Source: Mustelus asterias
Lineage: Eukaryota
Direction of reading: 5' to 3'
DNA: 64,000 nt
Assembly (NCBI RefSeq): GCF_964213995.1
Contig: NC_135808.1
Location: forward strand, 23,436,001 to 23,500,000
Numbering within the stretch: the stretch's first letter is position 1; every line of letters begins with the position of its first letter. Below the pieces are notes generated by a model. It had not been told where the DNA came from, made no database searches, and worked only from the letters and a program-made list of their open reading frames with translations. A program made the position numbers and the translations under genes. Of this stretch, positions 1 through 64,000 are shown one piece after another.

Positions 1-372
1 CCCTACTTCTTTGGGCTCCAAGCATAATTCCCCACTTTTGTCCCTGAGAGGTCCGATTTTTTTCCTGACAACCCTTTTGTTCCTAACGTATGAATAAAAT
101 GCCTTGGGATTCTCCTTAATCCTGTCTGCCAAGGACATTTCGTGACCCCTTTTTGCCCTTATAATTCCCCGTTTGAGTTCTTTCCTACTTTCTTTGTACT
201 CCTCCAGAGCTCCCTCCGTTTTTAGCTACCTGGACCTAACATACGCCTCTCTTTTCTTTTTGACCAGTCCCTCAATTTCCCTGGTTATCCACGGTTCTCG
301 AATCCTACCCTTCCTATCCTTTTTTACAGGCACATGCCTGTCCTGTAGCCCTAACAACTGTTCCTTAAAAGA
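1..372 (-). mobile_element. CR1-type LINE ORF2 fragment (tether region between endonuclease and RT)
   Basis: Minus strand reads RIKENPKAFYSYV, matching RIKENPKAFYRYV of the CR1 ORF2 at 59840-60841. Confidence 0.8.
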
Positions 373-803
373 CTGGTGTTTGGGGCTCCGATGGGTTTTG
401 CTGGTGTTTGGGGGTCAGATGGATTTTGCTGGTGTTTGGGGTCTGATGGGATTGGCTGGTGTTTGGGGCTCTGATGGTTTTTGCTGGTGTTTGGAATTAT
501 GATGGGTTTAACTGGTGTTTGGGGCTCTGATGGGTTCAGCGGGTGTTTGGGGCTCTGATGGGTTTAGCTGGTGTTTGGGGCTCTGATGGGTTTAGCTGGT
601 GTTTGGGGATCTGATGGGTTTTGCTGGTGTTTGGGGCTGTGATGGGTTTAGCTGGTGTTTGGGGCTCTGATGGGTTTAGCTGGTGTTTGGGGGTCTGATG
701 GGTTTTGCTGGTGTTTGGGGCTCTTGTGCGTTTAGCTGGTGTTTTGGGGGTTTGATGGGTTTTGCTGGTGTTTGGGGGTCTGATGGGTTTTGCTGGTGTT
801 TGT
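373..803 (+). repeat. ~27-bp minisatellite (gctggtgtttggggctctgatgggttta), 3' flank of an upstream class I unit
   Basis: Directly visible tandem array; same array at 21855-22255, remnant at 53260-53300. Confidence 0.9.
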
Positions 804-1722
804 GGTCACAGAGTCATAGAGGTTTACAGCATGGAAACAGGCCCTTCGGTCCAACTTGTCCATGCAGCCCTTATATTTTTTTAAACACCCCGAAACTAAT
901 CCCAATTGCCCGCATTTGGCCCATATCCCTCTATGCGCATCGTACCCATGTAACTATCTAAATGCTTTTTAAAATATAAAATTGGACCCGCCTCTACTAC
1001 TATCTCTGGCAGCTTGTTCCAGACACTCCCTATCCTCTGTGTGAAAAAATTGCACCTCCTGGACACTTTTATATCTCTCCCCTCTCACCTTAAACCTATG
1101 CCCTCGAGTTTTAGACTCCCCGACCTTTGGGAAAAGATATTGCCTCTCTACCTTGTCTATGCCCCTCATTATTTTATAGACCTCTATAAGGTCACCCCTT
1201 AGCCTCCTACACTCCAGAGAAAAAAGTCCCAGTCTATTCAGCCCCTCCTCATAACTCAATCCATCAAGTCCCGGTACCATCCTAGTAAATCTTTTCGGCA
1301 CTCTTTCTAGTTTAATAATATCCTTTCTATAATAGGGTCACCAGAATTGCATACAGCATTCCAAGTGTGGCCTTACCAATTCCTTGTACAACTTCAACAA
1401 GACGTCCCAACTCCGTATTCAATGTTCTGACCAATGAAACCAAGCATGCCGAACGCCTTCTTCACCACTCTGTCCACCTGTGACTCCACTTTCAAGGAGC
1501 TATGAACATGTACCCCTAGATCTCTTTGTTCTGTAACTCTCCCCAATGCCCGACCATTAACTGAGTAACTGCTGCCCTGGTTCAATCTACCAAAATGCAT
1601 CACCTCGCAGTTGTCTAAATTAAACTCCATCTGCCATTTGTCAGCCCACTGGCCCAATTGATCAAGATCCCGCTGCAATTGGAGATAACCTTCCTCACTG
1701 TCCACCATGCCACCAATCTTGG
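804..1722 (-). mobile_element. 5'-truncated CR1 LINE (RT C-terminus + 3' UTR with tail) inserted in the minisatellite
   Basis: ORFs 969-1301 and 1394-1708 (LQRDLDQLGQWADKWQMEFN, RRLRGDLIEVYKI); close match to the copy at 14022-15208. Confidence 0.92.
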
Positions 1723-2483
1723 TCTGATGGGTTTTGCTCGTGTTTGGGGTCTGCTGGGTTTAGCTGGTGTTTGGAGGTCTGATGGAATTTGCTGCTGGTG
1801 TGTGGTTGGAATGTTGAAGGATAGAATATTTATGACTGAGAGCGAGGCCATTCAGCCCATCATATCCCTTCCTGTTCATGAAGAACTCTCCTGCTTAATC
1901 TCACCTCCTGTACTCGATCTGTAGCTCTGTCGATCACAGCTCTTCATATCGACGTCCAAGAATTGATTCAATGTGGTGAGAGTTTCTGCCTGTACCATCC
2001 TTTCAGACAGTGCTTCAGCTGTCGTCTGTCTGGTGTTGTTACAATTCTAGCAAAGCCATTCTGCTGTCTGTCTCAACTGATGAAAGAAAAGCATGTTATG
2101 TACCTTCTTTACCATGTAATTAACATGTCCTGAAAACTTTCCCAATCTGTGGACATGCACTCCTGGATCCCTCTGTTCCTCCACATTACTCATTATCCTC
2201 CCAGTTATTAGGGATTCCCTTTGCCTTGTTCATCCTCCCGAAATCCATCACGCCTCACTGCTCCGGACTGAATTCCATTTTCCAATGTTCTTCCCAACTG
2301 CCCAGGCCATCTCTATCTTCCTGCAATCTGAAGCTTTCCTCTTCACTGACACCCACACAGATAATATTTGTACCTCTGTAAACTTCTTTATCATTCCTGC
2401 TGCATTTGAATCTAAATGATTCACATGAACTACAAAAAGTGAGGGTGTGAGTGCTGGGTTCTGTGGAACCCCCACTGGTAACA

Positions 2484-2617
2484 AGAAGTCTTGTTTAGGT
2501 CTGAGAAGTCTCACAACATCAGGTTAACATCCAATTCGGAATCACGAGCTTTCGGAGAACTGCTCCTTCGTCAGATGAGTGATGGTCAGTCCAACGCCGG
2601 CATCTCCACATCATGGA
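2484..2617. mobile_element. Short Penelope-like element terminal remnant with inverted segment
   Basis: Ends in cagtccaacgccggcatctccaca like the element at 53773-56867; absent at the paralogous site near 23270. Confidence 0.75.
2543..2577 (-). ncRNA. Minimal hammerhead ribozyme motif (Penelope type)
   Basis: Minus strand: cat CTGACGA a ggag-cagtt-ctcc GAAA gc TC gtg; catalytic core, stem II, short stem I, near-absent stem III. Confidence 0.65.
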
Positions 2618-3836
2618 CATCATTCTAGTCGCAATCAACCCCTTACCCCTTTGCTTCCTGCCACTGAGCTAATTTGGGGTCTGATTTGTCAATGTCTCTT
2701 GGATCTCGATGAGTTTTACATTTCTGACCAGCCTGCCATGTGGGACCTTGTCCAAAGCATTATTAAAATGCATGTTGACCTTGTCCACCTCACTGCCCTC
2801 ATCAACCCTCCTTCTCACCTCTTCCAAATTTTCAGTCAGAAAGCTTGAGATGAGCTCCCCTTAAATCCACGCTAACTTTCCTCGACTAATCTGTGCCTTT
2901 CTCAATGAAGGTTTGTACCGTTCCTCATAATTGGTTCCAACAATGTTCCCACTGCCGAAGTTACACTAACTGGTGTATAATTACTCAGATTGCCCCTTCT
3001 CTTTTCAATCCATGGTATAATGTTGGCAGTCATTTAATCTTCTTCCACACTCCTGCAGCCCGGGAGGAATGATTCTGATGATCAGAGCCTCTGCAATTCC
3101 CTCCTTTGCTTCTTTTAACCCGGTGATTTACCATCTTTCAAAGTTATAAAATCCCTGAATACATCATCTCTTACAATGTTTATCTGATGCAGTAATTCAC
3201 ACACTTCTTCTTTAAGTGCAATGTCAGCATTGCTCCCTGTTTCCCAAAGACAGTGGCAATGTATTTATTCACAACCTCAACACGTTCTCCCTCCTCTCTC
3301 ACAGACTATCTTATTGGTCTCCACCAGGCCTTACTCTTTCCTTATCCTTTTCTCTTCAGGGACTGATAGAACATCCTTGGAGGTTCCTTGATTTTTCTTG
3401 CCAGTATTTTGTCGTGCCCCCTCTCCTTTCCCAGTATTCCTCTCTCAGTATCTCTTCCAGGTTTCTGCATTATTAGGCGTGAGGGGTCTGATGGATTTTG
3501 CTGCTGTTTTTTGTGGAGGTCTGATGGGTTTTGTTGGGTGTGTTCCAGCTCTGCTGGCTTTGCCTCAGTTTTTCTTTCTCATCCCCAGTGCCCTCCAGTG
3601 CATTCCAGGGTTTGTAATCCAGGAACACCAGTTCCCAAGAACAGCAGCAGGAGAGGATGAGAGAATGAGGGAAGATGTGATTTCATCAAGGTGACAGCGA
3701 CCGACTGATTCAAGCTCCACATTTGTGATTCCGTTTAAATGGAACTGTGATGATGGTTTGGAAGTAATTGCTATATCTGGAGCTGCACTTTCTGAGCTAT
3801 TCCGATCTGAGCTGTTTGTTCTGCACAGACACAAGA

Positions 3837-4750
3837 GGGCGATCTTATGAAAAAAAATTCTCTGTCCAGAAAGAGCATGAAAGCGGGAGAGTTTCTGACC
3901 CGTCTTTCAGGCGAATCCAAATCTACGATCTTATGCACTTGTTTCTCACCCTTGTAGGGGGGAGGGGGCAGGTCTTAAATAACCAGAATGCTGCCTGAAA
4001 GCAGCAGAGGACACCATTGCGCATGTGCAGGTCCCTCTGCTCTGAGCGACAGAGAGACCTGTCACTCAGCCTCTGCTGCTTTCACCAGACCTCCATAGCC
4101 TAAACACGGACCTCCCCAGCTGCCTAATGCAACCCTTGATGGTCGGATCAATTGACCCCGCGACACCCTACATGCCCGGACAGACAAAACCGCGCCTCTG
4201 GGACAGATTGAACCCCGTGACCCCCCCCCCCCCCCAATTCGGACCAACTTTCCCTGTCCATCCCACCACCGATCGCAATGCAGTAGCCCCCGCTACTTCT
4301 CTCACTGATGGCAAATACTTAGTGGCAGTAGCCCCCCCACACCCCAAATTGCAAATGCATAGCGTGCAGCGCCCCGCCCCCCCCGCCCCCATCACAGGTT
4401 GGTCCCACCCCAGTAGAGCCCCCCTCCAAATAATCAGGCTCCACACCCTTCCCACTCCCACTGTCTGGTGGGCACTTCCAAGATACCAGGCTGGCACAGT
4501 CCGCAAGGCACTCCCCCCAACCTCTCGGGGTGGCTTCAATGGCATCTGGATCCACGAGCGAGGCATCAGGTCTGGTCCCTGTTGTGATTCTCGCTGGAGT
4601 GAACCTCTCCCGTGAGGCCACAGAGACGAGAGCCCAGATGATTGCGCCGCGGGCTCGCTCATTTTGTTCATAACAGGTTTTAAATGTACTCAAGTATTTG
4701 ATTCAGCCTCGCGCCGCAATGTGTGAGAAATCGGGTGCGAATCTCATATG
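3837..4750. mobile_element. Probable non-autonomous DNA transposon-like insertion, GC-rich
   Basis: Absent from the paralogous flank near 24440; composition resembles the MITE at 49317; ends not resolved. Confidence 0.35.
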
Positions 4751-4819
4751 TATTGAACTCATGAATTCCAATATCTTCTGCCCTTTCCTGATTTTTTCTT
4801 TTAATGTCTGTTATTCATT

Positions 4820-5900
4820 AGTGAGTGTGTTTATGTCACATCCCCTCTTCCCAAGCACTCTGTCTGGGGAAATAACAAACATCATTGAAATATCAGAGCC
4901 TTTGTATCAAACTGTCACCGCGATCTGACATTTGGAGCTGCAGATAAGTTTCCAATTCTTGTCACTGTTGGAAATATAGTTACACTTTGCAATATTGGAC
5001 ACAATTGTTACCTGTGTGTGTGTGTTTTATTAAAACAACAGAAAAGGTTTATTCTGCTTGGAGCTGAATGGGTTAATTCTAAATTAGAACACGTTCGGTG
5101 AAGAAATTCATTGTCACCGCGATTTTAAAAAGAGACTGGGTTACAATGTTCTCAGAGTAATGGCGGTTTCAGCAGAACAAAGATATTTCTTCATGTCTTG
5201 TGGATTCACCATTTCAAACTGGATACTTCCGAATAAAAACCTTGGAGAAAAATGGATTAGAAGATAACGTGCCAAATGTTCCCCAGGGTGATTTTTATGA
5301 AGATTTTAAACACAAGAATAATCCATGAGCAATCGCCTTAAATTCAGCTCCTGAATTTGAAGTTACACCATCAAAGCTTAAAAAAAACGACCCCACTCTG
5401 ACAGATGTGAATTTGTATCTGGATTAGAAATCCCGCATGTTTCACCCGTTTCAACAGAGTTTCATTGTAGCGGCAACAAGCTCCCAGTTTAAAAACTTTT
5501 AAACTGTTCTCCCCCTTTAGACCTAACCATTTTCAGGAAAAAACATCAGAGTTGGAGCTGGTCTGAAGGAACAGCAATGCAGAGCATTCACACAGCCTTT
5601 CCTCATTCACTGACAGGGAGTTTACACGCACACATCTGTCCACACAATTCTTTCTCACATCACTTCAAGTTTCACTCTGGATCTTTTCAACATTAAAAAC
5701 GTGTCTTTAAAAAGGGGGTAAAATAAATTCCATCACATCTTCTTTCTTCACTCATGTCTGTTGTTGAAATTAAGGGAAAACCGCGTTTCACAAATAACAG
5801 AAAAGGAAACATTGAAGATTGTTACATTGAAACAACAGAGGGCGGAATTTCCAACAGACTGTGTTTCAATTCCAAAACTTATACAAACATCTTCAACTTG
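4820..5900 (+). repeat. Paralogous non-coding block upstream of gene A (copy at ~25925-26980)
   Basis: Long exact runs shared with 25925-26980. Confidence 0.9.
5774..5852 (+). promoter_or_regulatory. Candidate distal ISRE / NF-kB enhancer
   Basis: GAAAAGGAAAC (GAAANNGAAA) 5800-5810 and CGGAATTTCC 5843-5852, both retained in the paralog. Confidence 0.4.
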
Positions 5901-7346
5901 AAAATTATCATACAATGGGCTAAATAGCCTCTGTCAACACCAGAACAATTCTGTAACTCCAAATGTCAAGGTGAGATAGTTAGCTTCACGAATGTTAGAG
6001 ATGGCCATTGTCTGGCACTTGTGGGTGTGAATGTAATCTTCCACATATCAGCCAAAGCCTGAATTTTGTTCACCTCTTACATCACATAGAATCCACAGAA
6101 TTCCTACAGTGCAGAAGGAGGCCATTTAGCTCATCACCTCCATGTTGATTCTCCAAAAGTGCATCTTATCCAAACTGACAGTTAGCTAAGGCTGTAATCG
6201 AATCTGGGTCCTTGGTGCTGTGAGGCAGCAGCGCTAACTACTGTGCCACCGTGTCACCCACATGGACACAGGTTGTTTCACATCCTTTAGATCTGTGCAC
6301 AGAATGGAGGAATATTCATAAAGTAAAAGGAACAGTTGTTTGTTTACAAGTCAGAATATCTCTGACCATAAACAACCCAGTTGTTCACACAGTATTTTAA
6401 ACTTTGTGAGTTTCTTTAATTTCTTTTTTCTCATCTGCTTCTGATATTCCACCAACCAGACATCAACAGCCCATTTCTGAGAAGCAGCGAGATCCATTTC
6501 TTCATCCTGATTCAATAATCTAATCTTTGGTCTCACATCTCCGTGATCTCTCACTATTCGTTTCTTCCTGTCGACTTTCTCCCAAACATTCCAATTTCCC
6601 GACTCTGATCCAAGCATCAAATCTCTAAATACTGTTTCTTTGTGCACCATTTTACCTTTCAATTTAACTCTGCCCGATCAACTCTTCACTTTTTCAAATC
6701 AATTCATTCCCGAACAAACATAGTAACCTTTCAAACAGGACTGGACAGCCTGCTCACCTTTTCCTCATAAAACAAATCCCAATCATTCCAAATAAACATT
6801 CTCTGTACATCTGCCAGAAAAACACTGACACAAATTACAGGTGTGGTGTTAACAATGGTGTGTACATTTGTCACAAGGCTGATTTATTCTGTTCTGTAAT
6901 CCCTTTACAATAAAGACCAAAGTACCATTTGCTTTCATGGTTGTGCACATTGCTGCCTCACAGCACCAGGGACCCGGGTCCAATCCGGGTTTGCATGACT
7001 CTATGTGGAGTTTGCACATTCTCCCTCTATGATTCTACCTGGAGGAGTTTCTGTGTTTCTTGTAGACTGCATACAAGTGTCTCATTTTCAAAGAAGTGTT
7101 CTACTTTTCCATCCTTGCTCGCAAAGTTGAATAGCCCCCACAGCTGTGTCCTCTGCCACATACAAGCAGTTTGAGTGCTTTCCAACTGTGTGAAACAGGA
7201 AGCCACATTTCAACTCAAAGACACAGTCATTATGCCATGTGCATTCACTGTACCCACAGACAAAACTGTTTGACTTCATTTCACCTGAATTAATAAGTAA
7301 ATACATGTGCCCTGGTGTCAGAAATACCCTGACACAGAATCAGTTA

Positions 7347-7650
7347 TGGGCAGCACGATGGCAAGTGGTTAGCACTGCTGCCTCATTGCACAAGGGCCCC
7401 GGATTCAATGCCGGCTTCGGGTCACTGTCTGTGCGGAGTTTGCATGTTCTCCCCGTATCTGCGTGTATTTCCTCCGGGTGCTCCGGTTTCCTCCCACAGT
7501 CTGAAAGACGTGCTGCTCAGGTGCATTGGCCATGCTAAATTCTCCCTCAGTGTACCCGAACATGCACCGCAGTGTGGCAACTAGGGGATTTTCACTGTAA
7601 CTTCATTGCAGTGTTAATGTAAGCGTACTTGTGACTAATAAATAACTTTA
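7347..7650 (+). mobile_element. tRNA-derived SINE (HE1-like)
   Basis: gggcagcacgatggc...agtggttagcactgctgcctca head, B-box-like ggattcaatgcc, conserved core tgtgcggagtttgcatgttctcccc; many copies in the window. Confidence 0.85.
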
Positions 7651-8558
7651 AAATAAATTTTAAAAAACATTTCAAATCTGCAGATATTTCAACAGATCAG
7701 AGAGGCTGAGTGTGAGATTAATACTGTGCTTGTCTCCGAAACAATATCACAAAGAGATGAGACTGCCTCTTCGATAGAACTTTTTTAGGTAAGAAACAGC
7801 CTTTACAAGGTTTCCTGGAACCAATACTTTGTTTGATAATCTGTGCCTCACAGCCAAGACTCACTCTGACTCTGTCTCTCACTCTGCCCTCTCTTTATTT
7901 CTCCCTTGCGCGGTGGAGCAAAGTGGGACACTCTCAGTGAAGGCTGGACTCGCTTCAATGTACAGGTCTACTGGCAGGCTGGTTTAGCAAAGTGACATCC
8001 GTACGGACCAGTAGGAATGCGCAGAAGGCCATATTGTGTTGGCAGGAGACACAGTGTGGCCCCCACATCCACCCACATTACACTCCATCTGCCACCTTGC
8101 AGCCCATTTGATTAACTTCTCCACATCACTTTGCAGCTCTCTCCATGTCCTCCATACAGTTTGCGTTTCATAGAAACAGAGAGAAGAGAAACAGGAGTAG
8201 GACATTCGGCCCTTCAATCCTGCTCTGCCATTCATTATTATCATGGCTGATCTTCCAACTTAATAGCCTGATCCAGTCTCCCCCATTGATCCCCTTCACC
8301 CCTCCTTCTTGAAAATAAACAATGTTTTGGCCTCAATTGCTTGTTGTGGTAATGAATTCCACAGGCTTACCGCTATCTGGGTGAAGATATTTCTCTTCAT
8401 CTCAGTCCTCAATGGTTTACCCTTTATCTTTAGAGGACAACCCATGGTTCTGGACTCCCCCACCATCCTTCCTGCACCTGCTCTGTCTCTTTCTGTTACA
8501 ATTTTATAGGTTTCTATGAGATGCCCCTCATTCTTCTAAACTCTAACAAATACAAGCC

Positions 8559-9383
8559 TGTTATGGTTGAGGTCAGAAACTAGAAAGGGTTTTATGGAGC
8601 TCGCCTGGATCATAAGTTTTGCATCATCAATTTGGCTCGGAATAACATGATAGGCTTCCCTTCAGATATGATTCAAATGATCCACTAGGGAGCTTTTATC
8701 AAACAAAGTTTATTTAAGAATATAGTTAATCTGTACAGTCAGAAAAGTAGCAAGAACTCTTATCAATTACAAACAAGAAACAAAACAATCACTATAATGT
8801 ATAATCCTCAACAAATATATCTAATGTGTTCCAATCAAACCAATCCCGTAGACAAAATACCCTGTTCACGGGGTTAACACAGCACAGTCTAATGCTCATG
8901 TGATACTGGACTTGAGTCCTTTGGATGAAGTCTGCAGTTCCCTGGATAGACTCAGAACAGTTTGGAGTCTGAACAGCTTCCACAAACACCAGGGACTCTC
9001 GGCAAGCCACCAACAGCACATTTCTCCCCTTCAGAATTTCCAAAACCAGGGAGAGAGAGAGAGAGAGACTTTCAGCTTGCTGCCCCTTCTGAAACTCAAC
9101 TCTAACTGCAGCCAAACAGAAAATGAAACCTTAAACTCACTGAAAGAAAAACTGTCCAAAAACACATGACCATCCTCCTAGCAATGCAGGGTCACAAAAC
9201 AACCCAGAGTTAAAATAGACAGATCCCATTTAAACAATTGAAGTAGCACTAAAAGGACATCTCCAATCAAACCAGCAGCAAATGACATTACCTGAGGTTG
9301 TGAGCTGAGAAAATATTGAAGCTGTGAGAGTTGCAGAGATCATGATTTTTAAAAAACTTTCTCAAAAGTACACTGACGTCACA
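8559..9383 (-). mobile_element. Solo LTR inserted in an old CR1 fragment, ~600 bp upstream of the gene A promoter
   Basis: TG...CA ends, imperfect 4-bp duplication (agcc/atcc), AATAAA on minus strand; empty site in the paralog near 27990. Confidence 0.65.
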
Positions 9384-9993
9384 ATCCCAACCAACTCAAT
9401 CTCTCCTTATTTCCTATCTTTGTAGCTGCTCCAAATTTAGATCCATCACATTCTGTCTCTTCATCTGAGTCACACATAAAGATTGTAAATGACTGATTTT
9501 CCCAGCACTGATCTCGTGACACTCCACTCGTCACAGTCGGCCAACTTGTAAATGCCCCATTTATGCCAAATCAATGTTTCCTGTCCATGAGCCAATCCTC
9601 TATTAATGCAAATACATTGCCCTCAACTCCTGGTCTTGGAGGGGGTGCAGTTCTGATCACCAGAATAATAAAAGGAGGTTAAATAAAAGGGGTTTTTATT
9701 CCCCAGCTTTTAGAATGTTGATGGGTGATCTGATCGATCTGTTTATAATGTTAAAATAATTCAGCAGTGTGGAATCCACATCCAGTCTCTCCACAATAAA
9801 AAGTTAACAATTGGAGCTTTTCAATCTCAGAGTGACAGATTTTTATTGGGTAATGATATCTGAGGATATGGTTTATAGTCAGAAACTGGGGTCCAGATCT
9901 GCAGTGATTTCACTGAATGGTTCGCTCAGACCTGCTGCTGTTCTTAATGTCCTTCCCTCTGTCACTGGATCAAACTCCTTTCAGCTGATTCTA

Positions 9994-10035
9994 CCCGGCA
10001 ACTGATGATGTCAGCAGCTGTATTTACCTGATTGG
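9994..10035 (+). promoter_or_regulatory. Distal MHC X1-X2-Y module of gene A
   Basis: X1 CCCGGCAACTGATG 9994-10007, X2 TGATGTCA 10006-10013, Y CTGATTGG 10028-10035; 20-bp X-to-Y spacing as in MHC SXY promoters; S-like aactccttt just upstream. Confidence 0.85.
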
Positions 10036-10083
10036 ACAGTTCTCAACATTGAGGCACTCTCTCACCCTGTTTGTGTCTATTCC

Positions 10084-10150
10084 GCCGGAGACTGATGACT
10101 CACTGAATCTCTTTATTCTGATTGGTTCAGTCCTATTTTGTGTCCAATCA
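10084..10150 (+). promoter_or_regulatory. Proximal MHC X1-X2-Y module plus CCAAT box of gene A
   Basis: X1 GCCGGAGACTGATG 10084-10097, X2 TGACTCA, Y CTGATTGG 10118-10125, again 20-bp spacing; CCAAT 10144-10148. Confidence 0.8.
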
Positions 10151-10261
10151 GATTGAGGCTCAGTGTAAACAGGGAAAGGCAGAAGGAGTGAGTTGAGCAA
10201 ATGGCCTTTCTTTGAAAAAGAGTTTCCTCCAAATGTTTCCCCCAACATGAGGGAAGCAGCA

Positions 10262-10310
10262 ATGATTGGACTGATAGAGCTGGTCCTTCTGTGTGGAGAG
10301 GTGTCTGCAG
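10262..10310 (+). CDS. Gene A exon 1, signal peptide [16 protein letters not shown] (in-frame upstream ATG at 10247 adds MREAA)
   Basis: 49 nt, ends CAG|gtgagt, phase 1. Confidence 0.9.
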
Positions 10311-10472
10311 GTGAGTGATGGGGTGTGAGAGGGGCAATGCCAGGCTGGGTACTGGGGCATTAACCCTGGGTCAGTGAGTGATGGGGTGTGAGAGGGGCAA
10401 TGCCAGGCTGGGTACTGGGACATTAACCCTGGGTCAGTGAGTGATGGGGTTTCAAAGGGGCAATGCCAGGCT
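10311..10472 (+). repeat. 63-bp tandem repeat (~2.5 copies) beginning at the intron 1 donor
   Basis: gtgagtgatgggg recurs at 10311, 10374, 10437. Confidence 0.9.
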
Positions 10473-10609
10473 GTGTGGAGGCCTTGCTCTCGGTTTGGAA
10501 TCAGTGTTTTGGGGTTCATGCCCTGATCTCTGTGTGTGTGTGTGTGTGTGTGTGAGGGTGTTGGTGTTTTTAGGGTGTCTATCCTGAATTCTCTCTCTCT
10601 CTATTTCAG

Positions 10610-10870
10610 GCTCTCACTCTCTCCGGTATTTCCTCACGGGAATGACTCCGATCCCGGGTTTCCCGGAGTTTGTGGCTGTCGGTTATGTGGACGGTGTCCA
10701 GTTTGTTGTGTACGTCAGCGATCGGAGGGAGCTGATCCCCCGGGAGCAGTGGATGGTGGAGAGCGAGGGGCTCGAGTCCTGGGAACAGAAGAAGAAGCTC
10801 ACACAGGAAGGGGAGCGATGTCTCAAAGATAATATTCAGACCCTCATGTATCGAACCAACCAGTCGGGAG
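10610..10870 (+). CDS. Gene A exon 2, alpha1 domain
   Basis: tttcag|, [28 protein letters not shown]...RTNQSG, |gtgagt; 261 nt. Confidence 0.95.
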
Positions 10871-11200
10871 GTGAGTCTTCAAACTCCCAGCACTCAGCCT
10901 CTTTCTCAGGATGCAGGGCGTATGGGTCAGAGTGGGAGAAACTGGGAGCGGATCAGGATCTGGGACTGGGGGCTGAGGTTGTGCATGAGCTCTGTCAGGT
11001 CTGTTGGTCAATTACTGATTGTGTGTGTTTGGTGGTTTTCCCTCTAGTTGGATTGGGCCGGATTGGCTGTGTGTGTGTGTGTGTGTGTGTGTGTGGTGGC
11101 TGGACCTCCAGTGGGAACGGATCTGTTTGGGTGGGTTCATGGTGAGTGCAGCTTTTATTGGGACTGGCCCTGATTGGCAGGTTATCTTTCTAATCCACAG

Positions 11201-11473
11201 GGATCCACATACACCAGCTGATGACTGGCTGTGACCTGAGTGATGATGGGAATACGACTGGATTCAACCAGTATGGGTGGGACGGACTAGATTTCATCAG
11301 TTTTGATAAGGATCTTCTGGTGTGGGTGACCCCCGTCCCTTGGGGAGAGATCATCAAACAAAAGTGGGAGGGCAGCACGGGCATTAACCAGCGATGGAAA
11401 CGTTACCTGGAGGTGGAGTGTATCGAGTGGCTGAGGAAATATCTGGAGTACGGACAAAAATTACTGAGAGTCG
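11201..11473 (+). CDS. Gene A exon 3, alpha2 domain
   Basis: ccacag|, QLMTGCDL...WDGLDFISFD...KQKW...YLEVECIEWLRKYLEYG, |gtgagt; 273 nt; both Cys present. Confidence 0.95.
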
Positions 11474-12207
11474 GTGAGTGAGGGCGGGAGTGAGAGTCGG
11501 TGAGTGAGGGGGGAGTGAGAGTCGGTGAGTGAGGGGGGAGTGAGAGTCGGTGAGTGAGAGTCGGTGAGTGAGGGGGAAGTGAGAGTGAGGGAGGAGTGAG
11601 AGCCAGTGAGTGAGGGGGGAGTGAGAGTCGGTGAGTGAGGGGGGAGTGAGAGTCGGTGAGTGAGGGGGGACTGAGAGTCGGTGAGTGAGGGGGGACTGAG
11701 AGTCGGTGAGTGAGGGGGGACTGAGAGTCGGTGAGTGAGGGAGGAGTGAGAGTCGGTGAGTGAGGGGGGAGTGAGAGTCGGTGAGTGAGGGGGGAGTGAG
11801 AGACGGTGAGTGAGGGGGGAGTGAGAGACGGTGAGTGAGGGGGGAGTGAGAGTCGGTGAGTGAGGAGGGGAGTGAGAGTCGGTGAGTGAGGGGGGGAGTG
11901 AGAGTCGGTGAGTGAGGGGAGTGAGAATCAGTGAGTGGTGGGGAGTGAGAGTCGGTGAGTGAGGGGGGAGTGAGAGTCGGTGAGTGAGGGGGGAGTGAGA
12001 GTCGGTGAGTGAGGAGGGAGTGAGAGTCGGTGAGTGAGGAGGGAGTGAGAGTCGGTGAGTAAGGGGGGAGTGAGAGTCGGTGAGTGAGGGGGGAGTGAGA
12101 GACGGTGAGTGAGGGGGGAGTGAGAGTCGGTGAGTGAGGGGGGAGTGAGAGTCGGTGAGTGAGGGGGGAGTGAGAGTCGGTGAGTGAGGGGGGAGTGAGA
12201 GTCGGTG
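11465..12207 (+). repeat. 26-bp G-rich minisatellite (gagtgagagtcggtgagtgagggggg) filling intron 3 of gene A
   Basis: Directly visible; the unit includes the exon 3/intron 3 junction. Confidence 0.95.
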
Positions 12208-12274
12208 AAGGGGGTGATGCCGGGACTCTCTATCTCGAGGTTCCTGTACTGACTCCTCTTTCTTTCTCTCTCAG

Positions 12275-12537
12275 TTGCCCCCGTCGTGTCCTTTACCCGT
12301 CTGGGTGATTCTAACCGGCTGTCCTGTGCCGTCACTGGGTTTTACCCTCAAGCCATCGAGGTGAATCTGTGGAGAGATGGAGTGATGATTGCTGAGACTC
12401 TGTTTAGTGGGATCTTACCCAATGAAGACAGCACCTCCAGATCTGAAAATGGATCGAGTTTGATCCAGAGGACCAGGCCGAGTATTCCTGTCGGGTGGAA
12501 CACAGCGGGATGAAGGAGACACTGGTGGTGATTTACG
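12275..12537 (+). pseudogene. Gene A exon 4, alpha3 (C1-set Ig) domain with frameshift
   Basis: [18 protein letters not shown]...; 263 nt versus 264 in gene B; shifted frame stops at 12511-12513. Confidence 0.93.
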
Positions 12538-12624
12538 GTAAGACTGTTTCTCACTGTTAGAGAGGACCCAGCCTCAGACCAGGATCACAGGAGTGAGGGT
12601 CAGTGCTGAGCTGTCAGCTGAGGA

Positions 12625-12955
12625 CAGGGCTGTGAGGCCCAGTGATTAGCGCTGCTGCCTCACAGCGCCAGGGATCCGGGTTCAATTCCAGCCCCGGGTC
12701 GCTGTGTATGTGGAGTTTGCACATTCTCCCCGTGCCTGCATGGGTTTCCTCTCGGTTCTCCGGTTCCTCTCGCAGTCCAAAGATGTGCAGGTTCGGTAGA
12801 GTGGCCATGCTAAATTGCCTGTTAGTGTCAGGGGGATTAGCAGGGTAAACACATGGGTCACGTGGATAGAGCCTGGGTGGGATTGTTGTTGGTGCAGCCT
12901 CGATGGGCTGAATGGCATCTTTCTTTCTGTACTGAATGGATTCTATATTTCTCTG
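12625..12955 (+). mobile_element. HE1-like SINE
   Basis: SINE head/core with CR1-like tail (ttctat); absent at the paralogous site near 44497. Confidence 0.85.
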
Positions 12956-13699
12956 ATTCTCTGACAGCCTGAGGCCCAGGATACAGAGCGAGGGAAAGAT
13001 ATATTAATCTTCAATACATTATATACCATGGTGCTACCATTCGGGGACAGGAATTGGGATTACTGGGATTTTACTGTGCCACAGGCCCCATTGTCTCCTG
13101 AGATATTATCGTACGAATGGGCCCAGTTTATCCTGGGATATTACAATATGGCAGGACCCAGTGAATCCTGTGTTACAGGCGGTGGGGGGTTGTCAGTATA
13201 AACTGCCCTGATTTCCCCCCTCACGACTCGTCCACTAACAGTAAGTTTTTAAAAAAATTCTGAGCTCCCTCTTTATAAATGGTGGCATCTTTTCCCCAAC
13301 CCATAAATTTGGAGTGTTCCTATTCTCTGTGAATAACTTGCACAGTAAACCTGAGGTAAGATGAAAATACACACATGAGAAAAGTTTCACAACATTGACC
13401 CCTCTGCACTCACACAGTGAACGGGGGATAAGGAGAAGGAAGAGGGTTCAGGGCCCGATCACAATAAAAAAAATGCGAGGGTTTTACATGTGTCCAGAAT
13501 GAGCAGTCTAATGGAAGGTTTCTTTCAAGGGGAGGTTGATGGATTATAGGGTGGTCCACCTGCAGTGACTTTAACAAGGCCCACGATGTGGACCTCTTAG
13601 AATACTCGCTCCCAAATTAAGCCAGTAATGGATTGTCCAATCAGGGAGCCCTGTATGTGTACATAATGTGGAGTGTCAGCGTTACTCGCACTCTGGGTT

Positions 13700-13985
13700 T
13701 AAAGTTTGAAGTTTATTTATTAGTGTTACAAGGAGGCTTACATTAACACTGCAATGAAGTTACTGTGAAAATCTCCTGGTCACCACATTCCGGCACCTGT
13801 TCGGGTATCCTGAGGGAGAATTTAGCATTACTAATGCACCTAACCAGCACAACCTTTGGACTGTGGGAGGAAACCCACACAGACACGGGGAGAATGTGCA
13901 AACTCCACACAGACAGTGACCCAAGCGGTAATTGAACCCAGGTCCCTGGTGCTGTTAGGCAGCAGTGCTAACCACTGTGCCACCA
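13700..13985 (-). mobile_element. HE1-like SINE
   Basis: Reverse complement of the SINE at 7347. Confidence 0.85.
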
Positions 13986-14021
13986 GTATGAGGAAGTACC
14001 TGTCTGAGAGTTGCTTACTTT

Positions 14022-15208
14022 GTTGCTTACTCTTGCCTTTGACAAGGTACTGCATGGTAGGTTATTGCTTAAGGTTAAATCTCACGGGATCTGGTGTGAG
14101 GTATCTAAATGGATACAAAATTGGCTTCTTGACAGAAGCCAGAGTGTGGTTGTAGAGAATTGTTTTTCAAACTGGAGGCCTGTGACCAGCGGTGTGCCTC
14201 AGGGATCAGTGCTGTGTCCACTGTTATTTGTCACTTATATTAATGATTTGGATGAGAATAGAGGAGGCATGGTTAGTGAGTTTGCAGATGACATGAAGAT
14301 TGGTGGCATAGTGGACAGTGAAGAAAGTTATCTCCAATTGCAACGGGATCTTGATCAATTGGGCCAGTGGGCTGACGAATGGCAGATGGAGTTTAATTTA
14401 GACAAATGCAAGGTGATGCATTTTGGTAGATTGAACCAGGGCAGGACTTACTCAGTTAATGGTAGGGCATTGGGGAGAGTTACAGAATAAAGAGATCTCG
14501 GGGTACATGTTCATAGCTCCTTGAAAGTGGAGTCACAGGTGGACAGAGTGGTGAAGGAGGCATTCGGCATGCTTGGTTTCATCGGTCAGAACATTGAATA
14601 CAGGAGTTGGAATGTCTTGTTGAAGTTGTACAAGACATTGGTAAGGCCACACTTGGAATACTGTCTGCAATTCTGGTCACCCTATTATAGAAAGGATATT
14701 ATTAAATTAGAAAGCGTGCAGAAAAGATTTACTAGGATGCTACTGGAACTTGATGGATTGAGTTATAAGGAGAGTTTGGATAGACTGGGATTTTTTTCTC
14801 TGGAGCGTCGGAGGCTGAGGGGTGATCTTATAGAGGTCTATAAAATAATGAGGGGCACAGATCAGCTCGATAGTCAATACCTTTTCCCAGAGGTCGGGGA
14901 GTCTAAAACTAGAGGGCATAGGTTTAAGGTGAGAGGGGAGAGATACAAAAGTGTCCAGAGAGGCAATTTTTTCTCACAGAGGGTGGTGAGTGTCTGGAAC
15001 AAGCTGCCAGAGGTAGTATAGAGGCGGGTACAATTTTGTCTTTTAAAAAGCATTCAGATAGTTACATAGGTACGATGGGTATAGAGGGATATGGGCCAAA
15101 TGCGGGCAATTGGGATTAGCTTCGGGGTTTAAAAAAAAAAATGGGCGGCATGGACAAGTTGGGCCGAAGGGCCTGTTTCCATGCTGTAAAGCTCTATGAC
15201 TCTATGAC
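14022..15208 (+). mobile_element. 5'-truncated CR1 LINE (RT + 3' UTR)
   Basis: [19 protein letters not shown] motifs; tail ctctatgactctatgac. Confidence 0.95.
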
Positions 15209-15229
15209 GCTATGTTAATGAATCTAAAT

Positions 15230-18135
15230 TTGGTGAAGGGACACCAGCCTTGTGGGAGTTATTTCAGAGACGAACATGATGGAACTTGTAAAATTTGGCC
15301 TAAGTTGGGGTCAGCCATTTTTCTGCATCATTCCTTTGTTTGGTAGACGAGACTCGTTCAACCCTGCTGTCGAGAACTGGGCCCAAGGTGTGGATCACAT
15401 GCATTATTTTTTCGGGCAAATGACATTATGGCAGATGAAAAACAAAGGGTGCTGTGAATGCTGTGGTGCTTGAGCGTTTGCTGTCATTCGGAGTTAAACT
15501 TTCCCTGAGGCCCCAGATACTAAAACCTTTCAAGAATTGCCTGAGGTCGTTGGAGAATGCTACAACCCCAAGCCACCTCTAATTTTGAAACAGTATTGTT
15601 TATACTAAACAATCTGTTATGGGATTCGTAACTAGGTTAAGACAACTGGCGAAAGCATGTGAATTTATTTTAACTCTTAACAAGATGCTTAGAGACTGTC
15701 TGGTGTGCGGTATTAATAATGTGACTGTTCAAAAATGCCTATTAGCTGAAGCACAAGTGGACTTCAAACAGGTGCTACAGCAGGTTTTACCATTGGAAAA
15801 TGCTGCATGTGGAGCATATGAGTTGCAAGCCATCCCGAAGTGGACACCCGCGCCAGTCCGACTGAGTTCAGGGACCACTATTTGAGAGCAGGCAATTACA
15901 TAGCCTCCCTCAGGAAGTATCCAGATACACATAACTCCAGGTCTGCACAAAGCAAAGCCAAACTTCGACCAAACAGTCACAAGTCCTACCTGATAGCAAC
16001 AGCAAAGGAGTCCTACAGGACTGAGATTTAGTAAAGCAACTTGTAGTCCGGTATCCAGGAGTGTTCACACCCTGGGAAGATCCACCTACATCTGATTTAG
16101 TGCAATTAAATTGCATATCGATGTCCAAATCAGATCAAATCAAGATTAACGTATGGTTAAGTGGACATCTGGTACTAATGGAAGTTGATATCGATGCGGC
16201 AGTATCAGTGTTCAGAGAATCAGCGTTCCATAAAATTCACTATGGACTCTAGCGCTTATTGTTACTGAAGACCTCAGCAAGATAGGGAACCTGTATCGGG
16301 GAACCTTTCTGAATTTTGAGTGGAACCCCTGACCCTGTCTCCTATGAAAGGCAGCTGGTTCAGTTACCAATGATTGTAGTGAGGGCATGGGGAAGCCTAA
16401 TGGTGTGAAATTGGTTGCAAGAGATCCACCTTGGCTCAACATCTTCAGCCAGAGAATGGCTGCCTTAGTGAAGTCCTGCCGAAGTACGCTAAAGCTTTCC
16501 AGGAAGGTCTTGGGACTATCAAAGGAGCCAAGGCGACCTTACCTGTTGACGAGGAAGTGATTCCACAATTTTGCAAGGCCCGCCCAGCGCCATTTGACTT
16601 ACGAGTAAAAGTTGAAGCAGAAATCCAAAGACTGGAACGTGAAGGGATCATCAAACCAGTCCAATTTGTGGAATGGGCAGCACCAGTCTTACCAATTTTG
16701 AAGCCAGGTGGATCATTCCATCTTTGCGGGGATCCGAAACAAACGGGAAACTGTTTCTTGCAGCTGGTTGGAAGGATGACTCTTGTTTGTGAAACTTGAC
16801 ATGAATCACGCTTACTTACAATTACAACTAGATGACGATTCCCAGAGATATTCAGCAATTCATACTCAGAAGGGCCCTGAGCGATCCACTTGTCTGCCAT
16901 TTGGGGTATAGTCACCCTGTTCAACCTTCCAGCGAACGATGGAGAACATTTTGCAAAGCCTCCCTCAGGTTGCTATATATCTGGATGAAGTCCTCTTAAC
17001 TGGTAAAAAAAAAGAAACACTTAAAGAACCTTGAGGAAGTTCTCAGTCAATTTTTCAAGGCAGGTGTACGCCTACGAAGGGAAAAAATGTGTAATCCAGG
17101 TTCCCCCAAGAGAAAGCTCCATCTCAATAGCAAAGGTACAAAGAAGAAAGAAGTTCCAGGCAGAAGAATCAACAGAGAAAGCCCAAATATTCCGGAAGAC
17201 ACAAAAACTTTGTTAATAAGTGGGAATTGTATTCACCTGAACAGCATTCCATTTGAATCATTTTATTCAGGTTGTTAATAGTTTAGTTAACTTGTTCACT
17301 GTTAATTCGATAAATAAGTTGTTCCTTGTTGATTTTTGAGAGTGTCAGGGAGTTATTTTGATTGAACCAGTAAAAGTTGCTGAAGAGCAGATTGTACCAC
17401 TTCACACTCACTTTTACAGATTATGGCGAGTTGCTCCTCTTTGAGTGGTGAGGCCTTAGTTCTCAGAGGGGGGATCAACCTCGGCTTCATAACAATAACC
17501 TATTTGGGAAATTAAGCCCATTCGTGCCTCCATCCTGGCTCCATTACACCAACTACTAAAAAAAGATCAGCCTTGAGAGTCGTCTTCCAGTCAATCCTTG
17601 GCTTTCAATAAAGTAAAGCAACAACTTTCCTCTTTTAATGTACTGGCGCATTATGATCCCAGGAAAGAACTATTACTGACCTGCGACACATCCTTGTATG
17701 GCTTCATGACGGCTTTGGCACATAGGTGGCCAAACAGAGTGGAATTGCTTATGCTCCCAGGACCTTGACTATTGCAAAAAAGCCTATGTCGAAAAAGAAG
17801 GGTTGGCGGTGATATTAGGAGTGAAAAGGTTCCACCAGCGCCATTATGGGTAGAAATTTGTCATTAAGACACAGACCACAAGCCACTCCTCGGACTGTTT
17901 AAAGAGGACAAGGCAGTGTTGCCCATAACATCAGCCCAATCCAGCAGTGGGCTTTATTACTGACCGCCTACAATTACCAATTGGAACACTGTCCAGGAGG
18001 CCTTGAGCTGACTATCATTAGCAGATATCCGATCGGTGGTATCCCCAGTGGAAGAGTCTGTAATGACAATGATTTTTTTTGGAGACTTTCCCAGTGCCAC
18101 TAAATAAGATTTGACCGTGGACTTAAAAAGGCCCA
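15230..18135 (+). mobile_element. Decayed Gypsy LTR retrotransposon internal region (gag, protease, RT, RNase H) with nested LTR fragment at ~17090-17494
   Basis: LRQLAKACEF..LRDCLVCGINN (gag), MEVDIDAAVSV (degenerate DTGA protease), FCKARPAPF..WAAP (RT), YLDE; many stops and frameshifts. Confidence 0.8.
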
Positions 18136-18359
18136 GTCTTTGCTAAATTTAAAACATTCATTTGTGGGACATGGATGTTGCTGACTGGCCAGCATTTATT
18201 GCCCACCCCTAGTTGTCCTTGTCCGGAGGGCATTTGAGAGTCAACCACATTGCTGTGGATCTGAAGTGACAAGTAGGCCAGACCAGGTAAGGACGGCAGA
18301 TTTTTTTCCCTAAAGGACATTATTCAACCCAGATGATTTTTTTTTTGACAATTGACAGT

Positions 18360-19770
18360 GATAGTGCCGGGGTTTGTCAGAGGATACAACAGGATATCGA
18401 TAGGTAGATTGGAGACTTGGGCACAAAAATGGGAGATGGAGTTTAATCTGGATTGATGTGAGGTGATGCATTTTGGAGGTTCAAATGTAGGTGTGAATTA
18501 TACGTAAATAGCAGAACTCTTAGGTACATTAACATACAGAGGGATCTGGGTGTGCAGGTCCACAGTTACCTAAAAGTGACAACACAAGTGGCCAAGGTGA
18601 TTAAGAAATCATTTGGCATGCTTGCCTTTATCAGCTGGGGCATTGAGTCCAAGAGTTGGGAAATCATGTTGCAGCCATATAAAACCTTGATTAGGCCGTA
18701 TTTGGAGTATTTTGTGCTGTTCTGGACACCACCCTATCGGAAGCACGTAGAAGCTTTGGAGAGAGTGCAAGGAAGGTTCACCAGGAGTGACAGAAGGTGG
18801 GAAATGGTGTTCCGCAGTAATCAATGCTGGAATCACCGCTGTTCACACTTTACACTCACTTATTTGGACATTGGAATCGAAACACAATTTCTCAATTTGC
18901 TAAGGTCACCAAATTGGGACGAATTATTCGATATGCTACAAAATAATAGAACATTAATAAACTTGTAGAATGGGCAAATAATTGGTGAATGGAGTTCAGC
19001 ACAGATAAACATGAGGTAGTTTTCTATTAGGGGTGAATAGAGAGGTCACTTATTACTTAGGAGGTGCCGGGCTGGATGGGGTTGAGGAACAAAGGGATTT
19101 CGGTTTACGTTAAACCAATCCGCAACAGGTTAGGCAAAGCCATGAACAAAATAAATGGAAAATCAGTCTTTATTTCTAGAGGGATAGAATTGTAAAGCAC
19201 GGAAGTTATTGCTAAACTGTTATCAAATCATGATTAGACCACATTTACAGACTGTGTGCAGTTCCAGTCACCATTTTACAGAAGGGTTTTTACTCACAGG
19301 AGAGGACATAGAGAAGATTTACAGAGATGATTCAAGGAATGAGTGGGTGGACATCTCAGTGAAGGATTGACTGGCTGGGTCTCTGCTCTCAGGAAAACAG
19401 AGGGCTGAGGGTTGACCTAATCGAAGATTTAAAATTAGGAAAGGTTTTCATAGACTGGACACAGAAAGAGTGTTTCCTCTTGTGGGAAGAATGTAACTCG
19501 GGGTCATCAATACAAGATGGTCACCAAGAAACACAATAGGGAATTCAAGAGAAACTTATTCACTCAAAGAGTGATGTGAATGTGGAGCTCGCTGCCACAG
19601 GGAGTGCTTGAAGTGAACAGTATAGTTTAAGGGGAATGAATGAGGAGGAAATATGTAGTTAAGATGGTCAGTTTCGATGAGGGAAGATGGGAGGAGGATC
19701 AAATGGAGCATAAACACCAGCATCAACTAGATGGGCCAAATGGCCAGGTTCTGAGTCAGGTATTCTATGT
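18360..19770 (+). mobile_element. CR1 LINE fragments; the older part is shared with intron 4 of gene B
   Basis: YKTLIRPYLEY..ALERVQGRFTR; 18870-19770 aligns with 50140-51350. Confidence 0.8.
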
Positions 19771-19924
19771 TTTCTGATTGTCTCTCTCGCTCTCTAATTC
19801 ACTCTCTCTCCATCATTCTCAGGTTCTCTCTCCTCTCTTCCTCTCACATTCTCTCTCTCTCTCTGATTCTCACTTTTCCCTCTCCCTGATTCACTCAGTC
19901 TCTCTGATTCTCTCTCTCTAACAG

Positions 19925-20029
19925 AACCAAAGTCTCGCTCCCAGGTTGCTGTTACTGTCGGGATTGTGGTCGGGGTCCTCATGCTCATCGCTCTCATCAT
20001 TATGGCTGTCGTCATCTACAACAAGAAAG
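19925..20029 (+). CDS. Gene A exon 5, connecting peptide + transmembrane
   Basis: taacag|, [36 protein letters not shown]|gtagga; 105 nt. Confidence 0.92.
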
Positions 20030-20254
20030 GTAGGAATTGGAGGGAAAAGAGCAGCTCCTTACTGGGGGGAGGGATTGTGGGAGAGTATTCCAGGGTGGGG
20101 GGGCTCAGGCTGTGGGTCTCAGGTTGGTGTGGGGGTCACAGAGTGGATGGAAGAGCCCAGGGTTGGGATAGGGAGGATAAGGGGCTCATGATAAAAGGGA
20201 AGAGTCTGAGAATTGTGGGAAGGGTCTCAGATTGAATGACGAGTTTAGGGTATC

Positions 20255-20540
20255 AGTGAGGGTCCCGGGTCAGTGCGGGAGTGAGGGTCTTCAGTCAGTG
20301 TGGGAGTGAGGGTCTTCAGTCAGTGCGAGAGTGAGGGTCCCCGGTCAGAGGGGAGTGAGGGTCCTGGGTCAGAGGGGGGAGTGAGGGTCCTAGGTCAGAG
20401 GCGGAGTGAGGGTCCCGGTGAAAGAGGGGGAAGTGAGGGTCCCAGGTCAGAAGAGGAATGAGGGTCCCGGGTCACAGGGGGAGTGAGGGTCCCGGTTCAC
20501 TGTGGGAGTGAGGGTCCTGGTCAGGGTGAGAGTGAGGATT
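20255..20540 (+). repeat. Degenerate ~25-bp minisatellite in intron 5 of gene A
   Basis: gggagtgagggtcccgggtca units; expanded in gene B. Confidence 0.8.
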
Positions 20541-20641
20541 TCAGAATTGTGTTGTCGGGGCTCAGTACGAGCGAGAGTTCCAGCCTCTGTCTCTGATTTT
20601 CTCTCAGTCTCGTCACTCACTGAGCATTCCATGTTTTACAG

Positions 20642-20674
20642 GGAGAGGGAAGAGTGACTACAATCCTGCAAATA
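20642..20674 (+). CDS. Gene A exon 6, cytoplasmic (GRGKSDYNPAN)
   Basis: ttttacag| ... A|gtaagc; 33 nt, phase 1; YxxA motif typical of class I tails. Confidence 0.85.
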
Positions 20675-20750
20675 GTAAGCTGATCATCAAATATCGTCTC
20701 TGCGTAACTGTGTGAATCACCATTGATTCTGTGTCATATAGTGTGTGTGT

Positions 20751-21081
20751 NNNNNNNNNNNNNNNNNNNNNNNNNNNNNNNNNNNNNNNNNNNNNNNNNN
20801 NNNNNNNNNNNNNNNNNNNNNNNNNNNNNNNNNNNNNNNNNNNNNNNNNNNNNNNNNNNNNNNNNNNNNNNNNNNNNNNNNNNNNNNNNNNNNNNNNNNN
20901 NNNNNNNNNNNNNNNNNNNNNNNNNNNNNNNNNNNNNNNNNNNNNNNNNNNNNNNNNNNNNNNNNNNNNNNNNNNNNNNNNNNNNNNNNNNNNNNNNNNN
21001 NNNNNNNNNNNNNNNNNNNNNNNNNNNNNNNNNNNNNNNNNNNNNNNNNNNNNNNNNNNNNNNNNNNNNNNNNNNNNNNNN
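20751..21081. other. Assembly gap (N run) in intron 6 of gene A
   Basis: Run of N flanked by GT and CT microsatellites. Confidence 1.
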
Positions 21082-21384
21082 CCTCTCGGCCTCTCTCTCT
21101 CGCTCTCAGTCTGTCTGTATGACTCTTTCTCTGTATCTACCCGAACAGGCAGCTCGGGGATTTTCACAGTAATTTAATTGCAATGTTAATGTAAGCCTAC
21201 TTGTGACACCAATAAATTAACTTATAATTATAAATTGCTTTCTCTTTCTCTCTTTTTCTCTCTCACTCTTTCTCTCACTCTCCTTTCTCTCACTCTCTCT
21301 CTCCATCTTTATCTCTCCATATCTCATGCACTGATTCTGTCTGATGACAAACAGTATTTTTAATGCCTCTCCTTCCTTTGACAG

Positions 21385-21431
21385 CTTCTGATAAAGGGGA
21401 TTCCACAACCAGCTCCTCCACAGGTTCCTGA
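21385..21431 (+). CDS. Gene A exon 7, Ser-rich cytoplasmic end (TSDKGDSTTSSSTGS*)
   Basis: cctttgacag|, phase compatible with exon 6, TGA 21429-21431. Confidence 0.82.
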
Positions 21432-21854
21432 GATATGAATTCTGTTGATAAATATTGGGAGCTGATCCTTCTACCTGGGATATTCCCGCTGGATTTAGCT
21501 GTACAATCTGGTGGGTGGGCTGTGAGCTCAGTGTCTGTCTCTCGCTGTATCGTCACTAAAGAGCAGCTCATCCAATCCAACACTGAGCTTTGAGACTGGC
21601 CTTCTGGAGACGGCTGCTTCTGTACAGTCTGAGGGTGGAGACATTGTGGGTGTTGAGGTGTCGAGACACCCGGAAACATCTCACCCTGGACAGCCTCCGC
21701 TAAGCTGCTCAATTTCCTTAGGAAGTCGGAATTCCCAAGAGTTTTCCCTGAAGTTGGTCACTGAGCTGTGTCACTCCCACAGGATTTAACATTTAACGTT
21801 TTGTGATGGGTTTGATCGTTTTCTGGATGTTTGGGAAGCGGAGTGAATCTTAGG

Positions 21855-22255
21855 GGTTTAGCTGGTGTTTGGAGGTCTGATGGGTTTAGCTGGTGTTTGG
21901 GGCTCTGATGGGTTTAGCTGGAGTTTGGGGGTCTGATGGGTTTAGCTGGTGTTTGGGGCTCTGATGGGTTTAGCCGGTGTTTGGGGATCTGATGGGTTTA
22001 GCTGTGTTTGGGGCTCTGATGGGTTTAGCTGGTGTTTGGGGTCTGATAGGTTTTGCTGGTGTTTGGGAGTCTGACGTGTTTTGCTGGTGTTGGGGCTCTG
22101 ATGGGTTCAGCTGGTGTTTGGGGGTCTGATGGATTTTGCTGGTTTTTGGGGCTCTGATGGGTTTTGCTGGTGTTTGGGGGTCTGATGGGATTAGCTGGTG
22201 TTTGGGGGTCTGATGGGATTAGCTGGTGTTTGGAGCTCTGATGGGTTTAGCTAGT
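21855..22255 (+). repeat. ~27-bp minisatellite downstream of gene A
   Basis: Same unit as 373-803. Confidence 0.9.
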
Positions 22256-24440
22256 GTTGTGTGGGTGGAAAGTTGAATTTAATAAAATTTATGTTTGACA
22301 GCAAGCTCATTCAGCCCATCATGTCCCTGCCTGTTAATGAAGAGCTCTCCAGCCTAATCTCACCTTCCTGTACTCGGTCTGCAGCTCTGTAGATCACAGC
22401 TCTTCAACTCGACATCCAAGAATTGATTCAATGTGGTGAGAGTTTCTGCCTCTACCATCCTTTCAGACAGAGAGTCCCGGGTCCCTCCCACCATCTGGGT
22501 GAAAAACCCTTTCCTCATTTCCCACTGATCATTCTAACAATTACTTTAAACCTGTGTCCTCTGGTTTTTGATCCTCTGCTAAGGTAAATGTGTCATCTCT
22601 ATTTACCATGGCTCCTCATAATTATATCCACTCCAATTAAATCTCCCCTCGGCCTCCTCTATTCTACAGAATCCTATTCCAGCCTATCCGCTCTTTCCTC
22701 ACAGTGAACATTCTCCAGTCCTGTCCACATTAAACAATCTCCTCTGCATTCTCTCCAACACAATCACATCTTTTGTGTAATGTGCTGACCAGACTGTCTG
22801 CAATGCTTCAGCTGTCGTCTATCTGGTGTTGTTTGCAGTTCCAGCAAAACTACTCTGTTCTGTGCCTTGGCTAATAAAGGAAGGCATGTAATATACCTTC
22901 TTAACTACATTATCAACCTGTCCTGACACCTTTCCCAATCTGTGGACACGCACTCCTGGGTCCCTCTGTTCCTCCACATTCGTCATTATCCTCCCATTTA
23001 TTGGGGATTCCCTTTGTTTTGTTAATCCTCCTGAAATCCATCACCTCTCACTGCTCCGGATTGAATTCCATTTTCCACTGTTCTTCCCAACTGCCCAGAC
23101 CATCTCCATCTTCCTGCAACCTGAAGCTTTCCTCCTCATTGTCACCCATACGGACAATTTTTCTAAATCTCTAAACTTCTTCATCATTCTCTCTCCATTT
23201 AAATCTAAATCATTCACCTGAACCACAAAACGCGAGGGAGTGAGAGCTGGGCCCCATGGATCCCCCACTGGTAACATCATTCCAGTCGCAATAAGCCCCT
23301 TAACCCTTTGCTTCCTGCCACTGAGCTAATTTGGGCTCTGATTTGTCATTGTCTCTTGGATCTCAATGTGTTTTTATATTTCTGACCAGCCTGCCATGTG
23401 GGACCTTGTCTAAAACATTAAAATCTATGTTGACCACATCCACCTCACTGTCCTCATCAACCCATCCTTCTCACCTCTTCCAAATTTTCAGTTAGTTTAG
23501 CCTGAGATAACTTTCCTTGATTAATCTGTGCGTTTCTAAATGAAGGTTTATGCTGTTCCTCACAATTGATTTCAATAATGTTCCCACCACCGAAGTTACA
23601 CTAACTGGTGTATAATTACTCAGATTGCCCCTTCTTCCCTTTTCAATCCATGGTGTGATATTGACAGTCCTTTAATCTTCTTCCACACTCATGTAGCCCG
23701 GGAGGAATGATTCTGATGGTCAGAGCCTCTGCAATTTCCTCCCTTGTTTCTTTTAACCCGGTGATTCACCATCTTTCAAAGTTGTAAAATCCATTAATAT
23801 GTAATCTCTTATGCAGTAATTCACACACTTCTTCCTTCATTGCAATGTCAGCATTGCTCCATGTTTCCCAAAGACAGGGGCAATGTATTTATTCACAACC
23901 TCACCACATTCCCCACCCTCTCACATGCACTTCTTATTGGGCGCCACAAGGCCTTACTCTTTCCTTATCCTTTTCTCTACATGTGCATCCTTGGAGGTTC
24001 TTTGTTTTTTCTTGGCAGCATTTTTATGCCTTTCTTTACTTTCCTGGTTTCCCTTTCAATTTCACCCCTACTCTCTCTGTACTCTTCCAGGTTTCTGCAG
24101 TATTAGGCATGAGGGGTCTGACGGATCTTGCTGCTGGTATTTGTGGGGGTCAAGTGGATCTGCTGGGTTTTGTTGGGGGGTGTTCCAGCTCTGCTGGGTT
24201 TGCCTCCCTCGATAGTGATGTATTTCTTTCTCATCCCCAGTGTTCTCCAGTGCCCCAGGGACACCAGTCCCCAAGATCAGCAGCAGGAGTGGATGAGAGA
24301 ATCAGGAAGGATGTGATTTCATCAAGATGATAGCGACTGACTCATTTAGACACTACATATGTGACGCTGTGTAAATGGAACTGTGACGATGGTTTGTCAG
24401 GAATTACTCTATCTGGAGCTGCACTTCTTAAGCTATTCTG
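22256..24440 (+). repeat. Segmental duplicate of 3' flank (paralogous to ~1800-3810 and 53305-57440), largely old minus-strand LINE
   Basis: Collinear similarity among the three copies. Confidence 0.85.
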
Positions 24441-25614
24441 ATCTGCACTTGAAAGGCTATTATGATCTGCCCTGTTTCTACAGACTCTCGGAATCTGTCT
24501 GGTTCACTCACTGCCAACTCAGTCACCTGTTACTGCAGTCTGTAACATTGCTGCAATTTCTACAATAAATGTGATTTAGTTTTTCACTTCCTGCTTCTGT
24601 AAAGTCTTCAGTACAAAACTATCAATGGGGTAGGGTAACACCACTGCAATGGGGAACATTTTAAGACTTTTAAGAACAATTTACCAAAAATGCACATCAA
24701 GAGGAATTAATAGCAATAAATTAGCAGTAAACACATATTTTAAAAGGGAAGATGGTGCTTGTCAAAGCTCCGAGTATTCGTTGAGATGGTAACAGACATG
24801 GTGATGGGAAAATGTGATAGATATACTTATATGGACTTTAGAAAAAAGTTACCACATGGGGGTTTATTAGTTAAGATTAAACGAATACTTTGCACATCTC
24901 TTCAGCTGGATCACAATGTTCTTTTCCCATTCCAGCCTCTCATTCCAGATTAAGACCTGGAAGATGCAGGAAGGTGACAACAAGTAACTTTCGTGGTCCT
25001 GTCCAGTTCCACCTCCCCAATCAGTAATTCCTGATTTTAATAACCCACCACACATCCAGGTGCGTGACACATGTCCATTACGTCCAGGTGGAGTTTGGGC
25101 TGTCGGCGGTGTAGAGGTATTGTCAGTGGACTAGGAATCCAGAGACACAGGAGAAAGCTCTGGGAACCTGGATTTGAATCCCACCAAGGCAGAGGGTGGA
25201 ATTTGAACTCAATTAAAGAATAAAATCTGGAATTAAAAGTCGAATGATGACTATGAAGCCATTGTTGATTGCTGTAAAAACCTATCTTGTTTCATGTTCT
25301 TTAGGGAAGGAAATCTGCGGTCTCTATCTGGTCTGGCCTACAGACCCACAGCAATGTGGTTGACCATTAAATGTCTTCTGAAATTACCCAGCAGGATCAA
25401 GGTGGAGGCCGTGCAATGTTCATGTTCCCAATTCTTCTGCATAACTGTAGCCTTGCCCAGACAGCCCACTGTATTGTTTATTTCTTAATATTCAGTGAAA
25501 GGAGCTAAGATGTATTTTAATTCTCCTTTAATGTTTTAAAGTATTAATTCATATTATTGAATTGATGAATTCCAATTTTGTCTGCCCTTTCATGTTTCTC
25601 GAAATTAGTGCTAT

Positions 25615-25920
25615 GGGACGGCAAGGTGGCACAGTGAATGGCACTGCTGCCTCACAGCACCAGGGACCCGGCTTCTTTTTCCGGCTTGGATCATTGTGCA
25701 GAGTCTGTATGTTCTCCCTGTGAGTGCATGGGTTTCCTCCGGCTATCCGGTTTTCTTCCCACAGTCTGAAAGACAAGCTGGTAAAGTGTATTGGTCATGC
25801 TAAATTCTCCCTCAGTGTACCCTAACAGGCGCCAGAGTGTGGCGACCAGGGGGTTTTCATAGTAACTTCATTGCAGTGTAAATGTAAGCCTATTTGTGAC
25901 ACTAATAAACAAACTTAAAC
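25615..25920 (+). mobile_element. HE1-like SINE
   Basis: SINE head, core and tail as at 7347. Confidence 0.8.
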
Positions 25921-25924
25921 GTAA

Positions 25925-26980
25925 TTGGTTAGTGTGTTGACGTCAAGATCTCCCATTCCCAAGCACTCTCGGGAAATAATAAACATCTTTGAAATATCAG
26001 AGCCTTTGTACCAAATCGGTGTCTGCAAATGTTTCCAAATTCTTGTCGCTGCTGGAAAAATTGTTACACTTTTCAGTACTGAACGCAATTGTCACCTGCG
26101 CGTGTGTGTGTTTCTAAAACCAACACAAAAGGCTCATCCTGCTCGGAGCTGAATGGGTTAATTCTAAATTAAAACACATTTGGTGAAGGAATTCACTGTC
26201 ACCGCGATTTCAAAAAGTGACTGGGTTACAATGTTCTCAGAGTAATGGCGGTTTCAGCAGAACAAAGATATTTCTTCAAGTCTTGTGGATTCACCATTTC
26301 AAACTGGATACTTCCGAATAAAAACCTTGGAGCAAAATGGATTCGAAGATAAAGTCCCAAATGTTCTCCAGGGTGATTTTTTAATGGAGATTTTAAACAC
26401 AAGAATAATCCATCAACAATCACCTTAAATTCCGCTCCTCAATTCAAAATTTCACCGTCGAAATTTAAGAAACGACTCTACTCTGACAGATGTGAATTTG
26501 TATCTGGATTAGAAATCCCACATGTTTCACCAGCTTCAACAGAGTTTCATTGTAGCCAGTAACAACCTCCCAGTTTCAAAACTTTTAACTGTTCTCCCCC
26601 TTTAGACCTAACTATTTTCAGGAAAACATCAGAGTTGGAGCCGGTCTGAAGGAACAGCAACACAGAGCATTCACACAGCCTTTCCTCATTCACTAACAGG
26701 ACGTTTACACACTCACATCTGTACACACAATTCTTTCTCACATCACTTCAAGTTTCACTCTGGATCTTTTCAACATTAAAAACGTGTCTTTTAAAAGGGG
26801 ATAAAATAAATTCCATCACATCTTTTTTCACTAATGTCTGTTGTTGAAATTAAGGGAAAATCGCGTTTCACAAATAACAGAAAAGGAAACATTGAAGATT
26901 GTTACATTGAAACAACAGAGGGCGGAGTTTCCAACAGAGTGTGTTTCAATTCCAAAACTTCTACACATTTTTTCAACGTA
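25925..26980 (+). repeat. Paralogous non-coding block upstream of gene B
   Basis: Duplicate of 4820-5900. Confidence 0.9.
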
Positions 26981-27100
26981 AAAAGTAAAACTTGTTTTAT
27001 TTTCTCAATTCTGGGGACACAATCTGAATTTCCTTTCACTCACTCTAATTTCTATTTCACTTGAATTTTCCTGTTTAATTTTTCCCACCCGGAAGCCGAG
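26880..27100 (+). promoter_or_regulatory. Candidate ISRE/NF-kB/ETS enhancer cluster
   Basis: GAAAAGGAAAC 26880, CGGAGTTTCC 26923, TTTCCTTTCAC 27029, TTTCTATTTCAC 27049, CCGGAAG ~27089. Confidence 0.45.
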
Positions 27101-28627
27101 GATCCGCTTCAGTCACTGTTTTGATTTAAAACTTATTTTAACTTTCTCTCTTTCCGACAACAGTCAATCCCGCAGCTCATTTTCCATCATCTCAATGGCA
27201 TTGCCCCAGGTCTGTCTCCCCGCGGTTACAATCCGGACAACAGCATCAAACTGCCTCAGTTCACGCAGAATTTTCCAACTTCAACACGGACTTCACAGAA
27301 CATCAACAACCACGCCCGCGCCTTCCCCCCGTCTCTCTTTATTGGTTGTCTCAACACAACTCAATCCGACAGTGCAGAAGGAGGCCATTCGGCCCATCGT
27401 CTGCACCACTTGCATCAACCCTCCGAAAGAGCATCTTGCATAAGAGGTGAGTTACTGGGGTTGGTGGCACAACGCCAGGGACCCTGCTTCGATTCCTTGT
27501 TTTGGTCACTGTTTGCACGGAGTCTGCATGTTCTCCTCGTATCTGCATGAGATTCTTCCGGGAGCTCCGGACGTGCTGGTTGGATGCACTGGCCATGCTA
27601 TATTTCTCCCTCAGTGTACTCGAACAGACACTGGAGTGTGGCAACTGGAGGACTTTCACAGTAACGTCATTACAGTATTAATATAACCCTATGTGTGATA
27701 GTAAAACATAAACTTAAAATTTAAACTATCCACAAAATTCCCAGCCTCTAACCCACTGTTGCAGCTACAGTGTTTATATGGCTGGTTCAGTTCAATTTCT
27801 GGTCACTGGTAATCCCCAGGATGTTCATAATCAGTCCTCAATGGTTTTCCACATATACTTCAAATAGGACCCCTGGTTCTGGACTCCCCTGCCATCGGGA
27901 ACATCCTTCCGCATCTAGCCTGTCTCTTCCTGTTAGAATTTTATAGGTTTTGATGAGATCCTCCTCATTCTTCTAAACTCCAGCGAACACAATCCTAACT
28001 GAGTCAATCTCTCCTCATTTCCACCGAGCTTTGTCGCTGCTGTAAATTTAGATACATTACACTTGGCCTCTTGGTCTGAGTCACGAATAAAGATTGTAAA
28101 TGGCTGATTGTCCCAGCACTGATCCTAGTGTTGGCGAACTTGAAAATAGCCCATTTATGACAAATCAATGTTTCTTGTCCATTAACCAATCCTCTGTTCT
28201 TGCAACAATATTAACCCCAACTCCTGAGCACTGACAAAGGACAAACAGATCAATTCAGTCTGCAGAGATGTGCTTTAGAGGATCGGCTCTTCACAATAAA
28301 GTATAAAGTTTGATAGCATGTAAAAACTTATTCCCTCGGGTTTAGAATGTTGAGGGGTGATCTGATCCATATGTTTATAATGTTAAAATGATTCAGCAGT
28401 GTGAAATCCACATCCAGTCTCTGCACAAAAAAATGTGAACAATTGGAGCTTTCAAATGTAAGAGTGATAGATTTTTATTGGGGAATAATTTTATTGGGTA
28501 ATAATATTATAGTCAGAAGCTGGGGTTGAGATCAGCAGTGATCTAATTGAATGGTTAGCTCAGATCTGCTGCTCTTCTTCATGTCCTTCCCTTTGTCACT
28601 GTATTAAACTCCTTTTGGCTTATTCTA

Positions 28628-28991
28628 CCCGGCAACTGATGATGTTAGAATCATAGAATGAGCCCATTCAAGTCAGCACCAAATCTCAGACAGAGCATCT
28701 TTACCCAGGCCCCATCCCTGTTACCCTACATATTTACCATGGCTAATCCCCTATCACACACATCTTTAGACAGTAAGGGGCAATTTAGCTTGGCCTGTCC
28801 ATCTAACCTGCACATCTTTGGCGTGCAGGAGGAAGCAGGAGTACCAGGAGGATACCCACACAGGGAGAATGTACAAACTCCACACAGACAGTCACCCAAG
28901 GCTGAAATTGACCCTGGGTCCCTGGCGCTGTGAGGCAGCAGTGCTAACCACTGAGCAAACATAATATAACCAGTTGTATTTACCTGATTGG
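28628..28991 (+). promoter_or_regulatory. Gene B distal X-Y module split by a SINE
   Basis: X1 CCCGGCAACTGATG 28628-28641 and Y CTGATTGG 28984-28991 are now 342 bp apart. Confidence 0.85.
28646..28965 (-). mobile_element. HE1-like SINE inserted between the X and Y boxes
   Basis: tagaatcatagaa tail, reverse SINE core and head; absent in the gene A promoter. Confidence 0.88.
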
Positions 28992-29136
28992 AGAATTCTG
29001 AATATTGAGGAAGTTTGCCAACCTGTTTTGTGTCTAATCAGATTGCGGCTTCGTGTGAACAGAAAAAGACAGAAGGAACAAGTTGAGAAGATCCCCTTTC
29101 TTTGGAAAAGAGTTTCCTCCAAAGGTTTCTCCCAAC

Positions 29137-32100
29137 ATGAGGGAAGCAGCAATGATTGGACTGATAGAGCTGGTCCTTCTGTGTGGAGAGGTGTCTGCAG
29201 GTGAGTGATGGGGTGTGAGAGGGGCAATGCCAGGCTGGGTACTGGGGCATTAACCCTGGGTCAGTGAGTGATGGGGTGCGAGAGGGGCAATGTCAAGCTC
29301 GGTGGAGCTCTTGCTCTCAGTTTAGAATTCACATTTTGGGATTCATACCCTGGTGTTTCACTATGTGTGACAGTGGGTGTTTTGGGGTTCATGGCTTGAT
29401 GTCTCTCTCTGTGGTGTTGATATTTTGGGTTTGTACCTCAATTTCTGTGTGTGTGTGTGTGTATGTATGTTTTGGTGTTTGGGGGTTCACACCCTGATGT
29501 CTCTCTCTCTGGGTGTTGGTGTTTTGGGGTTCACACCCTGATGTCTCTCTCTCTCTGGGTGTTGGTGTTTTGGGGTTCACACCCTGATGTTTCTCTCTCT
29601 CTCTGGGTGTTGGTGTTTTGTGTTTCTTACCCTGAGGTCTCTCTCTCTCTGGGTGTCGGTAGGGTTCATACCCTGATGTATCTCTCTCTGTGGGTTGACG
29701 TGCCTTCAAGGAAGGTTTTTATATCATGTTTCTTGTGAAGGGAATGTTTTAAACTCAGCACTGAGCACCGTGCTGATTTGTTTGCAACCTGCAGTCTACC
29801 TGATGAGAACGCAGTAGCATAATTAATCCTAGATAATGGGTTGTTTTGTTTATCGTCTGGGTTGTCCCCTGGGGTTTCAGAGTCGGGTTTGATTCGATTG
29901 ATTTACAAGAGGAAGTCATCTGCTAATGGAAGAAGCTATTCTTACAGAGAAACAAAGCAGGCAGTTATCTGCTTCGGTCTGTCATCAGCAAGAAGTGTTA
30001 TTCTCTCTCACTCTCTCTCTTTTAGGATTATAGTTTGGGACCTGTTTGAAAATAGGTCTCTCTCCATATTTGTTCTGGGGCTTAAGGACTAGCAGTCGCT
30101 GACCAGCACATAAGCCTGTTGTTTGCTAACTGATGTTAAAGATGAGTTTACGTCTCTGAGGAATATTGCTTAAATTGGGACTAATACAGATAGACAAGCA
30201 GCAAAGAATTTGATCTTGTCTTGTTTCAGTATTTAAGTTGGTAAGATATACATCAATTCTTTTTGTTCTTGTTTAAACTGTTTTGTTCATTTTTTTAAAG
30301 CTTCCCATTGGGTCAATAGAATCACAGCTGGAGTGATTCACTTCATCCTCACACTCATGCCAAAATAAAAATAAAAATGTGGGTCTAGTCTAACTTCATA
30401 ATATAACTTGGAGTTTGAGGTCTGGTCCCTAAAAAAATTTAGGGAGTGACCGAGATCAGAGTTGAGAATTCCTTGTTCAGCTTAGGATTACTGAACTCAA
30501 AGTCAGTGAGTGTTGAGTTTTTGTGTGTTCTCTTGAGGTGAATGCCGTATGGAATAAATGGTTCTTTTACTGGCTGAGGTTTTCCTGGGTGTGGAAGAAG
30601 TGACTCAGGATGGTTTACAAAAAGTGGATAAAGCAAAACTTCTGGCATTGCCAAACAAGTTGCAGCTTTCAGTGATAGCTCGGCACTTAAAATTGCCAGA
30701 AACATTGGAATTGGCTTGAATTCAACTCCAAATCTCACAGCTTGAATTAGAGGCAAAGGAAAGAAAACACAATTGAAACTGTTGAAATTGCAATTAAAAG
30801 CAAATGAAAAAGAGTTGAGATAGTTTGAATTGTAATTTAAGGAAAAAGAAAGCGAGAGAGAATAGCCCTGGCAGAGCAAAACAAAGGGAAAAAGAATTAG
30901 AACTTCAGGAAGTGAAAAGGCAATTTGAACTTGAAATGTCTGAAAGGCAAATGTGTAAAACTGCGCGTGTATCAGGAAAAGGACAGATGATTTTGAATCA
31001 GTTTGTGAATCATATGTTGGCTTTCAACATCAGTTTCAGCCTGTGAGAGACAGAGAAATCCTCAGGTGGTAAAGGAGATGCCATTGGAGATCGTAAAGAT
31101 AGTTTCCCTCAGGTAAATTCTTTCCACTAACTGAACTTCAACTTCTTTATCTTTACTTTGTGATTTCCCCTCCTGGCCAACCTGTGGCTTTGTAAACTTG
31201 TTATCCCGCAGTCAGGAAAAAAACCCCAGGATATGCTTCCTGCATCACCTCAGCTGTCTGATTTTCCACTGGCTTTTCAACCACAGTAACCATCACTCCC
31301 ACCTGTGATCCAGCTTTATCATTACCCAGGATAAACTGTATTCCTGGAAAAGATCATTTCCCTATCACTCCAACCCCCACCACCACTTTCGCCAGAATCT
31401 CCAACCTTACACTTTATAATGGAACACTACTCTTTTCACAAGTAATTTCACTTATTTCCACATTTTTCCGGCAATACTCCTTCCAAACTACATATCTCCT
31501 CATCTTTCACCATCAAAGATTGACTTGATCCTGTACCTTTTAAAATCTGAGCTTCTTTACCTCCTCCTCCTGGTACACATAAGTAAACCTTACCCACATA
31601 AGTAAATTATTTAAAACGACTAAGCACTTGCTTATCAACCAATCCCTGACCAGGCTGGACACTTTTTCACCTGTTCAGCTTCAACTATGGTTTCCTTTAT
31701 CAGTTAACAGACCCCAGATGGTTGAGCAAGAACATAAACTGTTGGAGGATGGAGGTCACTATTTTTAGTTCAGAAAGTTGTCAGAATTACAGCAGAAGGA
31801 TATCGAAATAAAGCAATTGTATCAGAAAGCATATACAGAAGAAGAATCTGAGTGTATACCAGAGTGATACTACATTACAAATGATGAATTGATGAGATGC
31901 TGGAGATCATTACATATTCAGGCAGATGCATCAAAGTTATTCCGGGAAGTTGTGGATAGCTTAGGAGTAAAGCAATTTAAATCAACTCTGTACCATCCAG
32001 AATCGCAGGGAATATTGAAACGCGAGCGTCAAATTTTAAAGGCCATGTTGAGGACCTCCAGGCAAGATTATCCAGAGGATTAGGATAAAGGATGCACCTA

Positions 32101-35100
32101 ATGAATGAACTAAATTCAGTCTATTTGAATTAAGTTTTGTCATGAGATAAGTGGACCACTTAAATTCATCAAGGAAAAGTTGGTGAGTCAGCATTCTGGG
32201 ACTATGTTGGACTATGTGTCAAACTTTATGGAGAGATTAACTAGGGCTGGGAAGTTCATGAGACTGCAATTAAAGGTGGCACAGCATGTGAAGAAAAAAA
32301 GTGGACAAGAAAAGTTCCTCGTTTTGCTCGCAGGGATAAGGTGTTAGCATTATTAGCAGTGCTAGGTGAACATTTAACAGCTAGGTTTAGTGGGCCTTAT
32401 CAAATAGGGTGGCATGGTGGCACAGTCGTTAGCACTGCTGCCTCACAATGTCAGGAACCGGAGTTCAATTCCAGCCTCAGGTGACTGTCTGAATGGAGTT
32501 TGCACTTTTTCCCGTGTCTGCGTGAGTTTCCTCTGGGTGCTCCGGTTTCCTCCCACAGTCCAAAGGTGTACAAGAGAGGTTGATTGTCCATAATAGCTTG
32601 TCCCCTTCATGTCAGGGGGATTAGTGGGGTCGATGCAATGATGAGGTCGAGGTGGGATTGTTGTTGGTGCAGGCTCGATGGGCCAAGTGGCCTCCTTCTG
32701 CACTATAGGGCTTCAATGAAATTGAAAGAAAATTGAATAAGATGATTTTTAAAAATTCATTCATAGGACATGGGCATGGCTGCTGGCCAGCATTTATTGC
32801 CCATACCTAGTTGCCCTTGAGAAGGTGATAGTGAGCTGCCTTCTTGAATCGCTGCAGTCTATGTGCTGTAGGTTGACCCACACTGCCATTAGAGAGGCAA
32901 TTCCAGGATTTTGACACAGCGACTGTGAAGGAATGGCGATACATTTCCAAGTCACCATGGTGAGTAGCTTGGAGGGGAACTTGCAGGTGGTGGTGTTCCC
33001 ATGTAACTGCTGCCCTTGTCCTTCGAGATGGATGTGGTTGTGGGTTTGGAAGGTGCTGTCAAGGATATTTGGTGAATTGTTGCAGTGCATCTTGTAGATA
33101 GTACACACTATTGCTATTGAGCGTCAGTGGTGGAGAGAGTGGATGTTTGTGGATATGGTACCAATCAAGTGGGCTGCTCTGTCCAGGATGGTGTCAAGCT
33201 TCTTGAGTGTTGCTGGACCTCATCCCATCCAGGCAAGTGGGGAGTATTCCATCATACTCCTGATTTCTGCCTTGTAGATGGTGGGCAGACTTTGGGGAAT
33301 CAAGAGGTGAGTTACTCGTCACAGTATTCCCAGCCTCTCACCGGCTCTTGTGTTTATGTGGCGAGTCCAGTTGAGTTTCTAGTCAATAGTAATGCCAAGG
33401 ATGTTGACAGTGGGGGATTCAGTAATGGTAACACCATTGAATGTCAAGGGGTGGTTGTTAGAGTGTCTCTTATTCATGATGATAATTGCCTGACATTTGT
33501 GTTGCTCGAATGTTACTTGCCACTTGTCAGCCGAAGCTTGGATATTGTCCAGATCTTGTTGCATTTGAACATGGACTGCTTCAGTATATGTGGAGTCATG
33601 AGTGGTACTGAAAATTGTGCAATCGTCAGCAAACATCCCCACTTCTGACCTGATGATGGGGGGAAGATCATTGATGAAGGAGTTGAAGATGGTTGGGCTG
33701 ACGACACTACCCCAAGGGATTCATAAGAACATAAGAACCAGGAGCAGGAGTAGGCATCTGGCCACTCGAGCCTGCTCTGCCATTCAATAAGATCATGGGT
33801 GATCTTCTCGTAGACTCAGCTCCACTTAGCCGCCAGCTCACCATAACCCTTAATTCCTTTACTGTTCAAAAATGTATCTATCCTTGCCTTAAAAACATTC
33901 AATGAGGTAGCCTCAACTGCTTCACTGAGCAGGGAATTCCACAGATTCAAACCCATTGTGTGAAGAAGTTCCTCCTCAATTCAGTCCGAAATCTGCTTCC
34001 CCTTATTTTGAGGCTATGCCCCCTCATTCTTGTTTCACCCGCCAGTGGAAAAAACTTCCCTGCTTCTATCTTATCTATTCCCTTCATAATCTTATATGTT
34101 TCCTTCAGATCTCCCCTCATTCTTCTGAATTCCAATGAGTATAGCCCCAGTCTACTCAGTCGCTCCTCAAAAGCCAACCCTCTCAACTCTGCAATCAACC
34201 CTAGTGAATCTCCTCTGCAACCCCTCCAGTGCCAATATATCCTTTCTCAAGTCAGGAGACCAAAACTGTACACAGTACTCCAGGTGTGGCCTCACCAGCA
34301 CCTTATACAGCTGCAACATCACCTCGCTGTTTTTCAACTCCAATAAAGGACAACATTCCATTTGCCTTATTAATTACCTGCTCCACCTACAAACCAACTC
34401 CTTGAAATTCTGCACAAGGACACCCAGGTCCCTCTGCACAGCAGCATGCTACAATTTTTTACCATTTAAATAATAGTCCATTTTGCTGTTATTCCTACCA
34501 AAATGGATGACTTCCCATTTACCAACACTATACTCCATCTGCCAAACCCTCGCCCACTCACTTAGCCTATCTATATCCCTTTGCAGACTTTCAGCGTCCT
34601 CTGCACACTTTGCTCTGCCACTCATCTTAGTGTCATCTGTGAATTTTGACACACTACACTTAGTCCCCAACTCCAAATCATCTCTGTAAATTGTAAACAA
34701 TTGCGGTCCCAACACTGAACCATGAGGCACACCACTAGTCACTGATCGCCAACCAGAAAAACACCAATTTACCCTCACTCTTTGCTTTCTGTTAGTTAAC
34801 CAATCCTCTATCCATGCTAGTACATTACCCGTAATACCGTGCACCTTTATCTTGTGTAGCAGTCTTTGGTGGGTCACCTTGTCAAATGCCTTCTGGAAAT
34901 CCAGATACACCACGTCCACAGGTTCCCCATTGTTCATTCCTGCACAGATGTCCTGGAGCTGAGATGACTGACCCTCCACAATCACATTCCTATGTGCCAG
35001 GTATGACTCCAACCAGCGGAGAGTTTGCCACCTGATACCCATTGATTTCAGTTTCGCTAGAGTTCCTTGATGCCACACTTGGCCGAATGTGGCCTTGATA

Positions 35101-38100
35101 TCAAGGGCTGTCACTTTCACCTCACCTCTGGAATTCAGCTATTTTGTCCATGTTTGAACCAAGGCTGTAATGAGGTCAGGAGCTGAGTGACCCTGGTGAA
35201 ACCCAAACTGGGCGTCACTGAGCAGGTTATCATTAAGCAGGTGCTGCTTGATAGTACCCGTGGAGAATTATATGACAAGAACGTTGGATCGAAGGAAATC
35301 TCACAGAGTGTTTCCTGAGAATATACTCAAGCAATATTTTGATCGGGAAGGAAAGCAGAAGGGGGATGCATTAGTTATGACAATGCAGAGTGAAGAAATA
35401 AGTCCAGATGATTCTGCATTTGACATTCTTCAAATTAGATTGGATAATGTGGAAGTAATCGGAAATTGAAATAAACGATTGAGTTACCTTCTGGAGGAAA
35501 ATCAAAATGGCCTGAAAGAGTTACTACAACCACAGGGAGAGATATGTGGGAATAAACTGGGAAGGACTAAAATAATTATGCACAACGTAGATGTAAGAAA
35601 TGCTGTTCCAATTAAGCAATATCTGTACAAGCTTAACCCTCCAAAGTTGGCATAGGTTCAAAAGGAGATTGAAAGCATATTTAAAAATTACATAATTGAA
35701 GTGAGTTGGAGAGAGTGCAGCTCACCCGTAGTGAGGGTTCCAAAATGAGATGACACCCAACAATTCTGTGTGGACTATAGGAAAGTTAATGCAGTTACAA
35801 AATAAGATTCATATCCCATTCCTTTCTTGGGAGACTGCATTCAGAAGGTGGGACAAGTGACTTTTATTTCCAAACTTGACTTACTAAAAGGATACTGGCG
35901 GGTACCTTTATCCGAAAGGGCAAAGGAGATTTTGGCTTTCATGACAAAAAATGGTCAGTACCAGTTTAAAATCATGCCATTTGAAATGAAAAATGCACGA
36001 GCCACATTTCAAACATTAACTAATAAGGTCATTTCTGGACTACCTAATTGTGCTGTGTACATAAACAAACTGGTGGTTTTCAGACAGATGTGGAAGGAAC
36101 ATTTGGAGCACCGAGCGGAATTGTTCAATTGGCTTCAGGATGCAGGCTTGGTGGTAAACTTGGCTAAGAACGAGTTTACAAAAACCAAAGTCACATTCAT
36201 AGTCCATACAATTAGACATGGATGGAAGGCCCTACGGTCGGTGAAAACAAAGGTTATTGGGGAGTGCCCAATACTGCCGGTGAAAAGTGAAGTACTGCAT
36301 TCTTGGACCTGGATGGTTTTTATAGGAATTTTGTGCCAAACATTTGCATTATGGTTGCTGCACTGACTGACTTGCTGAAAAAACATGCAAAATTTCAGTG
36401 GACGGTGAATGTCAGAGGGCATTTGGCCGCCTGAATAATGTGTTAACCACTGCACCTGTGTTGGCAAGAACAAATTATGCAAAACCATTCAAGATGGCCA
36501 TTGATGCGAGTGATGTGGCTGTTCTATTACAAGAAGATGACAAAAGGATATAAAGACCAATTGGGTACTTTTTTCTGGAAAACGAAATAACCATCAAAAG
36601 AGATTCAACCATTGAGAAAAGAAACATTGAGTTTGGTGTTGGCATTGCAACATTTTAACGTTTATGTTGTCAGCAATTCATCTGAGACAGTTATTTACAC
36701 TGATCATAATCCATTGACGTCTCTGGAGAAATTTAGAGATCAAAGTGAAAGGCTCTTTAGATGGAGTTTATTATTACAGCCATTTTATATGAGAATTACA
36801 ATGTGGCAGAAAGTGAGAATGTGATTGCTGATGCTTCATCAACAATTTCATGAAAGAGGAAGGAATATTCAATGTCGGAAGAGAATGACTGTACTGGACA
36901 ATAGAACTATTATACTTGCATGCATTGATTTACTAGAATGTGTATATTTTATATATATATATATATATATATGTAGTACTAATAGTGTGAAACTTGAAGT
37001 TATGAAAAATGAAGCCATTTTTTATTGCTGTTTTTTTTAAGGGGGAGGTGTGAGGATACTGTGCCTTTAAGAAATGTATCTATATCATGTTTCTTGTGAA
37101 GGGATTGTTTTCAACTTCAGCTCTGATTACAGTGCCGATTTGCCCACAAACAGCAGCCCACATGCTGAGAGTGCAGAAGCATAATTTATCCCAGATAATG
37201 TTTCTTTTTGCTTTTATCTGAGCTGTTTTGTTTATTTTTTTGGGTTGTCCCTGGGGTTTCAGAGTAAGGTTTAATTCGGTTGATTGACAAGAGGAAGTTA
37301 TATGCTGATGGGAAGAGCTAAGCTTACAGGAAGACAAGCAGACAGTTGTCTGCCTGGACCTGCCAGAAGCATTATTCTCTCTCTCTTTCTCTAAAGACTG
37401 TAGTTTGGGACCTGCTCGAAAATAGGTCTCTCTCCAGAGGTGTTTTGGAGGCTGGAGATACCCAGCTCAGATACCCACATGTAAGGCTGTTTGCTGACTG
37501 ATTTTCAGGAGGTGTTTATGTCTATGAGGAATATTGCTTAAATTGGAACAATTAGAAATAATCCAGCAGTTAAGAGTTGTATCTTGTCACATGTAAGAAT
37601 TTCAGTTGGTAAAAGTTGAGGCTATTTCTTTTTGTTATAGTTAAACTGTACTGTTAAATAAAGTTTGTTTTGACAAAAGCTTCCTAGTGGGTCATTGGAA
37701 TGACACCTCGAGTGAAACACTTTATCCTCACACGAATGTCAAAGTCAAAAAAGAGAGTTGGGGTCTGGTCTAAATTCATAACATGGAGTTTCTAATCTGG
37801 TGCCCAACGGTGGATGCTGGTGTTTTGTGTTCATACCTTGATCTCTCTCTGTTTTTCAGGTTCTCACTCTCTCCGGATTTCCGTCACGGGAATGACTCCG
37901 ATCCCGGGTTTCCCGGAGTTTGTGCTTGTCGGTTATGTGGATGATCTCCGGGTTGTTGTGTACGACAGCGATCGGAAGGAGCTGATCCCCCAGGAGCAGA
38001 GGATGGTGGAGATCGACGGACATGAGGCTTGGGAACAGAAGAAGATTCTCGCACAAGAGCTGGGGATGATTGTCAAATTGTCTTTTCCGGTCTTCATTTC

Positions 38101-41100
38101 TCTGTCCCAGCAGACAGGAAGTGAGTCCTCACTTTCCCACCACTCGGGGGTGCAGGTGGGAAGAAACCAAGAATGGATCAGGAACTGGGAGCCAGAGGCT
38201 GATTGGCTACGATTGGATATGTGACAGCAAATTTGATTGGCGATCAATGAGTGGAGGGAATGTATCCAAGAGAGACTGGCTCGGATTGGCTGTGTGTGGA
38301 GGACATGAGATCCACTTAGTGTAACTGCCGCTGATTGGCTTTCTATGTGGTGGGAGGTGCCTCGCTTGATTTGATTGGCTCTTGATAGAGTGGGTCTGGC
38401 TTCTGAGTGGAACTAGCTTGGATTGGCTGTGGGGGTGGTATCTCACATTGGGACTGACTCTAATTGGCTGTTTGTGATCCACAGGAATCCATGTTTTACA
38501 GATGATGACTGGCTGCAATCTGAGGGATGATGGGACCACGAGTGCATTCAACCGGATTGGGTGGAATGGACAGGATGTGCTCAGCTTCGACAAGGATCAC
38601 ATGGTGTGGGTGACCCCAGTGACCTGGGGAGAGATCATCAAAAACAATCTTGACAGGGATACTGCCCAGAATGAGCGATTCAAACAATTACTGGAGGTGG
38701 ACTGTATTGAGTGGCTGAGGAAATCCCTCGAGTTCGGACAGAGTGAACTGACAGCTGGTGAGTGAGGGGGGAGCGAGAATTGGTGAGTGATGGGGGGAGC
38801 GAGAGTCGGTGAGTGAGGGGGGGAGTGAGAGTCGGTGAGTGAGGGGGGAGTGAGAGTCGGTGAGTGAGGGGGGAGCGAGAGTCGGTGAGTGAGGGGGGGA
38901 GCGAGAGTCGGTGAGTGAGGGGGAGCGAGAGTCGGTGAGTGAGGGGGGAGCGAGAGTTGGTGAGTGAGGGGGGAGCGAGAGTCGGTGAGTGAGGAGGGAG
39001 CGGGAATCAGTGGGTCAGGGTGAGTGAGGGGGGAGTGAGTGGGAATCAGTGGGTGAGGTGGGAGTGAGTGGGAATCGGTGGGTGAGTGAGAGGGGGGTGG
39101 GAATCAGTGGGTGAGGGGGACTGAGTCATTGAGTGACGCGTGACAGATAGAGAGAAAGGTAGAAAACACCGAGTGCATTTTGCAGAAAGCTGGAGGGAGA
39201 TACTTATTTTCTATCAGCTCCCAGACTGCAATTTCCAGACAGAGAAAGGGAGAGAGAAAGAGCTGCTCCTTCGTTTTTCAAATTGAAACAGCAACTGCCT
39301 GCCTGTCCCTCTGTAACCCAAACTGCTCCCATTGACATGATTTCATTCTTGCCAATCAACCTAATTACACCCGACTCTGAAACACCAGGAGAAAACCACA
39401 ACATTTCACAAAACTGCATTAGCTCAGATTAAAACAAACACCCCAATACTTAGGACCAATTACTCTTCCGCATTATGTTGTGAAGTTTATGTTTTTAAAA
39501 TGATAACACAATTGTAACAATTGGAGTTTTCTAAACAGCATTCCATTGGAATCGTGCTTTATTCGGTTTGTTAATTGTTTTGTTAACCTGATTGCTGTTA
39601 GTTAGATAAATAAAGTGTTACTTGTTGCTTTACAGAGGGAATCTCAGGTAGTTATTTTGATTTGACCACTAAAAGTTGCTGAAGAGCAGATATTAACCCT
39701 TCTCACACACACTTTAACAGATTATGAAGGGACGTAATGCTCTTTCAGTGGCTGAGTATCAGTTCTCAGAGAGGAAATCAACTTCCACTTCGTAACAATT
39801 ATCAGCATGTGGGCTGCTGCAGTAATCAGAGTTGACATATAAAACAGTCCCTTTAGAAGAAATGCAAATACATTCCTTAAAAGCACAGTTCTGACACAGG
39901 GGACTTAGAGTGAGTGAGGGAGGGAGGGAGTGAGATTCGGTGAGTGAAGGAGGTGAGAGAGCCGGTGAGTGAGGGGGGGGAGTGAGAGTTGGTGAGAGAG
40001 GGGGGAGCGAGAGTCGGTGAGTGAGGGGGGAGTGAGAGTCGGTGAGTGAGCGGGAGTGAGAGTCGGTGAGTGAGGGGGGAGTGAGAGTCGGTGAGTGAGG
40101 GGGGAGTGAGAGTCGGTGAGTGGGGAGGGGAGTGGGACTCTCACTCCCGCTCACTCACCGACTCTCACTCCTCCCTAACTCACCCACTCTCACTCCCCCC
40201 TCACTCAACGACTCTCACTCCCCCCTCACTCACCGACTCTCACTCCCCCCTCTCTCACCGACTCTCACTCCCCCCCCTCACTCACCGGCTCTCTCGCCTC
40301 CTTCACTCACTGAATCTCACTTCCTCCCTCCCTCACTCACTCTAAGTCCCCTGTGTCAGAACTGTGCTTTTAAGCAATGTATTTGCATTTCTTCTAAAGG
40401 GACTGTTTTATGTGTCAACTCTGATTACTGAGGGGAGGAGTGAGCATCGGTGAGTGAGGGGGGAGTGAGAGTCGGTGAGCGAGGGGGGAGTGAGAGTCGG
40501 TGAGCGAGGGGGGAGTGAGAGTCGGTGAGTGAGGGGGGAGTGAGAGTCGGTGAGTGAGGGGGGGAGTGAGAGTCGGTGAGAGAGGGTGGAGTGAGCGTCG
40601 GTGAGTGAGGGGGGAGTGAGAGTCGGTGAGTGAGGGTGGAGTGAGAGTCGGTGAGCGAGGGGGGAGTGAGAGTCGGTGAGTGAGGGGGGAGTGAGAGTCG
40701 GTGAGTGAGGGGGGAGTGAGAGTCGGTGAGTGAGGGGGGGAGTAAGAGTCAGTGAGTGAGGGGGGTAGTGAGAGTCGGTGAGAGAGGGTGGAGTGAGAGT
40801 CGGTGAGTGAGGGGGGAGTGAGAGTCGGTGAGTGAGGGGGGGAGTGAGAGTCGGTGAGAGAGGGTGGAGTGAGAGTCGGTGAGTGAGGGGGAATGAGAGT
40901 CGGTGAGTGAGGGGGGAGTGGGTGTCGGAGGGTGAGGGGGGAGTGAGAGTCGGTGAGTGAGGGGGGAGTGAGAGTCGGTGAGTGAGCGGGGAGTGAGAGT
41001 CGGTGAGTGAAGGGGGAGGGAGGGTCGGTGAGTGAGGGGGGAGTGAGAGTTGGTGAGTGAGGGGTGGAGTGAGAGTTCGTGATTGAGGGGGGAGTGAGAG

Positions 41101-44100
41101 TCGGTGAGTGAGGGGGAACTGAGTCGTTGTGCGAATGTGAGTGAGGGGGGAGTGGGAGTCGGTGAGTGAGGGGGAACTGAGTCGTTGTGCGAATGTGAGT
41201 GAGGGGGGAGTGAGAGTCGGTTAGTGAGGGGGGAGTAGGAATCAGTGGGTGAGGGAGGAGTGAGTGGGAATCGGTGAGTGAGGGGGGAGTGAGAGTCGGT
41301 GAGTGAGGAGGGAGTGAGAGTCGGTGAGTGAGGCGGGAGTGAAAGTCGGTGAGTGAGGCAGGAGTGAGATTCGGTGAGGGTGGAGGTATTGGGAATCAGT
41401 GGGTGAGTGAGGAGTGAGTGGGAATCGGTGAGTGAGGGGGGAGTGAGAGTCGGTGAATGAGGGGGGAGTGAGAGTCGGTGAGTGAGGGGGGAGTGAGAGT
41501 CGGTGAGTGAGGGGGAATGAGAGTCGGTGAGTGAGGGGGGAGTGGGAGTCGGAGGGTGAGGGGGAGTGAGAGTCGGTGACTGAGGGGGGAGTGAGAGTCG
41601 GTGAGTGAGGGGGGAGTGAGAGTCGGTGAGTGAGCGGGGAGTGAGAGTCGGTGAGTGAAGGGGGAGGGAGGGTCGGTGAGTGAGGGGGAAGTGAGAGTCG
41701 GTGAGTGAGGGGCGGAGTGAGAGTTGGTGATTGAGGGCGGAGTGGGAGTCGGTGAGTGAGGGGGGAGTGAGAGTCGGTGAGTGAGGGGGAACTGAGTCGT
41801 CGTGCGAATGTGAGTGAGGGGGGAGTGAGAGTCGGTGAGTGAGGGGGGAGTGAGAGTCGGTGAGTGAGGGGGGAGTGAGAGTCGGTGAGTGAGGAGTGAA
41901 TGAGAATCGGTTAGTGAGGTGGGAGTAGGAATCAGTGGGTGAGGGAGGAGTGAGTGGGAATCGGTGAGTGAGGGGGGAGTGAGAGTCGGTGAGTGAGGAG
42001 GGAGTGAGTGTCGGTGAGTGAGGCGGGAGTGAGATTCGGTGAGGGTGGAGGTAGTGGGAATCAGTGGGTGAGGGGGGAGCGAGAGTGGGTGAGTGAGGGG
42101 GGAGCGAGAGTGGGTGAGTGAGGGGGGAGCGAGAGTTGGTGAGTGAGGAGGGAGCGAGAGTCGGTGAGTGAGGAGGGAGCGGGAATCAGTGGGTCAGGGT
42201 GAGTGAGGGGGGAGTGAGTGGGAATCAGTGGGTGAGGTGGGAGTGAGTGGAAATCGGTGGGTGAGTGAGAGGGGGGTGGGAATCAGTGGGTGAGGGGGAC
42301 TGAGTCATTGAGTGACGCGTGACAGATAGAGAGAAAGGTAGAAAACACCGAGTGCATTTTGCAGAAAGCTGGAGGGAGATACTTATTTTCTATCAGCTTC
42401 CAGACTGCAATTTCCAGACAGAGAAAGGGAGAGAGAAAAGAGCTGCTCCTTCCTTTTTCAAATTGAAACAGCAACTGCCTGCCTGTCCCTCTGTAACCCA
42501 AACTGCTCCCATTGACATGATTTCCTTCTTGCCAATCAACCTAATTACACCCGACTCTGAAACACCAGGAGAAAACCACAACATTTCCCAAAACTGCATT
42601 CGCTGAGTTTAAAACAAACACCCCAATAATTAGGAGCAATGATTCTTCCGCATTATATTGTGAAGTTTATGTTTTTAAAATGATAACACAATTGTAAAAA
42701 TGCTCGGAGCAGAAGGCATTGCATGGGCTGTTTAAAAAAAGGTTTTTATTTCTGTACTGAAGAGTAGGCTGTACACTGCTGTACACTGTACATTGTATCA
42801 TGAGCCTGGGCAGTAACTTTAAACAATCAGTTTAAATTAGGGATTTGAATAGCAGCAGCCTCTCAGATTTGAATTTGATGTTTTGATAACTAGTGGTAAA
42901 CCAATCCTATTGTGGGGATTTTTGATATGTCATCAGGGGTATAAAAGCCACACTCCTGCCTCTGCCAGCAAATGCATCTGCCACGGTTTACAGCTTGAGA
43001 GAGAGAGGGAGAGAGAGACAGACAGCAACTGTCTCTAACAGAGTGACAGCCACATTTATGTCTTAAAAGAAAGCCTCATCTCAAGCGTAAAGGTACAAAC
43101 GGAAGTTAGTGGAAACAGAAGATAAAGACAGAGCATTCCGGAAGATGACAAAACTGGTTAAAATTTTGAGAGTGACTAGAAATTCAAATTGTTTTGTAAA
43201 AAATGGGAATTGGATTTATCTAAAGAGCATTCCATTGGAATCGTGCTTTATTCGGTTTGTTAATTGTTTAGTTAACCTGATTGCTGTTAGTTAGATAAAT
43301 ATTGTGTTACTTGTTGCTTTACAGAGGGAATCTCAGGTAGTTATTTTGATTTGATCACTAAAAGTTGCTGAAGTGCAGATATTAAACCTTCTCACACACA
43401 TTTTAACAGATTATGAAGGGACGTAATGCTCTTTCAGTGGCTGAGTATCAGTTCTCAGAGAGGAGATCAACTTCCACTTCGTAACAATCATCAGCATGTG
43501 GGTTGCTGCAGTCATCAGAGTTGACATATAAAACAGTCCCTTTAGAAGAAATACAAATACATTCCTTAAAGGCACAGTTCTGACACGGGACTTAGAGTGA
43601 GTGAGGGAGGGAAGGAGGGAGAGTCGGTGAGTGAGGGGGGAGTGAGAGTGGGTGAGTGAGGGGGGAGTGAGGGGGGCGTGAGAGTCGGTGAGTGAGGGGG
43701 GCGTGGGAGTCGGTGAGTGAGGGCGCGTGAGAGTCGGTGAGTGAGGGGGGAGTGAGAGTCGGTGAGTGAGGGGGGAGTGAGAGTCAGTGAGTGAGGGGGG
43801 AGTGAGAGTCGTGAGTGAGGGGGGAGTGAGAGTCGTTGAGTGAGGGGTGAGTGAGAGTGGGTGAGTGAGAGTGGGTGAGTGAGGGAGGAGTGAGAGTCTT
43901 TGAGTGAGGGGGGAGTGAGAGTCTTTGAGTGAGGGGGGAGTGAGAGTCGGTGAGTGAGGGGGGAGTGAGAGTCGGTGAGTGAGGGGGGAGTGAGAGTCGG
44001 TGAGTGAGGGGGGAGTGAGAGTGGGTGTGTGAGCGGGGAGTGAGAGTCGGTGAGTGAGTGGGGGAGTGAGAGTCGGTGAAGGGGGTGATGCCGGGACCCT

Positions 44101-47100
44101 CCATCTCGAGGTTCCTGTACTGACTCCTCTTTCTTTCTCTCTCAGTTGCCCCGATCGTGTCCTTTACCCGTCTGGGTGATTCTAACCAGCTGTCCTGTGC
44201 CGTCACTGGGTTTTACCCTCAAGCCATCGAGGTGAATCTGTGGAGAGATGAAGTGGTGATTGATGAGACTCTGTCCAGTGGGATCTTACCCAATCACGAC
44301 AGCACCTACCAGATCCGGAAATGGGCAGAGTTTGATCCAGAGGACCAGGCCGAGTATTCCTGTCGGGTGGAACACAGCGGGATGAATGAGACACTGGTGG
44401 TGATTTACGGTAAGACTATTTCTCACTGTTCGAGAGGACCCAGCCTCAGACCAGGGTCACAGGAGGGAGGGTCAGTGCTGAGCTGTCAGCCCAGGACAGC
44501 CTGAGGCCCAGTATAGAGCAAGAAGGAAATAAATATTAATCTTCAATGCATTACATCATCATGGTGTCACCATTAAAGGAAAGTGATTGTGTGTCCTGGG
44601 ATTTTACTGTGCAATCTGCCCCAGTGTATCCTGCGATATTATAGCATGACAGGGCCCGGTGCATTGTGGCAAATAACAGGAAGTGCAGGACCCATTGCAT
44701 TGTTGAATATTATAGTAGGAAAGGGCGCCTGTGGATCATGAGATATTACTGTGTGACAGGCCAGTGTATCCTGAGATATTACAGTATTACAGGGCCAGTG
44801 TATCCTGGGATATTACAGTATGACAGGGCCAGTGTATCCTGGGATATTCCAGTATGACAAGGCCAGTGTATCCTGGGATATTACAGTATTACAGGGCCAG
44901 TCTATCCTGGGATATTACAGAATGACAAGGCCAGTGTATCCTGGGATAGTACAATCTTACAGGGCCACTGTATCCTGGGATATTACAGTATTACAGGGCC
45001 AGTGTATCCTGGGATATTACAATATTACAGGGCCAGTGTATCCTGGGATATTACAGTATTACAGTGTCACTGTATCCTGGGATATTACAGTATTACAGGG
45101 CCAGTGTATCCTGGGATATTATAGTGTGACAGGGCCAGTGTATCCTGGGCTATTACAGTATTACAGGGCCAGTGTATCCTGGGATATTACAGTATGACAG
45201 GGCCAGTGTATCCTGGGATATTACAGTATGACAGGGCCGAGTGTATCCTGGGATATTACAGTATTACAGGGCCAGTGTATCCTGGGATATTACAGTATGA
45301 CAGGGCCAGTGTATCCTGGGCTATTACAGTATAAAGTTTAACAACACCAGGTTAAAGTCCAACAGGTTTATTTGGTAGCTTTTGCTACCAAATAAACCTG
45401 TTGGACTTTAACCTGGTGTTGTTAAACTTCTTACTGTGTTTACCCCAGTCCAACGCCGGCATTTCCACACTATTACAGTATTACAGGGCCAGTGTATCCT
45501 GGGATATTACAGTATGACAGGGCCAGTGTATCCTGGGATATTACAGTATGACAGGGCCAGTGTATCCTGGGATATTACAGTATGACAGGGCCAGTGTATC
45601 CTGGGATATTACAGTATTACAGGGCCAGTGTATCCTGGGATATTACAGTATGACAGGGCCGAGTGTATCCTGGGATATTACAGTATTACAGGGCCAGTGT
45701 ATCCTGGGATATTACAGTATGACAGGGCCAGTGTATCCTGGGATATTACAGTATTACAGGACCTAGTGTATTCTGGATGTTTACTCCAGTCAACTTCGGA
45801 TGAATGTTCAGAAAAATACTGGAACTCTGTCTATTGGAGAGAATTCATGAAAATCTAGAAAGTCTATTTGGACTTCAGTAAGGCCTTTGATAAATTTCTA
45901 TATGGCAGGCTGCTCTGGAAGGTGAGATCACATGGAATCCAGGGAGAGCTGGCAAATTGCTGATGTAATTGTCGTGATGATAGGAAGGAGAAGGTAATGG
46001 TGGAAGGGTGCTTGTCGGACTGGATGCCTGTGACTAGTGTATGCCCCAGGGGTCGGTGCTGGGCCCATTGCTGTTTGTTATCTATATCAACAATTTGGAT
46101 GAGAATGTACAAGGCATGATCAGTAAGTTTGCAGAAGACACTAAAGTAGGTGGTATTTTAGGCAGTGAGGAAGCTTGTCAAAAATTGGAGCAGGATCTTG
46201 ATCAGCTGGAGAAATGGGCCGAGAAATGGCAAATGGAGTTCAACACAGATGAGTGTGAGCTGTTGCATTTTGGAAAGTCAAATCAAGCTCAGACTTTAAC
46301 AGTGAATTGTAGGACCTTAGGGAGTTTCGTTGAACTTAGGGACCTTGGAGTTCAGGTGCACAGTTCTCTGAAAGTGGAGTCACAGGTAGATAGGGCAGTG
46401 AAGAAGCCTTTTGGCACGCTGGCCTTCAGTCAAGTCACTGAGTATAGAAGTTGGGAAGTTATGTTGCAGTTGCACAGGACGTTGGTGAGGCCGCACTTGG
46501 AGTATTGTGTTCAGTTTTGGTCGCCCTGCTACAGGAAATATGTTATTAAACTCGAAAGAGTACAGAAGAGATTTACAAGGATGTTGCCAGGACTGAAGGG
46601 ACTGTGTTGTAGGGAGAGATTGGACATGCGAGGACTTTTTTCCTTTGGAGCGTAGGAGACTAAGGGGTGATCTTGTAGAGGTATATAATAAGATCATGAG
46701 GGACATGGATAGGGTGAATGCACTCAGTCTTTTTCCCAGGGTTGGGGAATCGAGAACTCGAGAGCATAGGTTTATGTTAAGAGGGGAAAAAATTAATGGA
46801 AACCTGAGGAGCAACTGTTTTACACAGAGAATGGTACATATGTGCAAAGAGCTGCCGGAGGAAGTGGTTGAAGCAGGGACATTGACAACATTTAAAAGGC
46901 ATTTGGACAGATACATGGATCTGAAAGGTTTAGGGGGATATGGGTCAAATACAGGCAAATGGAGTTAAGTTAGATGGATATTTTGGTCGGCTAGGGCCAG
47001 TTTCGGCCAAAGGGCCTGCCTCTGTTCCGTAGATTCTATGAAAGCAAAAAATATGAGAGTTGTGATAACCCCCAGCACCTACAAGGGGAATCCCTGATTG

Positions 47101-50100
47101 ACCCCCCAGTCAGACTCATGGGAATCTGAGTTCCAGTGGTGATAGGCAATTGCCTAACCAGGTGGAACTCGTATCCAGAGCCCTTGATAAGTCAATCCCT
47201 TGAGCGTGTCCGGTGTTCTATCATCCTGGATGGGACTCATGTACATGGACCACAAAGTTGTGTTTTAACTTTTACTTTGACAAATACAATATCGAATGAT
47301 GAAAATGTGAGCTGGAAACTATGTTTGGCAGCCTGGTACAGATGGGGACATAGAGGAACTGGTTCAAACATGCAAAGCTTGCCAGGATAACCAGGGGGCC
47401 CCACCAGTAGCCTCTCTGTTCTCCTGGGAATGGCCGGGAAGTCCTTGGATTGTGCAGGGCCATTTATGGGCTCAATGTTTCTGATATTGATTGATGCCCA
47501 CCCGAAGTAGATTGGTCTACACCGGGTGGCTTTTACCACTTCATATAACACCATAGAAAAGCTCGGGCAGTCTTTCAGTACGCATGAGATACCAGAGGTC
47601 CTCGTAACAGGCAATGGGACCCGTTTACCAGTGAAGAGTTCAAAACATTCATGACCACAAATGGAGTAAGACATGTCTGCACAGCCCCATATCACCTCTC
47701 ATTGAATGGCTTCACAGGGCGAGCAGTCCAAGTAGAATCATAGAACCTTAGAAACCCTACAATGCAGAAAGAGGCCATCTGGCCCATTGAGTCTGCACCG
47801 ACCACAATCCCACCCAGGCCCTACCCCCATATCCCTACACATTTACCCGCTAATCCCTCTAACCTACGCATCTCAGGACACTAAGGGGCAATTTTAGCAT
47901 GGCCAGTCAACCTAACCCGCAGATCTTTGGGTTCAAAAGCAGTTCAAAAAAGTGTTCAAAAGCAGCATGAAAAAAACAAACTCAGGGCTCCTTGGGCACA
48001 AAGTTGGTACAGTTCATTTTAACTCCAGGGCAACCCTGTACATAATGACGGGTTTCGCCCCAGCAGAATTCCTGATGGGCACACGCCTGCGGGATCAGGC
48101 TGAGCCTCACTTTCCTGAATCTAAGTGTAAAAATTGAGGAGAAACAAAAAGCACAAAATATGGGCCAAGGGGGGGCATTCGCCTGATTGGAATTTTAAAC
48201 CAGGAGACACCGTCCACGTGCAAAACTTTGGAGATAGCACCCAATGGACACCACGGGTTCCTCCCTCAAGGATCGGCCCAGTGTTATACACTGTAAAAAC
48301 TGAAGACAAGATAGTAAGGAAACATATTGACCCTCTGACGCCGTCCGAAACGTTCGACAGAAGCAACTGGCACATCGAACGTGCCATCTTCGGCACCGTG
48401 CACATCGACTGGCAGCAAAGAAACTCAACCAACGCTTGGCTTCAAAACAGCTGGGGAGGACTCGGCCTTAGAAATGGAAATTGAGGCAGCGGAATCTCAG
48501 CCAGAGGTTGTTGTGGAGAGTGAGCCACCTGCAGTGACACTTCGGCGGTCATCAAGAAAGAGACGGTCGCCGACTCGATGGACCTCTCCTGACCAGGTGG
48601 AGGATGCAATGGAAAGAAAGCCATTGGTCAAAGGATGAAGATGTTCTTGACATCTCAGGAGTGAGGGAGAGCCCTCAGGCATGGAGGTGGAGGGATGTGA
48701 TAACCCCGAGTACCTACAAAGGGAATCCCTGGTTGACCTCCCAGTAAGACTCATGGGATACGAGTGCCTGGGTGATTGGCAATTGCCTAACCAGGTGGAA
48801 CCCGTATCCAGAGCCCTTGATAAGGCGGTCCCCTGAGCGTCCGGTATTCTATCATCCAAATGGAACTCATGTACACGTACCACAGGGTTGTGTTTTAATT
48901 TTACTTTGACAAACAAAACATTGTTCCTTTCCAGTCGGCTTCCTGAGTTATTACAATAATGAATAGTCAGCATGGATCTTGAAATGGAGAGTCTTGTTTT
49001 ACTCCACTTAGTGGATTTTTTGAGGATGTAACAGGTGATGATAATGTAGTAGATATAATTTAATATGATTTTTTCAATGTAATAGATAAGGTGACTGGTG
49101 ATAGACTAATGGATAAGGTCAGAGAATGTGGAGTTAGGGAAAAGTGACAGAATGGATTGCTCACTGACTTTGAGACAGAAAGCAGAGAGTGTGAGTAAAG
49201 GGAGTTATTCAGAGTTACAGACAGTGGGAAATGGTGTCCCACAAGGATCAGTGCTCGGCTCACCACTGTTTACAATTTACACTCAATGATTTGGTTATTG
49301 GAACCAAGAACACCATGGGTAGAATTTTACGACCTCATAATGCCCATTTTTCAGCATGAAGATGTACTAAATTGGGGAGTGAGCTGACTGGTGGGAATAG
49401 TGCCCCTTTTCCCATCCATTCCTACCTGACCAAAAGAGAATGGGTGAAAATGGGTCAATTTGCATTTTTGTGCATTCATCACAATGTAACAAGCGAGCTT
49501 CAGTGTTGTCCTGGGAACCACGCAAGACAGGCAATAGCTGGCCCACCTGAAAGCTTTGGGACTCCTCCCAACAGCCTCACAGTTGGTCCAGTGTTGCTGT
49601 CAGCCCTTCCTGCATTCCCTGGCTCAGTTGCTGCATCTCCAGCAGCGGGGATTTGGTCATTAGGCACAGCGGTTAGCGCTGCTGCCTCTGTCATGATAGG
49701 GTTGGCAGGGGAGAGGGTCATGTCACTTGGCAATTAGGGGCAGGGGGTGATGAGGGGATCATGTGCAAGGGGGTGTAAGGAGGGTAAGGCAGTTGGAAAA
49801 TTGGGCAGAGTCCCTGATGTCCGTGGCGGGGAGGGTGAGGCTGTATCTGGCCGGGGGAAGGGTCGGGGGGGGCGGGGGGGGGAGTTGTGGCAGGGTAACG
49901 GCTGCCTTTTTCGCCTTTTCTGCGAATGTGCAGTTTGTGGCTCCGATCTGAGCTGCAGGCTGTCTGTCGGGTTATGCCCCAACCACTGCCTCTTTTGGAT
50001 AGAAACAGTCTAGCCCATATTGTCAATATTTACGTCTGTAAGATTGGGAGTGAAAACACGCTCAAAGAAATGGTTCAGGCACTCTCTCGTTTTCACGCCA

Positions 50101-51687
50101 GCCGGACAATGAAAATAATCTCGGAAAATTCCGCCCCATTTCTCAATTTGCAGAGGACATCAAATTGTGATGAATTAGTCAATATTGAGGAGAACTGCAA
50201 TACATTAATTGGACATTCATAAACTTTTAGAATGAGCAAATAATTGGTGAATGGAGTTCAGCACAGATAAACGTGAAGGTAGTTTTCTGTTAAAGATGTA
50301 TCGGGAGGTCACTTATTACCTGGAAGGTGCCGGTGTGGATGGAGTTGAGGAACAAAGGGATCTGGGTGTACAAATACACCAATCAGTAACAGGTTAGACA
50401 AGGTCATAAACAAAATAAATGGAAAACCAGGTTTTATTTCTCGAGAGATTGAATTGTAAAGCAGGGATGTTATTGCTAAACCTGTATCAGCCTTCATTAT
50501 AGGACATTTAGCACGTGTGCAGTTCCGGTCACCATTTCATACAAAGGATATAGATTCAGGGGAGAGAGTGCAGAGATGATTTACAAAGATGATTCCAGGA
50601 ATGAGTGGGTGGACATCTCGGTGAAGGATTGACCGGGTCTCCGCACTCAGGAAAACAGAAGGCTGAGGGTTGACCTAGTCGAGGTCTTGAAAATCATAGA
50701 ACCCTACAGTGCAGAAGGAGGCCATTCGGCCCATCGAGTCTGCACCGACCACAATCCCACCCAAGCCCTACCCCCACATATTTACCCGCTAATCCCTCTA
50801 ACCTACGCATCTCAGGGGCAATTTTTAACCTGGCCAATCAACCTAACCCGCACATCTTTGTGGGAGGAAACCGGAGCACCCGGAGGAAACCCACGCAGAC
50901 ACGAGGAGAATGTGCAAACTCCACACAGACAGTGACCCGAGCCGGGAATCGAACCCAGGACCCTGGAGCTGTGAAGCAGCAGTGCTAACCACTGTGCTAC
51001 CGTGCCGCCCAAAATTATGCAAGGTTTTTATAGACTGGAAACAGAAAGAATGTTTGCTCTTGTGGGAAGGACAAACTGGAGGCCATCAATGCAGGATAGT
51101 CACCAAGAAACGCAATGGGAAATTCAGGAGAGATCTCTTTACCAAAGAATGAAGAGAATGTGAAGCTCGCTACTGCAGGGAGTGGCTGAACTGAACAGTA
51201 GATTAAGAGGAAAATAGACAAGCAAAAGAGAAGGGAATAGAGTTAAAATGGTTGAATTAGATGTGGGAAGATGGGAGGAGGCTCAAGTGGAACATAAACA
51301 CCAGCATCAACTGGATGGGTTGATTGGCTGATTTTTATGTCGTATATCCTGTGTTTCCTGATTCTCTCTCTCTCTCTGACTCACTCTCTTTCATTTTGTC
51401 TCTCTCTCTGATTTCTCTCTCTTTCTGATTCTCTCTCTCTCCCTCCCTTCTTGGCCTCTTTCATTCTCTCCCACTTTCACGTTCTCTCTCTCCCTCTCTC
51501 TGATTCTCACTTTTCCCTCTCCCTGATTCACTCAGTCTCTCTGATTCTCTCTCTAACAGAACCAAAGTCTCGCTCCCAGGTTGCTGTTACTGTCGGGATT
51601 GTGGTCGGGGTCCTCGTGCTCATCGCTCTCATCATTGTGGCTGTCGTCATCTACACCAAGAAAGGCAGGAATTTGAAGGGAAAATAG
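29137..51687 (+). CDS. Nonclassical MHC class I heavy chain gene B (5 exons, open frame, short tail by read-through)
   Basis: Exons 29152-29200, 37860-38120, 38485-38757, 44146-44409, 51560-51687 join in frame with no stop; four structural Cys kept; lineage not assignable without phylogeny. Confidence 0.85.
29152..29200 (+). CDS. Gene B exon 1, signal peptide
   Basis: Identical to gene A exon 1; CAG|gtgagt. Confidence 0.9.
29360..29690 (+). repeat. ~45-bp degenerate tandem repeat in intron 1 of gene B
   Basis: gggtgttggtgttttggggttcacaccctgatgtctctctctct units. Confidence 0.8.
32406..32720 (+). mobile_element. HE1-like SINE nested in the integrase
   Basis: SINE head/core directly after the GPY motif. 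Confidence 0.85.
32750..35258 (-). mobile_element. Nested LINE fragments (a CR1 at ~33722-34935 inside an older CR1/L2-group LINE)
   Basis: [10 protein letters not shown]; [26 protein letters not shown]; tail cataagaacataagaa at 33722. Confidence 0.85.
37860..38120 (+). CDS. Gene B exon 2, alpha1 domain
   Basis: ttttcag|, [28 protein letters not shown]...LSQQTG, |gtgagt; 261 nt. Confidence 0.93.
38485..38757 (+). CDS. Gene B exon 3, alpha2 domain
   Basis: ccacag|, [12 protein letters not shown]...[14 protein letters not shown]|gtgagt; 273 nt. Confidence 0.93.
39140..39898. mobile_element. Duplicate (internally deleted) of the nested LTR composite at 42320-43586
   Basis: Near-identical to 42320-42697 plus 43209-43586. 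Confidence 0.85.
39820..40430. repeat. Fold-back inverted repeat, ~300-bp arms
   Basis: 40140-40430 is the reverse complement of ~39820-40110 with a few mismatches. Confidence 0.92.
42320..43586. mobile_element. Minus-strand LTR (related to the intron 1 Gypsy LTR) containing a plus-strand solo LTR (~42693-43486)
   Basis: Inner TGTAA...TAACA with TATAAAA near 42940, homologous to 17110-17494; outer part homologous to the 37049 LTR. Confidence 0.7.
44146..44409 (+). CDS. Gene B exon 4, alpha3 domain (intact)
   Basis: [28 protein letters not shown]; 264 nt; ctcag| and G|gtaaga. Confidence 0.95.
44755..45770 (+). repeat. 34-bp minisatellite (acagggccagtgtatcctgggatattacagtatg)
   Basis: Homogeneous tandem array; only degenerate units at 13075-13170 in gene A. 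Confidence 0.95.
45333..45469 (+). mobile_element. Miniature inverted Penelope insertion (46-bp perfect hairpin + 3' tail) with 12-bp TSD
   Basis: TSD ctattacagtat 45321-45332 / 45470-45481; matches the termini of 53773-56867. Confidence 0.9.
45863..47040 (+). mobile_element. 5'-truncated CR1 LINE
   Basis: [26 protein letters not shown], 3' UTR ending ttctatg. Confidence 0.93.
47061..48955 (+). mobile_element. Internally deleted Gypsy element: two short LTRs around an integrase remnant
   Basis: LTRs start tgtgataaccc at 47061 and 48696; purine tract before the 3' LTR; integrase remnants (AGPFMG, APYH..NG, PAEFLMG); SINE piece 47733-47930. Confidence 0.8.
49317..50136. mobile_element. MITE / non-autonomous DNA transposon (PIF-Harbinger-like)
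   Basis: TIRs gggtagaattttac / ggaaaattccgccc, 3-bp duplication CAT; empty site in gene A near 18885. Confidence 0.7.
50692..51010 (-). mobile_element. HE1-like SINE, full length
   Basis: Head gggcggcacggtagcacagtggttagc on the minus strand, tail ttctatgatt. Confidence 0.9.
51560..51687 (+). CDS. Gene B exon 5, TM with read-through tail (…[11 protein letters not shown])
   Basis: taacag|; ancestral donor at 51665 is GC not GT; TAG 51685-51687. Confidence 0.82.
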
Positions 51688-51914
51688 CAGCTCCTCACTG
51701 GGGGGAGGGATTGTGGGAGAGTATTCCAGGTGGGGGTGGCTCAGGCTGTGGGACTCAGGTTGGTGTGGAGGAGGTCACAGAGTGGGTGGGAGAGCCGCAG
51801 GGTTGGGATAGGGAGGGTGAGGGGCTCAAGAAAAAGGGGGAGAGTTTGAGAATTCTGGGTTCTCATGTTGGATGAGGAGTTGAGGGCATCAGTGAGAGTC
51901 CCGGATCCCTGCAG

Positions 51915-53252
51915 GAGTGAGGGGCTCAGGTCAGTGTGGGAGTGGGGGACTCGGGTCAGTGTGGGAGTGGGGGACTCGGGTCAGTGTGGGAGTGGGGGAC
52001 TCGGGTCAGTATGGGAGTGGGGGGCTCGGGTCAGTGTGGGAGTGGAGGACTCGGGTCAGTGTGGGAGTGGGGGACTCGGGTCAGTGTGGGAGTGGGGGAC
52101 TCGGGTCAGTGTGGGAGTGGGGGACTCGGGTCAGTGTGGGAGTGGGGGACTCGGGTCAGTGTGGGAGTGGGGGACTCGGGTCAGTGTGGGAGTGGGGGAC
52201 TCGGGTCAGTGTGGGAGTGGGGGACTCGGGTCAGTGTGGGAGTGGGGGACTCGGGTCAGTGTGGGAGTGGGGGACTCGGGTCAGTGTGGGAGTGGGGGAC
52301 TCGGGTCAGTGTGGGAGTGGGGGACTCGGGTCAGTGTGGGAGTGGGGGTCTCGGGTCAGTGCGGGAGTGAGGGGCTCGGGTCAGTGCGGGAGTGAGGGGC
52401 TCGGGTCAGTGTGGGAGTGGGGGACTCGGGTCAGTGTGGGAGTGGGGGGCTCGGGTCAGTGTGGGAGTGAGGGGCTCAGGTCAGTGTGGGAGTGAGGGGC
52501 TCAGGTCAGTGTGGGAGTGAGGGGCTCAGGTCAGTGTGGGAGTGAGGGACTGGGGTCAGTGTGGGAGTGGGGGACTCGGGTCAGTGTGGGAGTTGGGGAC
52601 TCGGGTCAGTGTGGGAGTTGGGGACTCGGGTCAGTGTGGGAGTGAGGGGCTCAGGTCAGTGTGGGAGTGAGGGACTGGGGTCAGTGTGGGAGTGGAGGAC
52701 TCGGGTCAGTGTGGGAGTGAGGGGGCTCGGGTCAGTGTGGGAGGGGGGACTCGGGTCAGTGTGGGAGGGGGGACTGGGGTCAGTGTGGGAGTGGGGGACT
52801 GGGGTCAGTGTGGGAGTGGGGGACTGGGGTCAGTGTGGGAGTGGGGGACTGGGGTCAGTGTGGGAGTGGGGGACTCGGGTCAGTGTGGGAGTGGGGGACT
52901 CGGGTCAGTGTGGGAGGGGGGACTGGGGTCAGTGTGGGAGTGGGGGACTGGGGTCAGTGTGGGAGTGGGGGGCTCGGGTCAGTGCGGGAGTGGGGGGCTC
53001 GGGTCAGTGTGGGAGTGGGGGGCTCGGGTCAGTGCGGGAGTGGGGGACTGGGGTCAGTGTGGGAGTGGGGGACTCGGGTCAGTGTGGGAGTGGGGGACTC
53101 GGGTCAGTGTGGGAGTGAGGGGCTCGGGTGCGTGTGGGAGTGAGGGGTTTGGGTCAGTGTGGGAGTGAGGGGCTCGGGTCAGTGTGGGAGTGAGGGACTG
53201 GGGTCAGTGTGGGAGTGAGGGGTTTGGGTGAGTGTGGGAGTGAGGGACTCGT
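51915..53252 (+). repeat. 25-bp G-rich minisatellite (gtgggagtgggggactcgggtcagt)
   Basis: About 50 tandem units, three G-tracts per unit. Confidence 0.96.
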
Positions 53253-53831
53253 GTTTGTTGCTCTGATGAATTGTGCTGGTGTTTAGGGGTCTGATGGGTT
53301 TGAGCTCATCAAGCCTCCTTCTCCCCTCTTCCAAATTTTCAATGATGAGCTCACCTTAAATCCACGCTAACTTTCCTTGATTAATCTGTGCCTTTCTAAA
53401 TGAAGGTTTATACTTCATCACATTGGAATTATTAATTCCAATAATTTTCCCACCAAGTAAGTTAAACTAACTGGTGTATAATTACTCAGATTGCCCCTTC
53501 ATCCCTTTTCAATCCATGGTGTAATGCTGTCAGTCCTTTAATCTCCGTTCACTCTCCTGTGACCGGGAAGAATGATTCTGATTATCGGAGCCTCTGCAAT
53601 TCCCTCCTTTGCTCCTTTTAACCTGGTGATTTATCTCCTCTCAAACTTGTAAAATCCCTGAATACATCATCTCTTACAATGTTTATCTGATGCAGTAATT
53701 CACACATTTCCTCCTCAACTGCAATGTCAACATTGCTCCCTGTTTCCCAAACACAGTGGCAATGTATTTATTGTAAGAAGTTTAACAACACCAGGTTAAA
53801 GTCCAACAGGTTTATTTTGTAGCAAAAGCCA

Positions 53832-53868
53832 TACGAGCTTTCGGAGCTCCAAGCCCCTTCTTCAGGTG
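53832..53868 (-). ncRNA. Minimal hammerhead ribozyme motif, left Penelope arm
   Basis: cac CTGAAGA a ggggc-ttgga-gctcc GAAA gc TC gta. Confidence 0.62.
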
Positions 53869-56734
53869 AGTGGGAATTCTGTTCACAAACAGGGCATATA
53901 AAGACACAAACTCAATTTACATGAATAATGGTTGGAATGCGAATACTTACAGCTAATCAAGTCTTTAAGATACAAACAACGTGAGTGGAGAGAGCATCAA
54001 GACAGGCTAAAAAGATGTGTATTGTCTCCAGACAAGACAGCCAGTGAAACTTTGCAGGTTCAGGCAAGCTGTGGGGGTTACAAATAGTGTGACATGAACC
54101 CAATATCCCGGTTGAGGCCGTCCTCGTGTGTGCAGAACATGGCTATCAGTTTCTGCTCAGCGACTCTGCGCCGCCGTGTGTCGTGAAGGCCGCCTTGGAG
54201 AATGCTTACCCGAATATCAGAGGCCGAATGCCCGTGACCGCTGAAGTGCTTCCCAACAGGAAGAGAACAGTCTTGCCTGGTGATTGTCGAGCGGTGTTCA
54301 TTCATCCGTTGTCGCAGCGTCTGCATGTTTTCCCCAATGTACCATGCCTCGGAACATCCTTTCCTGCAGCGTATCACGTAGACAACGTTGGCCGAGTTGC
54401 AAGAGTATGTGCCGTGTACCTGGTGGATGGTGTTCTCACATGAGATGATGTCATCTGTGTCAATGATCCAGCATGTCTTGCCGAGGTTGCTGTGGCAGGG
54501 TTGTGTGGTGTCGTGGTCACTGTTCTCCTGAAGGCTGGGTAGTTTGCTGCGGACAATGGTCTGTTTGAGGTTGTGTGATTGTTTGAAGGCAAGAAATGCG
54601 GGTGTGGGGATAGCCTTGGAGAGATGTTCGTCTTCATCAATGACATGTTGAAGGCTCCGGAGGAGATGCCGTAGCTTCTCCGCTCCGGGGAAGTAATGGA
54701 CGACGAAGGGTACTCTGTCTATTGTGTCCCATGTTTGTCTTCTGAGGAGGTCGGTGCGGTTTTTCACTATAGCGCGTTGGAACTGTTGATCAATGAGTCG
54801 AGCACTATATCCTGTTCTCATGAGGGCATCTTTCAGCGTCTGGAGGTGTCTGTTGCGATCCTCCTCATCCGAGCAGATCCTGTGTATACGGGGGGGCTTG
54901 TCCGTAGGGGATGGCTTCTTTAACATGTTTAGGGTGGAAGCTAGGGCAGTGGAGCATCGTGAGGTTATCCGTGGGCTTGCGGTACGGTGAGGTACTGAGG
55001 TGACCATCCTTAATGGAGATGCGTGTGTCCAAGAATGCAACCGATTCCGGAGAGTCGTCCATGGTGAGTCTGATGGTGGGATGGAACTTGTTGATGTCAT
55101 CATAGAGTTGTTTCAGTGATTGTTCACCATGAGTCCAAAGGAAGAAAATGTAATCGATGTATCAGTACACTTCTAAATGACAACTAAACAATGAGGAACA
55201 CTGCAGACAGTTACCTGCAGATCCGACCAAAGAACACACCCATCAACTCAACACTCTGATCAAGACCTTTGATCCGGACCTTCAGAGCACCCTCCTTGCT
55301 CTCATCCCACGTACTCCACACGTTGGAAATCTCTACTGCCTCCCGAAGATACACAAGGCAAACACACCTGGCCATCCCATCATATCGGGCAATGGAACCT
55401 TGTGCGGGAACCTCTCCGGCTATGTCGAGGGCATCCTGAAACCCATTGTACGAAGAACTCCCAGCTTTTGTCATGACACTGTGGACTTCCTACAGAAACT
55501 CGGCATACATGGAGCAGTTGAACCAGGAGCACTCCTCGTCACAATGGATGTCTCGGCACTCTACACCAGCATCCCCACGATGATGGCATTGCTGCAATGG
55601 CCTCAGTGCTCAGCGCCGACAAATGCCAGTTTCCAGATGCAATTTTACAACTCATCCGCTTCATCCTGGACCACAATGTCTTCACCTTCAACAACCAGTT
55701 CTTCATCCAGACACACGGAACAGCCATGGGGACCAAATTCGCACCTCAATATGCCAACATCTTCATGCACAGGTTCGAACAAGACTTCTTCACCGCACGG
55801 GACCTTCAACCGATGCTATACACTAGATACATCGATGACATTTTCTTCCTTTGGACTCATGGTGAACAATGACTGAAACAACTCTATGATGACATCAACA
55901 AGTTCCACCCCACCATCAGACTCACCATGGACTACTCTCCGGAATCGGTTGCATTCTTGGACACACGCATCTCCATTAAGGACGGTCACCTCAGCACCTC
56001 ACTGTACCGCAAGCCCACGGATAACCTCATGATGCTCCACTTCCCCAGCTTCCACCCTAAACAGTTAAAGAAGCCATCCCCTACGGACAAGCCCTCCATA
56101 TACACAGGATCTGCTCAGATGAGGAGGATCGCAACAGACACCTCCAGACGCTGAAAGATGCCCTCATGAGAACAGGATATAGCGCTCGACTCATTGATCA
56201 ACAGTTCCAACGCGCCACAGCGAAAAACCGTACCGACCTCCTCAGAAGACAAACACGGGACACAGTGGACAGAGTACCCTTCGTCGTCCAGTACTTCCCT
56301 GGAGTGGAGAAGCTACGGCATCTCCTCCGGAGCCTTCAACATGACATTGATGAAGACGAACATCTCGCCAAGGCCATCCCCACACCCCCACTTCTTGCCT
56401 TCAAACAACCGTACAACCTCAAACAGACCATTGTCCGCAGAAGACTACTCAGCTTTCAGGAGAACAGTGACCACGACACCACACAACCCTGTCACAGCGA
56501 CCTCAGCAAGACGTGCCGGATCATTGACACAGATGCCATCATCTCACGTGAGAACACCATCCACCAGGTACACGGTACATACTCTTGCAACTCGGCCAAC
56601 GTTGTCTACCTGATACGCTGCAGGAAAGGATGTCCCGAGGCATGGTACATTGGGGAAACTATGCAGACGCTGCGACAATGGATGAATGAACACCGCTCGA
56701 CAATCACCAGGCACCTGTGAACAGAATTTCCACT

Positions 56735-56771
56735 CACCTGAAGAAGGGGCTTGGAGCTCTGAAAGCTTGTG
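56735..56771 (+). ncRNA. Minimal hammerhead ribozyme motif, right Penelope arm
   Basis: cac CTGAAGA a ggggc-ttgga-gctct GAAA gc TT gtg. Confidence 0.58.
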
Positions 56772-57624
56772 TGGCTTTTGCTACCAAATAAACCTGTTGG
56801 ACTTTCACCTGGTGTTGTTAAACTTCTTAATGTGTTTTACCCCAGTCCAACGCCGGCATCTCCACATAATGTATTTATTCACAACCTCGCCACATTCTCC
56901 ACCCTCTCTCACAGGCTATCTTGTTGGTCTCCAAAAAGTTCTCCCCTTTCCTTATCCTTTTCTCTTCATGTACTGATACAGCATGTTTGGAGGTTCTTTG
57001 ATATTTTCTTGGCAGCATTTTTCATGCCCTCTCTTTACTTTTCTGATTTCCTTTTTAATTTCACCCTGACACTCTCTGTACTATTCCAGGTTTCTGCATT
57101 ATTAGGCGTGAGGCGTCTGATGGACTTTGCTGTTGGTATATGTGGGAGTTGGGTGGATCTGATGTGTTTTGTTGGGGGTGCTCCAGCTCTGCTGGGTTTG
57201 CCTCACTCTAAAGTGATGTCTTTCTTTCTCATCCCCAGTGCGGGCCCGGCAGTTTAATCCAGAGGTACCAGTCCCTGAGAACAGCAGTGGACAAGAGAAT
57301 GAGGGAAGATGTGATGTCATCAAGCTGACAACCATTAACTGATTCAAGTTCCACATTTGTAACTCTGTAACTGGAACTGTGGTCATGGTTTGTCAGGAAT
57401 TCCCCTATTTGGTGCTGCACTTTTTAAGCTATTCTGATCTGCCCTATCATCCTGCACAAATTCTAGGAACTTGTCTCGTTCACTGCAAACTGCAATCTGT
57501 AACTTTGCTGCAATGTCTGCAATAAATGATTTATTTTCACTTCCTGCCTCTGCAAAGTCTTCAATACAAAACTAATATTACTGGGGTAGGGTAACACCAC
57601 TGCAGTGGAGAACATTTCAAGACA

Positions 57625-57950
57625 TGGGCGTTACGGTGGCACAGTGGTTAGCACTGCTGCTTCACAGCGCCAGGGACCTGGATTCAATTCCCAGCTTAGG
57701 TCACTTTCTGTGTGGAGTTTGCACATTCTCCTCGTGTCTGCATGGGTTGCCTCCGGGTGCTCCGGTTTCCTCCCACAGTCCAAAGATGTGCGGGTTAGGT
57801 GGACTGGCAATGCTAAAATTGCCCCTTAGTGTCAGGGGGACTAGCTAGGGTAAATGCATGGGTTGCGGTGAGAGGGGTCTGGGTGGTATTGTGGTCGGTG
57901 CAAACATGATGGGCTGAATGGCCTCCTTCTGCACTGTATGATTCTATGAA
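57625..57950 (+). mobile_element. HE1-like SINE
   Basis: Head, core and gattctatga tail; absent in the paralog near 24670. Confidence 0.88.
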
Positions 57951-58033
57951 TTTGAGAAGAAATGACCAGAAATGTACATCAAGAGGAATTAGTAACAATA
58001 AATTAGCAGCAAGAACAGATTTCAAAAAGGAAG

Positions 58034-61000
58034 GTCAGGTACTAGAGAGTACCCCAGTGGCTGTGCCCCTTAAAAATAAGCACTCCTGTTTGAGTGCTGT
58101 TGAGGGGAGCAGCCTACCTGGGGGAAGCAATAGTGGCCGTGCCTCCGGCGCAGAGTCCGGCCCGGCAGCTCAGAAGGGTAGGGGAAGGGAGGATGAGCAA
58201 ACTAACCGCCGCACCAAGGTACAGGGAGCCATCCAAGTGGGGGGAGAAACAAGAAATGTAGTAGAAATTGGGGACAGTACACTTTTGGATGCCTTTGGGG
58301 GGGGGGGGGGAGACTGAGCAGGGGTAAGCCATAGTGTACAGGTCGCTGACTCAGAGTCTGTCCTTGTGGCTCAGAAGGGAAGGGGGGAGAGGTGTAGAGG
58401 ATTAGTCATTGGGGACTCCATAGTTGAAGGGACGGACAAGAGATTCTGCGGGAACGAGAGAGACTCGCGGTTGGTGTGTTGCCTCCCAGGAGCCAGAGTC
58501 CACGATGTCTCGGATCGTGTTTTCGAAATCCTTAAGGGGGAGGGGGACCTGCCCCAAGTTGTGGTTCACATAGGTACTCAAGACATAGGTAGGAAAAGGG
58601 GTGGGGATGTAAGGCAGAAATTCAGGGAGTTAGGGTGGAAGCTTAGGGCTAGAACAAACAAAGTTGTTATCTCTGGTTTGTTACCCGTGCCACGTGATAG
58701 TGAGGAGAGGAATAGGGAAAGAGAGCAGTTGAACACGTGGTTACAGGGATGGTGCAGGAGGGAAGGTTTCAGATCCCTGGACAATTGGGGCTCTTTCTGG
58801 GGTAGGTGGGACCTCTACAAACAGGATGGTCTGCACCTGAACCAGAGGTGTACCAATATCTTGGGGGAGAAAATTTGCTAATGCTCTTCGGGAGGGTTTA
58901 AAGTAATTCAGCAGGGGGGTGGGTACCTGAATTGTAGCTCTGGTGTGCAGGAAGTTATGATGTGGAGATGCCGGCGTTGGACTGGGGTAAACACAGTAAG
59001 AAGTTTAACAACACCAGGTTAACCTGGTGTTGTTAAACTTCTTACTGTGCAGGAAGTTGACAGTAGTGAGGTCATGAATGAGGTTTCAGGGTCGCAGGAG
59101 TGTACTAGCAGGCAGGAAGGTGGTTTGAAGTGTATATACTTCAACGCCAGGAGAATCCGGAATAAGGTGGGTGAACTTGCAGCATGGGTTGCTACCTGGG
59201 ATTTCGATGTTATGGCCATCTCGGAGACATGGATAGAGCAGGGACAGGAATGGTTTTTGCAGGTTCCAGGGTTTAGATGTTTCAGTAAGTGCAGGGAAGG
59301 TGGTAAAAGAGGGGGAGGTGTGGCATTGTTAGTCAAGGACAGTATTACGGTGGCAGAAAGGACATTGAGGAGGACTCGTCTACTGAGGTAGTTTGGTCTG
59401 AGGTTAGAAACAGGAAAGGAGAGGTCACCCTGTTGGGAGATTTTTATAGATCTCTGAAAAGTTCCAGAGATGTACAGGAAAAGATTGCAAAGATGATTCT
59501 GGATAGGAGCGAAAGTAACAGGGTAGTTGTACTGGGGGACTTTAACTTTACAAATATTGACTGGAAAAGCTATAGTTCGAGAATTTTGGAGGGGTCGGTT
59601 TTTGTCCAATGTGTGCAGGAAGGCTTCCTGACACAGAATGTAGAAAGACCAACAAGAGGCGAGGCCACATTGGATTTGGTACTGGGTAATGAAACAGGCC
59701 AGGTGTTAGATTTGGAGGTAGGTAAGCACTTTAGTGACAGTGACCGCAATTCGATTACGTTTACCTTAGCTATGGAAAAGGATAGGTATATACCAAAGGG
59801 CAAGAGTTATAGCTGGGGGAAAGGAAATTATGATGCGGTTTGGGGAGATTTAGCTGGCATAGGGGAAGGAAACTGCAGGGGATGGGCACAATTGTAATGT
59901 GGAACTTGTTCAAGGAACAGCTACTACACGTCCTTGATAAATATGTACCTGTCAGGCAGGGAGGAAACAGACGTGTGAGGGAACTGTGGTTTACTAAGGA
60001 GATTGAATCTCTTGTGAAGAGGAAGAAGGAGACTTATGTTAAGATGAGACATAAAGGCTCAGTTAGGGAGCTTGAGAGTTACAAGTTAGCCAGGAAGGAC
60101 CTAAAGAAAGAGTTAAGAAGAGCCAGGAGCGGACATGAGAAGTCTTTGGCAGGTAGGATCAAGGAAAACCCGAAAGCTTTCTATAGGTATGTCAGGAGTA
60201 AAAGAATGACGAGGGTAAGATTAGGGCCAGTCAAGGACAGGAGTGGGAAGTTGTGCGTGGAGTCTGAAGAGATAGGAGAGGCACTAAATGAATATTTTTC
60301 GTCAGTATTCACACTGGAGAGGGACAGTGTCGAGAGGAGTACTGAGATGCAGGCTGTTGGACTGGATGGGATTGAGGTTCATAAGGAGGAGGTGTTAGCA
60401 ATTCTGGATAGGGTAAAAATATATAAGTCCCCTGGGCCGGATGGGATTTATCCTAGGATTCTCTGGGAGGCTAGGGGGGAGATTGCAGAGCCTTTGGCTT
60501 TGATCTTTGGGTCGTCATTGTCTACTGGAACAGTGCCAGAAGACTGGAGGATAGCAAATGTTGTCCCCTTGTTCAAAAAGGGGAGGAGGGACAACCCTGG
60601 TAATTATAGACCAGTGAGCCTTACTTCTGTTGTGGGCAAAGTATTGGAAAGGATTATAAGAGATAGGATTTATAATCACATAGAAAGGAATAATTTGATT
60701 TGGGATAGTCAGCACGGTTTTGTGAAGGGTAGGTCGTGCCTCACAAACCTTATTGAGTTCTTTGAGAAGGTGACCAAAGAGGTGGATGAGGGTAAAGCGG
60801 TTGATGTGGTGTATATGGATTTCAGCAAAGCGTTTGATTAGGTTCCCCATGGTAAGCTTTTGCAGAAAATACGGACACATGGGATTGAGGGTGATTTACT
60901 GGTTTGGATCAGGAATTGGCGAGCTGTAAGAAAACAGAGGGTGGTGGTTGATGGGAAATATTCATCCTGGAGTTCAGGTACCAGTGGTGTACCGCAAGGA

Positions 61001-61974
61001 TCTGTTTTGGGGCCACTGTTGTTTGTCATTTTTATTAATGACTTGGATGAGGGTGCAGAAGGATGGGTTAGTAAATTTGCGGATGACACTAAAGTCGGTG
61101 GAGTTGTAGACAGTGCGGAGGGAAGTGGCAGGTTACAAAGGGACATAGATAAGCTGCAGAGCTGGGCTGAGAGCTGACAAATGCAGTTTAATGCAGAAAA
61201 GTGCGAAGTGATTCACTTTGGGAGGAGTAATAGGAATACAGAGTACTGGGCTAATGGTAAGATACTTGGTAGTGTGGATGAACAGAGGGATCTGGGTGTC
61301 CATGTGCATAGATCCCTGAAAGTTGGCACCCAGGTTGATAGGGTTGTTAAGAAGGCGTACGGTGTGTTAGCTTTTATTGGGAGAGGGATTGAGTTTCGAA
61401 ACCAGGAGGTCATGTTGCAATTGCACAAAACTCTGGTGTGGCCGCACTTGGAGTATTGCGTACAGTTCTGGTCACTGCATTATAGGAAGGATGTGGAAGT
61501 GTTGGAAAGGGTGCAGAGGAGATTTACCAGGATGTTGCCTGGTATGGTGGGAAAATCCTATGAGGAAAGGCTGAGGGGCTTGAGGTTGTTTTCGTCAGAG
61601 AGAAAAAGGTTAAGAGATGACTTAATAGAGGCATACAAGATGATCAGAGGATTAGATAGGGTGGATAGTGAGAGCCTTTTTCCTCGGATGGTGATGGCCA
61701 ACACGAGGGGACATATCTTTAAATTGAGGGGTGAGAGATATAGGACAGATGTTAGAGGTAGGTTCTTTACTCAGAGAGTAGTAAGGGCGTGGAATGCCCT
61801 GCATGTAGCAGTAGTGGACTCGTCAACATTAAGAGCATTCAAATGGTTATTGGATAAACATATGGATGATATTGGAATAGTTTAGATTAGAGGGACTTTA
61901 GATTGGTTTCACTGGTTGGCGCAACATCGAGGGCCGAAGGGCCTGTACTGTGCTGTAATGTTCTATGTTCTATG
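58034..61974 (+). mobile_element. Long CR1 LINE: ORF1 SGNH-esterase part, ORF2 APE endonuclease + RT (disrupted)
   Basis: LVIGDSIV..PGAR..HIGTQD..DGLHLN; [33 protein letters not shown]; tail (ttctatg)2; empty site near 24750. Confidence 0.95.
58957..59045 (-). mobile_element. Miniature inverted Penelope insertion (58-bp perfect palindrome + tail) with TSD
   Basis: TSD tgtgcaggaagtt 58944-58956 / 59046-59058; palindrome 58992-59049. Confidence 0.88.
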
Positions 61975-62837
61975 ATGGTGCTTCTCAAAGGTCCGAGTAT
62001 TCTTTGAGATGGTAACAGACATGATGATGGGAAAACGTGGTGGATATGTGCAGCTGGATTTTAGAAAAATGTTCCCACACAGGGATTATCAGTTAAGATT
62101 AAATGAGTACTTTGCGCATCTCTTTAACTGGATCACAATGTTCTTGTATCATTGCAGCCTCTCATTCCAGATTAAAACCTGGAAGATGCATGAAGGTGAC
62201 AATAAGTAACCTTTGCGGTCTTGTCCAGTTCCACCTCCCCAAGCTGTAATTCCTGATTTTGATAACCCACCACACAGGTGTGTGACGCATGTCCTGTAGT
62301 TCCATGTGGAATTTGGGCTGCCAGCTGAGTAGAGGTATTGCAACAGGACTAGTAATCCAGAGACACAGGATAAATTTCTGGGAACCGAGATTTGAATCCC
62401 ACCAAGACAGAGGGTGGAATTTGACCTCAAGAAAAAATAAAATCTGGAATTAAAAGTCTAATGATGACCATGAAACCATTATTAATTGTTGTAAAAACCC
62501 ATCTTGTTCACTGCTGTCGTTTAGGGAAGGAAATCTGCCATCCTTACCTGGTCTGGCCTGCATGTGACTCCAGACCCACAGCAATGTGGTTGTCTCTTAA
62601 ATGTCTTTGGAAATGACCCAGCAGGATCTAGGTGGAGGGCGTGCAATGTTCATCTACCCACTTCAGCTGCATCACTGTAGCTTGTCACCAGGTGGTTCCA
62701 CTGCGGCATCCTCTTTGACAGAGCTGCCTTGGGCTCAGCACACTGTGGGGGGAGCTGATTAAGATCCAGCAGAGGGAGTGTCTGCTGGGTAGTTGTTTAT
62801 AGAGCTGGCCAATTAAGATGCCGTGTCCAGCACCCAA

Positions 62838-63556
62838 TGTGGGAGTTGGGTGGATCTGATGTGTTTTGTTGGGGGTGCTCCAGCTCTGCTGGGTTTGCCT
62901 CACTCTAAAGTGATGTATTTCTTTCTCATCCCCAGTGCGGGCCAGGCAGTGTAATCCAGAGGTACCAGTCCCTGAGAACAGCAGTGGACAAGAGAATGAG
63001 GGAAGATCTGCTGTCATCGAGCTGACAGCGACCAACTGATTCAAGTTCCATATTTGTGACTCTGTAAATGGAACTGTGGTCATGGTTTGTCAGGAATTCC
63101 TCTATCTGGAGCTGCACATTTAAAGCTATTCTGATCTGCCCTATCATCCTGCACAAACTCGAGGAACCTGTCTCGTTCACTGCAAACTCAGTCACCTGTT
63201 TCTGCAATCTGTCACTTTGCTGCAATGTCTTTCACTTCCTGCCTCTGTGAAGCCTTCAATACAAAACTAATATTGCTGGGGTAGGGTAACACCACTGCAG
63301 TGCAGAACATTTCAAGACATGGGCGGCATGGTGGCACAGTGGTTAGTACTGCTGCCTCACAGTGCCAGGGTCCTGGGTTCAATTCCCAGCTTGGGTCACT
63401 GTCTGTGTGGAGTTTGCACATTCTCCGCGTGTCTGTGTGGGTTTCCTCCGGATGCTCCAGTTTCCTCCCACAGTCCAAAGATGCGCAGTTGAGATGGATT
63501 GGCAATGCTACAATTGCCCCTTAGTGTCAGGGGGACTAGCTAGGGTAAATGCATGT
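62838..63556 (+). repeat. Direct duplicate of ~57140-57860 including its SINE
   Basis: Collinear, same SINE at the same position (63320-63556). Confidence 0.9.
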
Positions 63557-63864
63557 TGAATTCAGAACAGCTTGTGGATGCGGCCCTGTGCCGTCCGCTG
63601 AGGGGAATGGTCTGGCCCGTTAAGCAATAGCTCTGAGTTGAGTTTGATTGCACTGTGCAACTGCTGCGATTCGAGCTCCAAGTAGAGTTGACATCAGCAG
63701 GTGAATAGTCGATTTTGTGAATCCAGTATTCCATTGTTTAGTGGCGAATTTCCCAGTTTTTTATTGAGCTGCATTCCTTGTTGACTTGGCTGACTTCCAC
63801 AGTCAGAGAGAGAGATTTGAGATATACCTGTAAAAGGGCCACTGTAGTGTGTGATCACCCCCAT

Positions 63865-64000
63865 GAACATAGAACATAGAACATTTCAGCACAGAAACAG
63901 GCCTTTTGGCCCTTTTTGCCTGTGCCGAACCATTTTTGTGCCTAGTCCCACTGACCTGCACCTGGACCATATCCCTCCACACCCCTCTCATCCATGTACC
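63865..64000 (-). mobile_element. CR1 3' end
   Basis: (gaacata)n tail and 3' UTR running off the window. Confidence 0.75.

Follow-up and report, generated by a model that had tools for sequence, protein, structure and literature searches.

Among lineages that possess an MHC, sharks are the oldest. The frequency and pace at which class I grooves exchange peptides for other ligands matter for understanding how CD1-like presentation and innate-like T cells arose. Chicken YF1*7.1 (PDB 3P73/3P77) binds lipid, and the elasmobranch lineages UEA and UCA reportedly have hydrophobic residues at the nine peptide-terminus anchors, an observation said to come from Almeida et al. in 2021. In the excerpts cited here, UFA and UGA are MHC-linked elasmobranch class Ib molecules, CD1-like and with an apolar groove said to bind CD1d-type lipids; they are given as old, separate lineages of single or low copy number (PMC10751288, PMC12562908). 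The same excerpts describe UBA as a UAA-derived group of non-classical class I genes present in many copies (PMC12562908, PMC10751288) and mapping between c4 and rxrb, apart from the class Ia region (PMC10751288), and Xenopus XNC10 as a proposed CD1 analogue (PMC12562908).

The 64,000 nucleotides of Mustelus asterias DNA analysed here (the window) hold two class I genes, here called A and B, and no flanking single-copy gene was found in the window; more than 20 class I models of this species share one 140,552,254-bp record. Gene B has already been modelled by NCBI as a protein (P0213/P0294). Its alpha1 exon (37860-38120, forward strand, as for all features below unless stated) is 100% identical to P0213 residues 19-104, and its alpha2 exon (38485-38757) is 100% identical to residues 106-195. 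They provide 86 (37862-38119) and 90 (38487-38756) stop-free codons, equal in length to those of gene A (10612-10869 and 11203-11472), with acceptors at their 5' ends and GT donors at their 3' ends. Pfam MHC_I matched alpha2 with E 3.3e-16 and alpha1 with E 2e-08, the latter aligned only over residues 1-66 of 86, and Cys101 and Cys164 are present in the 100-row alignment, so that translation, Pfam and alignment bear out the stop-free, normal-length alpha1 and alpha2 with their cysteine pair described in the earlier note. In alignments A5 and A6 every row has the alpha3 cysteines. Gene B keeps both disulphides and changes 7 of the 69 family-conserved columns, compared with a median of 4.3%; in a classical Chiloscyllium protein the figure is 10%.

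The domain plan is that of MHC class I, with MHC_I alpha1-alpha2, a C1-set alpha3, a transmembrane segment and phase-1 exons. Among solved chains, nurse-shark class I 6LUP comes nearest (alpha1 E 5e-14, alpha2 E 1.9e-26), and it was also the best match in a structure search with the AlphaFold2 model of gene B, followed by MR1 and peptide-binding class I chains. This model has a mean pLDDT of 87.1, with block means of 85-96 over alpha1-alpha2 (residues 21-200), and its predicted helices are regular, that of alpha1 running unbroken over residues 72-100. Sequence and model thus indicate that gene B retains the class I scaffold, with a confidently predicted class I fold.

The residues that would grip a peptide are a different matter. 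With anchor positions placed by HMMER alignments to 6LUP and by the 100-row MAFFT alignment, gene B reads I7, A59, L84, V123, I143, N146, L147, L159 and S171, keeping none of the nine. Gene A (10610-11473; alpha1 10610-10870 and alpha2 11201-11473, 100% and 98.9% identical to P0203) and the NCBI model P0203 itself read Y, S, R, F, I, K, W, Y and Y, keeping seven; both counts agree with those first proposed. P0214, a diverged second B-type gene of M. asterias, keeps none of its eight readable anchors. The alpha1 helix strings previously quoted for the two genes match the translated exons, and the change of the N86 sequon from NQS to QQT in gene B was confirmed by translation and alignment; QQT is also found in P0214. 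Of the 100 rows, 97 carry N at position 86; the exceptions are gene B and P0214 (Q) and P0231 (G). As regards changes that had been raised as possible signs of decay, W51>R is private to gene B, P0214 retaining W, whereas D119>N is common to P0214 and six further rows of the 100, and the helix proline is present across the shark family and does not represent decay.

Groove hydropathy was scored at 37 positions, set from an HLA-A2 pocket list with offsets adjusted by hand and not from coordinates; the Kyte-Doolittle mean is 2.02 in gene B (rank 1 of 100) and 1.69 in P0214 (rank 2 of 100). The lining is aliphatic, most strongly at the F pocket (S77, V80, F81, L84, L95, I116, V123, I143, N146, L147), where the gene B value of 2.73 is the highest among the rows listed. 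The alpha1 helix derives from the helix typical of the Mustelus family and is not a patch of outside origin. These observations support a groove that is very apolar and could not grip the ends of a peptide in the canonical manner. The earlier proposal that a peptide-type duplicate had moved toward non-peptide, hydrophobic ligands therefore stands as regards the lost grip on peptide termini and the apolar groove, but not as regards its starting point. Gene A was rejected as a peptide-type reference, being a member of the same non-classical multicopy clade as gene B; it has already lost Y59 and T143, and its alpha3 exon (12275-12537, aligned with gene B alpha3) is disrupted by the loss of one base after 12436, with a TGA at 12444-12446 in the displaced frame; the P0203 model finishes in this shifted frame.

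A quick maximum-likelihood tree of 100 class I proteins from elasmobranchs and outgroups paired P0213 with P0214 (SH-aLRT 99) within a 49-row clade (SH-aLRT 99) that includes O19480_HETFR and O19479_GINCI, which we take to be the non-classical clones of Bartl et al. 1997. The UAA sequences of Triakis, Heterodontus (O19481_HETFR) and Ginglymostoma fell outside this clade, as did 6LUP. Nearest neighbours were unchanged in single-domain trees, the alpha2-only tree giving a 48-row clade with support of 99, and the per-domain phylogeny that had been suggested as a check thus placed the B-type sequences inside the UAA-derived non-classical clade in full and single-domain trees alike. Four NCBI models of gene B's type (P0213, P0293, P0294 and P0295) agree completely over alpha1-alpha3 and are 89-100% identical over their full length. 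Gene B is thus very probably one copy of a B-type sublineage within the family assigned to UBA, a label that for the reference sequences comes only partly from citation (PMC12562908). Members of the 49-row clade keep from zero to eight anchors, the B-type being the extreme; a Pristis protein keeps none of nine, a Stegostoma protein one of eight readable, and members of the M. asterias cluster keep 8, 7, 6, 5, 3 and 0 of nine.

Differences between the genes are concentrated in the groove. Between A and B, the 37 groove codons gave dN 0.74 and dS 0.20 (ratio 3.79; Fisher p 0.007), whereas the other 139 codons gave a dN/dS of 0.42 (p 0.0014), a contrast that pools changes from both lineages and is usual between class I paralogues. 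Outside the groove, dN/dS was 0.24 in alpha2 and 0.95 in alpha1. P0213 and P0214, 83% identical in alpha1-alpha2, show differences at 15 of 34 positions in the groove versus 14 of 134 elsewhere (p 2.5e-05). The contig from run X3, representing another individual, carries eight listed alpha1-helix changes, all non-synonymous and in five codons, and among the changes listed none falls in its 243 intron bases. The four near-identical B-type copies are too recent for testing constraint. The groove changed far faster than silent sites with the remainder constrained, and the change looks selected and not random; the groove bias in both comparisons fits selection better than decay. Our overall reading, with a probability of roughly 0.45, is that the B-type gene is a working non-classical class I gene with a hydrophobic-ligand groove. 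Hydrophobic-ligand binding by its product is much less certain than its family identity, and the overall probability takes this into account.

The same groove might also serve a functional molecule that binds no lipid. It could be narrowed or closed, in a ligand-free receptor ligand or chaperone-like protein (cf. MIC, HFE, FcRn, T10/T22), or could hold unusual peptides, long or very hydrophobic, without terminus anchoring. Ligand-free class I-like proteins do exist, and loss of the nine terminus anchors excludes no more than canonical binding. Bulky apolar residues occupy the pockets (L70, I73, F81, L84, I116, L147, F156, L159), the structural matches next after 6LUP were MR1 and peptide-binding class I with no CD1 among those listed, and an endosomal sorting tail is absent. 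However, the predicted helices are regular, and the groove-centred differences between P0213 and P0214 and in the X3 contig would be more expected of a ligand-contacting surface than of a closed groove. We consider such a non-lipid function unlikely.

Both ends of gene B raise the further prospect that it is silent or dying, a once-working non-classical duplicate drifting to a pseudogene like gene A, in which case past function would explain the signals of selection. At the 5' end, a promoter-like stretch (approximately 28950-29136) was recognised by alignment to that of gene A (blastn, A 10132-10413 versus B 29022-29303, 91.8%). A single CTGATTGG box is retained, about 66 bases with gene A's second module are missing, and CCAATCAG is changed to CTAATCAG (CCAAT>CTAAT), losses that would favour silence. 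A canonical 64-nt leader exon follows (29137-29200, GT donor at 29201), an exact copy of the gene A leader (10247-10310) that codes the family signal peptide (cf. P0004, P0203) in a phase that fits alpha1. Its use is putative, and an intact, in-phase leader speaks against a dead gene. Intron 1 (29201-37859) spans 8.6 kb, versus 300 bp in gene A, and is filled with retroelements, including reverse-transcriptase-like open reading frames named from sequence motifs (33379-35120, reverse strand; 35827-36824, forward strand); homology between A and B restarts only about 50 bases before alpha1. The first exon of the NCBI models (36513-36567; tblastn and exact peptide match to residues 1-19 of P0294/P0293) lies inside a retroelement and codes no signal peptide, as expected if the gene were silent, and the NCBI model of P0214 likewise lacks a leader.

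At the 3' end, the alpha3 exon (44146-44409; C1-set E 6e-15) is intact and bears an NET sequon absent from the nine non-B-type rows of alignment A5. The connecting-peptide and transmembrane exon (51560-51687) reads through its ancestral donor (51665-51666), which is GC and not GT, to a TAG at 51685-51687, and copies of gene A's two cytoplasmic exons were sought in gene B and not found. The resulting tail has 11 read-through residues with no Y-x-x-hydrophobic sorting motif, and the P0213 and P0294 models terminate in the same tail. The changed donor and missing exons may again be read as decay, as may the loss of N86, W51R, R48Q and a G>A change at conserved columns, the alpha1 dN/dS of 0.95 outside the groove, and the broken state of the adjoining gene A, a pseudogene whose presence indicates that the cluster does shed genes. 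None of the 14 sequencing runs listed is recorded as RNA, and the three runs with the locus span the intron without joints, identifying them as DNA. Nevertheless, the four gene B exons are open, their roughly 960 coding bases being free of stops and frameshifts, and have good splice sites except for the transmembrane-exon donor, and the other NCBI B-type models are open too. P0214, 17% diverged, is open with the same derived residues and groove-centred differences, 62 of the 69 conserved columns are kept, and long introns or short tails alone are no bar to expression. A silent duplicate is therefore somewhat unlikely, and if gene B is silent it would be one more birth-and-death product of a known non-classical family.

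If the B-type gene is instead a working hydrophobic-ligand molecule, as we prefer, it would make, or until recently have made, a membrane protein associated with beta2-microglobulin and ending in a tail of 11 residues. Presentation of conventional 8-10-mer peptides would be impossible, and the most likely cargo would be a hydrophobic ligand, either a strongly apolar peptide or the tail of a lipid, possibly displayed to a receptor of NK type or of innate-like T cells. Nesting of the B-type within the UAA-derived clade, together with the lack of CD1 among the structural matches listed, argues that the apolar groove arose independently of CD1, as had been suggested; by analogy, its remodelling may resemble that of chicken YF1*7.1.

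An apolar-groove class I molecule is not in itself new to sharks, since UFA and UGA have been reported as CD1-like lipid binders in the excerpts cited (PMC10751288, PMC12562908). What is new, as read from the sequences, is a further non-classical class I member with all anchors lost, such loss forming a continuum in the clade. The graded anchor series (8, 7, 6, 5, 3, 0) within one species, ending in the most apolar groove of the 100, makes a stepwise route of groove switching testable. A bolder view, which we regard as quite improbable, is that one UBA branch, within hound sharks, re-invented a lipid-type or non-peptide groove and then diversified it among paralogues or alleles, giving a polymorphic, multicopy, tail-less presenter independent of CD1, UFA/UGA and YF1. 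Class I genes would then pass easily and repeatedly from peptide to apolar ligands, with close relatives at intermediate stages (7, 5 and 3 of nine anchors) still in the same cluster.

Among known systems, UBA is matched in clade membership, in 61% identity to O19480 over alpha1-alpha2, in leader, alpha3 and transmembrane sequence, helix proline, A/S59 and I143, and in having numerous copies on the one chromosome. However, sampled UBA members keep zero to eight of nine anchors, whereas the B-type keeps none, tops the ranking of groove apolarity, is without N86 and the tail exons, and has a new alpha3 sequon. UAA (6LUP and the Triakis scyllium alleles) shares the fold, exon plan and disulphides of gene B, 6LUP being its best PDB match by sequence and structure; by contrast, UAA keeps eight or nine anchors and N86, against 0/9 and QQT, its groove hydropathy ranks 20-100 of 100, and it lies outside the B-type clade. 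UFA, UGA, UEA and UCA are set apart by their descriptions as old lineages, the B-type being a young branch in a UAA-derived family. CD1 resembles gene B in its class I-like heavy chain, hydrophobic groove and absent peptide-terminus anchors, but the gene B tail lacks a tyrosine-based sorting motif; CD1 affinity was rejected (Pfam MHC_I 59.8 versus MHC_I_3 32 bits; no CD1 among the structural matches listed). The chicken structure 3P73 is only an average match to gene B (E 3.3e-07 and 1.7e-12), and the resemblance would be convergent at most, yet YF1*7.1 and XNC10 share with the B-type a class I-derived groove turned apolar within an ordinary class I lineage.

The window carries two MHC class I genes in tandem on the forward strand. 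Gene A comprises leader (10247-10310), alpha1 (10610-10870), alpha2 (11201-11473) and alpha3 (12275-12537) exons, then a transmembrane exon at about 19924-20040 and two cytoplasmic exons, one at 20642-20674 and one starting at 21385, with an N run at 20751-21081 lying between these two. Gene B, the gene under study, has a leader (29137-29200) that is an exact copy of that of gene A, followed by alpha1 (37860-38120), alpha2 (38485-38757), alpha3 (44146-44409) and a transmembrane exon from 51560; the feature bounds of 37860-38757 coincide with the start of alpha1 and the end of alpha2. Pfam assigned MHC_I to the groove exons of both genes and C1-set to alpha3 of gene B.

Gene B was queried exon by exon, with exons unjoined, and the full-length protein that was aligned and folded was NCBI's own model. 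A scan with the alpha2 exon over 1.84 billion representatives, together with follow-up searches, led to NCBI models of Mustelus asterias; the class I models found for this species all lie on one 140,552,254-bp record. The gene B model P0213 was 100% identical to alpha1, alpha2 and alpha3, and its 90% cluster added P0293, P0294 and P0295; all four, which may be separate loci or a single locus, are identical across alpha1-alpha3, and P0294 fits the transmembrane exon of the window. The NCBI model of gene A, P0203 (100% and 98.9% identity), terminates in a shifted alpha3 frame: relative to gene B, gene A lacks 1 bp after 12436 and reads TGA at 12444-12446. The same alpha3 break is present in a slightly different copy.

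Both genes have an intron 3 made up of a long tandem array whose unit of about 25 bases repeats the splice-donor motif (GGTGAGTGAGGGGGGAGTGAGAGTC), extending over about 0.7 kb in gene A (11474-12210) and several kb in gene B (38758-39125 and 39900-44079). A further array of about 25-base units lies 3' of the gene B transmembrane exon at 51900-53250, where it measures about 1.3 kb, compared with about 0.3 kb in gene A; its long open frames encode a repeated GSGGLGSVWEWGTRVSVGVGDSGQC-like unit, and homology with gene A ends within the array. Between the gene B leader and the retroelement block, at 29389-29740, the 3' end of intron 1 (polypyrimidine tract and GGTGTTGGTGTTTTGGGGTTCA unit) recurs four to five times. 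Several long retroelement ORFs, reverse-transcriptase-like, up to 341 aa and named by sequence motifs, occur between and after the class I genes, at 14011-15021 (+), 46041-46968 (+), 54078-55103 (-) and 59840-61885 (+).

The groove exons of gene B are stop-free and equal in length to those of gene A (86 and 90 whole codons), the alpha2 cysteines are present, and the NQS sequon is changed to QQT. The nine class I residues that bind peptide termini were placed through HMMER alignments to solved chains, a 100-row family alignment and HLA-A2 numbering. At these positions gene B has I7, A59, L84, V123, I143, N146, L147, L159 and S171, retaining none of the nine, and gene A has Y, S, R, F, I, K, W, Y and Y, retaining seven. 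The earlier note had described gene B correctly in each of these respects; it had overlooked the broken alpha3 of its comparison copy, gene A, and the copy with seven of nine anchors is therefore the broken one. The separate, diverged paralogue P0214, which together with gene B makes up what we call the B-type, is open throughout, 84% (alpha1) and 82% (alpha2) identical to gene B, and has A59, L84, Q86, N119, L123, I143, N146, F147, L159 and F171.

Anchor retention across the 100 rows ranged from zero to nine, with graded loss in the clade of gene B. No anchor is left in gene B, in P0214 (0 of 8 readable) or in one Pristis protein, and a single one in a Stegostoma and a Hemitrygon protein (each 1 of 8 readable); Mustelus family members keep 3, 5, 6, 7 or 8. 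This loss would be consistent with a working molecule that holds no ligand or binds atypical peptides, a reading that we consider unlikely. Mean Kyte-Doolittle hydropathy over 37 groove positions, taken from an HLA-A2 pocket list with offsets set by hand, was highest of the 100 rows in gene B (2.02) and second highest in P0214 (1.69), with the type of gene A at rank 32 and the Triakis alleles at ranks 60-79. The F pocket of gene B reads S, V, F, L, L, I, V, I, N, L. Gene B takes the anchor-loss trend of its family to its end, and its predicted groove is the most apolar among the 100 rows.

AlphaFold2, run on P0294 with a 79-row family alignment, predicted the standard fold of a class I heavy chain (mean pLDDT 87.1; block means of 85-96 over alpha1-alpha2, residues 21-200), with an alpha1 helix that is continuous over residues 72-100 in spite of its proline. 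A Foldseek search with this model returned 6LUP first (E 4.3e-35), then MR1 and fish and bird class I chains, with no CD1 chain among the matches listed; on these matches and the Pfam results kinship with CD1 was rejected, and the apolar groove of gene B arose independently of it. The possibility that the apolar alpha1 helix is a gene-conversion patch from another lineage was also rejected among 305 proteins, a set without identifiable UEA-, UFA- or UGA-type sequences: after the B-type, the top matches to a 33-residue helix query were ordinary Mustelus family members in the same register, and charged or polar residues are substituted in place.

For phylogeny, 101 proteins were picked from 292, comprising single-gene elasmobranch models and three outgroups, and P0043 was dropped (less than 80% fill), giving the 100 rows; the trees and counts leave aside fused multi-gene models (e.g., P0001-P0003, P0155 and P0206-P0209), short fragments and most non-elasmobranch matches. 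In a quick maximum-likelihood tree of 178 alpha1-alpha2 columns, supported like the others by SH-aLRT alone, P0213 and P0214 were paired (99) on a long stem (0.42) and nested in a 49-row clade (99). This clade contains other Mustelus copies, catshark, bullhead, carpet-shark and mackerel-shark copies, and O19480_HETFR and O19479_GINCI, which we take to be the non-classical clones of Bartl et al. 1997. Outside it fall the Triakis alleles, O19481_HETFR and 6LUP. In the domain-by-domain phylogeny proposed in the earlier note, the alpha1-only and alpha2-only trees gave the same nearest neighbours, with a 48-row clade at 99 for alpha2 and no resolution for alpha1.

According to PMC12562908, two class Ib families are expanded in sharks, UEA and UBA (for the latter it cites Bartl et al. 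1997), and UBA derives from the classical UAA; in PMC10751288, UBA forms a separate cluster with multiple copies. On the basis of the tree, these papers and the identity of the clones, we file both genes under UBA. Gene A is therefore another non-classical copy of the same clade, and not a peptide-type ancestor. Using P0294 residues 19-196 as query, 44 of 156 candidates were recovered at E<=1e-20, and those above 65% identity were the P0213 cluster and P0214 only, in a collection that may contain no other hound-shark or requiem-shark proteome. Gene B thus belongs to a known non-classical family, in a sublineage that has so far been seen in Mustelus alone.

Compared with each other, the two genes are mosaics: the leaders are identical, dS is 0.05 in alpha3 and 0.10 over the initial 60 codons of alpha1 but 0.38 over the final 26 codons of that exon and 0.69 in alpha2, and their second introns have no detectable match to each other, which implies an old groove-coding core with homogenised ends. 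Over 37 groove codons dN was 0.74 and dS 0.20 (ratio 3.8; Fisher p 0.007), as against a dN/dS of 0.42 in the other 139 codons (p 0.0014); outside the groove the ratio was 0.24 in alpha2 and 0.95 in alpha1. At columns at least 90% conserved, gene B departs at 7 of 69 and P0214 at 4 of 65, compared with a median of 4.3% and with 10% in a classical Chiloscyllium protein. Within the B-type, where the groove was tested against the rest at protein level, P0213 and P0214 differ at 15 of 34 groove positions vs 14 of 134 others (p 2.5e-05), a groove weighting that resembles other working-looking family pairs. A contig of sequencing run X3 (37982-38363), from another individual or copy, has eight listed alpha1-helix changes in five codons, all non-synonymous (I>C, L>M, S>F, F>I, V>S; an allele or a further paralogue), with no change listed in its 243 intron bases, and in a contig of run X1 (37700-38475) the first strand carries the substitutions L>F, S>F and V>A. 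The groove ratios, conserved columns, paralogue differences and X3 variants together argue that selection reshaped the groove and diversified it on a conserved scaffold; they do not establish that the copy in the window still works.

A silent or dying copy is an unlikely reading, yet one with several points on its side. Decay had already been raised on account of W51>R, D119>N and a helix proline; W51>R is private to gene B, but D119>N is common to gene B, P0214 and six further rows, and the alpha1-helix proline occurs throughout the shark family. The gene ends give further reasons for doubt. Intron 1 is 8.6 kb long with reverse-transcriptase-like ORFs, vs 300 bp in gene A, and the NCBI models begin with a 19-residue exon (36513-36567) that lies inside a retroelement of intron 1 and does not resemble a signal peptide. 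About 66 bases carrying the second module of gene A are missing from the promoter, and one CCAAT box is mutated. The transmembrane-exon donor is GC, with read-through stopping eight codons on, and the NCBI models terminate in this read-through tail; neither cytoplasmic exon of gene A has another copy elsewhere in the window. N86, present in 97 of the 100 rows, is lost, and runs X1, X3 and X4, which contain the locus, are genomic, as their contigs cross the intron without joints; among the 14 runs listed, none is on record as RNA, and X13 gave nothing. The P0214 model likewise has no leader and ends just past the transmembrane exon, which hints, from an NCBI protein model, that the odd gene ends are older than the split of gene B and P0214. 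Both B-type genes have also gained, with the loss of N86, a new alpha3 N-glycosylation sequon (NET, 44380-44409), vs KET in the other Mustelus copies of the family alignment A5; it is absent from the nine non-B-type rows of A5. The isoform model P0293 joins alpha3 to an exon within intron 4 (48432-48635) and has an acidic and basic tail in place of the transmembrane segment, a possible soluble or aberrant form.

We tentatively favor gene B as a working presenter of a hydrophobic ligand, with a probability of roughly 0.45. The earlier observation is confirmed, and its interpretation, of a duplicate turned to hydrophobic, non-peptide ligands and perhaps independent of CD1, is partly supported: the apolar groove and its independence from CD1 hold, and gene A does not serve as a peptide-type ancestor. 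We found no description of the B-type lineage in the papers searched on Mustelus and other elasmobranch class I genes; the supplementary UBA gene lists and maps of PMC10751288 could bear on both the label and the novelty. PMC10751288 and PMC12562908 report UFA and UGA as elasmobranch class Ib genes with an apolar groove. UEA and UCA are further class Ib genes of this type. Class Ib molecules of this kind are thus already known in elasmobranchs, and gene B is a new member among them.
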